42,288 nt of DNA, taken from positions 1 to 42,288 of the IMG/VR virus record IMGVR_UViG_2778260993_000007; one strand, written 5' to 3'. This document shows positions 1 through 42,288 of this stretch, one piece after another. This DNA is from a virus. Lineage: Duplodnaviria > Heunggongvirae > Uroviricota > Caudoviricetes. Numbering within the stretch: position 1 is the stretch's first letter; each line of letters begins with the position of its first letter. Under the pieces are notes generated by a model that saw only the letters and a list, made by a program, of their open reading frames with translations, was not told the DNA's origin and did not search any database. Position numbers and translations under genes: made by a program.

Positions 1-1257
1 GTGCTTACCGATACAAAATTAAAAAACCTCAAGCCGCAGGACAAACTGTACAAGGTCTCCGATCGTGACGGGCTGTATGTAGCTGTGCTTACGTCAGGCA
101 CGGTCTCGTTTCGCTATGACTACCGTATCAACGGTCGCCGCGAAACACTGGTAATCGGGCAGTATGGGCGTGACGGTATCAGTCTAGCAGAAGCGCGAGA
201 AGAACTGATTGCTGCAAAGAAGCTGCTTAAAGCAGGCCAGTCGCCGGCTGCGGCTAAACGTGACGGTATCAAAAAGATTCGTGGTGCCGAGACGTTTGCG
301 GTACATACCGACAGTTATATGAAACACGTCATCCTGGCTGACAGTACCCGCGCAATGAAGCAGGCGGTGATCGACCGTGACATACTTCCGGTTCTTGGTA
401 ACAAAATGATGGCTGAAATTACCACATCGATGGTTCGTGATTTGTGTGACCGGATTGTCGAACGTGGTGGTCGGGCAACAGCAGTACAGGCCAGGGAGAT
501 CATCAGCAGCGTATACCGTCACGCCAATGACCGTGGTCATGGTTTGTTTAATCCTGCGGCTGACATTAAACCTTCGTCTATCGCCATATTTAAACCACGA
601 GAGCGAACACTGACACCAGAAGAAATTGGCCTATTCTTCCGCACGTTGGATGCCATTGGTGCTATGGGCACTATGAAAATGGCTTTAAAACTGGTGCTTA
701 TCACTATGGTTCGTAAGGGCGAATTCACCAATGCAACGTGGGATGAAATAGATTTTAAAAAATGGACATGGACAATTCCTTCAGACCGCATGAAGGGAAG
801 CCGGGCGCATGTTATTTACCTGCCTAAACAGGCTCAGGATATATTGGTCGGGTTGCAGATGTGCGCTGGTGGAAGTGAATATCTGGTTCCTGGTCGTTAC
901 AATTTCAGGAAGCCATTATCTAATGCCGCGCTGAACTCTCTGATCGACAGAACGGTGAAAATAATAAATGAAGATGGTGAGAATATTCAGGACTTCACAG
1001 TACACGATATGCGCCGTACAGCCAGTACGTTGTTGCATGAGGCTGGTTATCCTTCAGACTGGATTGAAAAGGCTCTGGCACATGAGCAGAAAGGTGTGCG
1101 CGCCGTATATAACAAAGCGGAATACGCCAGACAGCGCGCCTACATGTTGCAGCAGTGGGCCGATATGATTGATTCCTGGATTAACGGGGAGCATACGGAT
1201 CTGATTCCGTTCTCCCCGTCGAAGTTTGAGAAGTGGATGGAAGACAGTAATAAATAA
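1..1257 (+). CDS. int: Phage integrase, tyrosine recombinase (P4-like family)
   Basis: 418 aa ORF; N-terminal region resembles the P4-type integrase arm-binding domain, C-terminal part has tyrosine-recombinase features (HxxR...Y region). Starts with GTG at window position 1, so the true N-terminus may lie outside the window. Confidence 0.85.
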   Translation: MLTDTKLKNLKPQDKLYKVSDRDGLYVAVLTSGTVSFRYDYRINGRRETLVIGQYGRDGISLAEAREELIAAKKLLKAGQSPAAAKRDGIKKIRGAETFAVHTDSYMKHVILADSTRAMKQAVIDRDILPVLGNKMMAEITTSMVRDLCDRIVERGGRATAVQAREIISSVYRHANDRGHGLFNPAADIKPSSIAIFKPRERTLTPEEIGLFFRTLDAIGAMGTMKMALKLVLITMVRKGEFTNATWDEIDFKKWTWTIPSDRMKGSRAHVIYLPKQAQDILVGLQMCAGGSEYLVPGRYNFRKPLSNAALNSLIDRTVKIINEDGENIQDFTVHDMRRTASTLLHEAGYPSDWIEKALAHEQKGVRAVYNKAEYARQRAYMLQQWADMIDSWINGEHTDLIPFSPSKFEKWMEDSNK

Positions 1258-1259
1258 TT

Positions 1260-1919
1260 CTATCCTTCCTGGACTTTGGTAAGCGTCAGATTTCCGCAGA
1301 ACACTGCGCCGGTGTCGATGTACATCTGGTTTGCATACACCAGTGGGTGATGTGCTGGCGTATGACCGAAGATGAACAAATCGGCACCGGTTATCTCCGA
1401 GACAATACCGTCCTGCGCGTCGCTAACCCGTTCACGATTCCATATCACCATTTCTTCTGGTACTGGCTTATCGAATGCGTATTCGTTGTGCGGGTAGTCT
1501 GCGTGACAGATGACGACCTTCTTATTGCCGGTAACCAGTTCGATAATCATCGGGAGGTTGGTAATCTTTGGCAGAAGGTATTTGAGTTGCACATCCTGCT
1601 CAGAATCAAGTTGGTGCCACCATCCACCGCCGTTTGACATCCAATGTCCGAAACTTCTGCCGTTGACCAGTGCATCCAGCATCATCTGCTCATGGTTGCC
1701 ACGAACAGCTCGGAACCACGGCATAGTAATCAAATCCAGGCATTCGACGTTTTCAGCGCCGCGCTCAACAAGGTCACCAACGGAAATAAGTAAATCGCGC
1801 ACCGGGTCGAATGAAACTTTGTCGAGTTCGTTCATCAGCAGCGTGTAGCACCCATGCAGATCGCCGACGACGAAGATATTGCACCAGTCAGCGCCATTGA
1901 TGCGTTGATATAGGTTCAT
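1260..1919 (-). CDS. Ser/Thr protein phosphatase (metallophosphoesterase, lambda-phosphatase/PrpA-like)
   Basis: Internal start at MNLYQ within track ORF 1260..2039; metallophosphatase motifs GDLHG, GDLVERG and GNHE present. Confidence 0.85.
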
Positions 1920-2566
1920 GCTGCACGCTCCCGCCCCTGGTTGTCTATTGGTGACACCGGAGCATTGCTGAATGCATTTGTTAATCCTCCAATATCCAAC
2001 GCGTATCCAGGGTGTAGTTGCACTGCCGGGTCTTCGCACTGATTACCCCAAACATCGAAGCCATGAGACGTCTGGCGGGCGAACAGTTCAATGCGAGAAA
2101 CATCGCCTAACAATTGCACAAGTTTTTCACGAACGATATCTGGTTTTCTTGAATGCTCAAGCCGCGGTGCGGTAAATGACTGAACGATCCCTGCATTAAT
2201 GCGCGTAGGTAGTTTTCCCTTTACCGCAAACAGGCAATCTTCACTATTGGCGCGAGTCATGTGCCCCATACCCATAACCAGTTTATCTGGTTGTCGACTA
2301 CCACATTTTATCCACGTGAAGCCCTTCATGGTCATCAGACGGAATCCCCAGGCTTCAACAACTTTTAGCGCTTCGAGTGGTTGTGTTGGCACCCACCACA
2401 TAGCCAACAGACAGTTTTCATCGGCCAAATCCCACACAGGAAGGTGGCAGATATCCATCACACTCATAACCGGATATTTAAAACTGGCACCGCGATTACC
2501 ATCTGCGGCTTTGTCCCGGTATACCCAGGGTGGATCTGCATAGATTAGTGTGTATTTCTTAGTCAT
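1916..2566 (-). CDS. MT-A70 family DNA N6-adenine methyltransferase
   Basis: DPPW catalytic motif (YADPPWVY) near N-terminus; start refined to MTKKYTLIY with GGTGG RBS; 4-nt overlap with the phosphatase start. Confidence 0.8.
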
Positions 2567-2858
2567 AAACCACCCCACAACATCCTATGCCGCTATAGTC
2601 GCCACGGCGAAGGCCGTTACCTTTTGTGATACATTGGTCCCTGCGAACCGCGATCCTTGCACGTTCAACATCACCAGAAGCAACATCCATACACTGAAGC
2701 CAAAGGTGAGCGGCAATGCGGAATTGCCCTTTTTTCTCTCTTTCAATCGCGCGTTTTTCGATCTCTATCGCCGCAGGAGTAACGGCGACAATCTTTGAAG
2801 GGCTGCGCATTGAAACCTTGTTCATGTGATATTTTTCAAGTCGGCTTAACTTTCTCAC
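2559..2858 (-). CDS. Hypothetical protein
   Basis: 99 aa ORF filling the gap between methyltransferase and AlpA-like gene; alternative start codon with GAGGG upstream; no recognisable motif. Confidence 0.35.
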   Translation of the reverse strand: MRKLSRLEKYHMNKVSMRSPSKIVAVTPAAIEIEKRAIEREKKGQFRIAAHLWLQCMDVASGDVERARIAVRRDQCITKGNGLRRGDYSGIGCCGVVYD

Positions 2859-2967
2859 TTAATCCAACCCTCTCTGAAAATTAATGCCAGCAGATAAAGC
2901 CATGCTGAAACAGAGGCCAGGAATAAGTACCATCCTGACCATTTGCTCCAGTGCCTTAGCAGCGCAC

Positions 2968-3216
2968 TCATGCAGCGTTGCTCACGGGACGATATACACG
3001 TTGCTGAACAGGAGGTTTTTTACCCTGGAACTCTGCCGGGCTTGCTGCCTGACGTTCATCAAGCCAACGCTCAACTTCGTCACGGTTCCATGCGCAGCGT
3101 TTGTCAGTGATATACCAGCGTTTAGGAAATTCCCCTGCGCGCTCCATACGGTCGATAGTGCTCCATGACAGTGGCACCACCGCCAGGAGTTCCTTCTTAC
3201 CTAATGCACCTTTCAT
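2968..3216 (-). CDS. AlpA-family transcriptional regulator / excisionase-like protein
   Basis: 82 aa with HTH region (LSWSTIDRMERAGEFPKRW) typical of AlpA/phage excisionase-like proteins; sits in the integrase-proximal early operon. Confidence 0.7.
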   Translation of the reverse strand: MKGALGKKELLAVVPLSWSTIDRMERAGEFPKRWYITDKRCAWNRDEVERWLDERQAASPAEFQGKKPPVQQRVYRPVSNAA

Positions 3217-3265
3217 AAATACCTCTCTTGGTTGCAGTGCGGCGCGTGTGGCGCCGCGGTGGTGG

Positions 3266-4147
3266 TTACATAGATGTTTCGTTTAATTCTTCCCGACGAA
3301 CGCTGTAAACGTCGGTGGCTTTTGCCAGCAGTTCGTCATCATCTGAAAGTTTTTGTGCAATGTATTTGTAAGCCTTATCCAGTTCGGAGACAGTGCTGTA
3401 ATTCATCGCTGCGCTGGTAAAGGCCATCAGCATTTCTTCTGGATCACGGCTATCCGCTTTACGAGTTTGCTCATCAGGCTTTTTCACTGGTTTAGCGTTG
3501 ATCAGACTGTTCATTCCCGCAGCAGTAGTTGTTTGCGGAGTAATGTCTCGCTCAACGCGCGGTGCCGTTTCCTGTAATTCGTCAGGGGTGTAAACACCGA
3601 GAAGCACATCAGGAGCGTGCAGGCGAGCCCATCGTTTCGTGCAAAGATAGGCAAGCTGCTGGCGCGGATCCTGTTCCCACAATGGAGAGTTACGCACTCC
3701 GGCTTGCGCCATACTGATGGTAAGCTCACGGGGTTCTGCTTCTCCTTTAAGAACTGCTGACACAGTTACCGTCAGATTCGGTGATTTATCTGTTTTGCCG
3801 TTAACATTCGACCAGTCACCGCTCCAGCGATAATTCAGGCGTGTCGCCAGCAGGCTGGAAGAGGATACGACCGCGTTTACCAACTGTGCTTCGTAGCCTA
3901 ACGTTCCGTTTACCACATGCGTTTTCTGCGCCACGGCGAAAGGGTTCATTCCCCACTGTGCCGCCTGCATGGTCACCGCCAGACAATCGGCAGTTTTGCC
4001 TTCAAGATGTTTCGGTACAGTCGCTTTGCTTTGTGACATCAACTCCGCGAAACGCACCAGTTGATTCATGCCCTCCGGGCTGAAGATTGCCGCAGCAGTA
4101 CCTACAGTTGCACCTGGTTGTGATGTGATTGCGATATCATTGCTCAT
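3266..4147 (-). CDS. recT: RecT/Red-beta family single-strand annealing protein
   Basis: 293 aa; lambda Bet-like segment (APRVERDITP) and overall RecT/Bet-like composition; immediately downstream of an exonuclease partner with ATGA overlap. Confidence 0.75.
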   Translation of the reverse strand: MSNDIAITSQPGATVGTAAAIFSPEGMNQLVRFAELMSQSKATVPKHLEGKTADCLAVTMQAAQWGMNPFAVAQKTHVVNGTLGYEAQLVNAVVSSSSLLATRLNYRWSGDWSNVNGKTDKSPNLTVTVSAVLKGEAEPRELTISMAQAGVRNSPLWEQDPRQQLAYLCTKRWARLHAPDVLLGVYTPDELQETAPRVERDITPQTTTAAGMNSLINAKPVKKPDEQTRKADSRDPEEMLMAFTSAAMNYSTVSELDKAYKYIAQKLSDDDELLAKATDVYSVRREELNETSM

Positions 4148-4965
4148 ACGTACATATCCTGTTTACGTGCCCAGTCAGGGCGTTTAATAATTTCCACTCC
4201 GCCCCATTCATCGTTGATGCGGCATTCGTGATAGGTATTCAGATCCCGGCGGAACAGAGCGTGCCCGGCATCGACATCTGGCGCATCCAGCTCGAACACG
4301 CGTACCGGATACCGACCACAATCAATGCTTTCGCTCACGGCAAGAAAGAAAAAACCATGCGGCTGACCAGTAACCCTCATTGCGCCTTCGCGGTACATTG
4401 CGTCCTGCACGTGGTAGCGGAATTCCTCGATGTGGCGTGCAAAACGGTCCATATCTGCAACCTTTTTCACGTCGACGATCACGTTGTGCTCGTTCAGCCA
4501 TTTGTCTGGACGAATTCGGCACAACTCACCCGTCTCTTCATCGTTCCAGTACATTGATGCTTCGCAGTAACCAGGTGCTTCCAACATCCAGCGTGCCGCC
4601 GGGTGAGCCATTGCGCTATCACGCATCAGCTCTAGTTTCCGCCACTGCTCGGCATCAAGTACCGTAATCCCCATATCCGCCACATCACGAAGAAATGCCT
4701 CTTCGTCAGCTTTACCTTGTTTCGTCCGACGATCGAATTTCGGCGAAACAATGAAGCGTTTGTCGAACTCTCCAGGCTCCAGAAGAAGACAGTGCAATGC
4801 GGTTCCCATATCCAGTGCAGACTTTTTCTCTTCGTCTTCTGGTGCTGCCTGAACCCATTTAAGAAGCGCCGGATTCTTGGCAACCATGTCCAGTTGCGAC
4901 TTACTCACGCCGTCCCCGGCGTGGTAGTCTTCGTTGCTGATGTCGAAATAAATTCCCGGTTTCAT
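4144..4965 (-). CDS. YqaJ-like viral recombinase exonuclease (PD-(D/E)XK)
   Basis: 273 aa; typical partner gene upstream of recT; conserved acidic/lysine residues consistent with a PD-(D/E)XK nuclease. Confidence 0.75.
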   Translation of the reverse strand: MKPGIYFDISNEDYHAGDGVSKSQLDMVAKNPALLKWVQAAPEDEEKKSALDMGTALHCLLLEPGEFDKRFIVSPKFDRRTKQGKADEEAFLRDVADMGITVLDAEQWRKLELMRDSAMAHPAARWMLEAPGYCEASMYWNDEETGELCRIRPDKWLNEHNVIVDVKKVADMDRFARHIEEFRYHVQDAMYREGAMRVTGQPHGFFFLAVSESIDCGRYPVRVFELDAPDVDAGHALFRRDLNTYHECRINDEWGGVEIIKRPDWARKQDMYV

Positions 4966-5261
4966 GCCGCTTCCCTCTGCCCATCAATCCGATCCGCCAG
5001 ATCCCAGCGTGCGATAATTGCCATTGCCTCGCGCCGGTAGGCATCCATAAGTTCTTCGAACTCAGGGCTGTCTTTAGCTGCCTCCAGCACTTCCTGGCGA
5101 ACTCCTTTGCCTGTTACAGCGTCAAAAGTTGAGGCCAGTTGATGAAGCCGGATACTCTCGATCAGTTCAACTTGTCGGTCATATAGCTGTTCTGACAGGC
5201 GGTAGTCCTTGTCGAATGCCAGCATGATTTTTTGAAGATTTTTCTGCTGATTAACGTTCAT
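4962..5261 (-). CDS. Hypothetical early protein
   Basis: Start refined to MNVNQQ (GAGGG RBS 6 nt upstream); translationally coupled to exonuclease gene. Confidence 0.5.
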   Translation of the reverse strand: MNVNQQKNLQKIMLAFDKDYRLSEQLYDRQVELIESIRLHQLASTFDAVTGKGVRQEVLEAAKDSPEFEELMDAYRREAMAIIARWDLADRIDGQREAA

Positions 5262-5267
5262 TATCAG

Positions 5268-5416
5268 CCCTCCCATATCTCGTTATCGTTGGCCACATCG
5301 CGAGCTTCTTTGCTGACGAAAGCCCACTTAATGCCTTCCTGTAAGGTGCGGAACTTCCAGCTCATGAATCCGCATGCAGTAACGCAGTACCAACCGTTGA
5401 TGATTTTCCACTGCAT
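5268..5416 (-). CDS. Small hypothetical protein (about 49 aa), first gene of leftward operon
   Basis: ATG preceded by GAGGTAA RBS just downstream of predicted PL; stop overlaps next start. Not in ORF track (below 60 aa); coordinates approximate. Confidence 0.3.
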
Positions 5417-5435
5417 AACTTGTTACCTCGGTCTG

Positions 5436-5512
5436 TTACCGTTGAGGTAATAATTATGCGTATCTGGTTTGGTGTCAATAGATATGAGTTAAAAAAATTA
5501 CCCGTTAGGTAA
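5436..5512. promoter_or_regulatory. Predicted OL operator pair flanking PL
   Basis: Perfect palindromes TTACC-GTTGA-GGTAA (about 5436..5450) and TTACC-CGTTA-GGTAA (about 5498..5512) flank a minus-strand promoter with perfect -35 TTGACA (plus-strand tgtcaa about 5474..5479). Confidence 0.6.
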
Positions 5513-5523
5513 TCGAATAGGCA

Positions 5524-5547
5524 ATAAAAAAGCCGCCATAAGGCGGC
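5524..5547 (-). terminator. Rho-independent terminator after repressor gene
   Basis: Minus-strand stem GCCGCC-TTAT-GGCGGC followed by TTTTTT. Confidence 0.7.
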
Positions 5548-5569
5548 TTACTTACTGAAAAATATGATT

Positions 5570-6154
5570 TTATTGTTTGTTTTTTTCGTTCTGGTTGATG
5601 ACAAATTCAATGTAACTTTCGATCTTTGCCTTCTCTGTTTCAGGTAACAATGCGTAGCGCGAGCGGTCATAGTTGATAGTTGCAGGGTCATGCGGATGAA
5701 TCAGTAGTTCATATCCGTGACGCCCGAATGCAGATGCAACATTCTCCAGGGTGGAAATGGAAACGCTGACCTCATTGTTTAACAGGCGGCTTATTGTCAC
5801 CTGGGCGACGCCGGATGCGCGGTGAAGTTTTCCCTGAGTTGAAAGGTCGCGGCTTTCACTCATCCAGCGTTCCAGGTTGTGAGCTGCCAGCTGACCAATG
5901 TCGCTTGGTCCGACAGGCTGAAAACCTTCCTGAGAAAGCGAGCGATCGATATCAAGCCAGTTACGGGGTTTATTGGCGGCAGCTTCGATTTTTCGCGCAA
6001 CCTGGTCGCCGATAACCTTCTTGCCAAGAGCCCAGCGGTTTACCAGATTTGCCTGAGTTCCAAGTTTTTCTGCCATCCGCGTCTGAACACCATTGAATTC
6101 ACGGTCGATCAAGTCGTTGAGATTTTGCCTGCGGACGTCCTGGATACTTTTCAT
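5570..6154 (-). CDS. Prophage repressor (CI-like), tandem HTH, no S24 autopeptidase domain
   Basis: 194 aa; N-terminal XRE-type HTH (QTRMAEKLGTQANLVNRWALGKK) and a second HTH-like segment; divergent from Cro-like gene with operator repeats between; no Ala-Gly/Ser-Lys peptidase motifs seen. Confidence 0.7.
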   Translation of the reverse strand: MKSIQDVRRQNLNDLIDREFNGVQTRMAEKLGTQANLVNRWALGKKVIGDQVARKIEAAANKPRNWLDIDRSLSQEGFQPVGPSDIGQLAAHNLERWMSESRDLSTQGKLHRASGVAQVTISRLLNNEVSVSISTLENVASAFGRHGYELLIHPHDPATINYDRSRYALLPETEKAKIESYIEFVINQNEKNKQ

Positions 6155-6209
6155 TTTCTGGAAAATCGCCTCATATATGAATCAGTAGATGATTCAATTT
6201 AAAGCAATA

Positions 6210-6283
6210 TTACCCAACAGGTAAATGCACCCCATAGGTAACTATCCTTGATTTTTGTTACCTTATGGGTGAATATTTATTAT
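6210..6283. promoter_or_regulatory. Predicted OR operator triplet and PR promoter
   Basis: TTACC-CAACA-GGTAA (6210..6224), imperfect GCACC-CCATA-GGTAA (6227..6241), imperfect TTACC-TTATG-GGTGA (6258..6272); PR -35 TTGTTA (6255..6260) and -10 TATTAT (6278..6283) ahead of the Cro-like gene. Confidence 0.6.
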
Positions 6284-6308
6284 CTGAAATAAATATCAGG
6301 CAATAGCT

Positions 6309-6539
6309 ATGAGCGATAACGGACATTTCGATTTCAAAAAGCACTGGCTTGCACTTACTCCGGATGAGCGTGAAGCCTTCGCACAGGAAGCCGGAACGAC
6401 GAGTCACTATATCCAGACTCACTTAACAGGTAAGCGCAAAATGCCAGGTAAGGTATTGATGAATGGGCTTTTTAAAGCCTGTAAAACAAGACAATGGCTG
6501 CGCTCAAAAGCAGAACTGGCATACTTCTTCTACTCATGA
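6309..6539 (+). CDS. Cro/CII-like HTH regulator
   Basis: 76 aa; first gene of rightward operon; HTH-like segment (TTSHYIQTHLTGKRKMPGK) resembling lambda CII. Confidence 0.55.
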   Translation: MSDNGHFDFKKHWLALTPDEREAFAQEAGTTSHYIQTHLTGKRKMPGKVLMNGLFKACKTRQWLRSKAELAYFFYS

Positions 6540-6560
6540 TATCCAGCCACAACCCTCTGT

Positions 6561-6586
6561 AGACCGTCATCCGGCGGTCTTTTCAT
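6561..6586 (+). terminator. Putative terminator after Cro-like gene
   Basis: AGACCG...CGGTCT inverted repeat followed by TTTTC. Confidence 0.45.
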
Positions 6587-6595
6587 ATCTATTCT

Positions 6596-6610
6596 CACCT
6601 CAAAGGTAAT
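6596..6610. promoter_or_regulatory. Operator-like site TCACC-TCAAA-GGTAA
   Basis: 9/10 match to the palindrome; between Cro-like gene terminator and next operon. Confidence 0.45.
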
Positions 6611-6689
6611 AAAAAACCAAATCTGGTTGATCTTTTTTTTGTGTCAGCACAAAATAACCGTAATCCCAATACTAATAACAGGGCTTACC

Positions 6690-6890
6690 ATGGAAATCAT
6701 TACACGTATTGATGCCGCAAAGCGCGGACTTAAACGCTACTACACCGGAAAACCATGTAAGCACGGACATGACAGTGAACGCTGGGTTTACAACGGACAC
6801 TGTGTTGAGTGCACCATGGAATCAAACCGTCGCATCAGGGCAGAGATTAAGCAGATCATGATTAATTCCTCCCCACAACATTCAAGCTGA
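6690..6890 (+). CDS. Small zinc-ribbon protein (hypothetical)
   Basis: Start refined to MEIITRID; CxH...CxxC motif (CKHGHDSERWVYNGHCVEC). Confidence 0.4.
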   Translation: MEIITRIDAAKRGLKRYYTGKPCKHGHDSERWVYNGHCVECTMESNRRIRAEIKQIMINSSPQHSS

Positions 6891-6905
6891 TAGCGGAGAT
6901 TAATC

Positions 6906-7697
6906 ATGAGCAGACATGCAACAGATTGGGCCTGGGAGACAGATCCAGGTAGCTCGTCATTAAAGCTCATACTGCTCTCGATGGCTGACAGAGCCGATGA
7001 ATATAACCTCTGCTACCCCAGCATAGAACGACTCGTTAAAGACACTTGTCTGAATAAAAAAACCGTGCAGGCCGGGCTTATATCGCTCATGAAAATGGGG
7101 CTTATTTCAGATACCGGAGAGAGAAAGGGAGCGACAAAAAGAGTGCGGGTTTTCTCTCTTAATATAACCAAAAACGGGAACATTAAAGGCAACCGGGAGG
7201 GGGGCAATGAACCCGAAAACGGTAATGTTACCGAAAACGGGAATATACCCAAAAACGGGATGTTGAATGATCCCAAAAACGGGATCCAGAACCAGTCATA
7301 TAACCGGTCATTTAACCAAGAGAGGGAGAGCAGGACAAAAAACGGGGATTCTGTGTCTCATGACCCCGGCGCAAACAACGCCGTGATGAATAACTTTGTT
7401 CCTCCTGGTGGGCCAGGGCAATTAGGCAAATTTGTCATGCATGAACAATGGCAGCCATCAGATGACTTTCTTCGGAAAAGCTCATTGCAGGGAATCTACC
7501 TGGATAGTCTGCCAACGGCACAGGAACTTGCAGAGTTCAGAATTTACTGGATGGCTGAGGGTAAGGCATACCATCAGGCACAGTGGGAGCAGAAGCTGGC
7601 AAGGCGGCTGCAGATTAGCAGACAGAAGCAATCAACATTACCTGATAACAACGTTCCGCACTGGAATAGCCCTGAAGCATGGGAGGATTTCTTGTGA
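6906..7697 (+). CDS. Replication initiation protein (HTH N-terminal domain, DnaT-like C-terminal domain)
   Basis: 263 aa; N-terminal HTH replication-protein-like region; Asn/Gly-rich middle encoded by DNA iterons; C-terminal region resembles DnaT-type primosomal domain. Confidence 0.7.
   Translation: MSRHATDWAWETDPGSSSLKLILLSMADRADEYNLCYPSIERLVKDTCLNKKTVQAGLISLMKMGLISDTGERKGATKRVRVFSLNITKNGNIKGNREGGNEPENGNVTENGNIPKNGMLNDPKNGIQNQSYNRSFNQERESRTKNGDSVSHDPGANNAVMNNFVPPGGPGQLGKFVMHEQWQPSDDFLRKSSLQGIYLDSLPTAQELAEFRIYWMAEGKAYHQAQWEQKLARRLQISRQKQSTLPDNNVPHWNSPEAWEDFL
7168..7284. repeat. Iteron array (putative phage origin of replication) inside replication initiator gene
   Basis: Five direct repeats CC(A/G)AAAACGG(G/T)A(A/T) at about 7168, 7213, 7231, 7248, 7272; lambda-like placement of ori within the initiator gene. 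Confidence 0.65.
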
Positions 7698-8479
7698 ACA
7701 ACGTTTTTACCGCGATACAAAACCGTGACGGAGAAGCCCTTTCTCGCATGTCAGGTTATGAGCATCAGTACGTCAACAATGACAATGTGGTGAACATGTC
7801 AGCAGAGAGGCTTGTTGATGCCCTTTTCAAACAGCTGAAACAACTGTTTCCGGCGGCAGTGGTAACCAACCTGAAGACGCCAGAGCAGGAAGTCGCTGCA
7901 AAACAGCAGTGGATTGCTGCGTTTGCCGAAGGGGGGATCCGAACCCGTGAACAGGTTTCTGCTGGTATGCGCCACGCCCGCGCCAGTGAGTCTCCGTTCT
8001 GGCCGTCGCCAGGGCAATTCATCAAGTGGTGTAAAGACAGCAAGATGGTTCTTGGCGTCACCATTGACGATGTGATGGCGGAGTTTCACCGGTACAGCAA
8101 GGAAAAAAGTTTATATCCTGGTGGTCCCGAAAGATTCCCGTGGCGACATCCGGTTATGTACTGGGTCGTATGTGATACCCGCCGTGCAATGTATCAGCGC
8201 CAGCTTAGCGAGATTGAGGTTGAGAAACACGCGCGCAGGCTGCTCGATGATTGGGCGAAAAAGGTGGCTTCCGGACAGCAGATACCCGATCCGGTGATCA
8301 GCATACAGGCAAAGCCAGAACCCATGAGTACACCTCCGGACACAGGGAGAGACGTTTACCATCCACCAGGGCGAAGTTTCGGGTGCATGCCTAACGCCGC
8401 CACCCTTGGGGGAATAACACCGGCGCAGTGGCTGATGGAGGAATACAGGCGGGGAAAGGCGGCAGGATTTATCAAGTAA
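7679..8479 (+). CDS. Replication protein P-like helicase loader
   Basis: Clear similarity to lambda P central region (GMRHARASESPFWPSPGQFIKWC vs lambda GMRVARRQNRPFLPSPGQFVAWC). Confidence 0.8.
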   Translation: MGGFLVNNVFTAIQNRDGEALSRMSGYEHQYVNNDNVVNMSAERLVDALFKQLKQLFPAAVVTNLKTPEQEVAAKQQWIAAFAEGGIRTREQVSAGMRHARASESPFWPSPGQFIKWCKDSKMVLGVTIDDVMAEFHRYSKEKSLYPGGPERFPWRHPVMYWVVCDTRRAMYQRQLSEIEVEKHARRLLDDWAKKVASGQQIPDPVISIQAKPEPMSTPPDTGRDVYHPPGRSFGCMPNAATLGGITPAQWLMEEYRRGKAAGFIK

Positions 8480-8484
8480 TACCA

Positions 8485-8505
8485 GCGCGATAGCGCATTT
8501 TTTTA
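8485..8505 (+). terminator. Weak putative terminator after P-like gene
   Basis: Short GC stem (GCGC-GATA-GCGC) followed by seven T. Confidence 0.3.
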
Positions 8506-8516
8506 CGTCTCGATGA

Positions 8517-8593
8517 TTACCTGCTGGGTAATAAAATATTCTAAAATCTATTGATTTCGTGTCTTATGTGGTTTTTAATTACCTCAGGGGTAA
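8517..8593. promoter_or_regulatory. Two operator-like sites upstream of gene 8597
   Basis: TTACC-TGCTG-GGTAA (8517..8531) and TTACC-TCAGG-GGTAA (8579..8593), the second abutting the start codon. Confidence 0.55.
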
Positions 8594-8596
8594 ATC

Positions 8597-8941
8597 ATGA
8601 GAAAACAGATACAGGCTCTTGGTCGACTCAAAACAGGCCAGATGAACAAAACAGAATCTGCGTATTGCCAGCACCTTGAGCAGCGTAAACGTGCAGGGGA
8701 AATCGCCTGGTATCGATTCGAGGGTATCAAGCTGCGGTTAGCTAATAACACGTTCTATACGCCCGATTTCGCTGTGATGCTCGCCACCGGCGAGATGGAA
8801 CTGCACGAAGTGAAAGGTTTCTGGACCGACGACGCCAGGGTGAAAACCAAAGTTGCCGCAGATCAGTATCCGTTCCGAATCATCGGGGTAACGGTTAAAC
8901 CAAAGAAAGCAGGTGGTGGCTGGAACATCGAAGAGTTCTGA
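8597..8941 (+). CDS. DUF1064-like phage protein (possible nuclease fold)
   Basis: 114 aa; pattern YTPDF...ELHEVKG typical of DUF1064-type proteins; operator-like site abuts its start codon. Confidence 0.5.
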   Translation: MRKQIQALGRLKTGQMNKTESAYCQHLEQRKRAGEIAWYRFEGIKLRLANNTFYTPDFAVMLATGEMELHEVKGFWTDDARVKTKVAADQYPFRIIGVTVKPKKAGGGWNIEEF

Positions 8942-9002
8942 ATCGACGATCTTTTTAGTTATCAATGTAATCAATAAGTTATGTGGATAAGCGAGGGTAA
9001 AG

Positions 9003-9518
9003 ATGGAAAGTAATATCAAAGGGTTAGTTTCCGCCGGGCATGAGATGGCTTCGGAACTGAAAGCAGAATGTGGTGCCGTTGATATGCGCAGTGTGGCAAA
9101 GCTGATCAGCGATTTGGCAACGCAACTGGAAGTGCAACTGGTGCGTGCTAATGCGCTGGCCGAAGACCAACAGAAAGCGATTGAGTCAATTAAGCAGGCT
9201 GATTCGGCTGTTAAGTTGGCACACGAGAAGTTTTCGGCGCTGGCGGCGGAGAATGAACTGGCTCGTAAGGCAGTTCAGGCATTCTGCGATGTTGTTGGCG
9301 ACAACACCGAGGTTATCGCTGAGGTGGTTGGGCGAGATGGCGTTCTGGTTATTTTGGAGGCCATGAAGGCAACAGGAAATATGTCAGCCACCGATGCTTT
9401 CCTGGATGAAGTACGGGCGCAGGGGGTGGAGATGTTTGCGGAGTGTGCATACACACTTGAACATCATGATCACGCAGTAGCTTTTGCCGCCGAGCTACGT
9501 AAAGGAGGCAACCAGTGA
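9003..9518 (+). CDS. Hypothetical protein
   Basis: 171 aa ORF with GAGGG RBS; no recognisable motif. Confidence 0.5.
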   Translation: MESNIKGLVSAGHEMASELKAECGAVDMRSVAKLISDLATQLEVQLVRANALAEDQQKAIESIKQADSAVKLAHEKFSALAAENELARKAVQAFCDVVGDNTEVIAEVVGRDGVLVILEAMKATGNMSATDAFLDEVRAQGVEMFAECAYTLEHHDHAVAFAAELRKGGNQ

Positions 9519-9814
9519 CTGTATGTCTTATTGATAAACGTCGACGTGGGCAACAAATACCATCTGTTGAAATGCCGAATCACACATGGTTTTGCGTACT
9601 TGATATCGATGGTATGGATACGTTGATCGATACTCGTCATTACTGCGATACCGCAACAGCTACTCCTGCAAAAGCAAAGAAAATGGCTGCTCTGATAGAA
9701 AACTGGACTCCACCTGATGGTTGGTGCAATGGGAATGATCGAGATTGGCACGAAAAAATGAAGGGCTACATCTGCGATTTCTTACGTAAATGCAACGGAT
9801 TCAGGGTGATGTGA
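9515..9814 (+). CDS. Hypothetical protein
   Basis: 99 aa, translationally coupled to upstream gene. Confidence 0.45.
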   Translation: MTVCLIDKRRRGQQIPSVEMPNHTWFCVLDIDGMDTLIDTRHYCDTATATPAKAKKMAALIENWTPPDGWCNGNDRDWHEKMKGYICDFLRKCNGFRVM

Positions 9815-9815
9815 C

Positions 9816-10634
9816 ATGAGCAAGATTGACTATCAGGCACTGCGTGAAAAGGCAGAGAAAGCAACGTGTGGGGTGTGGTCGCTCGAATATGGAGAGAGCC
9901 GATTTGATTGTGATGATGCGCTAATTCATCGTGACGTTGTTGGATATCTTCCCATTTGCAGAATTGAAGGAGCGCATCCTGAAAGCGGTTTCGATGAAGA
10001 TTTCCAAATGGAACAGCAGGCCAATGCTGAATTCATCGCCGCAGCCAGTCCAGCTACCGTGCTGGCACTGCTGGATGAACGGGAAAGAAACCTGCAATAC
10101 ATCAAAAGCCGCGATCAGGAGAACGAGGATATTGCGCTAACGGTAGGGAAGCTGCGTGTTGAGCTTGAGGAAGTAAAACAACACGCTGAAGAATTATCAG
10201 AAACCAACGCTGTTCGTAACCAATGGCGGCCAGATATTTGCCCAATAACCGGACGTGCATTTTTTATGTGGATTGAGCATCCAACATTGGGAAATGTGCC
10301 GACATATGGTGGCCCATTAGATAGTTACACCATTCCAACAAAGGACGGTGACGGTGAGTTTTCATGTGAGCGTTACGATCATGATTTTGGCGGTTGGGTA
10401 GAAAGCGAATGTCTTGGGTTATATCTGATTGATGATAGAGAACAATGCAGGGTCTACGAACTGGAGGAACGCGTTAAGGAACTGGATGCTCGGGAAATAT
10501 CGCTCCCGGAACGTAGCAGCATGCTTCATCGAACAGATTTTCACGATGATTACCAAACGGTAATGGCATACAAAGTTTCTGAAGTCATCGATGCAATCCG
10601 CGCCGCAGGCATTCGCATCAAAGGAGGTGAGTAA
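9816..10634 (+). CDS. Ead/Ea22-like family protein
   Basis: 272 aa with segment EFIAAASPATVLALLDE characteristic of Ead/Ea22-like prophage proteins. Confidence 0.6.
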   Translation: MSKIDYQALREKAEKATCGVWSLEYGESRFDCDDALIHRDVVGYLPICRIEGAHPESGFDEDFQMEQQANAEFIAAASPATVLALLDERERNLQYIKSRDQENEDIALTVGKLRVELEEVKQHAEELSETNAVRNQWRPDICPITGRAFFMWIEHPTLGNVPTYGGPLDSYTIPTKDGDGEFSCERYDHDFGGWVESECLGLYLIDDREQCRVYELEERVKELDAREISLPERSSMLHRTDFHDDYQTVMAYKVSEVIDAIRAAGIRIKGGE

Positions 10635-10980
10635 TGCGTGTGGCATGTATCGGCTTGTTACCATACCCGACTCGTTTTTGGGCTTCTGCGCTAATTGCAA
10701 AGCCGTATGTCCTGATGGCTGACAACATCATCCCGACACCAAAGCGCCGCCATACCGGTATTGCAGCGGCACGACGAGCAGCAAAGAGACGCAGGAGAGC
10801 AAAGCGATGAAAAACCGTAAGGCAAAACGACTTTTTTTTACAGCGACCTGTGCGTGTGGTGGAGCTGGTTATTAGCAACCATAAGATAGCGGTACTCCAT
10901 CCATTTGGTCAGGTGGCTTTTGCCGCAAAGCGTAAGCCTACAGCGTCACAGAACAGGCGGAAGAAAGGGTACGCTGTAAG

Positions 10981-11169
10981 ATGAAAAACCGTAAAGCAAA
11001 GATTCTGTTAGTTCGTAGAAACGCTCCTGGCGTCTGGCAGTGGGTGAGACTCAGCAACCGACGGATGGGGTTGATGAAATATTACGGGATGATGGATTGT
11101 GGTTTTTGCAAAAAGCCCAGCGCGGCGCAAAACCGCTGGAAAAACCACTTGCGCACTAAAGGAGACTGA
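10981..11169 (+). CDS. Hypothetical small basic protein
   Basis: 62 aa; its first 20 nt (ATGAAAAACCGTAAAGCAAA) are duplicated 175 bp upstream as a truncated copy. Confidence 0.3.
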   Translation: MKNRKAKILLVRRNAPGVWQWVRLSNRRMGLMKYYGMMDCGFCKKPSAAQNRWKNHLRTKGD

Positions 11170-11170
11170 T

Positions 11171-11380
11171 ATGGCTATTGCCGCAAGTTACACCATGCAT
11201 CTCTACTGTGATTGTCGCCAGTGTACAAATGGTAAATATCAAACGCCAGACTTCGGTGAGTATATCGGTACGTCATGGGCTGGCTGTGCAAAAGAGGCAC
11301 GTAAGGATGGCTGGCGAATAAGCAAAGACAAAACACGTGCTTTTGCGCCAGGGCATAAAGTTTTAAGGATTAACAAATGA
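11171..11380 (+). CDS. Hypothetical Cys-rich protein
   Basis: Start refined to MAIAASYT with GGAG RBS; CxC...CxxC pattern. Confidence 0.45.
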   Translation: MAIAASYTMHLYCDCRQCTNGKYQTPDFGEYIGTSWAGCAKEARKDGWRISKDKTRAFAPGHKVLRINK

Positions 11381-12315
11381 CCACTATTACCAGAGAAAAC
11401 GCGGAAATTAAATCATTCATCACTGGTTTCCTGAGCGACCCGGCGCACGATAACCAATCTACAGACAGCCTGCTTGCCAATGTGTTTCGTATCGCACAGG
11501 CATCGCTGGAAGCAGAACCAGTTGCTTATATTTTCAAACATCCGGCCGGGAAATTATTCTGGGCTTTGACGGATGAAAGTAATAAAGATCAATCGGACGT
11601 TATTCCTGTTTATGCCACCCCTCCAGTGCCAGTAGTACCTGAAGAAAAACCAATGCCTAACCCTCTTAAAATGTACGCGGTCGATGCTGTTGCCGCTATT
11701 GCAGAGGTGAGAGGCTGGAATGCCTGCCGCGCCGCCATGCTTCAGGGTGTCGAACCTGCAAGTAATCATGAAGAGTTGTCAGAGGAGAACGGATCATCGC
11801 TTCAATTGCGCAATTTAATCCGGCAGCGCCATGCTGAATGGTCAGATAAGACGTTTGGCTGTGTTGGTCCAGTTGGCCCGCTGAAACATCTCTCAAAAGA
11901 GGCACTGGAAGCCGCAGCCGAACCAGACGATCTTAGCGAGTGGGCTGATATGCAGTTTCTGTTGTGGGATGCACAGCGCCGTGCTGGCATCAGCGATGCT
12001 GAAATTACCGCTGCTATGGAAGATAAATTGAAGATCAACATGGAGCGCCAGTGGCCTGAGCCAAAAGATGGTGAGCCTCGCTTGCACATTAAAGAACCCG
12101 GCAACTCTCCGGTAACTCCGGATAGTTGGATAAGCTGTAGTGATCGAATGCCGAACGACGCGCAGTGGTGCGTAGTGAACACAGAATGCGGGTATTACGT
12201 GCAATGCTGGTCTGAAGGTCAAGGATGGCTTGGTGATGATATCAGCATCCCTGAATGCGATGTAATCAATTGGATGCCGCTACCAGAACCGCCGCAGGAG
12301 GTTAACCGTGGCTAA
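11377..12315 (+). CDS. DUF550/DUF551-type protein (MazG-like dATP/dGTP pyrophosphohydrolase domain)
   Basis: 312 aa; central region (RHAEWSDKTFG...DLSEWADMQFLLWD) resembles MazG-like NTP-PPase phage domain; C-terminal Cys/Trp-rich DUF551-like tail. Confidence 0.6.
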   Translation: MTTITRENAEIKSFITGFLSDPAHDNQSTDSLLANVFRIAQASLEAEPVAYIFKHPAGKLFWALTDESNKDQSDVIPVYATPPVPVVPEEKPMPNPLKMYAVDAVAAIAEVRGWNACRAAMLQGVEPASNHEELSEENGSSLQLRNLIRQRHAEWSDKTFGCVGPVGPLKHLSKEALEAAAEPDDLSEWADMQFLLWDAQRRAGISDAEITAAMEDKLKINMERQWPEPKDGEPRLHIKEPGNSPVTPDSWISCSDRMPNDAQWCVVNTECGYYVQCWSEGQGWLGDDISIPECDVINWMPLPEPPQEVNRG

Positions 12316-12589
12316 CCTACAACTTGCCGTCAAAGGTGAATACTTCGATGCCATGATTCGTGGAGAGAAAACGGAAGAGTATCGCCTGTGTAATGACTAC
12401 TGGAATAAGCGAATTATGTTCCGCGAATATGACCGTCTGATTATCACAAAGGGATATCCGAAGCGCGACGACTCCAGTCGCAGAATAGACGTCCCGTATG
12501 AAGGATATGAAATCAAGACAATCACACATCCCCACTTCGGCGATAAACCGGTAAAGGTGTTCGCTATAAAGGTAAATATTGATGGCTAA
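12308..12589 (+). CDS. ASCH domain protein
   Basis: 93 aa; N-terminal pattern (LAVKGEYFDAMIRGEKTEEYR) typical of ASCH/PUA-like domain. Confidence 0.55.
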   Translation: MANLQLAVKGEYFDAMIRGEKTEEYRLCNDYWNKRIMFREYDRLIITKGYPKRDDSSRRIDVPYEGYEIKTITHPHFGDKPVKVFAIKVNIDG

Positions 12590-12920
12590 ATCAGCAGCAG
12601 AGCGCAAAGCCGCTCAGAGAGCCAGACAAGCTGCATCCGGTGTACGTAAGCTGGAGATTGTGCTTGATGCTCAGGAAATTGAAATGCTGGAGCGTAACTG
12701 TGCCACGCGTCGCCCCGGGCGTGTGCCTTACGAATTTGGTGAGTATATTGCGTTACTTATCCGCCAGGATGATGCACGTGTGCGCGGGCGTATAAAATCG
12801 ATCAGCAGAAAACGTTGCGGTAAGTGCGGCGAGAGAGTTCCAGTTAATTCATGCCCGTGTAATGGTGACTCGCAATGCTGGGTGACTAAAGGCTGGCATG
12901 AAACGAAATTAATAGTGTGA
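12579..12920 (+). CDS. Hypothetical zinc-binding protein (last gene before late region)
   Basis: 113 aa with CGKCGERVPVNSCPC motif; basic N-terminus; followed by palindrome GTGACATGTCAC and a terminator. Confidence 0.45.
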   Translation: MMAKSAAERKAAQRARQAASGVRKLEIVLDAQEIEMLERNCATRRPGRVPYEFGEYIALLIRQDDARVRGRIKSISRKRCGKCGERVPVNSCPCNGDSQCWVTKGWHETKLIV

Positions 12921-12928
12921 CATGTCAC
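12917..12928. repeat. 12-bp perfect palindrome GTGACATGTCAC (copy 1 of 3)
   Basis: Exact 12-mer, also at about 15182 and 33060; overlaps stop codon of gene 12579..12920. Confidence 0.6.
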
Positions 12929-12969
12929 GAGTAGATTATGCATGATGAATTTGACGGGTTTTGAATACT

Positions 12970-12995
12970 GCCGCCAACTATGGCGGCTTTATTTT
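12970..12995 (+). terminator. Rho-independent terminator preceding terminase genes
   Basis: GCCGCCA-ACTA-TGGCGGC followed by TTTATTTT. Confidence 0.65.
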
Positions 12996-13006
12996 GCATG
13001 GTACTA

Positions 13007-13039
13007 TTACCACAACGGTAACTATTACCACGGTGGTTA
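13007..13039. promoter_or_regulatory. Operator-like sites at start of packaging/late region
   Basis: TTACC-ACAAC-GGTAA (13007..13021) and imperfect TTACC-ACGGT-GGTTA (13025..13039) overlapping the RBS/start of the terminase small subunit. Confidence 0.5.
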
Positions 13040-13635
13040 TGATGTCTGCTGAACCTAAAACCTATAAACGCAAATCAACGCAATTTAAGCCACTAACAGC
13101 AATGCAGGAGGCTTATTGCCAGTCATACATCAAAACGCCTGAAAACCAGACTCAGGCAGCGATTAACGCAGGATTCTCCCCAAATACAGCGGCAGTTAAA
13201 GCCAGTGTCATGATGCGCGATGAACGCATTCAAAAACGGATTGCCGAGTTGATGGAGGAGCGCAACAAACGAATGCGCGTCAGTGCTGATTACGTTCTCA
13301 TGCGCCTGGTGGAGATCGACCAGATGGACGTGATCGACATCCTCAACGACGATGGGAGCCTTAAACCAATCCGTGAGTGGCCTAAAATCTGGCGCACTAC
13401 GCTTAGTGGCTTTGATCTGTCATCGACCATCATGAACATGAACGAGGATTCGATAGAGACAATCCTCAAAAAAATTAAATGGCCTGACAAGGTGAAGAAC
13501 CTTGAGCTGATTGGTAAGCATGTTGATGTCAACGCGTTCAAAGAACGTCTGGATGTTAATGTGAATGTGACAATTGCTGATCGCATAGCAGCAGCCAGGA
13601 AGCGACTCAAAGAACGTCAGGATGGTAATCAGTGA
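13039..13635 (+). CDS. Terminase small subunit
   Basis: Start refined to MMSAEPK; conserved small-terminase segment (AMQEAYCQSYIKTPENQTQAAINAGFSP); directly upstream of large terminase. Confidence 0.7.
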   Translation: MMSAEPKTYKRKSTQFKPLTAMQEAYCQSYIKTPENQTQAAINAGFSPNTAAVKASVMMRDERIQKRIAELMEERNKRMRVSADYVLMRLVEIDQMDVIDILNDDGSLKPIREWPKIWRTTLSGFDLSSTIMNMNEDSIETILKKIKWPDKVKNLELIGKHVDVNAFKERLDVNVNVTIADRIAAARKRLKERQDGNQ

Positions 13636-15107
13636 CAGATACAGCGTTATCTCCTGAAGAGCAGTTGATCGAGGATATTGCAGGGTTCACTCACGATCCG
13701 CTTGGCTATGCCCTCTATGCGTTCCCGTGGGGGGAAGAGGGGACTGAACTGGCACATGCTACCGGCCCACGTCAGTGGCAGGCCGATGCGTTCCGAGAGA
13801 TACGTGATCACCTGCAGAATCCAGAGGCGCGCTATCAGCCGCTTATGCTGGCACGCGCTTCGGGTCACGGTATTGGTAAATCAGCATTCATCTCAATGCT
13901 GATCAACTGGGGCATGTCCACTTGCGAGGATTGTAAGGTCGTGGTGACTGCCAACACCGACAACCAGCTACGAACGAAGACCTGGCCGGAAATTATCAAG
14001 TGGTCGAACCTTGCTATCACGAAAGACTGGTTTACCTGTACCGCTACCGCGATGTACAGCAATGACCCTGGGCACGACAAGCGGTGGCGGGCTGACGCAA
14101 TACCCTGGTCTGAGCACAACACTGAGGCATTCGCCGGACTACACAACGAGCGCAAACGCATCATCGTGGTATTCGATGAAGCGTCGAACATTGCGGATCT
14201 GGTGTGGGAAGTTGCCGAGGGTGCGCTAACGGACGAAGACACTGAGATTATCTGGGTGGCGTTCGGAAACCCGACGCGTAATACCGGACGTTTCCGCGAA
14301 TGTTTCCGCAAATATAAACACCGCTGGAAAACTGCGCAGATTGACAGCCGGACGGTGGAAGGCACCAACAAACAGCAGTTGCAGAAATGGGTTGATGACT
14401 ACGGGGAAGACAGCGACTTCGTTAAAATCCGTGTGCGCGGCATATTCCCTGATGCATCTGAATTGCAGTTTATCCCTACCGGTCTTACTGACGAGGCAAT
14501 GAAACGGGTGGTCACCGCTGCGCAGGTTGCACATGCTCCGGTGATAATCGGCGTTGACCCGGCATACTCAGGCGTTGATGACGCGGTGATATACCTGCGG
14601 CAGGGGCTGCACAGTAAGGTGCTGTGGACCGGCAACAAGACCACTGACGATCTGATTATGGCAAAGCGTATCGCTGACTTTGAAGACCAGTATCAGGCTG
14701 ACGCGGTGTTCATCGACTTCGGCTACGGTACCGGTCTGAAGTCAATCGGTGACGGCTGGGGTCGTACATGGCAACTTGTTCCGTTCGGCGGCGCGTCTAC
14801 TGACCCGCAGATGCTCAATAAGCGCGGGGAGATGTTCAATGCATGCAAGACATGGCTGAGGCTCGGCGGGATGCTGGATGACCAGGAAACAGCGGACGAC
14901 CTGTCGGCGGCAGAGTACAAAGTTCGCGTGGACGGTAAAATCGTTATCGAACCGAAGGAAGATATCAAGGAGCGGCTTGGGCGTTCGCCGGGTAAAGGCG
15001 ATGCGCTACTGCTGACGTTTGCTTTCCCGGTGTCGAAGCGCCTGCGACTTCCCGGGCAGCAGAACCAGCAAGGCAAGGCGCTTACCGAGTACGATCCCTA
15101 TGCTTAA
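13632..15107 (+). CDS. Terminase large subunit
   Basis: 491 aa; ATPase Walker-A-like motif (ARASGHGIGKS) and C-terminal nuclease region; coupled to small subunit. Confidence 0.9.
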   Translation: MTDTALSPEEQLIEDIAGFTHDPLGYALYAFPWGEEGTELAHATGPRQWQADAFREIRDHLQNPEARYQPLMLARASGHGIGKSAFISMLINWGMSTCEDCKVVVTANTDNQLRTKTWPEIIKWSNLAITKDWFTCTATAMYSNDPGHDKRWRADAIPWSEHNTEAFAGLHNERKRIIVVFDEASNIADLVWEVAEGALTDEDTEIIWVAFGNPTRNTGRFRECFRKYKHRWKTAQIDSRTVEGTNKQQLQKWVDDYGEDSDFVKIRVRGIFPDASELQFIPTGLTDEAMKRVVTAAQVAHAPVIIGVDPAYSGVDDAVIYLRQGLHSKVLWTGNKTTDDLIMAKRIADFEDQYQADAVFIDFGYGTGLKSIGDGWGRTWQLVPFGGASTDPQMLNKRGEMFNACKTWLRLGGMLDDQETADDLSAAEYKVRVDGKIVIEPKEDIKERLGRSPGKGDALLLTFAFPVSKRLRLPGQQNQQGKALTEYDPYA

Positions 15108-15181
15108 TCCGTTAGCGGGGATAATGACGGAGATATCCTCTGGTGAGGATAAAACAAATCCAGCTCATCGGCTGGCTGTTT

Positions 15182-15193
15182 GTGACATGTCAC
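15182..15193. repeat. 12-bp perfect palindrome GTGACATGTCAC (copy 2 of 3)
   Basis: Exact 12-mer just beyond the 3' end of moron gene 15198..15569. Confidence 0.6.
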
Positions 15194-15197
15194 GGTG

Positions 15198-15569
15198 TTA
15201 TTGCTCGCTTAACTTCTGCTTCAGTAAGTAACCTTCAAGCATCCAGATTTTGTTTACAGCATTCTGCCGGGCAATCTTCCGACCAATTTCCGCATCAAAG
15301 TTTTCCGGGCTTGCACAGGCGCTCTCTCCTGTGACGGTGAAGCCGTTGCGCAGCACCAGGACGCAGAACGTCAGCAGAGAAAGTGATTCGTGCGGCTGGT
15401 AGTTTACCTCTCCGCCAGTATGTTTCGCTTTTATGGCTTTGCCAAAGGCACCATCTTCTGCTGTGAAATATGCCTCCTGAGCAATAATGCCTTCGATATG
15501 GTCTGGCGTAACGCGCGGTGCCGTTTTGCCTTTCTCAACGATTTCTTTTTCGATTTGCTGGTCGTTCAT
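15198..15569 (-). CDS. Hypothetical moron protein (opposite strand inside packaging module)
   Basis: 123 aa; AAGGTGAG RBS; opposite orientation to flanking structural genes; function unrecognised. Confidence 0.55.
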   Translation of the reverse strand: MNDQQIEKEIVEKGKTAPRVTPDHIEGIIAQEAYFTAEDGAFGKAIKAKHTGGEVNYQPHESLSLLTFCVLVLRNGFTVTGESACASPENFDAEIGRKIARQNAVNKIWMLEGYLLKQKLSEQ

Positions 15570-15575
15570 AATCTC

Positions 15576-15602
15576 ACCTTAAAAAAATGCCCGGCGAACC
15601 GG
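15576..15602 (-). terminator. Hairpin plus T7 run immediately upstream of moron RBS (terminator or attenuator)
   Basis: Minus-strand GCCCGG-TTCG-CCGGGC followed by ATTTTTTT then AAGGTGAG RBS and ATG. Confidence 0.45.
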
Positions 15603-15693
15603 GCGAACTGGAAGCAATGAGTTATGCCTTCCGTGGCTGTACTGGTTTACAGCATGAAGTCATCGCAATGGCGTCCTGCTGTAAAAAGGGCGG

Positions 15694-15735
15694 TGATAGT
15701 TCTTCAAGGGAAACCATCACCGCCAAGCACCTGGA
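15694..15735 (-). terminator. Terminator downstream of tRNA-Arg
   Basis: Minus-strand 9-bp stem GGCGGTGAT...ATCACCGCC followed by TTTTT. Confidence 0.5.
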
Positions 15736-15767
15736 ACTTCTGGCATCACGGTCCTTAGGCGTGATTC

Positions 15768-15844
15768 TGGCGTGGCATGCAGGATTCGAACCTGCGACCA
15801 ACCGCTTAGAAGGCGATTGCTCTGTCCAACTGAGCTAATGCCAC
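15768..15844 (-). tRNA. tRNA-Arg (anticodon UCU)
   Basis: 77-nt cloverleaf on minus strand: acceptor GTGGCAT/ATGCCAC, D-arm GCTC...GAGC, anticodon loop CTTCTAA, T-arm GCAGGTTCGAATCCTGC, 3' GCCA; resembles but is not identical to E. coli argU. Confidence 0.8.
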
Positions 15845-16165
15845 AACGCTGAGAGCACTTAGCCTGTTAAGGCGCCACACTTTGTCGCGGCTCCATAAAT
15901 GCTCTCATCGTTGTACCTCGTCTCTTCCGAGGCGTCACACCGAATCGCCGGGATGGTGAATCCCCGTGCGCGGAATAAAACCGCTCGACTTGCACATTCC
16001 GGCTACCTGGTTCGTTTGCCCGAGCAAGGGAGGGTGCCCCTTAAACGTACCCAGACCGCTATCGGCGCATGTGCCATACGCCGTACTACTCAAAATAAAA
16101 GCTCACTCCACCTGTTCAATTTAACGACAAGCCAGTCAGGTTAGTAACCGGAATGAACTCTTTAG

Positions 16166-16180
16166 TTACCTGAAAGGTAA
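16166..16180. promoter_or_regulatory. Operator-like site upstream of head gene operon
   Basis: TTACC-TGAAA-GGTAA about 90 bp upstream of gene 16271. Confidence 0.5.
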
Positions 16181-16270
16181 TAATTCGCGCGTTAAATGTC
16201 AACTGTCTACGATAAATAAATCATATGTGGTTAAATTGGTAATGATTTAATTGCGTACGGAGTCATTGAT

Positions 16271-16477
16271 ATGTGCATGGGTAGCTCACCATCAGTGCCT
16301 GCAACACCAGAAGTTCAGGCAGCACCACAGGAGCAGGATGCCGCCGTTGTTGATGCCCGCGACGAAGAAACACGTCGCCGTCGCGCTGCTGCTGGTCGTA
16401 GTTCTACGCTGCTTACTGGTTCTCAGGGCGACACATCAACCGCTAATACCAGCGGTAAAACGCTGCTTGGTCAGTAA
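16271..16477 (+). CDS. Hypothetical small protein (low complexity)
   Basis: 68 aa; its RBS/start context CGGAGTCATTGA(T/A)ATG is repeated at the portal gene start. Confidence 0.4.
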   Translation: MCMGSSPSVPATPEVQAAPQEQDAAVVDARDEETRRRRAAAGRSSTLLTGSQGDTSTANTSGKTLLGQ

Positions 16478-16491
16478 CCGGAGTCATTGAA

Positions 16492-18171
16492 ATGGCGGAA
16501 ACAACTAAAGAGCGATTGAACAAACAGTTCGCACAACTTGAAAGCGAGCGTCAGTCGTTCGAGCCGCACTGGCGCGAGTTGAGTGATTACATCAACCCGC
16601 GTGGTTCCCGCTTTCTGACTTCAGAGGTCAACCGTAACGATCGACGCAATACACGCATTATTGATTCGACCGGGACTATGGCGGCGCGCACTCTCGCCAG
16701 CGGCATGATGTCAGGCATCACAAGCCCCGCGCGTCCGTGGTTTCGCCTGGCTACGCCAGATCCTGAAATGATGGATTATGGCCCTGTTAAGTTGTGGCTT
16801 GAGGCGGTGCAGAACCGCATGAACGATATGTTCAATAAGTCGAATCTCTACCAGTCTCTTCCGCAGTTATACGGAAGCCTCGGCACATACAGCACTGGTG
16901 CAATGGCAGTGCTGGAGGATGACGAGGACATCATTCGCACAATGCCATTCCCGATAGGCAGTTACTACCTGGCTAACTCACCTCGTGGCAGTGTTGACAC
17001 CTGTTTTCGCAAGTTCTCTATGACTGTTCGTCAGCTTGTTCAGGAGTTCGGGCTAAATAACGTCAGCGAATCCGTAAAAAGCATGTGGGAAAGCGGCACC
17101 TACGAGAAGTGGATCGAAGTGATGCATTCGGTTTACCCGAACATTGACCGCGATACATCGAAGCTGGATAGCAAGAACAAGCCATTCAAATCGGTTTATT
17201 ACGAGGTTGGCGGCGATAACGACAAGTTGTTGCGTGAGTCCGGATTCGATGAGTTTCCAATTATGGCTCCGCGCTGGGAAGTTAACGGCGAAGATGTTTA
17301 TGGATCATCATGCCCGGGTATGCTGGCGCTTGGACCTGTTAAGGCATTGCAGCTTCTCCAGAAGCGCAAGTCGCAGTTGATTGATAAAGCCACCAATCCG
17401 CCGATGGTTGCTCCGACTTCCCTCAAGAATCAGCGCGCCTCCCTTCTTCCTGGCGACATCACGTATATCGATCAGATTACTGGTCAGGATGGTTTCAGGC
17501 CTGCTTATCTGGTTAACCCCAGTACAGCAGATCTGGTGGCAGACATTCAGGACACTCGCCAAATCATTAACAGCGCCTACTTTGTCGATCTGTTCATGAT
17601 GTTGCAGAACATCAATACCCGCTCGATGCCTGTTGAAGCGGTGATCGAAATGAAAGAAGAAAAACTTCTGATGTTGGGGCCGGTTCTGGAGCGTCTGAAC
17701 GACGAATGTCTTAATCCTCTCATTGACCGCGCTTTCTCTATGATGGTGCGTAAAAACATGCTGCCGCCACCGCCTGACGCGATGGAAGGCATGCCCCTGA
17801 AGGTCGAATACATTTCCGTCATGGCTCAGGCGCAGAAGTCTATCGGCCTGTCCAGTCTGGCGTCCACGGTTAACTTCATTGGTCAACTTGCGCAAGCGAA
17901 ACCAGAAGCTCTCGACAAACTCAACGTTGATCAGGCGATCGATGCATTCGCTGATATGTCCGGAGTGTCTCCAACCGTCATTGTTCCGCAGGAACAGGTT
18001 GAGCAGGCTCGCCAGCAACGGGCACAGCAACAACAGCAGCAACAAATGATGGCGATGGGGATGGCGGCGGCACAGGGTGCCAAGACGCTAAGTGAAGCTA
18101 AAACTTCGGATCCGAGTGTTTTGTCAGCTATGGCGAATGCAGTTAGTGGTCAGGGTGGGCAATCACAATGA
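16492..18171 (+). CDS. Portal (head-to-tail connector) protein, T7 gp8-like
   Basis: 559 aa; C-terminal Gln/Met-rich tail (QQQQQQQMMAMGMAAAQG) as in T7 gp8; position after terminase. Confidence 0.8.
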   Translation: MAETTKERLNKQFAQLESERQSFEPHWRELSDYINPRGSRFLTSEVNRNDRRNTRIIDSTGTMAARTLASGMMSGITSPARPWFRLATPDPEMMDYGPVKLWLEAVQNRMNDMFNKSNLYQSLPQLYGSLGTYSTGAMAVLEDDEDIIRTMPFPIGSYYLANSPRGSVDTCFRKFSMTVRQLVQEFGLNNVSESVKSMWESGTYEKWIEVMHSVYPNIDRDTSKLDSKNKPFKSVYYEVGGDNDKLLRESGFDEFPIMAPRWEVNGEDVYGSSCPGMLALGPVKALQLLQKRKSQLIDKATNPPMVAPTSLKNQRASLLPGDITYIDQITGQDGFRPAYLVNPSTADLVADIQDTRQIINSAYFVDLFMMLQNINTRSMPVEAVIEMKEEKLLMLGPVLERLNDECLNPLIDRAFSMMVRKNMLPPPPDAMEGMPLKVEYISVMAQAQKSIGLSSLASTVNFIGQLAQAKPEALDKLNVDQAIDAFADMSGVSPTVIVPQEQVEQARQQRAQQQQQQQMMAMGMAAAQGAKTLSEAKTSDPSVLSAMANAVSGQGGQSQ

Positions 18172-18464
18172 CAGATTACGAAGACGATCAACTGAAAGAA
18201 GAAAACGCCCGTAAGCAACGTGACATGGTGCAGCGTGAAATTGATGACATTCGCTTTGTCATGAGCAGTGAACAGGGGCGTCGCGTTGTCTGGTCGGTGC
18301 TGGAGAAAGGCCGTGTGTTTTCCGCTATCTCACCGATGGACGCTATGGCAATGGCATTTAATGAGGGGCAACGCAATCTGGCGCTGGAACTGTTTCAGCG
18401 CGTTATGGCGCATTGCCCTGAACAGTATTTGAAGATGGCCAAAGAGGCCAGTGAACAGGAGTGA
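18168..18464 (+). CDS. Hypothetical head-module protein
   Basis: 98 aa, translationally coupled between portal and scaffold genes. Confidence 0.45.
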   Translation: MTDYEDDQLKEENARKQRDMVQREIDDIRFVMSSEQGRRVVWSVLEKGRVFSAISPMDAMAMAFNEGQRNLALELFQRVMAHCPEQYLKMAKEASEQE

Positions 18465-19162
18465 TCATGAATTTATTTGAGCGTTTGCTGTATCGCCGTC
18501 TTTGCAATGAGCAACCAGTCGATGGTGGAGCAGCTCCGGCTGCGTCAGAACCGTCAGCGCCTACAGGTGATAACCCTGCTCCAGTTGGTGATCCATCACA
18601 ACAGGAAGGTGATAAGACACAACCTGTTGCTGATGGCGATAAACCTGCTGATGACAAAAAGCCTGAAAGCGATAAGCAGGGTGAAAAAAATGACGGCGAT
18701 AAACCGGAGGGTGCGCCGGAGAAGTACGAGTTTCAGGCTGCCGAAGGCGTAGAGCTGGATACAGAAGCGTTGAAGGAATTCGAGCCGGTGGCGCGAGGAC
18801 TTAACCTGACCAACGAGCAAGCGCAAAAGCTGGTTGATGCTTATCCGAAGATTCTGGCAGGTGTTCAGCAGCGCCAGGCAGAAGCCTGGCAGAAAACAAC
18901 CGAGCAGTGGGCTGCGGATGTAAAAGCTGACAAAGAAATCGGTGGCGACAAGTTGATTTCTAACCTTAGCGCCGCACAGCGTGCGCTTGACCAGTTCGGG
19001 ACACCTGAACTCAAAGAATATCTGAACACCACCGGGCTGGGTAATCACCCTGATCTGGTCAAAACGTTCGTGAAAATCGGAAAGGCGATGTCTGAAGATG
19101 GCATGGTCACCGGTGGTAATGAAGGCCAGCGTAGTGCGGCCGAAGTGCTCTATGGCAAATAA
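18461..19162 (+). CDS. Scaffolding protein (putative)
   Basis: 233 aa, acidic, Pro/Asp/Lys-rich low-complexity N-terminal half; located immediately before major capsid gene. Confidence 0.55.
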   Translation: MIMNLFERLLYRRLCNEQPVDGGAAPAASEPSAPTGDNPAPVGDPSQQEGDKTQPVADGDKPADDKKPESDKQGEKNDGDKPEGAPEKYEFQAAEGVELDTEALKEFEPVARGLNLTNEQAQKLVDAYPKILAGVQQRQAEAWQKTTEQWAADVKADKEIGGDKLISNLSAAQRALDQFGTPELKEYLNTTGLGNHPDLVKTFVKIGKAMSEDGMVTGGNEGQRSAAEVLYGK

Positions 19163-19176
19163 AAGAGGAAATGACA

Positions 19177-20163
19177 ATGGCTGTTAAAGGCTTAACTGCG
19201 CTAACGCTGGCTGACTGGGGTAAGCGCGTCGATCCAAACGGGAAAGTCGATAAGATTATCGAGCTTCTCGGTCAAACTAACCCGATCCTTCAGGATATGC
19301 CTTTTGTCGAAGGGAACCTTCCTACCGGACACCGAACCACCATTCGTTCTGGTTTACCTTCAGCTACCTGGCGTTTGCTGAACTATGGCGTACAGCCAAG
19401 CAAATCAACCACAGTGCAGGTAACCGATTCCGTTGGCATGCTGGAAACCTATGCGGAAGTCGATAAGTCACTGGCTGATCTGAACGGCAATACCGCCGAA
19501 TTCCGCCTGTCTGAAGACCGCGCATTTATTGAAGCGATGAATCAGCAGATGGCGCAGACGCTGTTTTATGGTGATTCCAGCGTTAACCCTCAGCAGTTTA
19601 TGGGACTGTCCTCCCGCTATTCCAGCCTGTCTGCGGGTAATGCTCAGAACATCATTGATGCTGGTGGCACGGGTACAGATAACACCTCAATCTGGTTAGT
19701 GGTGTGGGGCGAAAACACCGTGCATGGCATCTTCCCGAAAGGGCAGAAGGCTGGCATCCAGATGGAAGATAAAGGCCAGGTGACACTGGAAGATGCTAAT
19801 GGCGGCAAGTACGAAGGCTATCGCACCCATTACAAATGGGATAACGGACTTGCTCTGCGTGACTGGCGTTATGTTGTTCGCATTGCAAACATCGATGTCA
19901 GCAATCTTTCAGAACCTTCCTCTGCCGCAAATATTGCGAAGTTGATGGTTAAAGCACTGCATCGCATTCCAAACCGTGGAATGGGTCGCCCGGTGTTCTA
20001 CATGAACCGCACTGTAGGCCAGGCTCTTGATCTGCAATCTCTGGAGAAAACATCTCTGGCGATCAGCGTAAAAGAGACAGAAGGCGAGTGGTGGACTTCA
20101 TTCCGTGGTGTACCAATCCGTGAAACTGATGCGCTTCTGGAAACAGAAGCCCGCGTGGTGTAA
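19177..20163 (+). CDS. Major capsid protein
   Basis: About 328 aa; second ATG chosen for RBS spacing (GAGGAA); position and size typical of major capsid; followed by small decoration-like genes and a strong terminator. Confidence 0.75.
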   Translation: MAVKGLTALTLADWGKRVDPNGKVDKIIELLGQTNPILQDMPFVEGNLPTGHRTTIRSGLPSATWRLLNYGVQPSKSTTVQVTDSVGMLETYAEVDKSLADLNGNTAEFRLSEDRAFIEAMNQQMAQTLFYGDSSVNPQQFMGLSSRYSSLSAGNAQNIIDAGGTGTDNTSIWLVVWGENTVHGIFPKGQKAGIQMEDKGQVTLEDANGGKYEGYRTHYKWDNGLALRDWRYVVRIANIDVSNLSEPSSAANIAKLMVKALHRIPNRGMGRPVFYMNRTVGQALDLQSLEKTSLAISVKETEGEWWTSFRGVPIRETDALLETEARVV

Positions 20164-20214
20164 CGCCTGTTATTAACCTGTGGGTCGTAACAGACCCACT
20201 AATGGAGAAAGAAG

Positions 20215-20652
20215 ATGATCACCGACAAACTGTTGATATTCTCCGAAGCTCAGGCGGTTACGAATACCGCGGCTTCTACTGACGTAATCGATCTCGGTCC
20301 AATTGACGGAAAACGTCGTGATATCGGCGTGGGTTACCCGCTTGAGTTTTGGGCGCTGGTTAATACAGCCGCCGCAGCAAGCGGTGATGCAACTGTAAAC
20401 ATCCAGTTGCAGACGAGTGAGGATAACAGCTCATGGACCACTATTTATGATAGTGGTGCACTGGCAAAGACCGCCCTGACAGCAGGTAAACGAGTTGTTT
20501 CTGCAAAGGTGCCTGCCGGTGTTCAGCGATATCTGCGTGTTAACTACTCCGTCGCAACTGGTCCACTAACGGCCGGCAAATTCACTGCGGGTATCAGTCT
20601 GGATGTTGATGCCAATACACCGTACCCGATCCGCTCAAAAGTAACTGGTTAA
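20215..20652 (+). CDS. Putative capsid decoration / structural protein
   Basis: 145 aa, Ala/Thr/Val-rich beta-type composition, GAGAAAG RBS. Confidence 0.45.
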   Translation: MITDKLLIFSEAQAVTNTAASTDVIDLGPIDGKRRDIGVGYPLEFWALVNTAAAASGDATVNIQLQTSEDNSSWTTIYDSGALAKTALTAGKRVVSAKVPAGVQRYLRVNYSVATGPLTAGKFTAGISLDVDANTPYPIRSKVTG

Positions 20653-20653
20653 G

Positions 20654-20998
20654 GTGATATCGATGTCAGGTGAGAAACCGAAGTACCGAGTTCTGCGCCT
20701 CTCTCATATCCACAATAACCTGTGGCCGGAGGGCTCTGAAATTGAATATGACGGCGAGCCAGGTAGTGCACTGGAACCCATCAACGATGCAGCGAAGGCG
20801 GCGAAGGCAAAGGTTACAGGTAAAGCAGCAGAAACCGTAACCAGTGCCAAACCCATCAACGATGCAGCCGAAGATGGCGATCTGGATAAGCTCCGTGAAG
20901 AGTACGAATTGCTCTTTAACGAGAAGCCACACCATAACGCCAAAGCCGAAACGCTACGCGAGAAGATCGCAGATAAGCGTAAAGAACTGGGCGTGTAA
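20654..20998 (+). CDS. Hypothetical structural protein
   Basis: 114 aa with internal repeat (PINDAAK... twice). Confidence 0.45.
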   Translation: MISMSGEKPKYRVLRLSHIHNNLWPEGSEIEYDGEPGSALEPINDAAKAAKAKVTGKAAETVTSAKPINDAAEDGDLDKLREEYELLFNEKPHHNAKAETLREKIADKRKELGV

Positions 20999-21014
20999 GC
21001 CTCGCGAATCAGAC

Positions 21015-21037
21015 AAGGGGCTTCGGCCCCTTTATTG
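21015..21037 (+). terminator. Rho-independent terminator after capsid gene cluster
   Basis: GGGGC-TTCG-GCCCC followed by TTTATT. Confidence 0.75.
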
Positions 21038-21054
21038 CAGGAGTATAGAAACTT

Positions 21055-21660
21055 ATGGCCTCTGTAGTAGAGATCTGCAATCGTGCGCTGTCCAATATTG
21101 GCAACAGCCGCAGCATTAACAGCCTGACGGAAGCCAGCAAGGAAGCGGGGGAATGTTCGCTGCACTTTGAGGCCTGCCGTGATGCTGTGCTTTCTGATTT
21201 TGACTGGAACTTTGCTACCAAACGCGTGGCGCTTGCAGATACGAGCAATCCACCGCCTGACTGGGAATATGCGTATCAGTACCCGTCCGATTGTCTGCGC
21301 ATTACTGAAATTATGCTTCCTGGTGTACGCAATCCAACAGCAGCAATGCGCGTTCAGTACGAAGTTGGTGCAGACACCAACGGAACAGGAAAGTTGATCT
21401 ACACAGACCAGCCGCAGGCATGGCTCAAGTATGTCTCTCGCGTTTCAGATGTGAACATGTTTGATGCCATTTTTATGGAGGCGTTGGCCTGGCGTCTTGC
21501 GGCAGCTATTAACATGGCGCTGACTGGGAATGCAGACCTCGGTACATTTGCTCTCAATATGTACAATCGCGTGATTCTTAGTGCTGGCTCGCATAGCCAG
21601 AATGAATCACAGGAACCACAGCCACCGGTTGACGAGTTTACCATTGCGAGGTTGTCCTGA
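21055..21660 (+). CDS. Tail tubular protein A-like (T7 gp11-like)
   Basis: 201 aa; size, position before the large tubular protein B gene and N-terminal pattern resemble gp11. Confidence 0.5.
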   Translation: MASVVEICNRALSNIGNSRSINSLTEASKEAGECSLHFEACRDAVLSDFDWNFATKRVALADTSNPPPDWEYAYQYPSDCLRITEIMLPGVRNPTAAMRVQYEVGADTNGTGKLIYTDQPQAWLKYVSRVSDVNMFDAIFMEALAWRLAAAINMALTGNADLGTFALNMYNRVILSAGSHSQNESQEPQPPVDEFTIARLS

Positions 21661-24131
21661 TGGCTATCAGTTGGATCCAGCCCAGCTTTGCCGGTGGTGA
21701 GATTGGACCGTCGTTGTACGGGCGTATTGACATGGCGAAGTACCAGGTGGCATTGCGCAAGTGCGATAACTTTATCGTGCGGCAGTATGGCGGCGTTGAG
21801 AATCGACCTGGTACGCGTTTTGTCGGTGCCGCCAAATACCCAAATCGGAAATGCCGCCTGATCCCGTTCCAGTTCTCGACGGTTCAGACTTATGCTCTGG
21901 AGTTCGGACACCAGTACATGCGTGTTATCAAAGATGGTGCGTTGGTGCTGAACAGCAGTAATGTTATTTATGAAATTGCCACGCCATATACTGAAGCCGA
22001 TCTGTTCCTAATTAAATTCACGCAAAGCGCAGACGTGCTTACGCTGGTTCATCCGGCATACCCGCCGAAAGAGTTGCGCCGCTATGCGCATGACAACTGG
22101 CAACTGGTTGATGTGGTAACGAAGAACGGGCCATTTGAAGATATCAATATTGACGAGTCAGTGACGGTTTATGCCAGCGCCAGCACCGGGACAATTACGT
22201 TAACGGCAAGCGCCTCTATTTTTGGCGCGGAGCAGGTAGGCAAATTGTTCTATCTGGAACAGCCAGCAGTGGATTCAGTACCGGTATGGGAAACCAGTAA
22301 GAGTACGTCGACTGGCGATATTCGCCGTGCAGACAGTAACTACTATCGCGCCGTTACAGCAGGCAAAACAGGCACTTTGCGCCCTTCGCATACAGAAGGC
22401 ACATCATGGGATGGCTGGGGCGGCTCCGGTGATGATGATACTGGCATTGAGTGGGAGTATCTGCACAGTGGTTTTGGCATTGCCCGTATAACTGCTGTAA
22501 ATGGCACTACTGCAACTGCTGAGGTGATTTCCTATATCCCTTCGCAGGTCGTTGGCGAGGATAATGCCAGCTATAAATGGGCTAAATATGCCTGGAACAG
22601 TGTTAATGGTTATCCTGGCACTGTTGTTTATTATCAACAGCGTCTTTACTTCGCCGCATCGACTGCGTTCCCTCAGACTATCTGGGCCAGCCGTACTGGG
22701 GATTATAAGGATTTTGGCAAAAGCAATCCTACGCAGGATGACGACAGAATTATCTACACCTATGCCGGGCGTCAGGTTAATGAGATCCGCCACCTGATTG
22801 ATGTTGGTTCGCTGGTGGCGCTGACTTCCGGAGGTGAGTACGTCATCACCGGCGACCAGAACAAAGTGTTAACCCCATCATCATTTGCATTCAGCTCTCA
22901 GGGATCAAATGGCTCAAGCAACGTCCCACCAATTGCTGTGGCGAATATTGCTCTGTTCGTCCAGGAGAAAGGCAGTGTTGTCCGTGATCTGGCCTACTCA
23001 TTCGATGTTGATGGCTATCAGGGGAACGACCTTACTATCCTTGCCAATCATCTTTTTCAGAAGCACAGCATTGTTGACTGGTGCTTCTCTATTGTCCCTT
23101 ACTCCAGCGCCTTCTGCATTCGTGATGACGGTAAATTACTGGTGATGACCTATTTGCGTGATCAGCAGGTTTTTGCATGGGCACCACAATCCAGTACCGG
23201 GAAATATGAAAGCACATGCAGTATCAGCGAAGGCAATGAAGATGCGGTGTATTTCGTCGTTAACCGAACCGTTAACGGGCAAACAGTGAGATACATCGAG
23301 CGACTGTCCAGCCGTTTATTTACCAGCGATGAAGATGCTTTCTTTGTTGATTCTGGCCTTAGCTATGATGGAAGAAATACGTCTGACAGAACGATGACCA
23401 TCACTGGTGGTTCTGGTGAATGGGATTACCGCACGGAATATACAATCAGTATTTCTGGTGGTGCGTACTTCACCAGTAGTGATGTCGGCGCGCAACTACA
23501 GTTCCCTTATGCCGGAACTGATCCTAATACTGGCGATGAAGTGTCAAAAGAATTACGTTGCGACATTATTTCTGTAACCAGCAACACCGCTGTAGTGGTT
23601 CGTGCTAACAGGAACGTCCCGCCATCCCTCAGGAATGTGGCCACCACGAACTGGCAGATGGCGCGCCGGGCATTTGGCGGCTTGTCTCATCTTGAAGGTC
23701 AGACCGTAAACATCCTCTCTGATGCGAACGTGGAACCACAGAAAGTGGTTTCCGGAGGTGCCGTCACGCTTGAATCACCAGGGGCTGTAGTGCACATCGG
23801 CCTGCCAATAACTGCTGAATTCGAAACACTGGATATCAACATTAACGGACAGGAAACGCTGCTGGACAAAAAACAGGTGATCCCCTCCGTTACTCTGGTT
23901 GTGAATGCCAGTCGCGGCATCTGGGCGACTACGCCCGGCGGTAAATGGTACGAATATCCACAGCGTGAATTCGAGTTCTACGATGATCCTGTTGATGATG
24001 CTACCGGAAAAGTAGAAGTGAAACTGGACAGTAACTGGGGCAAAAACGGACGTGTAAAAATCCGTCAGCTTGATCCGTTGCCGCTGTCTGTTCTTGCCGT
24101 TATTCCTCGCCTTACTGTTGGGGGATTCTGA
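21660..24131 (+). CDS. Tail tubular protein B-like (T7 gp12-like)
   Basis: 823 aa; size and synteny with gp11-like gene; translational coupling (ATGA). Confidence 0.6.
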   Translation: MAISWIQPSFAGGEIGPSLYGRIDMAKYQVALRKCDNFIVRQYGGVENRPGTRFVGAAKYPNRKCRLIPFQFSTVQTYALEFGHQYMRVIKDGALVLNSSNVIYEIATPYTEADLFLIKFTQSADVLTLVHPAYPPKELRRYAHDNWQLVDVVTKNGPFEDINIDESVTVYASASTGTITLTASASIFGAEQVGKLFYLEQPAVDSVPVWETSKSTSTGDIRRADSNYYRAVTAGKTGTLRPSHTEGTSWDGWGGSGDDDTGIEWEYLHSGFGIARITAVNGTTATAEVISYIPSQVVGEDNASYKWAKYAWNSVNGYPGTVVYYQQRLYFAASTAFPQTIWASRTGDYKDFGKSNPTQDDDRIIYTYAGRQVNEIRHLIDVGSLVALTSGGEYVITGDQNKVLTPSSFAFSSQGSNGSSNVPPIAVANIALFVQEKGSVVRDLAYSFDVDGYQGNDLTILANHLFQKHSIVDWCFSIVPYSSAFCIRDDGKLLVMTYLRDQQVFAWAPQSSTGKYESTCSISEGNEDAVYFVVNRTVNGQTVRYIERLSSRLFTSDEDAFFVDSGLSYDGRNTSDRTMTITGGSGEWDYRTEYTISISGGAYFTSSDVGAQLQFPYAGTDPNTGDEVSKELRCDIISVTSNTAVVVRANRNVPPSLRNVATTNWQMARRAFGGLSHLEGQTVNILSDANVEPQKVVSGGAVTLESPGAVVHIGLPITAEFETLDININGQETLLDKKQVIPSVTLVVNASRGIWATTPGGKWYEYPQREFEFYDDPVDDATGKVEVKLDSNWGKNGRVKIRQLDPLPLSVLAVIPRLTVGGF

Positions 24132-24595
24132 TGATCGATGTTCAAATTATTCCCGCAACCGAAGAGCATCTTCAGATGATTTTGCCGGATGTTCGTCAGG
24201 CTGATATTGACGAACTGTATGCGGTATCACTGATGACTACCGAAGATGCGCTGCGTGTTGGTCTGCGTACTGCGACTATGGCCTGGTCAGGATTTGCGAA
24301 CGGAGAACTGGTAACCATGTTTGGCGTATCTCCGGCGTCAATGATCGGTGGCAATGGTACGCCCTGGCTGGTCGGAACCAGCCGCATCGAAAAATATCAG
24401 AAGACATTTCTTCGCCACTGCCGCCCTGTATTGCAGCAGATGCTGGCAGTTTATCCGCGCTTGGAAAACTATGTCGACGAGCGAAACCATGTTGCCAAAG
24501 CATGGCTGCACTGGCTTGGATTCAGGCTTGAAGAAGCCGCGCCTTATGGTGCTCTTGGTCTTAATTTCCACAGATTTCACATGGAGAGAAAATAA
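24131..24595 (+). CDS. Hypothetical virion protein
   Basis: 154 aa, coupled within tail/internal-protein operon. Confidence 0.45.
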   Translation: MIDVQIIPATEEHLQMILPDVRQADIDELYAVSLMTTEDALRVGLRTATMAWSGFANGELVTMFGVSPASMIGGNGTPWLVGTSRIEKYQKTFLRHCRPVLQQMLAVYPRLENYVDERNHVAKAWLHWLGFRLEEAAPYGALGLNFHRFHMERK

Positions 24596-25161
24596 TGTGT
24601 AACCCAGCCATCGCTTTGGTTGCCGTCACAGTGGCATCCACAGCCGCGTCAATGTACAGCCAGAGCAAGCAGGCAAAATACCAGTCAGCCATAGCTGATC
24701 GGAATGCTGAAATTGCTGAAGCTCAGGCACAGGATTCAATCAATCGTGGGAATATTGAAGCGGATCAGCGTCGTCGTGAAATGCGTCAACGCTCAGGCAC
24801 TGCGGCGGCCACTATGGGGGCTACCGGTGCGGAATTAAGTAGCGGAACAGCTCTTGACGTTTTTGCGGATAATGCTCAGTTCGGCACTCTTGATGCGTTA
24901 ACGACAGTGAATAATGCTCAGCGTGAGGCATATGGGTATCAGGTTCAGGGAATGAATGCTCAGGCACAGGGGGCTGCTGCTCAGTCGGCTGCTAAATCAT
25001 CGATGACCAGCACTTTGTTAACGGCACCACTAAAAGCATACGGTGCATATAAGTTGGGTAGCGGAAGTATCAATCCGATTAGTAAGCAAGGAAACACGCC
25101 AATGTTATCTAACTCAGGTTTTATGAATTCTGACTCCCGATTCAAAATAGGAGGTTACTGA
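24595..25161 (+). CDS. Internal virion protein (gp14-like, membrane-associated)
   Basis: 188 aa; N-terminal hydrophobic segment, Ala/Gln-rich; position before large ejection proteins. Confidence 0.5.
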   Translation: MCNPAIALVAVTVASTAASMYSQSKQAKYQSAIADRNAEIAEAQAQDSINRGNIEADQRRREMRQRSGTAAATMGATGAELSSGTALDVFADNAQFGTLDALTTVNNAQREAYGYQVQGMNAQAQGAAAQSAAKSSMTSTLLTAPLKAYGAYKLGSGSINPISKQGNTPMLSNSGFMNSDSRFKIGGY

Positions 25162-27869
25162 TGCCTGTTGTTCCTACTACATCCGGACGCCAGGTGCAAA
25201 GTCGTGGTGTGCAAACCGGTGGTTTTCAGATCTTCGATGTTCCTCAAGCAGGTCAGGTGCTGGCGAATGTCGCAGATCAGTATGCGGTGGCATATGGTGA
25301 AGCCAGGCAGAAAGCGAATGTTGCATTGTCTCAGGATGCCATCCTTCAGCTTAATCAGCGCAGCAATGAACGTCTTTATAACCCTCAAACCGGTTTTTAT
25401 GCACAACAAGGCAAAAATGCGATTGGTAAGGGGCAAGAGTACATATCTGGATTTGATCAGGATGTGGAAGAAATAGCTGCTTCATTGACTGATGAAGCAG
25501 CAAGAAATATGTTTTTGCAACAAGCCAGAACACAGAAAATTCAGTTCAGTACTGGAGTTCTCAGACATGAGATAGGGCAGACAAATGCCTATGAAGATGA
25601 GCAATATCAGGCAACGAGAAAATTATGGATACAAAATGAAGCGGATGCCTGGAATGACCCGCAAACTGCCACTTTAGCCAGAAATTCCAGAATGGTAGCC
25701 ATTGCCAGATATGGAGCAGCCAGGGGATGGTCACAAGAACGCATTCTGGAAGAAATAGAAAGTGATGATCGCAGTGCCACAGAAATGCGGGCGAAGAATT
25801 ATGCCGCTGCTAATCCAGAAGGATGGCTAAATGGTCTGTTTCAGAAAAATGATTCTGGAGGCATGGACATGCGTGCCATACGCCTTGTTGAATCAGGTGA
25901 TCGACATTTTAATCCTGATGGTAGTCTTCTTGAAGGACCGATAACATCTTCTGGAGAGAGAGCCCAGGGGAAATACCAGTTAATGCCGGGCACAGGGAAA
26001 GAACTGGCGGCCAAGCGTGGCGTTGAATACAACCCTACGGACGAACAACAGCATGAAATGCTCGCCAGTGACTATGTAAATCAACTGTATGGTAAGTACG
26101 GCTCCGAAATATTGACCGGAGCAGCATATAACTGGGGGATGGGTAACGTGGATAAACTGATCGCCAAAGTCGGTGATCCGCGTAAAGGTGAAATATCAGA
26201 AGAAGAATTTATCCGAAATCTTCCATCAGAAACACAAGGGTGGCTTTCCCGATATAGAAAAAATAAAACTGGAATGGATCCGCTGACTATTTATCAAATA
26301 GATAACCTTGCTAATAGTCAGATAGAAAAGCAAAGGAAGTTAATATTAGAACAGCTTGAGCCAGCTATTAATAACACCATGGCCCAGCTATATAACGGTG
26401 AGGTTCCAGATTATATACCGGCTCAGGAGACTATCATCAGGGGGTATGGAAAAAATGCAGATAAAATAATCAATCAACTGGATATAGCGATTGATAACGC
26501 GAGAATATTCCAGGCAATTCAGTATTTACCTCCTTCTCAGCAGCAAGAAGAAATGCAGAAAGTGAAGCCTGAGGTTAACGATCCTCACTATGCGTTAAAA
26601 CTCGATGCTTACGGAAAATTGTCTGCATTGCTTCAGAGATCAAATGAAGCAATTCAGGCGCAACGGGATTCACGCAGATTCAATGAGGCGCTGACAATAG
26701 GTGAAAAATTAGACCCAAGCAACAAGTCAATGCAGAAAGCTGCTGATTACACAGAAATGGCGCAGAACTTTCGTATTAATGATGCCTCCACTCATGATGG
26801 GGTTGTTCGGCTTGTGGCTCAGACTGGCATAATGCCTTCGCAGGTCATCACGCAGCTTTCAGCAGTATCCCGATCCAGCAATCAGGAAGTGGTTAAAAAT
26901 GCGGCGGAACTGTTTAGTCGGTTATATGAAACAGACAATGCATCTATTGGAAATATGCCGAAGGATATGCAGGGTTTTTATCTGACTGTTAAGCAACTAA
27001 CTGATGCAGGGATGTCTTCAGATGCTGCTATTGTGGAAGCGCAGAGTAAGACATACAACCAGACAGATGCACTAAGGGCGCAGCTCTCATCTGTTCAGAG
27101 TACAAGAGAATACAAAAAAGAGCGTGACAGCGCAGCCAATTCTGCTGTCAGCAATATGGCTCATTGGCTTCGCTGGGATCCGTCTGCGGATGACCAGACG
27201 CCGGAAGCAGCGCTCTTTCGCAATGACTATCAGATGCTGTATGACGTTAACTATCGCCTTGCTGGTGGTAACGCTGACGTAGCGAAGCAAATGACCAACC
27301 AGCAGATAGCCCGCACCTGGAGTATCAGCGAGGTCAACGGGGAAGCACAGTTTATGAAATATGCACCGGAGGCGCTTTATCAATATGGGCCGTCAGGCTG
27401 GATTGCAGCGCAATGGAAAGCTGAAAAAGAAAAAATCATGTATGGCGATGACTTGCATAAACCAGCTCCTTCATTTAACCGACCTTCAACTGAGGCTGGT
27501 GCATTGGGACTGAATACACCACGCTCACTGGTTGGAGGTGAGTTGATTCTTGTTCCTGATTTATCAACTCCGAGAGATAAGCTTTATTCAGTTGTGATCA
27601 GAACAAAAGATAAAGATGGTATTACGAGGGATGATTTATTTTATGACAAGCATGGAAGACTGATGCGCTGGGGGCCATCACTAGAAGATTGGGAACCTTA
27701 TAAGAAAATGCAGCAGGAACGGGAGCAGCACGAGCAGGAAGAAATTATGCGTGGACAGGCTATACAAAACTTCAAAGACAAGCATCGTGCTCTGGATGAG
27801 CAGTATCAGCGCCTGCATAACGAACGTATGGACAAATTTAAAGATTACTTTTCGTGGGGATCTAAATAA
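25161..27869 (+). CDS. Internal virion (ejection) protein with lytic transglycosylase domain
   Basis: 902 aa; SLT-type motif region (ESGDRHFNPDG...AQGKYQLMPGT...YNWG). Confidence 0.65.
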   Translation: MPVVPTTSGRQVQSRGVQTGGFQIFDVPQAGQVLANVADQYAVAYGEARQKANVALSQDAILQLNQRSNERLYNPQTGFYAQQGKNAIGKGQEYISGFDQDVEEIAASLTDEAARNMFLQQARTQKIQFSTGVLRHEIGQTNAYEDEQYQATRKLWIQNEADAWNDPQTATLARNSRMVAIARYGAARGWSQERILEEIESDDRSATEMRAKNYAAANPEGWLNGLFQKNDSGGMDMRAIRLVESGDRHFNPDGSLLEGPITSSGERAQGKYQLMPGTGKELAAKRGVEYNPTDEQQHEMLASDYVNQLYGKYGSEILTGAAYNWGMGNVDKLIAKVGDPRKGEISEEEFIRNLPSETQGWLSRYRKNKTGMDPLTIYQIDNLANSQIEKQRKLILEQLEPAINNTMAQLYNGEVPDYIPAQETIIRGYGKNADKIINQLDIAIDNARIFQAIQYLPPSQQQEEMQKVKPEVNDPHYALKLDAYGKLSALLQRSNEAIQAQRDSRRFNEALTIGEKLDPSNKSMQKAADYTEMAQNFRINDASTHDGVVRLVAQTGIMPSQVITQLSAVSRSSNQEVVKNAAELFSRLYETDNASIGNMPKDMQGFYLTVKQLTDAGMSSDAAIVEAQSKTYNQTDALRAQLSSVQSTREYKKERDSAANSAVSNMAHWLRWDPSADDQTPEAALFRNDYQMLYDVNYRLAGGNADVAKQMTNQQIARTWSISEVNGEAQFMKYAPEALYQYGPSGWIAAQWKAEKEKIMYGDDLHKPAPSFNRPSTEAGALGLNTPRSLVGGELILVPDLSTPRDKLYSVVIRTKDKDGITRDDLFYDKHGRLMRWGPSLEDWEPYKKMQQEREQHEQEEIMRGQAIQNFKDKHRALDEQYQRLHNERMDKFKDYFSWGSK

Positions 27870-30800
27870 TGCCGTTCTATCCTGTATCTGAATCAAACAA
27901 TAACGGATTTATTTCTGCTGGTCGCGCCATTCCTGAACCTGATGAACAGAGTTTTGATGTGCATCCGCCAGAAGGTAAGAACCCTGAGCCTCGCCAAAAA
28001 GAGCCTTCATTGCTTGCCGCAGCAATACGACAGAACAATATTCTGGCTGGTTTTTTCCGTCCTGCCAGACAGTTTGAACCGGTCGAGGGTTATAACCCAT
28101 ATGCTGATAAAAATGAGTTGCACGGCTATGAATACTGGGGTGCGAAATTTGCAGGTTCCCGCTCGCCAGAAGAAACAGCGTGGATTAAGCAGCAGATAGA
28201 TGATGAAAATGAAGATCGGCGTTTTATCTCTGAAGCAGGCTTAGCTGGTGGAATTGCCAGTGCAACAGCGATGCTTTTTGACCCGGTTACTGTTGCGTCA
28301 ATGTTTATCCCAGGTGCTCAAGGAGGGGCACTGGCGCGTATTGGCTCACAGATTGCGATTGGTGCTGCCGGTACTGCATTAAGCGAGGTTGTACTGAATA
28401 ATCAGCAAATAACACGCTCATGGGGTGAAAGTGCCGCTCACGTTGCAGCGGGTGCGATAATGAGCGGCGTGTTTGCCAGTGCTGGTGTTGCGCTTTCGCC
28501 ATCTGTCCGGGCTGCAGCCACGCGTGAGGTTGCTGATGCTCTTGATAATATGAGCATTACATCAGCGACTGACAGGGCTGCCGCTTCGCTTTCTGATGGT
28601 GGTAGTGTTGGTGCTATGAAAATTGATACAGCGACTCTGGATGATTTAACCCCTGTTTCCGGTGGGCGGGTTGGAAAGGCTGCATGGAAAGCAGGGAGCT
28701 ATCTTACTCCTTTGACAAGGTTAATGGAGTCTCCGTCCAAGACGGTGCGAAAAACAACGCTGGAGTTAGCCGAAAATAATTTCACCCTTAAAGGAAATGA
28801 AAGGGGGATTGAAACACCGGTAGCTGTAGAAACCCGTACACGTGGATGGCAGCGTGAAGAAGCTGCTGTTGTTGTCGGAAATAAACAGGCATACGCAAAG
28901 TATAAAGCTGATGGTGGTGACATGAGTTTTGATTCATTTCGTCAGCAGGTTGGGAATGCTATGCGAAGCGGTGATGTGCATGCTAATCCTGTTGTTCAGG
29001 AAACGGCGCAGGCGATGCGAACTGTATTAAATCGGGTAAAAGTTGAAATGCAAAAGCTTGGTTTATTGCCGCCAGATGAAGAACTGAAAGCATTAGGCCA
29101 GGCAAGCTATTTCCCACGCATATATAAAGTTGGAAAAATAATCAGTGAACGCGATAAATTTCGACGCATTTTGGTTGACTGGTGGTCGAGAGGAAATAAA
29201 AAACTGGATCCTGAGGATGCTGAAATTGCAGCGGATATCGTAATTAATAAAATTACTGGTGCTAAGGTTCCACAGGATTTTGTCAGCGTATTTTCTGTAA
29301 AAGCCGCAGGTAGTACGAAAGAAAGAACATTAAATGTTCCTGATAGTCTTATCAGGGATTATCTTGAAAGTGATGTGAATTACGTGCTGCAACGTCATAT
29401 CCGTGAAGCGGCAGCAGAAATTGAGTTGACGAGAACATTTGGCAAACGAACTATGACTGAGCGTCTGCAATTAATTGAGGACGAATATGACAGTCTGTTA
29501 CGGGAAGTGCCTGAAAAAATAAAGGCGAAATATGACGAAAGTGTGGCAAATCTGAAAGCACGTTATGAGAGCAATGGTGAAGTTGTTCCTCAGGGTAAAC
29601 TCGATTCATTAATGCGAAAGTACGAAAAGGAATTACGGAAAGAACAGTCCAGACTTTCAAAATCAAGAGCAAATGATCTCAGAGACATAACAGCATTACG
29701 CGATCGTCTTGTTGGTACATATGGGATGCCTGATGATCCGTCTTCGTTTTTTGTTCGTGCTGGCGCTTTTCTGCGGGATGTGAACTTCACGACCAAACTC
29801 GGTGGAATGACAGTATCAGCTATTCCAGATCTGGCCAGAGGGGTTATGGTTAATGGTTTCCGTAACACCATGAAAGGCTATGCTTCTCAGATATCCCAAT
29901 CACCGGCATTTAAGGCCAGCAAAGAAGATATGTTGAAGATGGGGATTGGATTGGAAGCTGTACTACATTCACGTTCTCGTGCAATTGGTGATCTTGTTGA
30001 CAGTTCTTCCAGGACAACAGCAGTCGAAGCAGGAATGGAGCGAATTACTGATGCCTTCGGCAAGCTGACACTCATGGATCGATTTAATGACATAAACAAA
30101 TCCATGAACGGAATGCTCACGTCAGACGGTATTTTGTCTGGTGCGTTTTCTGCACGTCGCATGGCAAAACTCGGTATCAACGACAATATGGCTGCGCGTA
30201 TTCGCAGTGAGTTCGAGAAACATGGTGAGGTAATTGATGGATGGCACATTGGTAACTTTGATAAATGGGACGATCAGTACGTTGCCGGAGTATTCCAGTC
30301 AGCGGTTCTGAAAGACGTTAATAACACTATCATCACCCCCGGTATTGGTGACACACCTTTATGGGCGAGTACTCCAATGGGGCGAACGATATTTCAGTTT
30401 AAATCATTCACAACGGCTTCATACAACCGTGCGCTACTTGGTGGGTTACAGGAAGGAACTGCGCAATTTTATTATGGCACTGCATTTCAGATTGCTCTTG
30501 GCTCACTGGTCTATGCGCTTAAAGAAGCATCGAAAGGGAAAAATGTTGACTGGTCACCAGAGAAGCTGGTGCTTGAGGGTATAGATAGATCCGGTATTCT
30601 TGGGCCATTGATGGAATATAACAACATGGCTGAAAAGGCGACTGGTGGTGCTGTTGGGCTGGGGGCTTTATTTGGCACTGGCACACAGTCCAGGTATGCC
30701 AGTCGTGGATTCGTAGGATCTCTATTCGGACCGTCATTTGGTCTTGCGGATAGCATCATTGATGTGACCTCAGGAGTGTTGAATGGTGATGCCGGTGATC

Positions 30801-30892
30801 GTATTGTGCATAATGTCCGAACCCTGATACCCGGCAATAACCTGTTCTGGATTGCGCCACTAATAAACCAGGTGGATCCGGTGATGCGTTAA
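27869..30892 (+). CDS. Large internal virion / ejection protein (gp16-like)
   Basis: 1007 aa; size and position after the transglycosylase-containing protein. Confidence 0.6.
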   Translation: MPFYPVSESNNNGFISAGRAIPEPDEQSFDVHPPEGKNPEPRQKEPSLLAAAIRQNNILAGFFRPARQFEPVEGYNPYADKNELHGYEYWGAKFAGSRSPEETAWIKQQIDDENEDRRFISEAGLAGGIASATAMLFDPVTVASMFIPGAQGGALARIGSQIAIGAAGTALSEVVLNNQQITRSWGESAAHVAAGAIMSGVFASAGVALSPSVRAAATREVADALDNMSITSATDRAAASLSDGGSVGAMKIDTATLDDLTPVSGGRVGKAAWKAGSYLTPLTRLMESPSKTVRKTTLELAENNFTLKGNERGIETPVAVETRTRGWQREEAAVVVGNKQAYAKYKADGGDMSFDSFRQQVGNAMRSGDVHANPVVQETAQAMRTVLNRVKVEMQKLGLLPPDEELKALGQASYFPRIYKVGKIISERDKFRRILVDWWSRGNKKLDPEDAEIAADIVINKITGAKVPQDFVSVFSVKAAGSTKERTLNVPDSLIRDYLESDVNYVLQRHIREAAAEIELTRTFGKRTMTERLQLIEDEYDSLLREVPEKIKAKYDESVANLKARYESNGEVVPQGKLDSLMRKYEKELRKEQSRLSKSRANDLRDITALRDRLVGTYGMPDDPSSFFVRAGAFLRDVNFTTKLGGMTVSAIPDLARGVMVNGFRNTMKGYASQISQSPAFKASKEDMLKMGIGLEAVLHSRSRAIGDLVDSSSRTTAVEAGMERITDAFGKLTLMDRFNDINKSMNGMLTSDGILSGAFSARRMAKLGINDNMAARIRSEFEKHGEVIDGWHIGNFDKWDDQYVAGVFQSAVLKDVNNTIITPGIGDTPLWASTPMGRTIFQFKSFTTASYNRALLGGLQEGTAQFYYGTAFQIALGSLVYALKEASKGKNVDWSPEKLVLEGIDRSGILGPLMEYNNMAEKATGGAVGLGALFGTGTQSRYASRGFVGSLFGPSFGLADSIIDVTSGVLNGDAGDRIVHNVRTLIPGNNLFWIAPLINQVDPVMR

Positions 30893-30913
30893 TCAATATT
30901 TATTGGAGTTCTT

Positions 30914-31441
30914 TCAATGGCTGTTTATGGCTTCTAAAGAATCTTCTGCACTTATCGGCAAAGCAATAGCATCCTTGTTAGATGTGCTATTGCTTTCCAG
31001 AACGATGGAAATCCAATCCTCTTGGTTTTTATTAATTGTGCTGACAGCCATGATAGCATTCAAATCGTTTTTATATATTTCTGATCGAATAAGACCTTTC
31101 CTGAATAATTTAGTTAAGCTTTCCGCTATCGACATCGCACGAATGCTAACTTTACTAAGCTCAATGACGTCACTACCTGCGACTTTAGCGTGTTGAGAAA
31201 GAGCCATCAAAGCTATATGCGAAAATGTTTCTTCTTTTGAAAAACCATTACTTAAAGACAGGAGTGATACACTAGCTCCGTATGGGGTGAGCTTATATCC
31301 TGATACATTCAATGCATGCTCTACAAAGATAAGAGCATCAGTTGTAGAAGCATGGATATTGTTACTTTTTTGTTTTTTCGCAATAAATAAAAAAACAAAA
31401 TTAATAATTACGATGCCGACAATGATTAAGAAAACTTCCAT
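30914..31441 (-). CDS. Membrane-anchored hypothetical protein (accessory)
   Basis: 175 aa; N-terminal TM helix MEVFLIIVGIVIINFVFLFIA; AT-rich; promoter, operator and first codons duplicated in inverted orientation at 35151..35200. Confidence 0.6.
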   Translation of the reverse strand: MEVFLIIVGIVIINFVFLFIAKKQKSNNIHASTTDALIFVEHALNVSGYKLTPYGASVSLLSLSNGFSKEETFSHIALMALSQHAKVAGSDVIELSKVSIRAMSIAESLTKLFRKGLIRSEIYKNDLNAIMAVSTINKNQEDWISIVLESNSTSNKDAIALPISAEDSLEAINSH

Positions 31442-31481
31442 TGCTTTTCCTCACAATAACATTACCTTAAAGGTAATATTT
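31432..31481. repeat. Inverted repeat IR-1, left copy
   Basis: About 50 bp (operator, promoter, RBS, ATGGAAGTTTTCT) is the reverse complement of 35151..35200. Confidence 0.7.
31462..31476. promoter_or_regulatory. Operator-like site upstream of membrane protein gene 30914..31441
   Basis: TTACC-TTAAA-GGTAA; part of 50-bp inverted repeat shared with 35151..35200. Confidence 0.5.
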
Positions 31482-31501
31482 TGTGTTAATGTAATCAAGT
31501 G

Positions 31502-31900
31502 TTAAGTGTAAACCTCCTGCTGTTCAGTGGTGATTTTACCCGGCAACACCTTTTTAGCTTTGCGTGGGTTAACTACATGGCCTTTAGTCCAGTAATCGTA
31601 GAGCACATCGTCACACTCTTCCTGATACTGGATTACCTTGTCGCGGATTTCAGGGCGTACTTTGTTTGGACTGATGCTGTTCAACCAAGCTGCCAATTTT
31701 CGTAAAGCCATACAAATCATGGCTTGCACCCCACCGGCAGAAGGTATGGTGATTTCCACCATACCCTTCGAGAAGCGTTGAGAAATCTTCTTATGTTGAG
31801 ATTTCCAGTCTAGCCCCATTCCCTCAACGATAGGTTTCATTGGGGTATACGGTTCACCGTTGTGATTGACAACATAAAGATCTGCGCCGTGGAATGGCAC
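31502..31900 (-). CDS. Putative antirepressor-like protein (P22-antirepressor N-terminal-like domain)
   Basis: 132 aa; segment GEPYTPMKPIVEGMGLDWKSQ...GGVQAM resembles N-terminal domains of phage antirepressors; weak RBS, start uncertain. Confidence 0.45.
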   Translation of the reverse strand: MPFHGADLYVVNHNGEPYTPMKPIVEGMGLDWKSQHKKISQRFSKGMVEITIPSAGGVQAMICMALRKLAAWLNSISPNKVRPEIRDKVIQYQEECDDVLYDYWTKGHVVNPRKAKKVLPGKITTEQQEVYT

Positions 31901-31994
31901 GTTGATAATAGTGACAAATTTGAAACATCGCTGGTTGTAAGCCAGCAGATGCTCGTTATTTTACATCGCGGTACAATTTCTCGCTGGTGGCTCT

Positions 31995-32328
31995 TTTACA
32001 CACCTTAACCAAATACGGTTGATTTTAATATTTCTAAGCGCTTATCATTACCTTTTCGGTAAATTTACATCGCATTCCTCTTGTGCCATAGTAATCGGGC
32101 ACTGGCAAAATCCAGTGCCGGGATTGGTCTCCCGGATTACTACAGAGGCACATATGCCGCATAAGCGGTTTTTTTATGTGTAAAGCGCACCTATTCTATG
32201 GTGGGCTGTGTGGGGGCACCGAAAGGTGCGCCGGGTCCTTTGTAGCCGGTAAGACCAACTCTGCACAGTTCACCACCATCTGATTGGTCTCAGCGGTGGT
32301 GATTAACCTAACTACAAAGGTGATCGCC
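31995..32328. repeat. Inverted repeat IR-2, left copy (antirepressor leader)
   Basis: About 330 bp, roughly 85-90 percent identical to the reverse complement of 34790..35125. Confidence 0.65.
32048..32062. promoter_or_regulatory. Operator-like site in leader of BRO-type antirepressor gene
   Basis: TTACC-TTTTC-GGTAA adjacent to putative -35 TTTACA. Confidence 0.5.
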
Positions 32329-33021
32329 ATGAATACCAAACCTTCCATCTTTTCCTTTGAGTCATCCTGCCAGATCCGTATGTTCATGATTGACGGAGAA
32401 CCTTGGTTTGTCACCAAAGATGTGTGCAATGCTTTGAATATTGATGTTACACAAGCGAGAAAACTTGATAAAAAAGGCTGGAACAAAAAGGGGCTGTATT
32501 CAATACAGACCCCTGGTGGAATACAAGAACTATCCATCGTTTCAGAATCAGGTCTCTACATCCTTATTCTGCGTTGCAAAGAGGCAATGACTGAGGGAAC
32601 GAGAGCATTCAGATTTCTTGAATGGGTTACAGGTGAGGTTCTTCCTCAGATCCGCCGCACCGGAAGTTACATTAAAAACTCGCTCCCGCAGGAAGAACGC
32701 ATAAAGATGGTTGCCGACCAGGTAGCCAACGCCACGGCGTCAGCAGTAATGCAGGCGATGAAGATAGAGAACAAAACCTACAGCGCCCCGCTGAAGCCCG
32801 GCTACCGCAGTTTGATTCACTCGCCGTCTGGTGTTCTCGGCCTGACGGAGAACTCACTGCTGATGAATCTGCTGAACCAGTTACAGGAAGACGGGCACGA
32901 CGTATCGGGCGCGGCGGCGGAGCTGACCACCATGTTCTGCTACATCGTCGGTGTGAGCAAATGCCTGCGTGATATCCAGACGCACGCGGAGTACATCAAC
33001 GACAAGGCAGGGTTCTTCTGA
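32329..33021 (+). CDS. Antirepressor, BRO-N domain plus shared C-terminal domain
   Basis: Start refined to MNTKPSIF (AAGGTGA RBS); BRO-N-like N-terminus (FMIDGEPWFVTKDVCNALN...GEVLPQIRRTGSY); C-terminal about 80 aa identical to C-terminus of 34133..34789. Confidence 0.7.
   Translation: MNTKPSIFSFESSCQIRMFMIDGEPWFVTKDVCNALNIDVTQARKLDKKGWNKKGLYSIQTPGGIQELSIVSESGLYILILRCKEAMTEGTRAFRFLEWVTGEVLPQIRRTGSYIKNSLPQEERIKMVADQVANATASAVMQAMKIENKTYSAPLKPGYRSLIHSPSGVLGLTENSLLMNLLNQLQEDGHDVSGAAAELTTMFCYIVGVSKCLRDIQTHAEYINDKAGFF
32770..33021. repeat. Inverted repeat IR-3, left copy (shared antirepressor C-domain coding region)
   Basis: About 250 bp nearly identical to reverse complement of 34133..34385; the few differences seen are synonymous. 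Confidence 0.7.
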
Positions 33022-33059
33022 CAGAACGGCGGCACAGGGATGTGCAAAACGGAACTATC

Positions 33060-33071
33060 GTGACATGTCAC
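33060..33071. repeat. 12-bp perfect palindrome GTGACATGTCAC (copy 3 of 3)
   Basis: Exact 12-mer between BRO-type antirepressor stop and its terminator. Confidence 0.6.
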
Positions 33072-33096
33072 AGGCCGCTTTCGCGGCCTTGTTTTT
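33072..33096 (+). terminator. Terminator after BRO-type antirepressor gene
   Basis: AGGCCGC-TTTC-GCGGCCT followed by TGTTTTT. Confidence 0.65.
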
Positions 33097-33256
33097 AACG
33101 AATGCCACCGCCGCCCGGGCTGGAATCCGCAGAACGCCCACCGCAGCGGGAGCCGTCAGCGGCAGTATCGCTGTCGTGCTGACAACGACCGGCAAAGGCC
33201 TGAGTTGAAGCTACCAGAGACAACAAAACGAACAGTGCAGCAAATGCTTTTTTCAT
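33095..33256 (-). CDS. Possible small secreted peptide
   Basis: Signal-peptide-like N-terminus MKKAFAALFVLLSLVASTQAFA; but Gly/Ser-rich remainder overlaps a GC-rich terminator region; may be non-coding. Confidence 0.2.
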   Translation of the reverse strand: MKKAFAALFVLLSLVASTQAFAGRCQHDSDTAADGSRCGGRSADSSPGGGGIR

Positions 33257-33325
33257 TGTGAAATTTCCATCTATAAGCCACCTCAATGTGGCGTCAATGA
33301 GTGTAGTACTGACTTTTGTTTCGTC

Positions 33326-33351
33326 CACAAAAAAGCCCGCGCTGCGGGCTT
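33326..33351 (-). terminator. Terminator after gene 33355..33987
   Basis: Minus-strand AGCCCGC-AGC-GCGGGCT followed by TTTTTTG directly after stop codon. Confidence 0.7.
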
Positions 33352-33354
33352 CTG

Positions 33355-33987
33355 TTAATGCAGTTTATCTTTGCTTATAACCAGTAGTCTGTGGGTATGC
33401 ACATCTTTATCACTGCCCCAACAGAAATCAGCCCACTGGCTATAGAAATCATCCCATGATGTCATGAAGCTAAGAGGTCTATCTTCTTCAGAGCCATCTG
33501 AAACGTATACATTATATCCTGGGGTGTTTATAGCCCAAGAAATCATTCTTTCCCAGAATCTTCTCCCATCGATTGTTTGTTGCTCATCAGATACAACGAT
33601 CGCATATTGCTCTAGGAAGAACTGAAAAAAAATCTGAGGCAAACCATGAACAGCACGGTCATGAATAACATTAGGCGTACGCCATACCATGATCTGCGTA
33701 CATGTTCTTTTGGCTTCGACGATATCTTCCCGAAAGATTAACTTAACCGCATACACCGTTTCTGGAGTATCGCTGGTAGTAATCATTCTGTAATGATCGC
33801 CATTACAAGATTTTACAAGGCGATAACCATAAGGTGTTGTGAATCCCGGAAGAACGAAATCAACCACACCTTTCGCTAAGTAGCTTTCGGTGTGACTAGT
33901 GTTCTTCTCAGACATGTTCAGTTTTCTATCGAAATCTGCTTCTGGGATAATGTATGGCATCGCTTTTCTTGTTGTATTTGTTCTCAT
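33355..33987 (-). CDS. Hypothetical protein at centre of antirepressor island
   Basis: 210 aa; own operator-like site upstream (about 34047..34061) and strong terminator directly after stop; no recognised domain. Confidence 0.55.
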   Translation of the reverse strand: MRTNTTRKAMPYIIPEADFDRKLNMSEKNTSHTESYLAKGVVDFVLPGFTTPYGYRLVKSCNGDHYRMITTSDTPETVYAVKLIFREDIVEAKRTCTQIMVWRTPNVIHDRAVHGLPQIFFQFFLEQYAIVVSDEQQTIDGRRFWERMISWAINTPGYNVYVSDGSEEDRPLSFMTSWDDFYSQWADFCWGSDKDVHTHRLLVISKDKLH

Positions 33988-34046
33988 TTCGTCCTCCCAT
34001 GTTTGGCTACAGGACGCGTTTTGAAGGGAAGATTAAAAATGCTTTC

Positions 34047-34061
34047 TTACCCTTGAGGTAA
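34047..34061. promoter_or_regulatory. Operator-like site upstream of gene 33355..33987
   Basis: TTACC-CTTGA-GGTAA in the 145-bp gap between AntA-type gene stop and next start. Confidence 0.5.
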
Positions 34062-34132
34062 TAGTACGCTATTCACCCCCAGTCTGCAATCTGTACAGAA
34101 TTATTTAAAGGCACGTCCCTGTGCCGCCGCCG

Positions 34133-34385
34133 TCAGAAGAACCCTGCCTTGTCGTTGATGTATTCCGCGTGCGTCTGGATATCACGCAGGCATTTGCTCA
34201 CACCAACGATGTAGCAAAACATGGTTGTCAGCTCCGCCGCCGCGCCCGATACATCGTGCCCGTCTTCCTGCAACTGGTTCAGCAAATTCATCAGCAGTGA
34301 GTTCTCCGTCAGGCCGAGAACACCAGACGGCGAATGAATCAGGCTACGGTAGCCGGGCTTCAGTGGGGCGCTGTATTCTTTTTTG
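34133..34385. repeat. Inverted repeat IR-3, right copy
   Basis: See left copy. Confidence 0.7.
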
Positions 34386-34789
34386 TCTTCCAGCTTGATC
34401 GCCTCCATAATGGCGGGCATGAAGCCTGACAAGACCTTCTCCACTTTTGTTTCTTGTTGTCTTAAACGTTTCTCGCATTCAATGAAGTAGCGTCGCACCT
34501 GGCGACCTTTTTCGTTACGCTCGACCATCGCCAGCTCTTTGGCTGTATCAAGGGTGAGGTGGTACTCTTTGCGGTTGTGGCCGCCTCTACCAGATGTTTG
34601 CTTTCCCAAATTGGAAAGCAAAATATAGTCTTGATTTTCAATGAATTCGTATTCTGATATGCGATTTGTAATCCATGCTGCAAACACCTTTTTAACACCT
34701 AAAAAAGCGTGCAGATCGCGGGCATTACAAAGTAGGGCTGTTTCGTTAGATATAGTGCCGTTGAATACGGGGATGAGTTGAGCGTTCAT
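34133..34789 (-). CDS. Antirepressor, AntA/AntB-type N-terminal domain plus shared C-terminal domain
   Basis: 218 aa; AntA-like N-terminus ([34 protein letters not shown]); C-terminal domain identical in protein sequence to that of 32329..33021. Confidence 0.7.
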
Positions 34790-35125
34790 GATGGCGTCTC
34801 CACTTAGCGAATTACATCACCACCGCTGAGACCAATCAGATGGTGGTGAACTGAACGGAGTTGGTCTTACCGGCCTAAGTGGTACCGGCGTCCTTTCGGA
34901 CCCCCATTCAGCCCACCATAATTCTGGCATGACTGTGCTATACGCATAAAAAAACCACGTCTGGCGTGGTATGCGCCACTTAGTAATCCGGGAGACCAAT
35001 CCCGGCACTGGATTTTGCCAGTGCCCGATTACTATGGCACAAGAGGAGTGCAATGTAAATTTACCGCAAAGGTAATGATAAACGCGAAGAAATATTAAAA
35101 TCAACCGTATTTGGTTGATTGCGTT
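34790..35125. repeat. Inverted repeat IR-2, right copy (antirepressor leader)
   Basis: See left copy; ends at the AntA-type gene start codon. Confidence 0.65.
35061..35075. promoter_or_regulatory. Operator-like site in leader of AntA-type antirepressor gene
   Basis: TTACC-GCAAA-GGTAA; inverted counterpart of the site at 32048. Confidence 0.5.
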
Positions 35126-35150
35126 TAACGCTTGATCACCTGAAAGCAAG

Positions 35151-35200
35151 ATATTACCTTTAAGGTAATGTTATTGTGAGGAAAAGCAATGGAAGTTTTC
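35151..35200. repeat. Inverted repeat IR-1, right copy
   Basis: Reverse complement of 31432..31481 by direct comparison. Confidence 0.7.
35154..35168. promoter_or_regulatory. Operator-like site upstream of membrane/zinc-ribbon gene 35189
   Basis: TTACC-TTTAA-GGTAA, 21 bp before start codon. Confidence 0.5.
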
Positions 35201-35917
35201 TGGATAGTTGTTGGTGTGGTTGCGGTGATTATTTACGTTATCAACCAGAACAAGACTAAGATCTCTGATCGTACGGTCGTTAATTATAACAAAACGATAA
35301 AGACCGAAGATGGGGAGATAACGATTAATCGTACACAGGTGATAGAACACACCTCTACTCAGTTTCAAAAAACTGGAGGTAATGCGCCTAATATTTCCGC
35401 ACCTCCTGCTTATGATAGTGCGGTAATCCAGACATATTATAAACAGCAGGAGTTAGCAAAAGAGAGGCAACTGATTCAGCCAAAGCCGTTTACAGCTGAG
35501 CTTCCACCTGGAGTGTCAATGCGTCCGGCATATCATGGAAGATTCCCTGGTGATGACATATCGTCTCAGTCATCTAAAAAAGCACCTCAGGCAGTATCAG
35601 AGCCAGCAAGAATACCTTCTGTATCGCCGCCAAAAGAAGAATCAGCTAACAGAGTTTCAAGTGGTAGCAAGCAGTGCTTGCGATGCAGAATAAACCTACC
35701 ATATGAAAAATTCAGGAAATCGTCAAAAAATCCAGATGGATTGACTAAGTGGTGTGCAAGGTGTCTCGATGGCCCAAAGAATACACGCCATATGAAGTGG
35801 TGCCCAATTTGTAATGTCCGCAGAAAACGAACAAGCTTTTACCCTAATAATCAAAATGCGGATGGCTTAATGGCATGGTGCAAAACGTGCTGGGACGAGC
35901 ACAAAGCGAAACGATAG
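35189..35917 (+). CDS. Membrane-anchored protein with tandem C-terminal zinc-ribbon repeats
   Basis: 242 aa; N-terminal TM helix MEVFWIVVGVVAVIIYVI; two about 35-aa repeats each with CxxC...DGL..WCxxC. Confidence 0.6.
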   Translation: MEVFWIVVGVVAVIIYVINQNKTKISDRTVVNYNKTIKTEDGEITINRTQVIEHTSTQFQKTGGNAPNISAPPAYDSAVIQTYYKQQELAKERQLIQPKPFTAELPPGVSMRPAYHGRFPGDDISSQSSKKAPQAVSEPARIPSVSPPKEESANRVSSGSKQCLRCRINLPYEKFRKSSKNPDGLTKWCARCLDGPKNTRHMKWCPICNVRRKRTSFYPNNQNADGLMAWCKTCWDEHKAKR

Positions 35918-35939
35918 GCCGCTCTTGCGGCCTTTAAAT

Positions 35940-36197
35940 TTACCGGGTTTGTTTTCGTAATTGTTCGGCACAATAGTCGAGATGTGTTTGCAGATCCCGC
36001 ATAGACATCTGTGAGCTGGTGACGTAGTTAATCAGTGCAGTCAGTTCGGCAAGTGGGCCATCGACATTAAATCCATCCTTATCGAGCTCCCGGAGTAATT
36101 TCATCAAGTGCGATCCCTCCACCAGTGATCTGACGCCTCCCGGCGTGTGAATCCTTTCGGTAAATCCGTCTTCCAGTGGATAGTGATACTGCTGCAT
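35940..36197 (-). CDS. Small protein homologous to the antirepressor C-terminal domain (candidate SOS-induced antirepressor)
   Basis: About 85 aa from ATG with GGAGAAG RBS (track ORF extends to 36215); aligns with the shared antirepressor C-domain (TPGGVRSLVEGSHLMKLLRELDKDGFNVDGPLAELT...MRDLQTHLDY); LexA box immediately upstream. Confidence 0.6.
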   Translation of the reverse strand: MQQYHYPLEDGFTERIHTPGGVRSLVEGSHLMKLLRELDKDGFNVDGPLAELTALINYVTSSQMSMRDLQTHLDYCAEQLRKQTR

Positions 36198-36218
36198 CTT
36201 ATCTTCTCCATGCAATAA

Positions 36219-36234
36219 CTGTATAAATATACAG
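36219..36234. promoter_or_regulatory. LexA (SOS) box
   Basis: aaCTGTataaatatACAGta: CTGT-N8-ACAG with AT-rich spacer matching the enterobacterial LexA consensus TACTGTATATATATACAGTA at most positions; about 22 bp upstream of start of minus-strand gene 35940..36197. Confidence 0.65.
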
Positions 36235-36273
36235 TATCAAATAATTTATTTGCTATCCAGCACGTTTTGCGAA

Positions 36274-36288
36274 TCACCTGAAAGGTAA
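36274..36288. promoter_or_regulatory. Operator-like site TCACC-TGAAA-GGTAA upstream of tail fiber gene
   Basis: 9/10 match; in divergent intergenic region between LexA-box gene and tail fiber gene. Confidence 0.45.
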
Positions 36289-36392
36289 TATCTGTTCGTA
36301 TTTATGGGTTGTCTATCCATATATGGTTTTTCAGGTAATAGAATAACCGGATATGCGGCGCAACGGGTGCTGCGACTATCTGGAGATTTAAC

Positions 36393-38927
36393 ATGACGGT
36401 CTCAACCGAAGTTGACCACAACGAATACACCGGTAACGGTGTTACAACGACATTCCCTTATACCTTCAGGATTTTCCAGAAATCTGATTTAGTAGTGCAG
36501 GTTGTTGACCTGAACGAGAACATCACAGAGCTGATTCTTGATACTGATTACATAGTCACTGGTGCGGGAGGGTATAACGGCGGCAATGTAATTCTGTCGA
36601 AGGCGTTGGTTAACGGTTATCAGATTTCTATATCAAGAGAGCTACCGGTTACGCAGGATACCGATCTGCGCAACCAGGGTAAGTTCTTCGCTGAGGTGCA
36701 TGAAGACGCATTCGATAAACTGACGATGCTGATACAGCAGGTTAGAAGTTGGTTCAGGTTGGCTCTGCGTAAACCATCATTTATTGCTAATTATTATGAT
36801 GCTTTGAACAATTATATTCGTAACCTGAGAGATCCCAGATTTCCGCAGGATGCGGCAACAAAAAATTACGTGGATACGCTTGCTGGTAGCAATCTAAGCA
36901 AAACTCTTCGCGTTCCTGAATCAATACCTTCCTTACCTGATGCTATTGAAAGAGCAAACAAGATGGTTGCTTTTGATAATGATGGTAATCCATTTGTCGT
37001 ATTACCACCATCTGGATCTGCCTCAGACGTTCTAATTGAATTAGCTAAACCTGATGGGTATAAGTTAATTGGTGGATTAGAAAACAGATTATATATATAT
37101 GATATAAGCGCACTAGACGGTGAGCGGAATAGTGATCAGCTTAATGCTATATTTTATAAGTATAAAGATACACCAATAAAAATATACTCAAGCGTGCCAC
37201 TAACTTTCACCATAGATAAAGAAACACATCTATATGGTGATTTTGATTTGAGTAATTGTACTTTCCACTTAACAAACGGAAAGGTTGTGTATAAAGATGA
37301 AAGGGATGATGATAGTTATATAAAGGAAGTTAATATATCAACATACCCATTGAACGAATTAACCTCAGTTTTTTCTTGTGTTGAGGATTTAACAGGGTGG
37401 GGTAATTCGCTCGTCAAAATAATAAGTCCAACAGAGGTTGATCTCTATAGGTTGCTTGGTGGTGTATTCACCCCAAGATATAAAGGTGAAGTGAACTTTA
37501 TGACTAAGTCAGGGGAATTGGCTTACAGTCTTAAAAATACTTACAACGACCCCGTAACTTGTACGTTATTTAAGCTACCAACTAAGCGTAATAAAATTGT
37601 ATTGCCGCGTTTCACTGGTCAATTTTCACGCTATGCTTTTGATATCCAACGTTCTTTAGTTGATGTTGAGGTTGTTTACTTTAATGACATGGGGATGACA
37701 GCTACAGATTCTAATATTTTTGGTAGCTCTACCACCTACGGAGTTAACTGGAGATTAACGAGTGCGGGTATTACGCAGACGGATAATAATTCTCGTTATA
37801 CCGTAGCTATGGAGTACACCCTTAAACATACTTTTATCGGCTGCGAAGTGGGTAAGGGGTGGAGGTCTATTGACGGCAACTATTGCAGGGATGTGGTTGT
37901 GAGAGACAGTAATCTTGATAGCTTCCACATGCACTATGGGTGCTCAAAGATTCTTGTTGATAATTGCCGGATACCTGGAGGCGTCATGGTTGGTACTGGG
38001 GCGTTCGACGAGGCCACACAGATCATCAATTCTCACATAGGGCCGTTTGGAGTACGTACGGATTACGGTGAACATAAAGGTGATTTCATAGTCCGTGGGG
38101 GATCCGTTCGTATTCCAGAGGGTTCATCCGGTTTGGTGGATATGATTTTGTGTCGTCCAGACAATGTTATCGCGTCTGGGAATCCTGTTCAGCCGCGCAC
38201 TTTACATCTTCCGAAGAATATAATTGTACAGACGAATATATACTGGCCTTCTGAGGTAACACTCAATATTTTATCATTTAAAAATAACTTTAAAACACAG
38301 CCATCACCTTTGCGTGACTTTAAAATGCCGTCATTGATAGATTTTACTGGTAGCACTTTTAATGGTAAAGCCGCAAGATTTGAGTTGGCAATTTCATATC
38401 ATGATGCATCTACAAGAGATATTCCTGTAATTAAATTGACTCCAGCTAAATCAACTGGATGTAAAGTTGTATGTTATGTTGGATACCTGGATGAGTATGC
38501 ATCATGCCTTTATGGTCTTGAGAGCAATATGGATATTGCATATATGAATATCACATCAGGAATGAATAGGAGTTACATCAAGCATGATGGTGGTGTATTA
38601 CGTAGGTTTGTAGGCTATTCTGGTGGAAACACATATATGCTTGGCAGTGTTTATTTTGACAAAATGGCCATAGATTGGGATGTGAGTAACAACCTTGTTT
38701 CAGGATTTATGTCAGTGTCTGACTGTCTTATAGATGGTTCGAGAGCTAAGGGATCATCTTCATCTAAGCCGATAGTAAATACGTATGTACATAGGTCGGC
38801 AAATAATATATGTCATGAGATAGTGGCAACTGACTCAAGGGATGTTGTCGATAAAAAATATGCCCTTTGCAGTAGAGAGGGAACCGCAGGGAACTTCTCA
38901 ACAGGTGAGATACCTATAACATTTTAA
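36393..38927 (+). CDS. Tail fiber / tailspike protein (T7 gp17-like N-terminal adaptor, divergent C-terminal receptor-binding region)
   Basis: 844 aa; N-terminus (EVDHNEYTGNGVTTTFPYTF) resembles podovirus tail-fiber N-terminal domain; C-terminal two-thirds AT-rich. Confidence 0.75.
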   Translation: MTVSTEVDHNEYTGNGVTTTFPYTFRIFQKSDLVVQVVDLNENITELILDTDYIVTGAGGYNGGNVILSKALVNGYQISISRELPVTQDTDLRNQGKFFAEVHEDAFDKLTMLIQQVRSWFRLALRKPSFIANYYDALNNYIRNLRDPRFPQDAATKNYVDTLAGSNLSKTLRVPESIPSLPDAIERANKMVAFDNDGNPFVVLPPSGSASDVLIELAKPDGYKLIGGLENRLYIYDISALDGERNSDQLNAIFYKYKDTPIKIYSSVPLTFTIDKETHLYGDFDLSNCTFHLTNGKVVYKDERDDDSYIKEVNISTYPLNELTSVFSCVEDLTGWGNSLVKIISPTEVDLYRLLGGVFTPRYKGEVNFMTKSGELAYSLKNTYNDPVTCTLFKLPTKRNKIVLPRFTGQFSRYAFDIQRSLVDVEVVYFNDMGMTATDSNIFGSSTTYGVNWRLTSAGITQTDNNSRYTVAMEYTLKHTFIGCEVGKGWRSIDGNYCRDVVVRDSNLDSFHMHYGCSKILVDNCRIPGGVMVGTGAFDEATQIINSHIGPFGVRTDYGEHKGDFIVRGGSVRIPEGSSGLVDMILCRPDNVIASGNPVQPRTLHLPKNIIVQTNIYWPSEVTLNILSFKNNFKTQPSPLRDFKMPSLIDFTGSTFNGKAARFELAISYHDASTRDIPVIKLTPAKSTGCKVVCYVGYLDEYASCLYGLESNMDIAYMNITSGMNRSYIKHDGGVLRRFVGYSGGNTYMLGSVYFDKMAIDWDVSNNLVSGFMSVSDCLIDGSRAKGSSSSKPIVNTYVHRSANNICHEIVATDSRDVVDKKYALCSREGTAGNFSTGEIPITF

Positions 38928-38932
38928 AAATA

Positions 38933-38964
38933 AGGGAATGTAATAATACATTCCCTATTATATT
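38933..38964 (+). terminator. Terminator after tail fiber gene
   Basis: 8-bp stem AGGGAATG...CATTCCCT followed by ATTATATT. Confidence 0.5.
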
Positions 38965-39082
38965 GGTGTCCTTAGTCAGTTTCAGGCGCATGGCGGCAGA
39001 AACAGATAATCGCCCCACTATGCGGGTGGTTCTGATTTAAGTGACTTTAGTACGCAACAGATATAAAACAAATTTTTCTCTA

Positions 39083-39097
39083 TTACCGTTAGGGTAA
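39083..39097. promoter_or_regulatory. Operator-like site upstream of lysis cassette
   Basis: TTACC-GTTAG-GGTAA followed by repeated element GTTTTTTTATGTGTAAAG also found in the antirepressor leaders. Confidence 0.5.
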
Positions 39098-39200
39098 ATG
39101 AAATCGTTTTTTTATGTGTAAAGTTTATCATATATGGTTTACTGTGTATGATATACCCATTTAACTAAGGGCGTATCATGAACATTAAGCGGCGGTTACA

Positions 39201-39605
39201 ATGTCTACTGCTCTAACAAGCGAATCATTAAATCAGTGGCTTAGTATGGGATCTCTTGCTGCGGTGATAGCAGGAGCTCCTCCAGAGGTAGCTTTGGGAT
39301 CTTTGGCTGGTGCGGTAATTTTTGTTACCTCTGCGGTAGAGTATCCAATACGTCGTCGTGTTCTTCTATCGATGCTCAGCTTCCTCTGCGGCCTTCTCTT
39401 CTACAAACCAGTAGCATCAATTCTTATAGGCATAGCTAGCCTGATCCCTACCATCACCCAGGACTCTTTCGAGAAAGGGGTTGTTTTCTCTGCTGGCGCA
39501 TTCGTGTCAGCAATCGTCGCAGTACGAATTGGCATCTGGCTCTATCACCGTTCCGATAATCCACGTGAGTTAATTCCGGGGAGAAAAGACGATGGCAACG
39601 TATGA
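39201..39605 (+). CDS. Holin-like membrane protein
   Basis: 134 aa with multiple hydrophobic helices and charged C-terminus; first gene of lysis cassette. Confidence 0.5.
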   Translation: MSTALTSESLNQWLSMGSLAAVIAGAPPEVALGSLAGAVIFVTSAVEYPIRRRVLLSMLSFLCGLLFYKPVASILIGIASLIPTITQDSFEKGVVFSAGAFVSAIVAVRIGIWLYHRSDNPRELIPGRKDDGNV

Positions 39606-39900
39606 GCTTTTTTTTCTTATCACCAATGCAGTTATTTGTACTGGCATAGCAATTCGCGTTGTCACATTCCGGCGTAACGGATCTCAATATCGAAGATGTG
39701 GTGGGTGGCTTGCTTATTTCCTTATTGTTGCTGCGGCCAGCATTCCTGTTCGTGTCGTCTATGCAATTTGGTTATGCACGCCAATGGCTGTTGATTTATC
39801 TGAGGTCATTATTAACGCTGTCATGCTTACTGCTGTTATTAAAACACGCGGTAACGTTGTTCAGATTTTCAAAATATCGAGGTCTAAACATGGAGATTAA
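39592..39900 (+). CDS. Holin/antiholin-like membrane protein
   Basis: 102 aa with 2-3 TM segments, basic C-terminus; overlaps endolysin start. Confidence 0.45.
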   Translation: MATYELFFLITNAVICTGIAIRVVTFRRNGSQYRRCGGWLAYFLIVAAASIPVRVVYAIWLCTPMAVDLSEVIINAVMLTAVIKTRGNVVQIFKISRSKHGD

Positions 39901-40519
39901 ACAATTCCAGCGAGCTGCTGGTATCAGCGAGTCGCTTGCCGCACGCTGGTTCTTGCATATAACTTCTGCGATGAAAGAGTTTGGTATCAGCAACACCGAA
40001 AATCAGGCAATGTTTATTGCCCAGGTCGGGCATGAGTCTGGTGGCTTCACCCGGTTGCAGGAGAATTTCAACTACAGCGTTACCGGACTGGCGAGCTTTG
40101 TCAGGACTGGACGCCTCACCCAGGGACAGGCTAATGCACTGGGGCGCCGTGCTGGTGAACCACCATTGCCACTCGAGCGCCAGCGCGCGATCGCAAATCT
40201 GGTGTACAGCAAACGCATGGGTAACAATGCTCCTGATGATGGCTGGAATTACCGTGGGCGCGGGCTTATCCAGATTACCGGTTTGAATAACTATCGTGAC
40301 TGCGGAAACGGCTTGAAAGTGGACCTGCTGGAGAGCCCTGAACTGCTGGCGCAGGACGAATATGCGGCTCGTAGCGCGGCGTGGTTCTTCGCCAGCAAAG
40401 GATGCATGAAGTATACCGGCGATATTGCACGTGTAACTCTGATTATCAATGGTGGCCGGAACGGCATCGACGACCGGCGAGCGCGGTACATCACTGCCAG
40501 TAAGGTGCTGGCGGTATGA
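39890..40519 (+). CDS. Endolysin, glycoside hydrolase family 19 (chitinase-like)
   Basis: Start refined to MEIKQFQRAAG with GAGG RBS inside track ORF 39659..40519; GH19-like motifs (AQVGHESGGF, NYRGRGLIQITG). Confidence 0.8.
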   Translation: MEIKQFQRAAGISESLAARWFLHITSAMKEFGISNTENQAMFIAQVGHESGGFTRLQENFNYSVTGLASFVRTGRLTQGQANALGRRAGEPPLPLERQRAIANLVYSKRMGNNAPDDGWNYRGRGLIQITGLNNYRDCGNGLKVDLLESPELLAQDEYAARSAAWFFASKGCMKYTGDIARVTLIINGGRNGIDDRRARYITASKVLAV

Positions 40520-40998
40520 TCTGGGCATTCGTAAAAGCATACTGGAAACAGTTGATTATCGTGGCAGTGCTTGCTGTTCTGGTCATATCAGGAGTTGTTG
40601 CCTGGAATGTACACGGTAGCCGTCAGTACGACGCCGGGTATGCGCAGGCGAAAGAAGACTGCAAAGCTGAAGAAGAAAAAGTTCGTCAGTACTACGAACG
40701 GGAGAAAGCGACAAATGAACGTGAAGCGCAGCAGAGGATCGACCAGGCGCGCAATGATGCTCTTGATGCTGCCGCTCGCGCTGGCCGGTTGCAGCAACAA
40801 CTCTTTGCCATCCGTGAGCAGCTCAGGCAGTATAACGCCATTGTCGGCGCTGGGTCGTCAGCCGCAGACACCGGAGTTTTGCTTGCCGACGTGCTCAGCA
40901 AATCTCTCGAGAGAAACAGACAACTGGCAGAGTATGCTGACCGGGCAGCCGAAGCCGGAAGAGTCTGCGAAAAACAGTACGACACTTTGACCAGATAG
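40516..40998 (+). CDS. i-spanin (Rz-like)
   Basis: 160 aa; N-terminal TM helix then coiled-coil periplasmic domain; ATGA overlap with endolysin stop. Confidence 0.7.
   Translation: MIWAFVKAYWKQLIIVAVLAVLVISGVVAWNVHGSRQYDAGYAQAKEDCKAEEEKVRQYYEREKATNEREAQQRIDQARNDALDAAARAGRLQQQLFAIREQLRQYNAIVGAGSSAADTGVLLADVLSKSLERNRQLAEYADRAAEAGRVCEKQYDTLTR
40754..40990 (+). CDS. o-spanin (Rz1-like lipoprotein) embedded in +1 frame of i-spanin gene
   Basis: Internal start MMLLMLPLALAGC within track ORF 40571..40990; lipobox LAGC; Pro/Ser-rich mature part. Confidence 0.65.
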   Translation: MMLLMLPLALAGCSNNSLPSVSSSGSITPLSALGRQPQTPEFCLPTCSANLSRETDNWQSMLTGQPKPEESAKNSTTL

Positions 40999-41147
40999 CA
41001 TGGCATTTTTCATGGTACTGATTTCCGGTGACGGTATGTAAAACGGTACGGGAAAAATTGAGATTTGGAAAAATGTTATCACTCAATTAGTTATGGTTAT
41101 CGTAAATAATTGAGTGGGAATGATTTTAATCCCTGCACTATGAATGA

Positions 41148-41180
41148 ACAAAACCCTCTGTTACTACAGAGGGTTTTTTA
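41148..41180. terminator. Bidirectional terminator between lysis cassette and convergent right-end gene
   Basis: CCCTCTG...CAGAGGG stem flanked by A-run upstream and TTTTTT downstream. Confidence 0.7.
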
Positions 41181-41217
41181 TCTTCAAGAATCATAGGCTT
41201 GAAGTTACTAACATCGA

Positions 41218-41757
41218 TTAATTAAACCAGCTGTCCGATTTGTTCTCTTCTGCTTTGCCCACGCTTTTCATCAGATCGCGACCGCCTTCAGTCATATTTC
41301 TGTTGGCGTCAGCTTCAGATTGCACCACATCGGTTTGCGCAGCTTTGTGCTTCAGTTCCTGATCGATAAATTCGTTTTCTCGCTTAACGCGGGCTTCTTC
41401 TTTTGCCAGCGCCAGTTTTTGTTTCTGAATCTCTAAGCTGCGTAGCTCATCTTCATAACTTTGATCGCGTTTTTTGTCCGCAGAGGCTTCGGCGTCCAGT
41501 TTATCCTGACGAGCTTTCTTATTTGCCGCTGCCGTTGCCGCTCTTTTGTTAGCGGCGGCCTGGGCATTTGCGCGACGTTGCTTCTCTTGCTGGATTTCCC
41601 TGTTGCGCTCCGCGACCCATTCGTCATGCTGCCTTTGCTCTTCATTTTTACCTTGCTGTTCAGCTTCTGCTACAGCAGAGAGTTGATCCTGCAATGATGA
41701 GGCGATAGCCGGATAGCTTAAGGAGGCCAAGATGGCGCAAAGAAAAACTTTCTTCAT
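41218..41757 (-). CDS. Secreted coiled-coil protein (signal peptide); host or moron gene
   Basis: 179 aa; signal peptide MKKVFLCAILASLSYPAIA; Gln/Glu/Lys/Ala-rich coiled-coil body; convergent with lysis cassette across a bidirectional terminator. Confidence 0.6.
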   Translation of the reverse strand: MKKVFLCAILASLSYPAIASSLQDQLSAVAEAEQQGKNEEQRQHDEWVAERNREIQQEKQRRANAQAAANKRAATAAANKKARQDKLDAEASADKKRDQSYEDELRSLEIQKQKLALAKEEARVKRENEFIDQELKHKAAQTDVVQSEADANRNMTEGGRDLMKSVGKAEENKSDSWFN

Positions 41758-41772
41758 GACTCCTCCTGATTA

Positions 41773-42288
41773 TTAGCTCTTTTCAGGACATTTAGTATTT
41801 GGCTGAATACGCGTTTCGTTATACGTTGTGGTAATAACAACGGCTAAACCTGTCGTAAACTGGCACTCTTTACCCACCTGGGTAGAGGTATACACTTTGG
41901 TGCCTTCCTTATATGTTAAAGAAACACCTTCCACTAAGGTTTTATCATTCACCATAGAACCCACTGCCGCGCCTACAGCTCCGCCGCCAACTGCCCCTGC
42001 CGTCGTTCCGGAATTGCTGCCAGAACCGACGTTGTGGCCGATAACACCGCCAGCGACTGCGCCAATAAGCGCGCCGAAGGCTTGTGCGTTCCGTTTATTT
42101 TGGGAGTTGTCTACGGCAACTTTTGCGGGAAGAATGGAAATAATATTAACGGTTTTAGTTTCTTGTTTGGTATTCAGTTGATCGGTTTGATAAACATCGG
42201 CGGCATGATCGTCAGCATTTGACTGGCATCCTGCCAGAGTGAATGACGCTAACATTGCCACAGGCAGAAGACATTTTTTAAATTTCAT
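41773..42288 (-). CDS. Lipoprotein with glycine-zipper motif (host or moron gene)
   Basis: 171 aa; lipobox LAGC; Gly-rich segment (GALIGAVAGGVIGHNVGSG...GAVGGGAVGAAVGS) typical of glycine-zipper outer-membrane lipoproteins. Confidence 0.6.
   Translation of the reverse strand: MKFKKCLLPVAMLASFTLAGCQSNADDHAADVYQTDQLNTKQETKTVNIISILPAKVAVDNSQNKRNAQAFGALIGAVAGGVIGHNVGSGSNSGTTAGAVGGGAVGAAVGSMVNDKTLVEGVSLTYKEGTKVYTSTQVGKECQFTTGLAVVITTTYNETRIQPNTKCPEKS

Follow-up and report, generated by a model that had tools for sequence, protein, structure and literature searches.

The window analysed here, 42,288 nucleotides of DNA from an epsilon15-like E. coli prophage, carries two genes for membrane proteins of 175 and 242 amino acids. 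Both open reading frames are genuine conserved genes with uncharacterised products: in E. coli CE0007a, RefSeq lists the pair in the same arrangement, each as a hypothetical protein, and they fall into PHROG families 21690 and 6762 (the second is called TM-Zn below). They lie in an accessory slot bounded by the last internal-virion gene on one side and the tailspike gene on the other. Across the 80 epsilon15-like loci surveyed, this slot is hypervariable, with more than 15 different first genes, and its contents are rich in membrane and secreted proteins. TM-Zn occupies 5 of the 80, and neither gene is present in epsilon15 or phiV10 themselves. The earlier description of the surroundings as immI-like is upheld, and the position is equivalent to that of sieA-immI in P22. 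The two genes may best be seen as alternative occupants of the slot in epsilon15/phiV10-like prophages. They and their immediate signals are the following:

30914..31441, minus strand: 175-aa gene, with the signal-anchor MEVFLIIVGIVIINFVFLFIA, then KKQK and an acidic all-helical domain predicted to be cytoplasmic; full-length match to phrog_21690
31416..31505, minus strand: cassette copy A (repeat I3, 51 nt identical), with predicted -35 TTGATT, 17 bp, -10 TACCTT, Shine-Dalgarno GAGGA and the first codons
31460-31476: Rep operator of cassette copy A, a perfect 8-1-8 palindrome
35125..35214, plus strand: cassette copy B, with predicted -35 TTGATC (35132-35137), -10 TACCTT (35155-35160), Shine-Dalgarno and the first codons
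35153-35169: Rep operator of cassette copy B, ATTACCTTTAAGGTAAT, a perfect 8-1-8 palindrome
35189..35917, plus strand: 242-aa gene, with signal-anchor, juxtamembrane beta-hairpin, P/S-rich tether and basic tandem zinc ribbon
35916..35933: GC-rich, terminator-like hairpin where the 242-aa and ant genes converge

Behind its anchor, the 242-aa protein continues with a conserved beta-hairpin (about residues 29-52), then a variable, disordered tether some 100 aa long, and finally the zinc ribbon (about residues 160-242). The Pro/Ser-rich linker and the two CxxC...DG..WCxxC repeats noticed earlier are confirmed, with 26 P+S in 98 residues and exactly 8 cysteines, none of which varies among 18 homologues whose identity goes as low as about 40%. 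The family spans the Enterobacterales to about that identity and is carried by 129 of 5426 complete E. coli genomes (about 2.4%). The zinc-ribbon domain has a pI of 9.9 and matches the N-terminal modules of phage endonuclease VII/HNH PHROGs (2e-11 to 1e-9), a similarity limited to a small, generic module. Profile searches and structure prediction, proposed earlier for both C-terminal domains, describe this one as a Stc1-like beta/zinc ribbon just below the Pfam gathering score (PF12898, two stretches, 23.4 bits vs a cut-off of 24.8, E=9e-5).

For the 175-aa protein, the same checks gave an all-alpha AF2 model with a pLDDT of 95.8 and generic helical-bundle matches only in a fold search. No Pfam match was found among the 122 representative clusters of the family, nor any fold or sequence relative of known function. 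The helical domain is an undescribed family, also found soluble and fused to other domains, and its gene is AT-rich, as first noted (35.6% GC vs 48% for the window). In other mobile elements, helical-family relatives are found close to TA/Abi genes.

The two proteins had been called paralogous, with a shared N-terminal start. The first four codons are identical; beyond them there is only the likeness of two hydrophobic anchors. Paralogy is rejected: BLASTP finds only MEVF.I (E=2.7), the proteins belong to separate PHROGs, and their predicted folds are beta/zinc ribbon and all-alpha. A functional TM module of common descent, shuffled onto different effector domains, would account for the pattern ME[IV]F[WL][IV][IV]VG[IV] in both families, for the helical-family protein P0044 that begins MEIFWVVVGV like TM-Zn proteins, and for a Gly9 invariant in both alignments. 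This is quite doubtful, however, as the DNA of the two genes in the window ceases to be identical at codon 5, many signal-anchors open with ME and a hydrophobic stretch, and other helical-family anchors look different (MNIPQERFTG..., MKIFLIII..., MTTFWVIALL...). A scan with a degenerate DNA motif returned only these two families and matches in Gordonia, presumably coincidental. The preferred reading is of two unrelated single-pass inner-membrane proteins, each with a short N-terminus predicted outside and a C-terminal domain in the cytoplasm. Both effector domains are placed in the cytoplasm because of the positive-inside rule, and the predicted topology of the 242-aa protein is N-out/C-in, with a single pass through the inner membrane.

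The shared upstream module of the initial annotation, on the other hand, is borne out. Inverted repeat I3 (31416-31505 / 35125-35214) extends over 90 nt at 87% identity and contains a core of 51 identical nucleotides, which in an anchored comparison consists of 38 nt upstream plus ATGGAAGTTTTCT. The shared stretch spans promoter, palindrome, ribosome-binding site and the first four codons. Its predicted sigma-70 promoter, TTGAyy-17-TACCTT, is conserved upstream of otherwise diverged TM-Zn genes (E. coli, the Citrobacter/Enterobacter type, loci L137 and L140, and Providencia), and in every one of these the palindrome overlaps the -10, which sits inside the left half-site. The same cassette precedes the diverged gene for P0044 (locus L128), which occupies this slot in a different epsilon15-like prophage; in a second phage lineage both the zinc-ribbon and the helical family are preceded by it. 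Such a distribution suggests that the cassette, made up of promoter, Rep operator overlapping -10/+1, Shine-Dalgarno and four codons, spread by recombination. The TTACC palindrome is absent at TM-Zn homologues in phages of other immunity types (the Serratia L122 and L134 group), so Rep control of the TM-Zn family is not universal.

The initial annotation did not remark that the cassette forms a joint in an inverted duplication, which is made up of repeats I1-I4 and comprises two copies of an isrK-C4-antirepressor unit. Both membrane-protein genes are present in the window because this module was duplicated in inverted orientation. Its parts and neighbours are as follows:

31502..31900, minus strand: truncated P22/CUS-3-type antirepressor, N-terminal domain only, 132 aa (PF10547 P22_AR_N, 9.7e-45)
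32019..32063, plus strand: isrK promoter A, TTGATT-18-TATCAT, with a Rep operator (32047-32063) at -10/+1
32099-32175, plus strand: isrK of module A (Rfam RF01394, 74.7 bits)
32194-32280, plus strand: C4 antisense RNA of module A (Rfam RF01695, 74 bits)
32329..33021, plus strand: Bro-N::Ant fusion antirepressor of module A (PF02498)
33095..34061, minus strand: cargo between the two ant genes, a 77/53-aa membrane-associated protein and a 210-aa protein (phrog_3117/14503, phrog_1349)
34047-34061: the cargo's own Rep operator, an operator match
34133..34789, minus strand: AntA::Ant fusion antirepressor of module B (PF08346), residues 137-213 matching SPC32H Ant (5D50_E, 4.6e-14)
34839-34923, minus strand: C4 of module B (RF01695)
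34948-35024, minus strand: isrK of module B (RF01394)
34839..35076, minus strand: unit of these two RNAs of module B with their promoter and its Rep operator (35060-35076)
35940..36197, minus strand: small antirepressor Ant, orthologue of SPC32H Ant and epsilon15 gp19 (5D50_E, 5.5e-47; phrog_450)
36219..36289, minus strand: ant control region, with a LexA-box consensus match CTGTATAAATATACAG (36219-36234) and a Rep operator (36273-36289)

Both copies of each RNA score above covariance-model gathering (isrK at 74.7 and 67.7 bits, C4 at 74 and 61.2 bits), and the C-termini of the two fusion ant genes are 93% identical at the DNA level (I1). In copy A, the cassette is separated from the isrK promoter by the ant fragment, which is 97% identical to CUS-3 ant and whose CE0007a counterpart is annotated as a pseudogene without its C-terminus. 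Transcripts from the promoter of this fragment might also run on into the 175-aa gene.

The palindrome in the cassette, ATTACC-N5-GGTAAT, is the epsilon15/SPC32H-type Rep operator. The RefSeq record of epsilon15 (NC_004775.2) lists 7 “protein_bind repressor” sites with an identical consensus. In the window, TTACC-N5-GGTAA occurs 18 times (0.68 expected), on both flanks of the repressor gene and at the starts of most transcription units, and in an unbiased palindrome count TTACC-N5 has 13 exact copies, with 2 for the next-best palindrome. The repressor gene itself is the following:

5570..6154, minus strand: Rep, the master repressor, 100% identical to phiV10 ORF40 and matching the solved SPC32H Rep (5D50_A, 4e-42)

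In ZX5, ORF21 represses lytic genes, and the paper that shows this gives it as identical to phiV10 ORF40 (PMC9782041). Three marks of an epsilon15-type Rep regulon are found in the window, namely the operator consensus, a cognate Rep in the genome and an operator over the predicted core promoter. The operator overlaps the conserved -10, and the prediction is therefore that both genes stay off in the lysogen and come on upon induction or infection, co-expressed with the antirepressors and lytic genes. Judging from the operator's position, Rep would occlude the cassette promoter and keep both genes silent in the lysogen; Rep inactivation by the SOS response and Ant, or a fresh infection, would then turn them on. 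Both proteins are probably made in the lytic phase only, and not in the resident prophage. A single operator could be leaky, allowing some expression in the lysogen.

This bears directly on what the genes are for. The initial annotation described membrane-anchored accessory proteins with promoter and operator, which stands, since each is anchored and accessory and has its own promoter and operator; the lysogen-protective role that it proposed for them is not supported, nor is the paralogy. Under that proposal, the two are morons expressed in the lysogen and protect it by superinfection exclusion or abortive infection, as SieA does beside immI in P22. The position equivalent to sieA-immI fits this, as do the membrane and secreted proteins in the hypervariable slot, the AT-richness of the 175-aa gene, the separate promoters, the terminator-like hairpin of the 242-aa gene and the TA/Abi neighbours of helical-family relatives. 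However, promoters under a perfect Rep operator, predicted to be off in the lysogen, argue against a sieA-like role. Neither protein matches any Sie or Abi model (exclusion families in Pfam or PHROG, SieA, SieB, Imm, Sie2009 and Cor among those considered, E<=0.01), and PADLOC-DB 2.0 gave no match at E<=1 for them or the neighbouring genes. Their domains are also predicted to be cytoplasmic, a compartment that suits zinc-binding cysteines. Protection of the lysogen is unlikely.

Another proposal draws on the company the genes keep. Antirepressor genes surround them in epsilon15-like phages (here three Ant-domain genes and an ant fragment), Providencia has ant and then TM-Zn in tandem, and the ant operons come under the same operator control. 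Both proteins might modulate the immunity switch as anti-repressors or anti-antirepressors tethered to the membrane, where they would sequester Rep, Ant, LexA or a heterologous repressor. Either version seems improbable: there is no similarity to Ant, Bro-N, AntA or P22_AR_N domains, TM-Zn is found in Serratia and Buttiauxella where no ant gene is present, and a shared variable slot explains the co-location equally well.

For the 242-aa protein, a third possibility is an early membrane tether like phi29 p16.7, which would bind phage DNA, whether replicating or incoming, with its basic zinc ribbons and organise it at the membrane. An anchor at the N-terminus precedes a long flexible linker, the domain beyond is basic (pI 9.9) and related to the DNA-enzyme-associated ribbons that phage nucleases carry, and early expression is predicted. 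But the gene occupies just 5 of 80 slot loci and is missing from epsilon15 and phiV10; presence in only some epsilon15-like phages argues that this is not a core replication function. Zinc fingers of the Stc1 type can, moreover, mediate protein contacts. Such a tether is improbable.

On balance, the best overall explanation is that these are unrelated lytic-phase membrane proteins, expressed from a shared Rep-controlled cassette and occupying an accessory slot. It builds on the anatomy of the locus, the identity of the operator with the annotated epsilon15 sites, and the conservation of the promoter and of both proteins. A membrane-localised binding role in the lytic phase is the best guess as to function. 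Each protein may bind a partner and in this way act on the cytoplasmic side of the membrane, the 242-aa protein possibly gripping nucleic acid or protein with its tandem ribbon on the flexible tether, and the 175-aa protein possibly presenting its acidic helical domain for interaction. Their purpose might be to further lytic development, for instance by keeping competing DNA out or by tying up a host or phage factor. In a bolder version, which is unlikely, the locus is a swappable “anchor-and-effector” device, in which a Rep-controlled promoter, operator and signal-anchor are recombined onto alternative cytoplasmic effectors for capture at the inner membrane in the lytic phase. The captured targets would be nucleic acid, either incoming or competing, or proteins of the host or of defence, and the class would be previously undescribed, a prospect just as doubtful.

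If the prediction holds, the genes belong to the repressor regulon and not to lysogenic conversion, and their role should be sought in induced or infected cells, not in resting lysogens. A function for either protein would annotate many “hypothetical proteins”, TM-Zn being present in Enterobacterales prophages and, within E. coli, in about 2.4% of the complete genomes, and the unnamed helical family (about 120 clusters) would gain annotation from that of the 175-aa protein. The locus is also a clear, datable case in which mosaic recombination has acted on a regulatory cassette of an immunity region.

Among known systems, P22 SieA is likewise an accessory protein of the inner membrane, whose gene lies beside an antirepressor region, with the ejection-protein genes on one side and the tailspike gene on the other. 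SieA is made in the lysogen, whereas the window genes carry a master-repressor operator on their promoters; the proteins share no sequence similarity, and those of the window have a single anchor and a large cytoplasmic domain. The phi29 protein p16.7 is a membrane-anchored early DNA-binding protein. The 242-aa protein resembles it in architecture alone, with an N-terminal anchor, a cytoplasmic C-terminal domain that possibly binds nucleic acid, and predicted early expression. Searches at the level of protein families gave no homology; the window's gene is accessory, not core, and the domain that may do the binding is a tandem zinc ribbon at the end of a disordered tether. Two CxxC...CxxC units with F...DG...WCxxC are common to this ribbon, Stc1 (PF12898), the phage endonuclease VII/HNH ribbons (phrog_1035, 2633 and 2255) and Lar-like proteins (phrog_5558); the 242-aa protein has no nuclease domain, its module is membrane-tethered, and its Stc1 score lies just under the gathering threshold.

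The immI region of P1/P7 (c4-icd-ant) and isrK-anrP of Gifsy-1 likewise place isrK and C4 RNAs before each large antirepressor gene, behind a promoter under master-repressor operator control. They have no counterpart of the membrane-protein genes, and the window differs in its two inverted copies, its different N-terminal ant domains and its lack of icd. The SPC32H Rep/Ant (PDB 5D50) and epsilon15 system, as described, also comes without the two membrane-protein genes. It nevertheless shares with the window the ATTACC-N5-GGTAAT consensus of the annotated epsilon15 repressor sites, a LexA-box consensus match upstream of ant, and Rep and small Ant proteins orthologous to the solved ones, while the window also has Ant domains in fusion with Bro-N and AntA, behind isrK-C4 leaders.

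The two membrane-protein genes belong to an E. coli prophage of the epsilon15/phiV10 type (Uetakevirus-like), whose top phage match is TL-2011b (95.8%). E. coli CE0007a and MS8345, both complete chromosomes, have the same arrangement (82-88% of 30500-36500 covered), so that of the window is not an assembly artefact.

Features of the locus and of the wider prophage (window positions)
15771-15844 (-): tRNA gene (Rfam RF00005, 70 bits), inside the prophage, with the Sf6 gene 66-like gene on one side and the portal region on the other
27869-30892: last internal-virion gene (phrog_342/16310), bounding one side of the locus
30914-31441 (-): gene of the 175-aa protein, helical family
31416-31505 and 35125-35214: cassette copies A and B
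31502-31900: truncated P22/CUS-3-type ant (antirepressor) fragment in copy A, separating the cassette from the isrK promoter
33095-34061: variable cargo between the two large ant genes (genes at 33095-33987), with its own operator for the phage master repressor (Rep) at 34047
35189-35917 (+): gene of the 242-aa protein, TM-Zn family (membrane anchor and tandem zinc ribbon)
35940-36197 (-): stand-alone Ant orthologue (5D50_E, 5.5e-47), convergent to the 242-aa gene
36393-38927: tailspike gene, bounding the other side of the locus

Both open reading frames exist and both are conserved. The initial annotation described them as paralogs behind a shared upstream module, and the module is there: the cassette of promoter, Rep operator, ribosome-binding site and first codons forms the inverted repeat I3, 90 nt at 87%, within which a 51-nt core is identical in both copies and comprises 38 nt of upstream sequence and ATGGAAGTTTTCT. 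Paralogy did not hold up. BLASTP alignment of the two proteins is limited to MEVF.I, and the predicted structures are unlike, the 242-aa protein comprising a beta-hairpin, a disordered region and zinc ribbons and the 175-aa protein being all-helical. What the two genes have in common is a regulatory and start cassette, and the earlier observation is real although too strongly worded. The 175-aa gene was first considered a simple chimera with a start borrowed from the 242-aa gene, but this view is weakened because other members of the helical family (L131, an epsilon15-like contig) natively begin with ME and a hydrophobic stretch behind unrelated upstream DNA; still others have wholly different anchors.

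The assignment of the cassette palindrome to Rep is well grounded. With one mismatch allowed, the window holds 18 copies of TTACC-N5-GGTAA where 0.68 would be expected, and in an unbiased tally of all 5-N5-5 palindromes in the window TTACC has 13 exact copies and the runner-up 2. The epsilon15 RefSeq record carries seven dispersed “protein_bind: repressor” features, all ATTACC-N5-GGTAAT, so for epsilon15 the element is already annotated and is no new discovery. The 194-aa HTH protein of the window (5570-6154) is 100% identical to phiV10 ORF40 and matches the solved SPC32H repressor (5D50_A, 4e-42). Finally, overexpression of ORF21 of phage ZX5, its sequence stated to be the same as phiV10 ORF40, lowered lytic-gene transcripts by more than 99.9% (PMC9782041).

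Operators stand on both flanks of the repressor gene (5436, 5498, 6210, 6258), and others head most transcription units: replication, terminase, portal, holin, both isrK promoters, the cargo, ant and both membrane-protein genes. The sites span 5436-39339 (further examples at 6595, 8517, 8579, 13007, 13025, 16166, 34047 and 39083), those at 8579 and 13025 being only 2-3 nt from a start codon. From such dispersed operators, including those of terminase, portal and holin, Rep appears to repress late operons directly, as does C1 of phage P1. The operator at 6595 precedes the gene of a 66-aa early protein (6690-6890, +), a homologue of epsilon15 gp40 and phiV10p42 with a zinc-ribbon-like motif, GKPCKHGH...NGHCVEC.

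Upstream regions of diverged TM-Zn genes were compared among E. coli, the Citrobacter/Enterobacter type (loci L133, L139, L143, L153), L137, L140, Providencia L120 and Serratia L122/L154. Little is common to these regions beyond a -35 TTGAyy, a spacing of 17 bp and a -10 of TACCTT, TAACCT or TACATT. In phages with TTACC operators the predicted -10 sits within the left operator half-site, and we therefore infer that bound Rep should occlude the promoter; at the corresponding position, the palindrome of the Providencia phage reads TTAACC-N5-GGTTAA. The regulatory reading, in which both genes are members of the Rep regulon, has good support. Rep would keep them off in the lysogen, and induction or infection would switch them on alongside the antirepressors. 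The suggestion that they protect the lysogen in the manner of sieA is weakened by this predicted silence, and homology support for it is absent. Leaky expression in the lysogen is a rival reading to silence, and exclusion activity may be exerted in lytic growth.

Two immI-like units make up a larger inverted duplication (I1-I4), in which the cassette is one of the joints. Each unit has a promoter, then isrK and the C4 antisense RNA, then an antirepressor gene (Rfam; Bro-N and AntA domains). The two large antirepressors differ in their N-terminal domains (Bro-N versus AntA) and share a C-terminal domain, 93% identical in DNA (32766-33022 and 34132-34388). The copy of this domain in the AntA-type protein is a match to the small SPC32H Ant (5D50_E, 4.6e-14), and by this homology the region holds three Ant-domain genes plus the truncated P22-type fragment. 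The small ant is preceded, at a distance of 22 nt, by a LexA-box consensus match, CTGTATAAATATACAG (36219-36234), next to a Rep operator (36273-36289), which implies that this SPC32H-type antirepressor is under predicted dual control by LexA and Rep. A rival reading for the membrane proteins encoded beside these genes is that they modulate the immunity switch. The cargo at the centre of the duplication encodes a 77/53-aa membrane-associated protein (phrog_14503) and a 210-aa protein (phrog_1349); CE0007a and TL-2011b have other genes at this position, one of which in TL-2011b is a YafO-family toxin. Each isrK promoter has a hairpin, AATCAACCAAATACGGTTGATT (35099-35120, 32003-32024), that overlaps its -35 and is kept in many IMG/VR relatives. 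In L131, an Rfam sRNA-Xcc1 match occupies the usual isrK/C4 place upstream of a Bro-N gene; the adjoining helical-family gene (3309-3848) is broken into 76-aa and 102-aa frames, probably by a frameshift or stop.

Of 5426 complete E. coli genomes, 129 carry the 242-aa protein (phrog_6762), and full-length homologues, the most distant at about 40% identity, occur in Escherichia, Citrobacter, Enterobacter, Salmonella, Serratia, Providencia, Pectobacterium and Buttiauxella. Its anchor (residues 2-22) is followed by K/R residues and therefore should leave the C-terminus inside by the positive-inside rule. Next come a conserved juxtamembrane beta-hairpin, a low-confidence linker of variable length and the tandem zinc ribbon (pLDDT about 90, pI 9.9, 20 K/R versus 6 D/E). 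The Pro/Ser-rich linker and two CxxC...DG..WCxxC repeats described initially are confirmed, and all eight cysteines are invariant. The ribbons resemble N-terminal modules of phage endonuclease VII/HNH PHROGs (2e-11 to 1e-9), a Lar-like PHROG family and Pfam Stc1 (E=9e-5; 23.4 bits, below the cut-off of 24.8); the 242-aa protein has no nuclease domain. A PDB sequence search with the family gave only a marginal match, to the N-terminal zinc site of PacI (E=0.17), and Foldseek of the whole model against PDB was uninformative since the model is mostly disordered. The basic ribbons could serve in nucleic acid or protein capture; a tether between DNA and membrane is a rival reading.

The 175-aa protein (phrog_21690) is rare in E. 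coli (6 of 5426 genomes), and its gene is AT-rich, as first noted (35.6% versus 48% GC). Its model is a TM helix running into a compact helical domain (pLDDT 95.8, pI 5.7), and this acidic domain may bind protein. By profile search the domain occurs in 122 representative clusters, whether as a protein of its own, with a TM anchor or on the C-terminal side of further unnamed domains, in which Pfam gave no match but one weak MarR. Its relatives sit in the accessory parts of mobile elements, with P4-like genes, ArdC/AbiE and RES-Xre nearby. The family has no PDB sequence relative and no specific fold match, and for either full-length protein Pfam, NCBIfam and PADLOC returned nothing.

The site after the last internal-virion gene is a hypervariable accessory slot. 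With the C-terminal end of that gene's protein as anchor, 80 IMG/VR loci were compared, and in these the slot begins with more than 15 different genes.

First genes of the slot (80 IMG/VR loci)
113-aa protein: 21 loci
196-aa TM protein, TL-2011b gp39 type: 13 loci
TM-Zn: 5 loci
175-aa helical protein: 4 loci
Small Ant: 3 loci
Several signal-peptide proteins: among the 80 loci

In another epsilon15-like prophage (L128) the slot is filled by P0044, a diverged helical-family gene (168 aa, MEIFWVVVGVIL...), behind the cassette in the form it takes in that lineage, with a TGTGACATGTCAC palindrome, TTGATT-17-TACCTT and ATTACCTTTTAGGTAAT. Elsewhere this form heads Citrobacter-type TM-Zn genes, so in two lineages or more the cassette has become joined to both families. 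Apart from chance Gordonia hits, these two families and no third came out of IMG/VR scans that used the strict cassette, the operator by itself or a degenerate ME[IV]FW[IV]VVGV motif, and of a GTDB genome scan; the idea of many effectors on one anchor is therefore restricted to two families so far. Directly upstream of the cassette -35, Citrobacter/Enterobacter-type phages conserve a palindrome, TGTGACATGTCACA (L128, about 5925-5940; L133, L143 and L156, upstream of TM-Zn), which is LexA-box-like (TTGT-N8-ACAG) and imperfect.

Our best guess is that both proteins are membrane-localised binding factors for lytic development. The regulatory element is known for this phage group and both proteins are uncharacterised. 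Their architecture is unlike any described class of accessory protein, and the hypervariable slot is positionally equivalent to sieA-immI of P22.

Follow-up and report, generated by a model that had tools for sequence, protein, structure and literature searches.

What do the structured leaders of the two antirepressor genes on this phage genome encode, and how might they bear on the genes behind them? The window, the whole stretch of viral DNA analyzed here (42,288 nucleotides), carries the left gene at 32329..33021 (+ strand, 230 aa), with a Bro-N N-terminal domain and a PHROG assignment as anti-repressor Ant, and the right gene at 34133..34789 (− strand, start codon 34789-34787, 218 aa), with an AntA/AntB N-terminal domain. 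The C-terminal ~70 aa are identical between the two proteins, and the leaders are 86% identical to each other over ~380 columns. In the related phage TL-2011b, an Arc-Ant module occupies the left position. An earlier note, made from the sequence alone, ended the left leader at 32328, and the ant start codon indeed lies at 32329; it read both leaders as functional RNA, for example a cis-regulatory leader or attenuator. All of the leader elements it listed are present where it placed them or close by, and chance accounts for none of them.

Both leaders match the IsrK and C4 RNA families

A scan of the whole window with Rfam models at their gathering thresholds (isrK, 50 bits; C4, 45 bits; c4-a1b1, 46.7 bits) revealed full-length matches in both leaders. 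The isrK model (RF01394) matches at 32099-32175 on the + strand (74.7 bits) and at 35024-34948 on the − strand (67.7 bits), in each case over model positions 1-77 of 77, and the C4 model (RF01695) matches at 32194-32280 + (74.0 bits) and 34923-34839 − (61.2 bits), each over positions 1-87 of 87. Both leaders have the isrK layout, in which a pair of 5′ hairpins is joined by a linker to an intrinsic terminator, and a separate terminator scan independently found the IsrK terminators of both copies. The c4-a1b1 model (RF03163) scores 39.9 bits at 32086-32138 and at 35037-34985, below its threshold (P1, 51.0 bits; Gifsy-1, 48.1 bits); the isrK match spans this DNA too, and the two Rfam entries describe one and the same element. 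No match to sar RNA came out of the whole-window scan.

Judged by sequence and model matches, both leaders are copies of a catalogued phage RNA switch, an IsrK element followed by a C4 antisense RNA. The same switch is found in phages P1/P7 and in Salmonella Gifsy-1, and its target is antirepressor translation. The leaders are therefore of a known, ordinary kind, and the phage has two versions whose target specificities differ. The expectation of a functional RNA holds up, but an undescribed cis leader or classical attenuator does not, as the leaders match RF01394 and RF01695. In annotation they should carry isrK and C4 RNA gene labels with their target sites, not a label of unexplained structure, and both ant genes should be regarded as post-transcriptionally gated.

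DNA sites at the promoters

Two palindromes that had been counted among the parts of the RNA leader belong instead with the DNA-level sites. TTACC-N5-GGTAA occurs as 13 perfect sites in the window (0.01 expected), and in both leaders it directly abuts a −35 TTTACA, as the earlier note had described. On the left, this operator-like palindrome (TTACCTTTTCGGTAA, 32048..32062, + strand) precedes a predicted sigma-70 promoter, TTTACA-17-CATAGT with a TG-extended −10 (32064..32092, −35 at 32064-32069); on the right (− strand), it lies at 35061-35075 beside the promoter TTTACA-17-CATAGT at 35059-35031 (−35 at 35054-35059). We infer a left transcription start at ~32099 because position 1 of the isrK model is the Gifsy-1 TSS. 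The centre of the left palindrome is ~44 bp upstream of this start, a position analogous to Oc4/Op51 of P1. We read TTACC-N5-GGTAA, from its sequence and placement, as a dispersed operator at the DNA level and not as part of the RNA; a helix-turn-helix repressor gene at 5570-6154 is a candidate partner of the 15-bp palindrome.

The palindrome TCAACC-N6-GGTTGA has two matches against 0.14 expected, with one mismatch allowed in the left copy. It is perfect at 35101..35118 (− strand), and the left copy is TTAACC-N6-GGTTGA (core AACC-N6-GGTT, one mismatch, 32005..32022, + strand). The left copy also reaches into a second predicted promoter, TTGATT-18-TATCAT (32019-32048, + strand), where it overlaps the −35 TTGATT. 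The palindrome is probably a second protein-binding site on the DNA and likewise not part of the RNA.

Structure and covariation of the leader RNAs

The long hairpin described in both leaders corresponds to hairpins 1 and 2 of IsrK, with arms GCACUGG/CCAGUGC and CGGGA/UCCCG at 32099-32134 and 34989-35024. In the left copy, hairpin 1 (32099-32118) is followed by hairpin 2 (32119-32134) with site a1, UUGGUCU (32124-32130), in its loop, then by site b1, CUACAGAGG (32140-32148), and by the intrinsic terminator (32156-32175). The right IsrK element (35024-34948, − strand) has a1 at 34993-34999, b1, CUAAGUGG, at 34976-34983 and its terminator at 34948-34970.

C4 lies at 32194..32280 on the left and 34839..34923 (− strand) on the right. 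Its predicted mature forms, by alignment to P1 c4, are 78 nt (32200-32277) and 76 nt (34917-34842) long and start with a 5′ GGU at 32200 and 34917. The GAAA hairpin with compensatory stem changes proved real and is C4 hairpin 1 (GCACC-GAAA-GGUGC, 32216-32229, on the left; GUCC-GAAA-GGAC, 34890-34901, on the right). Site b′ sits in the loop of hairpin 2 (left hairpin 32230-32250, b′ at 32237-32245; right b′ at 34875-34882) and site a′, AGACCAA, in the junction (32252-32258; 34861-34867). The stem-loop TCACCACC...GGTGGTGA, correctly described as identical between the leaders, lies at 32270-32302 and 34817-34849; in the RNA (UCACCACC...GGUGGUGA) it displays target site a2, UUGGUCU, in its loop (32284-32290; 34829-34835). 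The a2 stem-loop takes its 5′ arm from the 3′ end of the C4 closing stem, so the two structures are mutually exclusive. Site b2 overlaps the Shine-Dalgarno sequence of both ant genes: on the left, b2, CUACAAAGG (32312-32320), runs into AAGGUGA (32317-32323) within 32312..32331, and on the right, b2, CUAAGUGG (34800-34807), runs into GGAGA (34797-34801) within 34797..34807.

Folded at full length and compared with shuffled sequence, the left and right leaders each give z = −5.6, and with full-length isrK and C4 matches their pairings are conserved and covary in 98 homologues, which bears out a functional covarying RNA over neutral spacer. The minimum-free-energy fold of the predicted mature C4 is that of the Rfam model, a long closing stem around two hairpins with b′ and a′ unpaired. 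The C4 helices are 97-100% paired in the 98 homologues: the closing stem is 99.9% paired with 8 of 17 pairs covarying, and hairpin 1, though 96.6% paired, has 4 of 5 pairs changed on both sides. IsrK hairpin 1 is 94.5% paired (7/7 covarying). Across the same homologues, a′:a2 is 92.5% paired and a1:a′ 91.9% paired (4/7 covarying in each), against ~40% for slid controls. The key pairings are not the local hairpins stressed before but the long-range or intermolecular contacts of C4 a′ and b′ with a2, b2, a1 and b1.

One further helix encloses the IsrK terminator. The left arms are CACAUA (32149-32154) and UAUGUG (32175-32180), spanning 32149..32180, and the right arms CGCAUA (34970-34975) and UAUGCG (34943-34948, − strand) are compensatory to them. 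This helix is absent from the Rfam models and can form only in read-through transcripts. Its control is non-discriminating because G-U pairs are allowed and many arms are alike; covariation support for the helix, which we grade as moderate, comes from the many different arm pairs that compensate each other. The helix accounts for the element GTTTTTTTATG(T/C)GTA, found at 32168, 34941 (− strand) and 39106, as the IsrK terminator together with the 3′ arm of the helix. The third copy of this T-run element, said to lie at about 39104, is an exact 18-mer at 39106-39123. The GTTTTTTTATGTGTAAAG copy was rejected as a third module, since its homology ends after 18 nt and no RNA family matches it.

These structures also bear on another alternative, a plain cis-acting leader or attenuator working without a trans RNA, or else an orf45-like gene for a small leader peptide, which we regard as very improbable. 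An intrinsic terminator does lie inside the leader and an AUG opens the C4 sequence, but the leaders contain no alternative antiterminator hairpin competing with the terminator, and reading from the C4 AUG meets a stop after 15 codons in the left copy and after 3 in the right. The Gifsy-1 paper notes that the nucleotide sequence, and not the amino-acid sequence, is conserved (PMC4825925), and what is conserved is a tRNA-like fold together with exposed antisense sites.

Complementarity between C4 and its targets

Pairing at the b sites was assessed by an alignment-free test for exact complements. This test is the valid one: in the MAFFT alignment the variable b′ loops and the b sites are out of register, and column counts for b′:b2 and b1:b′ reach only 50-63%. 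RNAcofold of C4 with target or IsrK segments returned ~0 kcal/mol of binding and is uninformative because it cannot represent loop-loop contacts; duplexfold with flanks was dominated by GC-rich stem sequences, and exact complement lengths were used instead.

Among 106 distinct homologous modules, with 37 b′ variants and at least 6 a′ variants, cognate exact complements of at least 7 nt were found for a2 in 105, for a1 in 104, for b2 in 93 and for b1 in 71, while non-cognate controls gave 0.6% for a2 and 3.8% for b2. In almost every module b2 ends in GGAG or AAGG a few bases before the ATG.

In the window, C4 a′ and b′ are complementary to the mRNA from the same promoter, with b2 at the ribosome-binding site, and to the upstream a1 and b1. 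This three-way complementarity is observed directly, as are family membership, architecture and the covariation of structure. The two copies have a′ in common and differ in b′ (CCUUUGUAG on the left, CCACUUAG on the right), and the upstream b1 and the Shine-Dalgarno-overlapping b2 change in step with b′. The a′:a2 pairing comprises 7 bp and cognate b′:b2 9 bp on the left and 8 bp on the right, against 3-5 bp for non-cognate b′:b2; left b1 has one G-U pair with b′. A search for extra C4 targets found no paired a-type and b-type sites in the window outside the leaders.

Near-identical prophages occur in E. coli strains. Paired modules with unlike target specificity are seen in phages of this type as well as in many E. 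coli prophages, and in 6/6 two-module loci the copies differ in a′, b′ or both. A scan of genome contigs gave mostly chance matches; 16 true modules were left after filtering, from Kluyvera, Brenneria, Izhakiella, Buttiauxella, Sodalis, Pseudomonas and others. P1 and P7 differ by 2 nt in a and by 2 nt in b, and each difference is matched in all three sites of its set. We considered and rejected the view that they differ only in b′, since the alignment shows that a differs too. Because P1 and P7 differ in both, a b difference alone has no direct precedent as an insulator. The literature describes a′ as the C4 specificity site; as a′ is common to both window copies, cross-talk between them may occur.

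A probable P1/P7-type control module and its alternatives

Each leader is probably a P1/P7-type immI RNA control module for its antirepressor gene. For the processing of C4, the direction of regulation and the competing role of IsrK, we follow the homologues. Transcription would begin at ~32099 on the left and ~35024 on the right, at a promoter that would have an operator for the main phage repressor beside it. The first 77 nt would form IsrK, with its two hairpins, a1, b1 and intrinsic terminator, and many transcripts would stop there to give a short RNA. Read-through transcripts would carry C4 in a tRNA-like fold with its long closing stem, and C4 would be excised as its homologue P1 c4 is, RNase P making the cut at the 5′ GGU. 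In mature C4, b′ would then be exposed on the hairpin-2 loop and a′ in the single-stranded junction, and these would pair with b2 and with a2, in its hairpin loop, on the ant mRNA. As b2 overlaps the Shine-Dalgarno sequence, ribosome binding would be blocked and antirepressor synthesis kept off. IsrK, which has the same targets in a1 and b1, would compete for C4 in cis as part of the precursor or in trans as the short RNA, and would relieve repression when the promoter fires strongly. Since the b′/b1/b2 sets differ and a′ is common, each C4 would be matched to the ribosome-binding site of its own gene. Occlusion of the ant ribosome-binding site by processed C4, with IsrK competing for C4, is in our view the most likely course.

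Several findings in related phages bear on this mechanism. PMC5320573, citing Citron & Schuster 1990 and Hartmann 1995, describes processing of C4 by RNase P at a GGW motif and occlusion of the ribosome-binding site by b′, and full repression of P1 ant needs C4 (PMC8198154). In Gifsy-1, anrP translation increases ~140-fold when IsrK is supplied in trans, an effect that depends on pairing at G28/G31 (PMC4825925); we map these bases to a1 and their partners C162/C159 to a′. IsrK and STnc1160 are highly expressed in Gifsy-1 lysogens (PMC7067206), and STnc1160 lies downstream of IsrK in the region of the Gifsy-1 C4 match. Overexpression of the Bro-N antirepressor of a related Uetakevirus lowers lysogeny (PMC9782041). 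Two Gifsy-1 results are not predicted by a simple model in which C4 represses and IsrK acts as a sponge: constitutive orf45/STnc1160, the C4 equivalent, had no effect against IsrK toxicity, the growth arrest being stronger, and basal anrP translation went up when a1 carried the cis mutation G28A (PMC4825925).

A cis switch of the Gifsy-1 type, which we consider unlikely here, would make the unprocessed read-through mRNA the regulatory unit. A helix between IsrK (a1-CCGG-b1) and the C4 region (b′-CCGG-a′) would lock the mRNA in a translationally inactive state, short IsrK would open it in trans by strand displacement, and C4 would be no independent trans repressor. This long-range helix is part of the minimum-free-energy fold of both full-length leaders, whose z-scores are given above; in Gifsy-1 the helix and its opening by IsrK are backed by mutagenesis, native gels and 30S binding, and overexpressed STnc1160 was no antagonist of IsrK (PMC4825925). 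However, the window folds leave the ant Shine-Dalgarno sequence and b2 essentially unpaired, so that the helix alone would not silence ant, and the mechanism in Gifsy-1 relies on coupling between orf45 and anrP translation, while the window has no ORF like orf45. The cis switch would also leave unexplained both the covariation of a2 and b2 with a′ and b′ (105/106 and 93/106 modules) and the conserved covariation of the C4 hairpins and closing stem, none of which can form alongside the long-range helix. As the window has neither the icd of P1 nor an intact orf45, the coupling mechanisms of those systems are not transferable to it.

Somewhat less probable again is an immunity of the P4 CI or N15 CA type, in which C4 would act on nascent a1/b1 to enforce the IsrK terminator; pairing at a2/b2 might add downstream polarity, and control would lie mainly in termination and not in ribosome binding. 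The position of b1 immediately 5′ of the terminator hairpin and the covariation of a1 and b1 with C4 are consistent with it, the Gifsy-1 authors drew the analogy, and read-through rose ~8-fold with IsrK in trans (PMC4825925). Against this, b2 lies over the Shine-Dalgarno sequence in almost every module, a signature of P1-like translational control, and the translational effect in Gifsy-1 (140-fold) far exceeds the transcriptional one (8-fold) (PMC4825925). Enforced termination is in any case not exclusive of the P1/P7-type module that we favor.

We suggest, tentatively, that the two modules are functionally insulated RNA switches and that IsrK is a general anti-C4 competitor of all such modules. 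If so, the same promoter, operator and a site with different b sites would gate two antirepressors separately, with a common C-terminal domain and N-terminal Bro-N versus AntA. The Salmonella IsrK and P1 c4 stories would then be one mechanism, the Gifsy-1 "orf45" would be a C4 RNA and not a gene, and the circuit would answer promoter bursts through a short-lived IsrK set against a stable C4.

Comparison with known systems

The immI of P1 and P7, with c4, a1/b1, a2/b2 and the icd-ant operon, was reportedly described by Citron and Schuster in 1990. As annotated in the P1 GenBank record (NC_005856), immI has the order operator, a1, b1, c4, a2, b2, gene, collinear with the layout of the window leaders. 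Common to both are a two-hairpin a1/b1 element, a terminator-like hairpin and a C4 whose hairpin-2 loop holds b′ and whose junction holds a′; in both, b2 covers a ribosome-binding site and an antirepressor gene lies downstream. P1 and the Gifsy-1 isrK locus show isrK, C4 and c4-a1b1 matches in the same order as the window; the C4 model gives 68.8 bits in P1 and 74 and 61 bits in the window, and the 5′ GGU of mature C4 is common to both. P1 has icd between c4 and ant, whereas in the window the ant ATG directly follows b2 (32329, 34789) and, unlike in P1, b2 lies on the antirepressor's own Shine-Dalgarno sequence. The window a2 sits in a hairpin with the C4 3′ end as its 5′ arm, a hairpin that P1 lacks, and the operator is the TTACC-N5-GGTAA palindrome where P1 has an asymmetric C1 site. 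The phage analyzed here is an epsilon15/phiV10-type podovirus with two modules in its genome, P1 being a plasmid prophage, and its antirepressors, of the Bro-N and AntA types, are unlike that of P1.

The processed P4 CI and N15 CA RNAs pair with seqA/seqC and cause premature termination. Compared by description (general background and the discussion in PMC4825925), they are processed, tRNA-like antisense RNAs from the same transcript as their targets, which lie upstream and downstream as in the window; they act on termination of replication or lytic operons, whereas the downstream site in the window overlaps the antirepressor ribosome-binding site. The P22 immI (mnt-arc-ant, sar) likewise has post-transcriptional antisense control of an antirepressor, but sar is made from the other strand and runs over the ant ribosome-binding site. 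The ORFs neighboring the window leaders contain no Arc or Mnt domains.

The Gifsy-1 isrK-orf45-anrP operon (Hershko-Shalev et al. 2016, PMC4825925) has isrK and C4 matches in the same order with an antirepressor downstream, an IsrK terminator with partial read-through, and a long-range IsrK:C4 helix in which G28-C162 and G31-C159 are a1:a′ pairs. There the C4 region is read as a 45-codon ORF to an ATGA, translationally coupled to anrP, whereas the window frame has 15 or 3 codons and no orf45 stop overlaps an antirepressor start. The Gifsy-1 promoter lacks the TTACC-N5-GGTAA operator that the window promoters have, and its a′/b′ (ACGCCAA / CGGUGAU) differ from those of the window. Hfq binding by IsrK and trans-activation of the downstream antirepressor are known only for Gifsy-1 (PMC4825925). 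Our additions are modest, namely a single phage with two specificities, one more covarying helix and the recognition of the Gifsy-1 "orf45" as C4 RNA, and they leave the classification as a known system unchanged. Reading orf45/STnc1160 as C4 RNA and the compensatory pairs as a1:a′ joins two literatures that stand as separate entries in the reviews consulted.

RNA modules in the antirepressor leaders

The window phage, a temperate epsilon15/phiV10-type podovirus, has its best DNA matches in TL-2011b, phiv142-3 and phiV10. At 31995-35120, two divergently placed leaders, 86% identical by pairwise alignment, drive two convergent genes of PHROG antirepressor families, the left with a Bro-N domain (32329-33021, +) and the right with an AntA domain (34789-34133, −). 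The C-terminal ~70 aa of the two proteins are identical and the N-terminal domains are unrelated.

An Rfam scan of the window at curated thresholds revealed isrK followed by C4 antisense RNA in each leader, in the same order and at full model length (isrK, 32099-32175 (+), 74.7 bits, and 35024-34948 (−), 67.7 bits; C4, 32194-32280 (+), 74.0 bits, and 34923-34839 (−), 61.2 bits). The window contains two P1-type modules, a known and curated kind of system. Where isrK matches, the c4-a1b1 model reaches 39.9 bits, short of its 46.7 cut-off. In the P1 locus (48217-48422), the a1/b1 region is matched by c4-a1b1 and, below threshold, by isrK. In the Salmonella prophage Gifsy-1 (NC_010392, 34131-34329, −), the source of the characterised IsrK, the models isrK, c4-a1b1 and C4 all exceed their thresholds and precede anrP in this arrangement. 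As the isrK and c4-a1b1 matches coincide in P1, Gifsy-1 and the window, they are one element described twice, and the shared matches and order identify IsrK as the a1/b1 element plus a terminator. Of the two models, c4-a1b1 belongs to Rfam clan CL00128 and isrK to none.

Each element listed for these leaders in the earlier note is present and far commoner than in shuffled sequence, and the predicted fold of either complete leader has z = −5.6 relative to shuffled sequence. What had been described as a long hairpin corresponds to IsrK hairpins 1 and 2, found consecutively in each leader; the T-run with a T/C difference between copies is the IsrK intrinsic terminator, independently recovered by a terminator scan; the GAAA hairpin, with its compensating stem changes, is hairpin 1 of C4; and the TCACCACC...GGTGGTGA stem-loop, identical in both leaders, has a 5′ arm that doubles as the 3′ strand in the closing stem of C4. 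The reported third T-run copy exists as an exact 18-mer (GTTTTTTTATGTGTAAAG) common to the left leader (32168-32185), at 39106-39123 rather than about 39104. It lies 9 bp past an operator site (39083-39097) and ~80 bp ahead of the holin gene at 39201, and its surroundings have no homology beyond the 18-mer and no RNA-family match.

In P1 nomenclature, the a sites are common to both copies: a1 (UUGGUCU; left 32124-32130, in the loop of IsrK hairpin 2; right 34993-34999), a′ (AGACCAA; left 32252-32258, in a single-stranded junction; right 34861-34867) and a2 (UUGGUCU; left 32284-32290, in the loop of the downstream hairpin; right 34829-34835). The b sites differ. In the left copy, b1 is CUACAGAGG (32140-32148, with one G-U pair against b′), b′ is CCUUUGUAG (32237-32245, the loop of C4 hairpin 2) and b2 is CUACAAAGG (32312-32320), which overlaps the Shine-Dalgarno sequence AAGGUGA ahead of the start codon at 32329. 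The right copy has CUAAGUGG at b1 (34976-34983), CCACUUAG at b′ (34875-34882) and CUAAGUGG again at b2 (34800-34807), overlapping GGAGA ahead of the start codon at 34789. Cognate b′:b2 pairing spans 9 bp in the left copy and 8 bp in the right, versus 3-5 bp for non-cognate combinations; cross-talk between the copies is possible because a′ is common to both. A search for extra C4 targets found a-type and b-type targets combined nowhere else in the window.

Complementarity and covariation

We assembled 106 distinct modules from two viral-contig pattern scans and one bacterial-genome scan, plus P1, P7 and Gifsy-1; among them the b′ loop takes 37 forms and the a′ heptamer at least 6. An exact complement of at least 7 nt to the module's own C4 is present at a2 in 105/106 modules (non-cognate control, 0.6%), at b2 in 93/106 (control, 3.8%), at a1 in 104/106 and at b1 in 71/106; the remaining b1 sites often pair via G-U, as in the left copy. 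P1 and P7 have two-base differences in both a and b, matched at a1/a′/a2 and b1/b′/b2.

In a 98-sequence alignment, the C4 closing stem is 99.9% paired (both sides changed in 8/17 pairs), C4 hairpin 1 96.6% (4/5 pairs), C4 hairpin 2 98.8%, IsrK hairpin 1 94.5% (7/7 pairs), IsrK hairpin 2 98%, a′:a2 92.5% (4/7 pairs) and a1:a′ 91.9% (4/7 pairs), against ~40% for slid controls in the same alignment. The downstream stem-loop is 93.5% paired and almost invariant, so it is conserved but not proven by covariation.

In the left read-through RNA, CACAUA (32149-32154) pairs with UAUGUG (32175-32180), enclosing the terminator hairpin and U-tract. The right-copy arms are CGCAUA/UAUGCG, which explains the T/C difference. 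This helix lies outside the Rfam models, and homologues carry many differing compensating arm pairs, such as CGGACA/UGUCCG in P1; it is moderately supported, as its control was weak.

Operator sites and locus architecture

The TTACC-N5-GGTAA site beside TTTACA was confirmed in the leaders, and 13 perfect copies are spread across the whole genome (5436, 5498, 6210, 8517, 8579, 13007, 16166, 31462, 32048, 34047, 35061, 35154 and 39083; 0.01 expected), or 18 with at most one mismatch (additionally 6258, 6595, 13025, 36274 and 39325; 0.68 expected). Two fall in the interval separating an HTH repressor-like gene (5570-6154, −) from a Cro-like gene (6309-6539, +). The main repressor probably uses these scattered sites as its operators, arranged as in P1, and the leader site occupies the position of Oc4 in P1. 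Its centre precedes the inferred start of the TTTACA-17-CATAGT promoter by ~44 bp, and it also spans the −10/start region of a second predicted promoter, TTGATT-18-TATCAT.

The TCAACC/GGTTGA-type palindrome, also present in both leaders, overlaps the −35 of this second promoter. Its core AACC-N6-GGTT (AACCAnATAnGGTT) gives 10 strand hits in the window versus 0.39 expected (32007-32020, 35103-35116, 6615-6628, 16219-16232 and 36315-36328) and, in 29 related loci with differing flanks, keeps a constant distance to the operator downstream of it. It is most likely a protein-binding site, and a candidate target of a second regulator.

The cassette at 31416-35214 is built of nested inverted repeats (31416-31505/35125-35214, 87%; 32007-32142/34981-35116, 96%; 32229-32303/34816-34890, 87%; 32766-33022/34132-34388, 93%), with two cargo genes without assigned function between the antirepressor genes (33095-33328 and 33355-33987, both −). 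A 132-aa ORF (31502-31900, −) has P22_AR_N (E = 1e-44), the N-terminal domain of P22-type antirepressors, as its sole domain. It diverges from the left leader and is apparently a third antirepressor gene that has been truncated. TL-2011b (NC_019445, 2046-3230) has a P22-like Arc repressor and Ant gene at the left position instead of an IsrK/C4 leader, so different antirepressor control modules are exchanged at this locus. The phage genome also encodes a tRNA-Arg (anticodon TCT, 15768-15844, −).

Proposed mechanism

In P1, RNase P cuts the operon transcript at the 5′ GGW of c4, the b′ loop occludes the ribosome-binding site (PMC5320573), and full ant repression requires c4 (PMC8198154). In Gifsy-1, the IsrK terminator is leaky, and short IsrK in trans raises anrP translation ~140-fold, dependent on G28 and G31 pairing (PMC4825925). 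Mapped onto the Gifsy-1 sequence, both compensatory pairs of that study, G28-C162 and G31-C159, join a1 to a′.

Processed C4 would close the ant ribosome-binding site through a′:a2 and b′:b2, while IsrK would limit read-through by attenuation and compete for C4 through a1/b1. For the window, we infer that C4 is processed, that regulation runs in this direction and that IsrK acts as a competitor. Mature C4 alone is predicted to fold as in the Rfam model, leaving a′ and b′ unpaired, and in the whole-leader minimum-free-energy fold a1-CCGG-b1 pairs in cis with b′-CCGG-a′. Against this simple model, STnc1160 overexpression failed to counter IsrK in Gifsy-1 and the cis G28A mutation raised basal translation (PMC4825925). 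Two features of the window also count against it: a′ is common to both copies, and the window lacks both icd and an intact orf45, unlike P1 (icd) and Gifsy-1 (orf45).

Distribution and comparison with known systems

Both leaders, with a variable middle section between them, occur in many E. coli prophages, and part of the region matches 857/5426 complete genomes. True modules extend beyond E. coli to Kluyvera, Brenneria, Sodalis and Pseudomonas. In all six two-module loci, the window included, a′, b′ or both distinguish one copy from the other; this small sample is compatible with selection against two copies of the same specificity. A Bro-N antirepressor lowers lysogeny in a related Uetakevirus, in a paper silent on RNA control (PMC9782041).

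The P1 immI order in GenBank is a C1 operator over the −35, a1 and b1, the 77-nt c4 RNA, a2 and b2, icd and ant, with b2 at the icd ribosome-binding site. In Gifsy-1, the orf45 start A107 coincides with the AUG in UAUGGUGGG, a conserved sequence at the 5′ end of C4, and STnc1160, a processed ~80-nt RNA highly expressed in lysogens together with IsrK (PMC7067206), lies downstream of IsrK where the C4 match falls; both orf45 and STnc1160 therefore very probably correspond to C4 RNA. P1 c4 goes unmentioned in the IsrK paper (PMC4825925), and recent reviews give IsrK and c4 as separate entries (PMC12197685, PMC7380047). Our additions to these systems are small: we equate IsrK/orf45 with a1b1/C4, describe one more helix and report paired modules that differ in b specificity.

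Follow-up and report, generated by a model that had tools for sequence, protein, structure and literature searches.

The closest described regulatory system is the Rep/Ant switch of the epsilon15-like podoviruses, with the SPC32H Rep (PDB 5d50/5d4z) as an example; according to the epsilon15 record, structure 5d50 is that of the SPC32H repressor, SPC32H being a Salmonella phage. In the epsilon15 RefSeq entry, the motif ATTACC-N5-GGTAAT is annotated as "protein_bind, repressor, lysogeny" at seven positions homologous to those reported here. ZX5, a temperate Uetakevirus that integrates at guaA, encodes a repressor and a Bro-N antirepressor that shift its lysis-lysogeny balance (PMC9782041). A second related arrangement is found in the immI region of P1/P7 (C4 antisense RNA-icd-ant) and in the isrK loci of the Gifsy prophages. 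A third one is the moron, a concept due to Hendrix and Juhala, which designates a promoter, an ORF and a terminator inserted together between conserved genes of temperate phages; in its classical form, a moron is expressed while the prophage is repressed. Finally, Mom of phage Mu is a divergent and tightly regulated phage GNAT with an anti-restriction function, which uses Gly-tRNA instead of acetyl-CoA as donor and modifies adenine in DNA (PMC13219725).

The window, i.e. the whole analyzed stretch of 42,288 nucleotides, has its nearest DNA relatives among Uetakevirus-type prophages of E. coli, for example TL-2011b, and is assigned, from its sequence, to an epsilon15-like (Uetakevirus) E. coli prophage. 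Its Rep protein shares 100% identity with the repressors of phiV10 and vB_EcoP_ZX5. Although it is only 42% identical to the Rep of epsilon15, a comparison of repressor and operator covariation found the same TTACC-N5-GGTAA motif in both phages. This motif occurs in 13 exact copies in the window, compared to 0.01 expected (none of 100 shuffled sequences reaches 13), and in 18 copies if one mismatch is allowed, compared to 0.68 expected. The copies are scattered over the genome and lie on both sides of the Rep gene and ahead of most transcription units, including several lytic ones and those of an antirepressor island (Table 1). The likeness to the Rep/Ant switch thus concerns (i) the homology of Rep, (ii) the operator motif and (iii) its genome-wide layout, to which should be added a small Ant gene and a perfect LexA box upstream of the tailspike gene. 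However, epsilon15 itself is devoid of the 5-kb antirepressor island and of any gene at the position considered below, and one operator of the window is predicted to control an extra cargo gene.

This cargo gene encodes a protein of 210 amino acids, and a sigma-70 promoter matching the consensus at 7 of 12 positions is predicted upstream of it. The final T of its -10 hexamer is also the first T of the operator, a register that recurs at no fewer than eight sites of the window, this one included. Since the -10 hexamer and TTACC share this base, a bound repressor would cover the promoter from -10 to about +8. Membership of a Rep regulon is indicated by an exact TTACC-N5-GGTAA at the promoter and by a cognate repressor gene that the phage itself encodes and that has operators at OL- and OR-like positions. 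To judge by the motif, the site is the general Rep operator of the phage and is not private to this gene. Since it belongs to a phage-wide family of Rep-type operators, the gene would be co-regulated with the lytic regulon, and we predict that it is a member of the Rep regulon, switched off in the lysogen and switched on at infection or after inactivation of Rep. Binding and repression by Rep at this operator, as well as the timing of expression, would follow the same scheme. A control of the gene by LexA was considered and rejected: no LexA box was found upstream of it, and the only perfect box of the island precedes the small Ant gene.

Table 1. Position of the cargo gene, of its regulatory signals and of the related features in the window
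Feature	Position	Strand	Basis or remark
Rep-type operator TTACCCTTGAGGTAA	34047..34061		Motif scan; the window has 13 exact copies, this one included; same motif annotated as repressor binding site in epsilon15
Predicted sigma-70 promoter	34061..34089	-	Prediction: TTGCAG (34089-34084), 17 nt, TACTAT (34066-34061); region conserved in TL-2011b, CE0007a and MS8345
Cargo cassette (5' UTR and gene), swappable	33351..34046	-	blastn breakpoints against three relatives; GC content
Shine-Dalgarno sequence GGGAGGA	33992..33998	-	Read directly from the sequence; 4 nt 5' of the ATG at 33987
210-aa cargo gene, PHROG 1349 family, GNAT-like predicted fold	33355..33987	-	Stop codon (33355-33357) included
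Intrinsic terminator	33329..33351	-	RNA fold: stem GCCCGC/GCGGGC (33335-33349), loop AGC, T6 tail (33334-33329); common to relatives with other cargo
53-aa signal-peptide ORF, downstream of the cargo	33095..33257	-	phrog_14503 "membrane associated protein", 1e-38; belongs to the frame of the slot and not to the cargo
Bro-N::Ant-C antirepressor gene, convergent, left palindrome arm	32284..33021	+	Pfam Bro-N, 2e-13; inverted repeat I1
AntA-N::Ant-C antirepressor gene, upstream neighbor, right palindrome arm	34133..34789	-	Pfam AntA, 4e-26
Near-palindrome arms	32766-33022 / 34132-34388		93% complementary, plus outer arms
Perfect LexA box	36219-36234		Before the small Ant gene
Rep repressor gene (194 aa), presumed trans-acting factor for the operator	5570..6154	-	phmmer to PDB 5d50 "Repressor", E 4e-42
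Operators, downstream side of the Rep gene (OL-like)	5436, 5498		
Operators, upstream side of the Rep gene (OR-like)	6210, 6258		
Operators before the Holliday-junction resolvase gene	8517, 8579		
Operator before the small terminase gene	13007		
Operator before the gp3-like gene	16166		
Operators before antirepressor island genes	31462, 32048, 34047, 35061, 35154		
Operator before the tailspike gene	36274		
Operator before the holin gene	39083		

The ORF is a real gene, as evidenced by 63 full-length homologues (37-100% identity), by the assignment of its product to PHROG 1349 (E 3e-113) and by a confident AlphaFold2 model. Immediately 3' of its stop codon, the terminator is carried by a 66-nt stretch with a folding energy of -19.7 kcal/mol (z = -3.0), a hairpin that a simple consensus terminator scan did not pick up. 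At the other end, only 59 nt (33988-34046) separate the operator from the start codon, which leaves no space for a partner ORF in the cassette.

Comparison with three E. coli relatives (TL-2011b, CE0007a and MS8345) revealed that the gene occupies a cargo slot. Homology in blastn stops at 33350/33351 and restarts at 34047, so that the breakpoints coincide with the outer edge of the terminator and with the gene-proximal edge of the operator. The cargo has a GC content of 41%, compared to 49-51% in its flanks. At the same place, TL-2011b carries a YafO-family toxin gene and a 59-aa ORF, CE0007a carries ORFs of 288 and 69 aa, and MS8345 carries ORFs of 110 and 62 aa. In each of them, these different cargoes are preceded by the operator and the promoter region; the half-sites of the operator are invariant, and its N5 spacers vary (CTTGA, TTTAA or TTTGG). 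On the other side of the slot, the 53-aa ORF is conserved in all the relatives, where it is annotated as WP_000708858.1. The regulatory elements (promoter, operator and terminator) thus stay in place while the cargo changes, which makes them, in this phage lineage, a property of the slot and not of the gene: they frame a swappable cargo slot. The exact cargo was found at 99% identity or more in 93 of 5,426 complete E. coli genomes, and some of the islands that carry it have one arm only, showing that the palindrome is not required; parts of the island are present in roughly 1,300 E. coli genomes. In a search of PADLOC-DB v2, neither the other slot cargo nor the fusion proteins gave a match. 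It can also be observed that the alternative cargo resembles toxin-antitoxin modules, which is as compatible with defence or addiction as with counter-defence.

These results clarify the original prediction, which was made from the sequence of this locus and described an ORF at the center of a palindrome with its own operator and a strong terminator, apparently forming an independently regulated unit. The ORF, the TTACC-N5-GGTAA site upstream of it and the strong terminator are all present, and the arms of a near-palindrome do enclose the gene. Its self-contained character is also borne out by the predicted promoter, the operator, the strong ribosome binding site and the terminator, and the homologues are likewise often followed by terminators and enriched in upstream sites. 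However, the term "independently regulated" is not retained, since the site is the general Rep operator, present in 13 to 18 copies, and the gene would be co-regulated with the lytic regulon. The operator is not the gene's own either, as promoter, operator and terminator are conserved around other cargo in the close relatives and are thus, in this lineage, a property of the slot.

With its predicted autonomous promoter, its ribosome binding site and its terminator, its polymorphism of presence, absence and replacement and its atypical GC content, the 210-aa unit resembles a moron, and the separate promoter and terminator, the replacement polymorphism and the atypical composition by which morons are recognized were all found in it. 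It differs from classical morons in two respects: (i) its promoter bears the operator of the prophage repressor, whereas they are expressed from the repressed prophage, and (ii) its regulatory elements (promoter, operator and terminator) also serve alternative cargo in the E. coli lineage.

The surrounding island also recalls immI. Both antirepressor genes that flank the slot are preceded by matches to the Rfam isrK and C4 antisense RNA families, which makes the island an immI-type region and relates it to the P1/P7 and Gifsy loci. The AntA-N::Ant-C protein shares its C-terminal 80 amino acids with the left-arm protein and is similar there to the small Ant, whose gene lies behind the perfect LexA box. 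These neighboring Ant proteins (two large Ant-domain proteins and a small one) are likely inactivators of Rep. Unlike the P1 immI layout, the 210-aa gene is located downstream of ant, behind a separate promoter and operator, and we know of no counterpart of this gene in P1 immI.

The homologues of the gene are found in very different contexts. In the lambdoid phage LLS, the gene lies at the genome end, after the lysis cassette; in siphovirus-type prophages of Serratia and Leclercia, it lies between the tail chaperone and tape-measure genes, often near Ant and Arc genes; in P1-like plasmids of Citrobacter, it lies between the baseplate genes and sit. Solitary chromosomal copies between housekeeping genes were detected in 17 Enterobacter-group and five Morganella species genomes. 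A strong intrinsic terminator directly follows the homologue in nine of 11 other contexts, including all eight phage or phage-plasmid contexts. Furthermore, among 103 homologous loci, 15 carry a TTACC-N5-GGTAA-type site at most 245 nt upstream, compared to 1.3 expected from the background rate, and these 15 loci correspond to six sequence-independent classes. A search for Rep in the viral contigs where a homologue follows such a site listed 80 matches, all identical and from E. coli. De novo clustering of the neighboring genes did not reveal any recurrent partner gene (194 neighbors in 133 clusters), the commonest neighbor families being Arc and Bro-N. Because the contexts differ, a tblastn search of the proteins neighboring the first loci against 69 genome loci gave almost no matches. 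The search for loci of more distant members covered Enterobacterales.

The copy of LLS, which is 84% identical, is preceded by TACTAT-TTACCCAGAAGGTAA. In this genome, the repressor is unrelated to Rep, and neither a Rep homologue nor any other exact operator site was found. Since LLS keeps the operator without a Rep homologue or regulon, something besides a cis-encoded Rep may read the site; the LLS operator is perhaps a relic, or else it may be read in trans.

Relatives are also present in Agrobacterium phage Atu_ph07, which has a genome of 490 kb, and in Burkholderia phage BCSR5, with a genome of 227 kb; we take both phages to be lytic. In one distant member, a single case, the protein is joined to an SRA_ScoMcrA domain of the kind present in type IV restriction proteins, and its gene comes after a Phd antitoxin gene; in another single case, from a phage-like contig, the gene overlaps, and is operonic with, a gene encoding Acb1 (anti-CBASS). 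A 1,202-aa haemagglutinin-repeat protein is encoded before the Morganella copy, and we considered whether the product could be the immunity protein of a CdiA-type toxin; this was rejected because the C-terminus of the large protein is conserved and non-polymorphic and its gene has a separate terminator.

A profile search of 1.84 billion representatives (clustered at 50% identity) retrieved 918 relatives at E≤1e-3, mostly of about 200 aa. The names given to homologues in their sources are all "hypothetical" or "phage protein", and no mention of the family accessions was found in the literature. The original prediction recognized no domain in the product and proposed a structure-based check. At the sequence level this holds: neither the protein nor a profile of 99 family sequences matched Pfam, NCBIfam, PADLOC or PDB sequences, none of the 99 diverse members matched the Pfam Acetyltransf_* models even at E≤1, and PADLOC-DB v2 gave no match to the protein at E≤0.1. 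However, structure comparison makes the fold class recognizable. AlphaFold2 used with the 99-sequence alignment gave a confident model (pLDDT 91, pTM 0.83), for which Foldseek against BFVD retrieved uncharacterized phage proteins first (one of them from Atu_ph07), then proteins named NAT_SF or acyl-CoA N-acyltransferase. According to this model, the product has a GNAT (acyl-CoA N-acyltransferase)-like fold. The mixed alpha/beta architecture of the GNAT superfamily was thus found without a sequence match to any curated GNAT model, and identity is only 4-14% with superfamily members such as NatD/Naa40 (4ua3), AAC(2') (5us1) and the GNAT-like domain of Rv1916 (8g8k), from which the protein also differs by about 40 extra N-terminal residues and by extra strands.

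Fourteen residues are conserved in the family (N29, Y79, Q98, W102, R103, D134, Q137, T138, G141, F144, W145, Y161, W190 and G191); the polar and aromatic set N29, Y79, Q98, W102, R103, D134, T138, G141, F144 and W145 is strongly conserved. The pyrophosphate-binding loop of motif A, Q/R-x-x-G-x-G/A between beta4 and alpha3, is not recognizable by eye after strand 95-103 or 130-132 in the family alignments. At the start of helix 139-153, T138-x-x-G141-x-x-F144-W145 appears by eye to correspond to the motif B of GNATs, N-x-x-A-x-x-L-Y; with this line-up, the usual catalytic Tyr would be a Trp in the 210-aa protein. Inspected by eye, its sequence shows neither a signal peptide nor a membrane segment. 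The median pI of the family is about 6, and a DNA mimic of the Ocr type was rejected because the family is not acidic.

The explanation that we tentatively prefer, with slightly less than even confidence, is that the gene encodes a Rep-repressed, stand-alone GNAT-like enzyme or ligand-binder that is made on induction or infection and aids lytic development. In this view, the gene is a foreign, low-GC cargo housed in the antirepressor island, in a conserved slot that provides a predicted sigma-70-type promoter, an operator starting at the last base of the -10 hexamer and an intrinsic terminator. In the lysogen, a Rep of the SPC32H/epsilon15 type would occlude the cargo promoter. Transcription would occur when Rep is absent, as in a fresh infection, or when it has been inactivated by the neighboring antirepressors, as in SOS induction. 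The antirepressors that would free the promoter are encoded next to the gene, under the putative control of LexA and of C4 RNA, and the gene would thereby take part in the early/derepression regulon. Its product, probably a cytoplasmic protein of about 24 kDa, would acylate or bind a target of the host or of a competitor, the most plausible role being host takeover or counter-defence. We lean towards a role in lytic growth, given the predicted timing of derepression, the presence of relatives in Atu_ph07 and BCSR5 and the relative that is operonic with the Acb1 gene. However, many homologues are stable chromosomal singletons among housekeeping genes, which argues against a strictly phage-specific role. 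The toxin-like alternatives in the slot and these solitary copies are also compatible with a defence protein, a pseudo-enzyme or a general enzyme.

Among the alternatives, the gene could serve phage exclusion or defence, guarding the lysogen or the induced cell and being fired when the antirepressor of a superinfecting phage or SOS removes Rep. This reading agrees with the hypervariable prophage slot, where the alternatives are a YafO-family toxin module and two two-gene modules, with the fact that several temperate phage backbones, as well as P1-like plasmids, carry the gene as a moron-like unit of its own, and with the distant member that carries the SRA_ScoMcrA fusion after a Phd antitoxin gene. 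However, with a Rep operator covering its promoter the gene is expected to be silent in the lysogen, PADLOC is negative for the protein as well as for the other slot cargo, and relatives occur in two presumably lytic phages and beside an anti-defence gene. We consider a defence function unlikely.

Another reading retains the fold but not the chemistry. Since the canonical acetyl-CoA loop is unrecognizable by eye, the protein may be non-catalytic, a GNAT-like scaffold that would block or sequester a host or phage protein or a small molecule without acyl transfer. However, N29, Y79, Q98, R103, D134 and T138 persist among homologues of about 25% identity, and such a polar conservation points to an active or ligand site more than to an interface co-evolving with varied targets; we regard a purely binding role as improbable.

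A broader view of the preferred enzyme, which we find quite doubtful, is that PHROG 1349 as a whole is an unrecognized, divergent class of GNAT-like enzymes, carried in a portable cassette of promoter, Rep-type operator, gene and terminator and switched on at the loss of the repressor. The enzyme would modify a host defence component, a competitor regulator or a nucleic acid for the benefit of lytic growth, as Mom or AcrVA5 do. If this were true, the orphan operator of LLS would mean that the cassette listens to the Rep of co-resident prophages.

The protein could also be a toxin or a host-killing (kil-like) factor, i.e. a growth-arresting GNAT of the TacT/AtaT type silenced by Rep and not by an antitoxin. 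This is very unlikely, since the cassette contains no antitoxin-like ORF, adjacent or otherwise, the homologues have no recurrent partner, stable solitary copies are carried by the 17 Enterobacter-group and five Morganella species genomes, and GNAT toxins are absent from the best structural matches.

Finally, a Mom-like enzyme modifying phage DNA or RNA during lytic growth and thus evading restriction would fit the predicted lytic-phase expression, the fusion of one family member to a DNA-base-flipping SRA domain and the example of Mom as a divergent, tightly regulated GNAT with a non-CoA donor (PMC13219725), but it appears most improbable given the median pI of about 6 without overall basic charge, the chromosomal singletons and the results against Mom itself (hhalign probability of 0.2% and BLASTP E of 4.9). 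Homology to Mom was rejected on these two values, a weak test because Mom is represented by a single sequence. PHROG 1349 has no detectable sequence relationship with Mom and its genomic context is different; Mom serves only as a precedent for a possible mode of action (PMC13219725).

Taken as a whole, the 210-aa gene is a variant of already-known kinds, namely moron or hotspot cargo and GNAT-fold proteins, and is a candidate for bench tests, not a discovery by itself. This work nevertheless provides a widespread family of "hypothetical" phage proteins with a predicted fold and a regulatory logic. Should the product prove to be an enzyme that acts at induction, the few GNATs known from phage-host conflict would gain a new, divergent member. 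The epsilon15-type Rep operator apparently governs accessory cargo too and not lytic genes alone, and the cargo-exchange slot bounded by this operator and by the terminator is a source for the mining of accessory, defence and counter-defence genes.

The genome-wide family of Rep operators (TTACC-N5-GGTAA, the presumed binding sites of the SPC32H/epsilon15-type repressor) includes 18 sites, distributed over positions 5436-39339 of the window. At least eight of them share a fixed register, the first T of TTACC being the last base of the -10 hexamer, and two pairs (5436/5498 and 8517/8579) have the same spacing of 62 nt. From the perfect LexA box and the neighbouring Rep operator found 5′ of the small Ant gene, this canonical antirepressor appears to be under dual control by LexA and Rep. 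The operators of the tailspike and holin genes have in common the motif CATATATGGTTT, located approximately 35-45 nt downstream of each, and a similar motif, TATGTGGTTTTT, precedes the resolvase gene. These motifs may represent a shared promoter or leader element.

The lambdoid phage LLS carries a copy of the 210-aa cargo gene preceded by a Rep-type operator. This is the sole exact TTACCCAGAAGGTAA site in the LLS genome, where no other was found, and the LLS repressor is unrelated to Rep. Two distant members of the cargo family (PHROG 1349) have telling contexts: (i) one is an SRA_ScoMcrA fusion whose gene overlaps the upstream Phd antitoxin gene and (ii) the other shares an operon with an anti-CBASS gene, Acb1, and has an NAD-dependent DNA ligase gene close by.

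Feature coordinates (window positions unless a locus is named)
Feature	Position	Strand	Remark
Large terminase-like ORF	13632..15107		
Portal/head-tail adaptor-like ORF	16492..18171		
Outermost island gene	30914-31441	-	
P22_AR_N-only ORF	31502-31900	-	132 aa
isrK + C4 antisense RNA set	32099-32280	+	Rfam match
53-aa ORF	33095-33257	-	conserved; signal peptide (MKKAFAALFVLLSLVASTQAFA...)
isrK + C4 antisense RNA set	34839-35024	-	Rfam match
Outermost island gene	35189-35917	+	
Small Ant-like gene	35940..36215	-	85-91 aa
LexA box CTGTATAAATATACAG	36219-36234		perfect; directly 5′ of small Ant-like gene
Rep operator	36274-36288		near-consensus (one mismatch); beside LexA box
CATATATGGTTT, tailspike side	~36320-36335		
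CATATATGGTTT, holin side	~39140-39155		
Rep-type operator TTACCCAGAAGGTAA	L142 (phage LLS) 42053-42067		exact; TACTAT -10; upstream of LLS copy of 210-aa gene
Distant PHROG 1349-family member	L017 5823-7080		
Distant PHROG 1349-family member	L092 907-2024		

The outermost genes of the antirepressor island share an N-terminal membrane segment (MEVF.I.VG.V) that is part of the inverted repeat, and the 242-aa protein of this pair ends in Cys-rich repeats matching endonuclease VII / Lar-like PHROGs. At the outermost-gene position, APEC O18 has a YafO-family toxin gene with a 147-aa ORF ahead of it, an indication of a second variable slot. Since the counterpart of the P22_AR_N-only ORF is flagged in RefSeq relatives as an incomplete antirepressor pseudogene, this ORF is probably a third, truncated antirepressor. 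The 53-aa ORF, a match to phrog_14503 ("membrane associated protein"), occurs in every relative under the accession WP_000708858.1. Judging from its -35-like hexamer TTGACG and its lack of a Rep operator, it may be a moron expressed in the lysogen. Outside the island, a tRNA-Arg gene (anticodon TCT; 15768-15844, minus strand) lies between the large terminase-like and portal/head-tail adaptor-like ORFs.

Rfam matches to the Hfq-binding sRNA isrK and to C4 antisense RNA (61-75 bits, above gathering) were detected directly 5′ of both large antirepressor genes, each arm of the palindrome carrying one such set. These sets are an RNA control layer of the P1/P7 immI type within an epsilon15-like phage, the likeness to immI consisting of isrK/C4 RNA elements ahead of the two large antirepressor genes.

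Follow-up and report, generated by a model that had tools for sequence, protein, structure and literature searches.

How a prophage could leave the lysogenic state after damage to the DNA of its host, when its repressor carries no recognizable self-cleaving domain, is the question raised by a small gene that lies behind a LexA box and diverges from the tailspike gene. The window, that is, the whole stretch of 42,288 bp analyzed here, is a prophage of the epsilon15/phiV10 type (Uetakevirus) with an integrase gene at its start. Its region 35700-36500 showed 98% identity to Escherichia phage TL-2011b, and the part from the small gene across the intergenic region into the beginning of the tailspike gene showed between 93 and 96% identity to phiV10 and its relatives; TL-2011b, phiV10 and their relatives all belong to Uetakevirus, the epsilon15-like podophages. 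The features of the locus are collected in Table 1. Very probably the small gene is an ant gene of the type found in phage SPC32H, whose LexA-controlled antirepressor (Ant) would inactivate a non-cleavable repressor (Rep). The LexA-Ant-Rep switch of epsilon15-like phages is itself already known, from genetics in 2013 and from structure in 2016. What we computed for this prophage is how strong and how well conserved the box is, its uniqueness in the window, the orthology of Ant and Rep, the synteny with SPC32H and the lack of an S24 domain in Rep.

Table 1. Features of the proposed SOS switch and of the large antirepressor genes in the window (positions are those of the whole stretch; residue numbers refer to the encoded proteins).
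Feature	Position	Strand	Details and basis
rep, 194-aa putatively non-cleavable repressor, presumed target of Ant	5570..6154	-	PDB match, Pfam
isrK-like RNA (32099-32175) and C4 antisense RNA (32194-32280), predicted	32099..32280	+	leader of the BRO-N gene; Rfam
BRO-N large antirepressor gene	32329..33021	+	Pfam Bro-N, E=1.8e-13; C-terminal Ant fold at residues ~149-230, encoded at ~32773-33018
AntA-type large antirepressor gene	34133..34789	-	Pfam AntA at residues 22-92; C-terminal Ant fold at residues ~137-218, encoded at ~34136-34381
isrK-like RNA (35024..34948) and C4 antisense RNA (34923..34839), predicted	34839..35024	-	leader of the AntA gene; Rfam
G+C-rich hairpin	35916..35933		between the convergent genes 35189..35917 (+) and ant (-); terminator scan
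ant, 85-aa stand-alone antirepressor, orthologue of SPC32H Ant	35940..36197	-	PDB match, synteny
Ribosome binding site GGAG	36206..36209	-	8 nt from the ATG; no variation among the aligned relatives
LexA (SOS) box AACTGTATAAATATACAGTA; the ant strand reads TACTGTATATTTATACAGTT	36217..36236		consensus search, matrix score, conservation
Putative ant promoter	36231..36259	-	-35 TGGATA (36259..36254), 17-nt spacer, extended -10 TG (36239-36238), -10 TACTGT (36236..36231); sequence reading and invariant columns
Operator-like palindrome ATCACCTGAAAGGTAAT (family ATTACC-N5-GGTAAT)	36273..36289		ant-tailspike intergenic region
Tailspike gene	36393..38927	+	divergent from ant

The sequence-only reading had placed here a minus-strand gene of about 85 codons with a good ribosome binding site, and both points agree with what was found. 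A mechanical ORF call extends the gene to a TTG codon (35940..36215, 91 aa), whereas the ATG at 36197 gives a product of 85 aa, in agreement with the annotated 86-aa ant of SPC32H and with the 86-residue chain that was crystallised. A search of PDB sequences with the window Ant returned one match, chain E of entry 5D50 ('Anti-repressor protein', E=5.5e-47), in which residues 3-85 of the 86 align to residues 2-84 of the query with 73 identities in 83 positions (88%). Based on tblastn searches of phage genomes, ant is present in 35 records, all of them epsilon15-like. The gene at the syntenic position in KC911856.1 is annotated 'ant: anti-repressor protein', the label that ant bears in the SPC32H and SPC32N records, and among the matches listed in a large protein search there were only close Ant orthologues of 85-86 aa. 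No Pfam or NCBIfam model was found for the window Ant, and Pfam recognized in it no N-terminal domain of the BRO-N, AntA or P22_AR_N kind; in PHROGs it matches phrog_450, listed as of 'unknown function'. A Pfam match to DUF724 was taken as spurious, since it reached 18 bits against a cut-off of 38.4. The hairpin downstream of ant is likely a terminator shared with the convergent gene; it shows a good T-run on the plus strand only, and its role in ending ant transcription is putative.

A search with the 20-nt LexA consensus showed that the box upstream of ant is the sole site with three or fewer mismatches in the 42-kb window; it has two, and 0.01 such sites would be expected by chance. On a symmetrised position weight matrix, approximate only, that was built from a set of 20 SOS boxes of E. 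coli, the box scored 27.3 bits, above all of the training boxes (maximum 26.2), with 11.1 bits for the next-best site of the window and 19.1 bits for the best of 200 shuffles. Given the expected number of sites and this distance from the shuffled sequences, a chance origin of the box was rejected. The core CTGT-N8-ACAG occurs three times in the window, and the two matches besides the ant box (at 15637 and 20178) have G+C-rich spacers and either score no more than 10.3 bits on the same matrix or are unranked; the matrix scan found no second LexA box in the window. The single strong box proposed from the letters alone, for which scoring on a LexA matrix had been suggested as a check, is thus borne out in both strength and uniqueness. 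Its position upstream of the gene also stands; the distance to the gene start, given there as about 22 bp, is 19 nt from the 20-mer to the ATG and 21 nt from the 16-mer core.

On the ant strand the first six bases of the box read TACTGT and could serve as the -10 hexamer of the ant promoter. The motifs CTGGA-A and TG-n-TA, which cover parts of the putative -35 and extended -10 elements, are invariant columns across the 10 aligned relatives, and the placement of the hexamers in Table 1 was read from this pattern and should be taken as probable. The hexamers are weak matches to the consensus and were not reported by the automatic promoter scan. The only minus-strand site that the scan gave, TAGACA/GATATT at 36315..36287, upstream of the operator-like palindrome, was discarded as a second ant promoter because SPC32H and epsilon15 do not share it.

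The ant-tailspike intergenic region was aligned among 10 phages of E. coli, Salmonella, Enterobacter and Klebsiella. CTGT-N8-ACAG is present at the orthologous position in seven of the ten, which are all the non-Klebsiella phages and represent three host genera; in the three Klebsiella phages the left half-site reads ATGT, and the LexA matrix gives them 18.1 bits. There is also a natural variant of the box. In the 206-nt aligned stretch between ant and the tailspike gene, SPC32H and SPC32N show one difference, a C-to-A change in the ACAG half-site of the orthologous box, with which the matrix score drops from 24.9 to 18.4 bits. Kim and Ryu reportedly found in 2013 that the genomes of SPC32H and SPC32N differ by only two nucleotides and that the change in the LexA box makes Ant constitutive and drives SPC32N into the lytic cycle. 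The difference seen here matches this reported result, and we counted it for the LexA-Ant explanation.

The presumed target of Ant matched chain A of 5D50 ('Repressor') over residues 1-190 (E=4e-42) and also the C-terminal fragment in entry 5D4Z. Pfam assigned HTH_3 to residues 106-147 and gave a weak HTH-like match at residues 21-61; no S24 peptidase domain was found in the protein by Pfam, and NCBIfam returned nothing relevant. The C-terminal S24 peptidase of cleavable repressors of the LexA/lambda CI type is thus absent from a protein in which Pfam sees HTH families only. The claim that this repressor has helix-turn-helix domains and no S24 domain had been made from the sequence, with an S24 match in a profile search named as the result that would count against an SOS-responsive antirepressor, and the profile searches agree with that claim. 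As it lacks the autopeptidase domain, Rep would not be cleavable with the help of RecA. Rep does not differ from its counterparts in phiV10 and ZX5 (100% identity), and it shares 78% identity with that of Tyrion and 41.8% with SPC32H Rep; 70 positions are invariant across five Reps, including NLVNRW in the N-terminal HTH-like region. The homologues of Ant and Rep are distributed over nearly identical sets of phage records (35 and 37, respectively).

Palindromes of the form ATTACC-N5-GGTAAT with up to two mismatches occur at 17 sites in the window, against 1.4 expected, and at 18 sites in epsilon15, against 1.25 expected, mostly near ORF starts or between ORFs. The motif located between ant and the tailspike gene is kept in 10 of 10 relatives and lies about 15 bp upstream of the putative ant -35 hexamer. 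The epsilon15 record annotates eight palindromes as 'repressor / lysogeny', the ant-tailspike one among them, and we infer that the palindromes of this family are Rep operators. Since Rep is only 41.8% identical to its SPC32H counterpart while Ant is 88% identical, conservation of the interface between the two proteins is an assumption. The conserved helix and the conserved palindrome suggest that the diverged Reps read the same operator, which makes a conserved Ant-Rep interface plausible in the E. coli phage as well. This gap between the conservation of Ant and that of Rep (88 and 42%) is not described in the secondary literature covered; it may be new, or it may already be treated in the primary SPC32H papers.

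Every sequence-testable feature of the Ant-Rep module of SPC32H, a Salmonella Uetakevirus (Kim & Ryu 2013, J Virol 87:11775; Kim et al. 2016, PNAS 113:E2480; PDB 5D50 and 5D4Z), was found in the window. The ant gene of SPC32H (SPC32H_020) diverges from its tailspike gene (SPC32H_021) in the same arrangement, rep is annotated in its GenBank record, a LexA box is located at the orthologous position and the operator-type palindrome is identical in type. The window differs from SPC32H in its host, E. coli, in a Rep that is only 42% identical and in two additional large Ant-fold antirepressors behind isrK/C4 leaders, which SPC32H does not have. The E. coli ant, a putative antirepressor gene, is moreover annotated as hypothetical.

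A similar logic operates in coliphage 186, where Tum, a small LexA-repressed protein, inactivates a non-cleavable repressor. The annotated p95-tum promoter has its -10 TACTGT at the start of the LexA box, as proposed here for the window ant, and the sequence of the 186 box, TACTGTATGTTTATACAGTA, recurs unchanged as the ant box of epsilon15. However, Tum has 146 aa, its gene yields nested truncated products and the phage belongs to the Peduoviridae, unlike that of the window. A single BLASTP comparison between Ant and Tum gave no significant similarity (E=0.077, 47 aa, 30% identity), so membership of Ant in the Tum family was rejected. The likeness of the tum and ant promoters is a case of shared mechanism, not of shared protein ancestry. 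The parallel with Tum and the Gifsy antirepressors that had been drawn in the sequence-only reading is one of mechanism only. The antirepressors of Gifsy-1, Gifsy-3 and Fels-2 are controlled by LexA and act on repressors that are not cleaved with RecA (Lemire et al. 2011, PMC3121763; review PMC7380047). Their likeness to Ant, again one of mechanism, was drawn from these descriptions. Kim and Ryu in 2013 reportedly found Ant to be distinct in structure from the Gifsy/Fels antirepressors.

These elements could be assembled into the following switch. Since the LexA box sits over the putative -10 element, its left half doubling as the TACTGT hexamer, LexA of the host bound to the box would keep ant off in the lysogen. 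After DNA damage RecA would become active, LexA would cleave itself and ant would be transcribed. The 85-aa Ant would then bind Rep as a tetramer; the Rep tetramer that binds DNA would come apart into dimers, which stay on Ant, and Rep would in this way be inactivated with no cleavage. With Rep off its ATTACC-N5-GGTAAT-type operators, the lytic genes would be turned on. The control by LexA, the binding of Ant to Rep and the stoichiometry of the complex are taken from the SPC32H literature, and by analogy the E. coli pair would behave in the same manner. In that literature, LexA-controlled Ant inhibits the repressor by protein-protein contact (Kim & Ryu 2013, cited in the review PMC7380047), an Ant tetramer, to which two Rep dimers bind, disrupts the form of Rep that binds DNA, itself a tetramer (PMC9638917), and the LexA-Ant-Rep logic is also described in bioRxiv 10.1101/2025.11.27.690993. 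Phage ZX5 was induced by mitomycin C to 10^9 PFU (PMC9782041); since its Rep is identical to that of the window, which has no other LexA box, this lends indirect support to a behaviour of the SPC32H type. The proposal, made from the sequence, that the small protein is the SOS-responsive antirepressor of a non-cleavable repressor is thus supported by its 88% identity to SPC32H Ant and by the homology, over the full length, between Rep and its SPC32H counterpart.

Two further proteins of the window share a fold with the small Ant. The alignment of the latter to the C-termini of a BRO-type and an AntA-type antirepressor had been noticed from the sequence and was recovered, with 32 of 72 residues identical in the BRO-N protein and 43% identity over 74 aa in residues 137-210 of the AntA protein (E=6e-17). 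The BRO-N protein matches phrog_450 over its residues 147-228 (E=3.2e-37), and a comparison of the AntA C-terminus with 5D50 chain E gave E=4.6e-14 over Ant residues 3-79. As the whole of the 86-aa Ant corresponds to this domain, the data fit the earlier suggestion that the shared C-terminal domain is the module for repressor binding or oligomerisation. The C-terminal regions of the two large proteins, of about 80 aa, are essentially identical; the DNA that encodes them forms an inverted repeat of 257 nt with 93% complementarity. An alignment of six small Ants with the fused domain has 22 invariant positions. Among the phage records, the fused domain is confined to Tyrion and to the E. coli and Klebsiella members of the group, and the Salmonella phages carry no form but the small Ant. 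ORF 33355..33987 (minus strand) was rejected as the BRO-type gene because it shows neither a Pfam match nor similarity to Ant.

The leaders of both large genes match Rfam families RF01394 and RF01695 above the gathering score, which is 45 for RF01695: they reach 74.7 and 74 bits, respectively, in front of the BRO-N gene and 67.7 and 61.2 bits in front of the AntA gene, where the leader lies within the inverted repeats I2, I4 and I5. With an isrK and a C4 match before each large antirepressor gene, the arrangement recalls the immI region of P1 and P7 (C4 antisense RNA-icd-ant), whose control these leaders presumably resemble. In Gifsy-1, isrK precedes anrP in an isrK-orf45-anrP locus (PMC4825925). 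The likeness to P1 immI and to Gifsy-1 isrK concerns the large paralogues only and not the small LexA-controlled ant; in the window the C-terminal domain is the Ant fold and the RNAs are predicted ones. As for function, ORF4 of ZX5 is a BRO-N protein whose C-terminal domain is 98.8% identical to that of the window, and its overexpression reduced lysogeny, with a prophage titre about 1000-fold lower (PMC9782041). A text search of the same paper found no occurrence of 'LexA' or 'SPC32H', and the small ant is not mentioned there.

It is tempting, though we would put the chance at somewhat under one half, to see in the Ant fold a portable Rep-binding module used three times under two independent controls. 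Tentatively, and with our belief again falling a little short of even, the fold would serve once alone under LexA as the trigger for DNA damage and twice fused behind BRO-N or AntA under isrK/C4 leaders and Rep-type operators. If this were true, the fused forms with RNA leaders would act as a trigger on infection or superinfection or in a feed-forward manner, one non-cleavable repressor would integrate several induction signals through one surface, and the generic N-terminal antirepressor domains would have a role other than repressor binding. In the secondary literature covered we found no description of an Ant fold that serves three times in this way, under LexA in one case and RNA leaders in the others; it may be new, although the primary SPC32H papers may already note it.

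The presence of two further proteins with an Ant domain, together with the anti-lysogeny effect of ZX5 ORF4 on overexpression, implies that the small Ant need not be the sole trigger. That it is not even the main inducer, the BRO-N and AntA fusions being the effective antirepressors and the LexA-controlled Ant a modulator through mixed oligomers or competition for Rep, we regard as improbable. This would account for three Ant-fold domains in one phage and for the lowered lysogeny caused by a BRO-N protein with this very C-terminal domain (PMC9782041); it also finds a parallel in the 186 record, where truncated forms of Tum are said to 'modulate SOS induction', and it is favoured by the strong divergence of Rep from SPC32H Rep. 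Yet SPC32H and epsilon15 have the small Ant only, with no large paralogue, and in SPC32H Ant is sufficient. The small Ant is, besides, the only gene of the window with a LexA box, and relatives are inducible by mitomycin C. Mixed tetramers are made less likely by the low identity, only 43%, between the small domain and the large ones.

The intergenic position of the box raises another alternative, very improbable in our view, namely that LexA mainly controls the divergent tailspike gene or some other transcript and that the proximity of the box to the small ORF is incidental. The two genes do share the 195-bp region in which the box is located, but it lies 156 nt from the tailspike ATG against 19 nt from that of ant, and on the ant strand the conserved element TG-n-TACTGT runs into it. 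The literature, moreover, associates the mutation of the SPC32N box with ant, and the 186 tum promoter is of identical architecture. There is also hardly any likelihood that DNA damage leads directly to the inactivation of Rep, through cleavage or a RecA-dependent route that domain searches do not see, with Ant dispensable. The absence of an S24 domain in both Pfam and NCBIfam and the full-length homology to SPC32H Rep, which Kim and Ryu in 2013 reportedly found not to be cleaved during the SOS response, argue against such a route, for which the lambda-type repressors offer a general precedent only.

An Ant of the SPC32H type that relieves repression by Rep under the control of LexA therefore remains our preferred explanation of this locus. 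The modular reuse of the Ant fold is a modest lead on which part of the BRO-N and AntA antirepressors contacts the repressor. The identification of ant is also of value for annotation: the gene with its upstream region is carried by 531 of 5,426 complete E. coli genomes (about 10%), but it appears as 'hypothetical protein' in every E. coli record listed as well as in phiV10, TL-2011b and epsilon15. Its recognition would explain the response to antibiotics that damage DNA in these prophages, which are common in E. coli and are present also in O157 and O103 EHEC backgrounds.

The two large antirepressor genes of the window lie in cassettes, named for the BRO-N (31416-33022) and AntA (34132-35214) domains, that form an imperfect large inverted repeat. 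Five arm pairs with a complementarity of 80-96% were recognized, and the two cassettes have common leaders and C-terminal domains but different N-terminal domains. The arms are separated by a 1.1-kb segment containing the phrog_1349 ORF, and recombination between them could invert this segment. Upstream of each large antirepressor gene, isrK-like RNA and C4 antisense RNA elements were identified, all four Rfam matches scoring above the gathering score. This arrangement suggests that the large antirepressor genes would be under RNA control of the P1 immI type or the Gifsy-1 isrK type, a mechanism distinct from the regulation of the small ant gene by LexA.

Two further ORFs were noted in this part of the window. 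One encodes only the N-terminal domain of the P22 antirepressor, is divergently oriented relative to the BRO-N cassette and would be the fourth antirepressor-related gene of the 5-kb accessory region, which Salmonella phage SPC32H lacks. The other is flanked by the AntA cassette and ant and encodes a product with Cys-rich repeats at the C-terminus, which show weak PHROGs matches to endonuclease VII, Lar-like and HNH proteins. Judged by eye, the N-terminus of this product is hydrophobic. Its counterpart in Escherichia phage TL-2011b is annotated as a misc_feature and not as a CDS, and this region is absent from phiV10. Elsewhere in the window, a tRNA gene was found embedded among plus-strand ORFs.

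Coordinates of features in the window
Feature	Position	Strand	Remarks
isrK-like RNA and C4 antisense RNA	32099-32280	+	Upstream of BRO-N antirepressor gene; Rfam
isrK-like RNA and C4 antisense RNA	34839-35024	-	Upstream of AntA antirepressor gene; Rfam
ORF, phrog_1349	33355-33987		Within the 1.1-kb segment separating the inverted-repeat arms
P22_AR_N-only ORF, 132 aa	31502-31900	-	P22 antirepressor N-terminal domain, E=9.7e-45
ORF, 242 aa	35189-35917	+	Between AntA cassette and ant
tRNA gene	15771-15844	-	Rfam, 70 bits
ATTACC-N5-GGTAAT sites (examples)	5435, 5497, 6209, 8516, 8578, 16165, 31461, 32047, 34046, 35060, 35153, 36273, 39082

Related phages differ in these genes. In phiV10 (4571-5250) the Ant-like C-terminal domain was matched as two pieces, over PhiV10p23, annotated as a "putative anti-immunity protein", and the small ORF PhiV10p22. 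The BRO-N antirepressor gene of this phage appears to be split, and the two-piece match suggests a frameshift. Concerning the Klebsiella relatives (L007, L008 and L009), the left half-site of their LexA box (about 1460-1500) has ATGT in place of CTGT, and a score of 18 bits was obtained for this box on a matrix built from 20 E. coli SOS boxes. Their small Ant (about 1495-1755) carries a 12-residue motif identical to that of the large antirepressors of the window and not to that of its small Ant, which hints at exchange between stand-alone and fused Ant copies.

A search for the palindrome ATTACC-N5-GGTAAT, allowing up to two mismatches, located 17 sites in the window versus 1.4 expected, mostly intergenic or near ORF starts. 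The epsilon15 genome holds 18 sites of this motif, eight of which are labelled "repressor / lysogeny" in its record. The palindrome looks like a putative genome-wide operator of the repressor Rep.

The region comprising ant and its LexA box was found in 531 of 5,426 complete E. coli genomes. Among the matches listed, all E. coli records annotate ant as "hypothetical protein", and neither Pfam nor NCBIfam holds a model for Ant, which represents an annotation gap in spite of the solved structure of the protein. Ant (35940-36197) is far more conserved with respect to SPC32H than its presumed target Rep (5570-6154), the identities being 88% and 42%, respectively. This disparity raises the question of whether a single Ant can act on diverged Rep proteins; if so, cross-talk between prophages would become possible.
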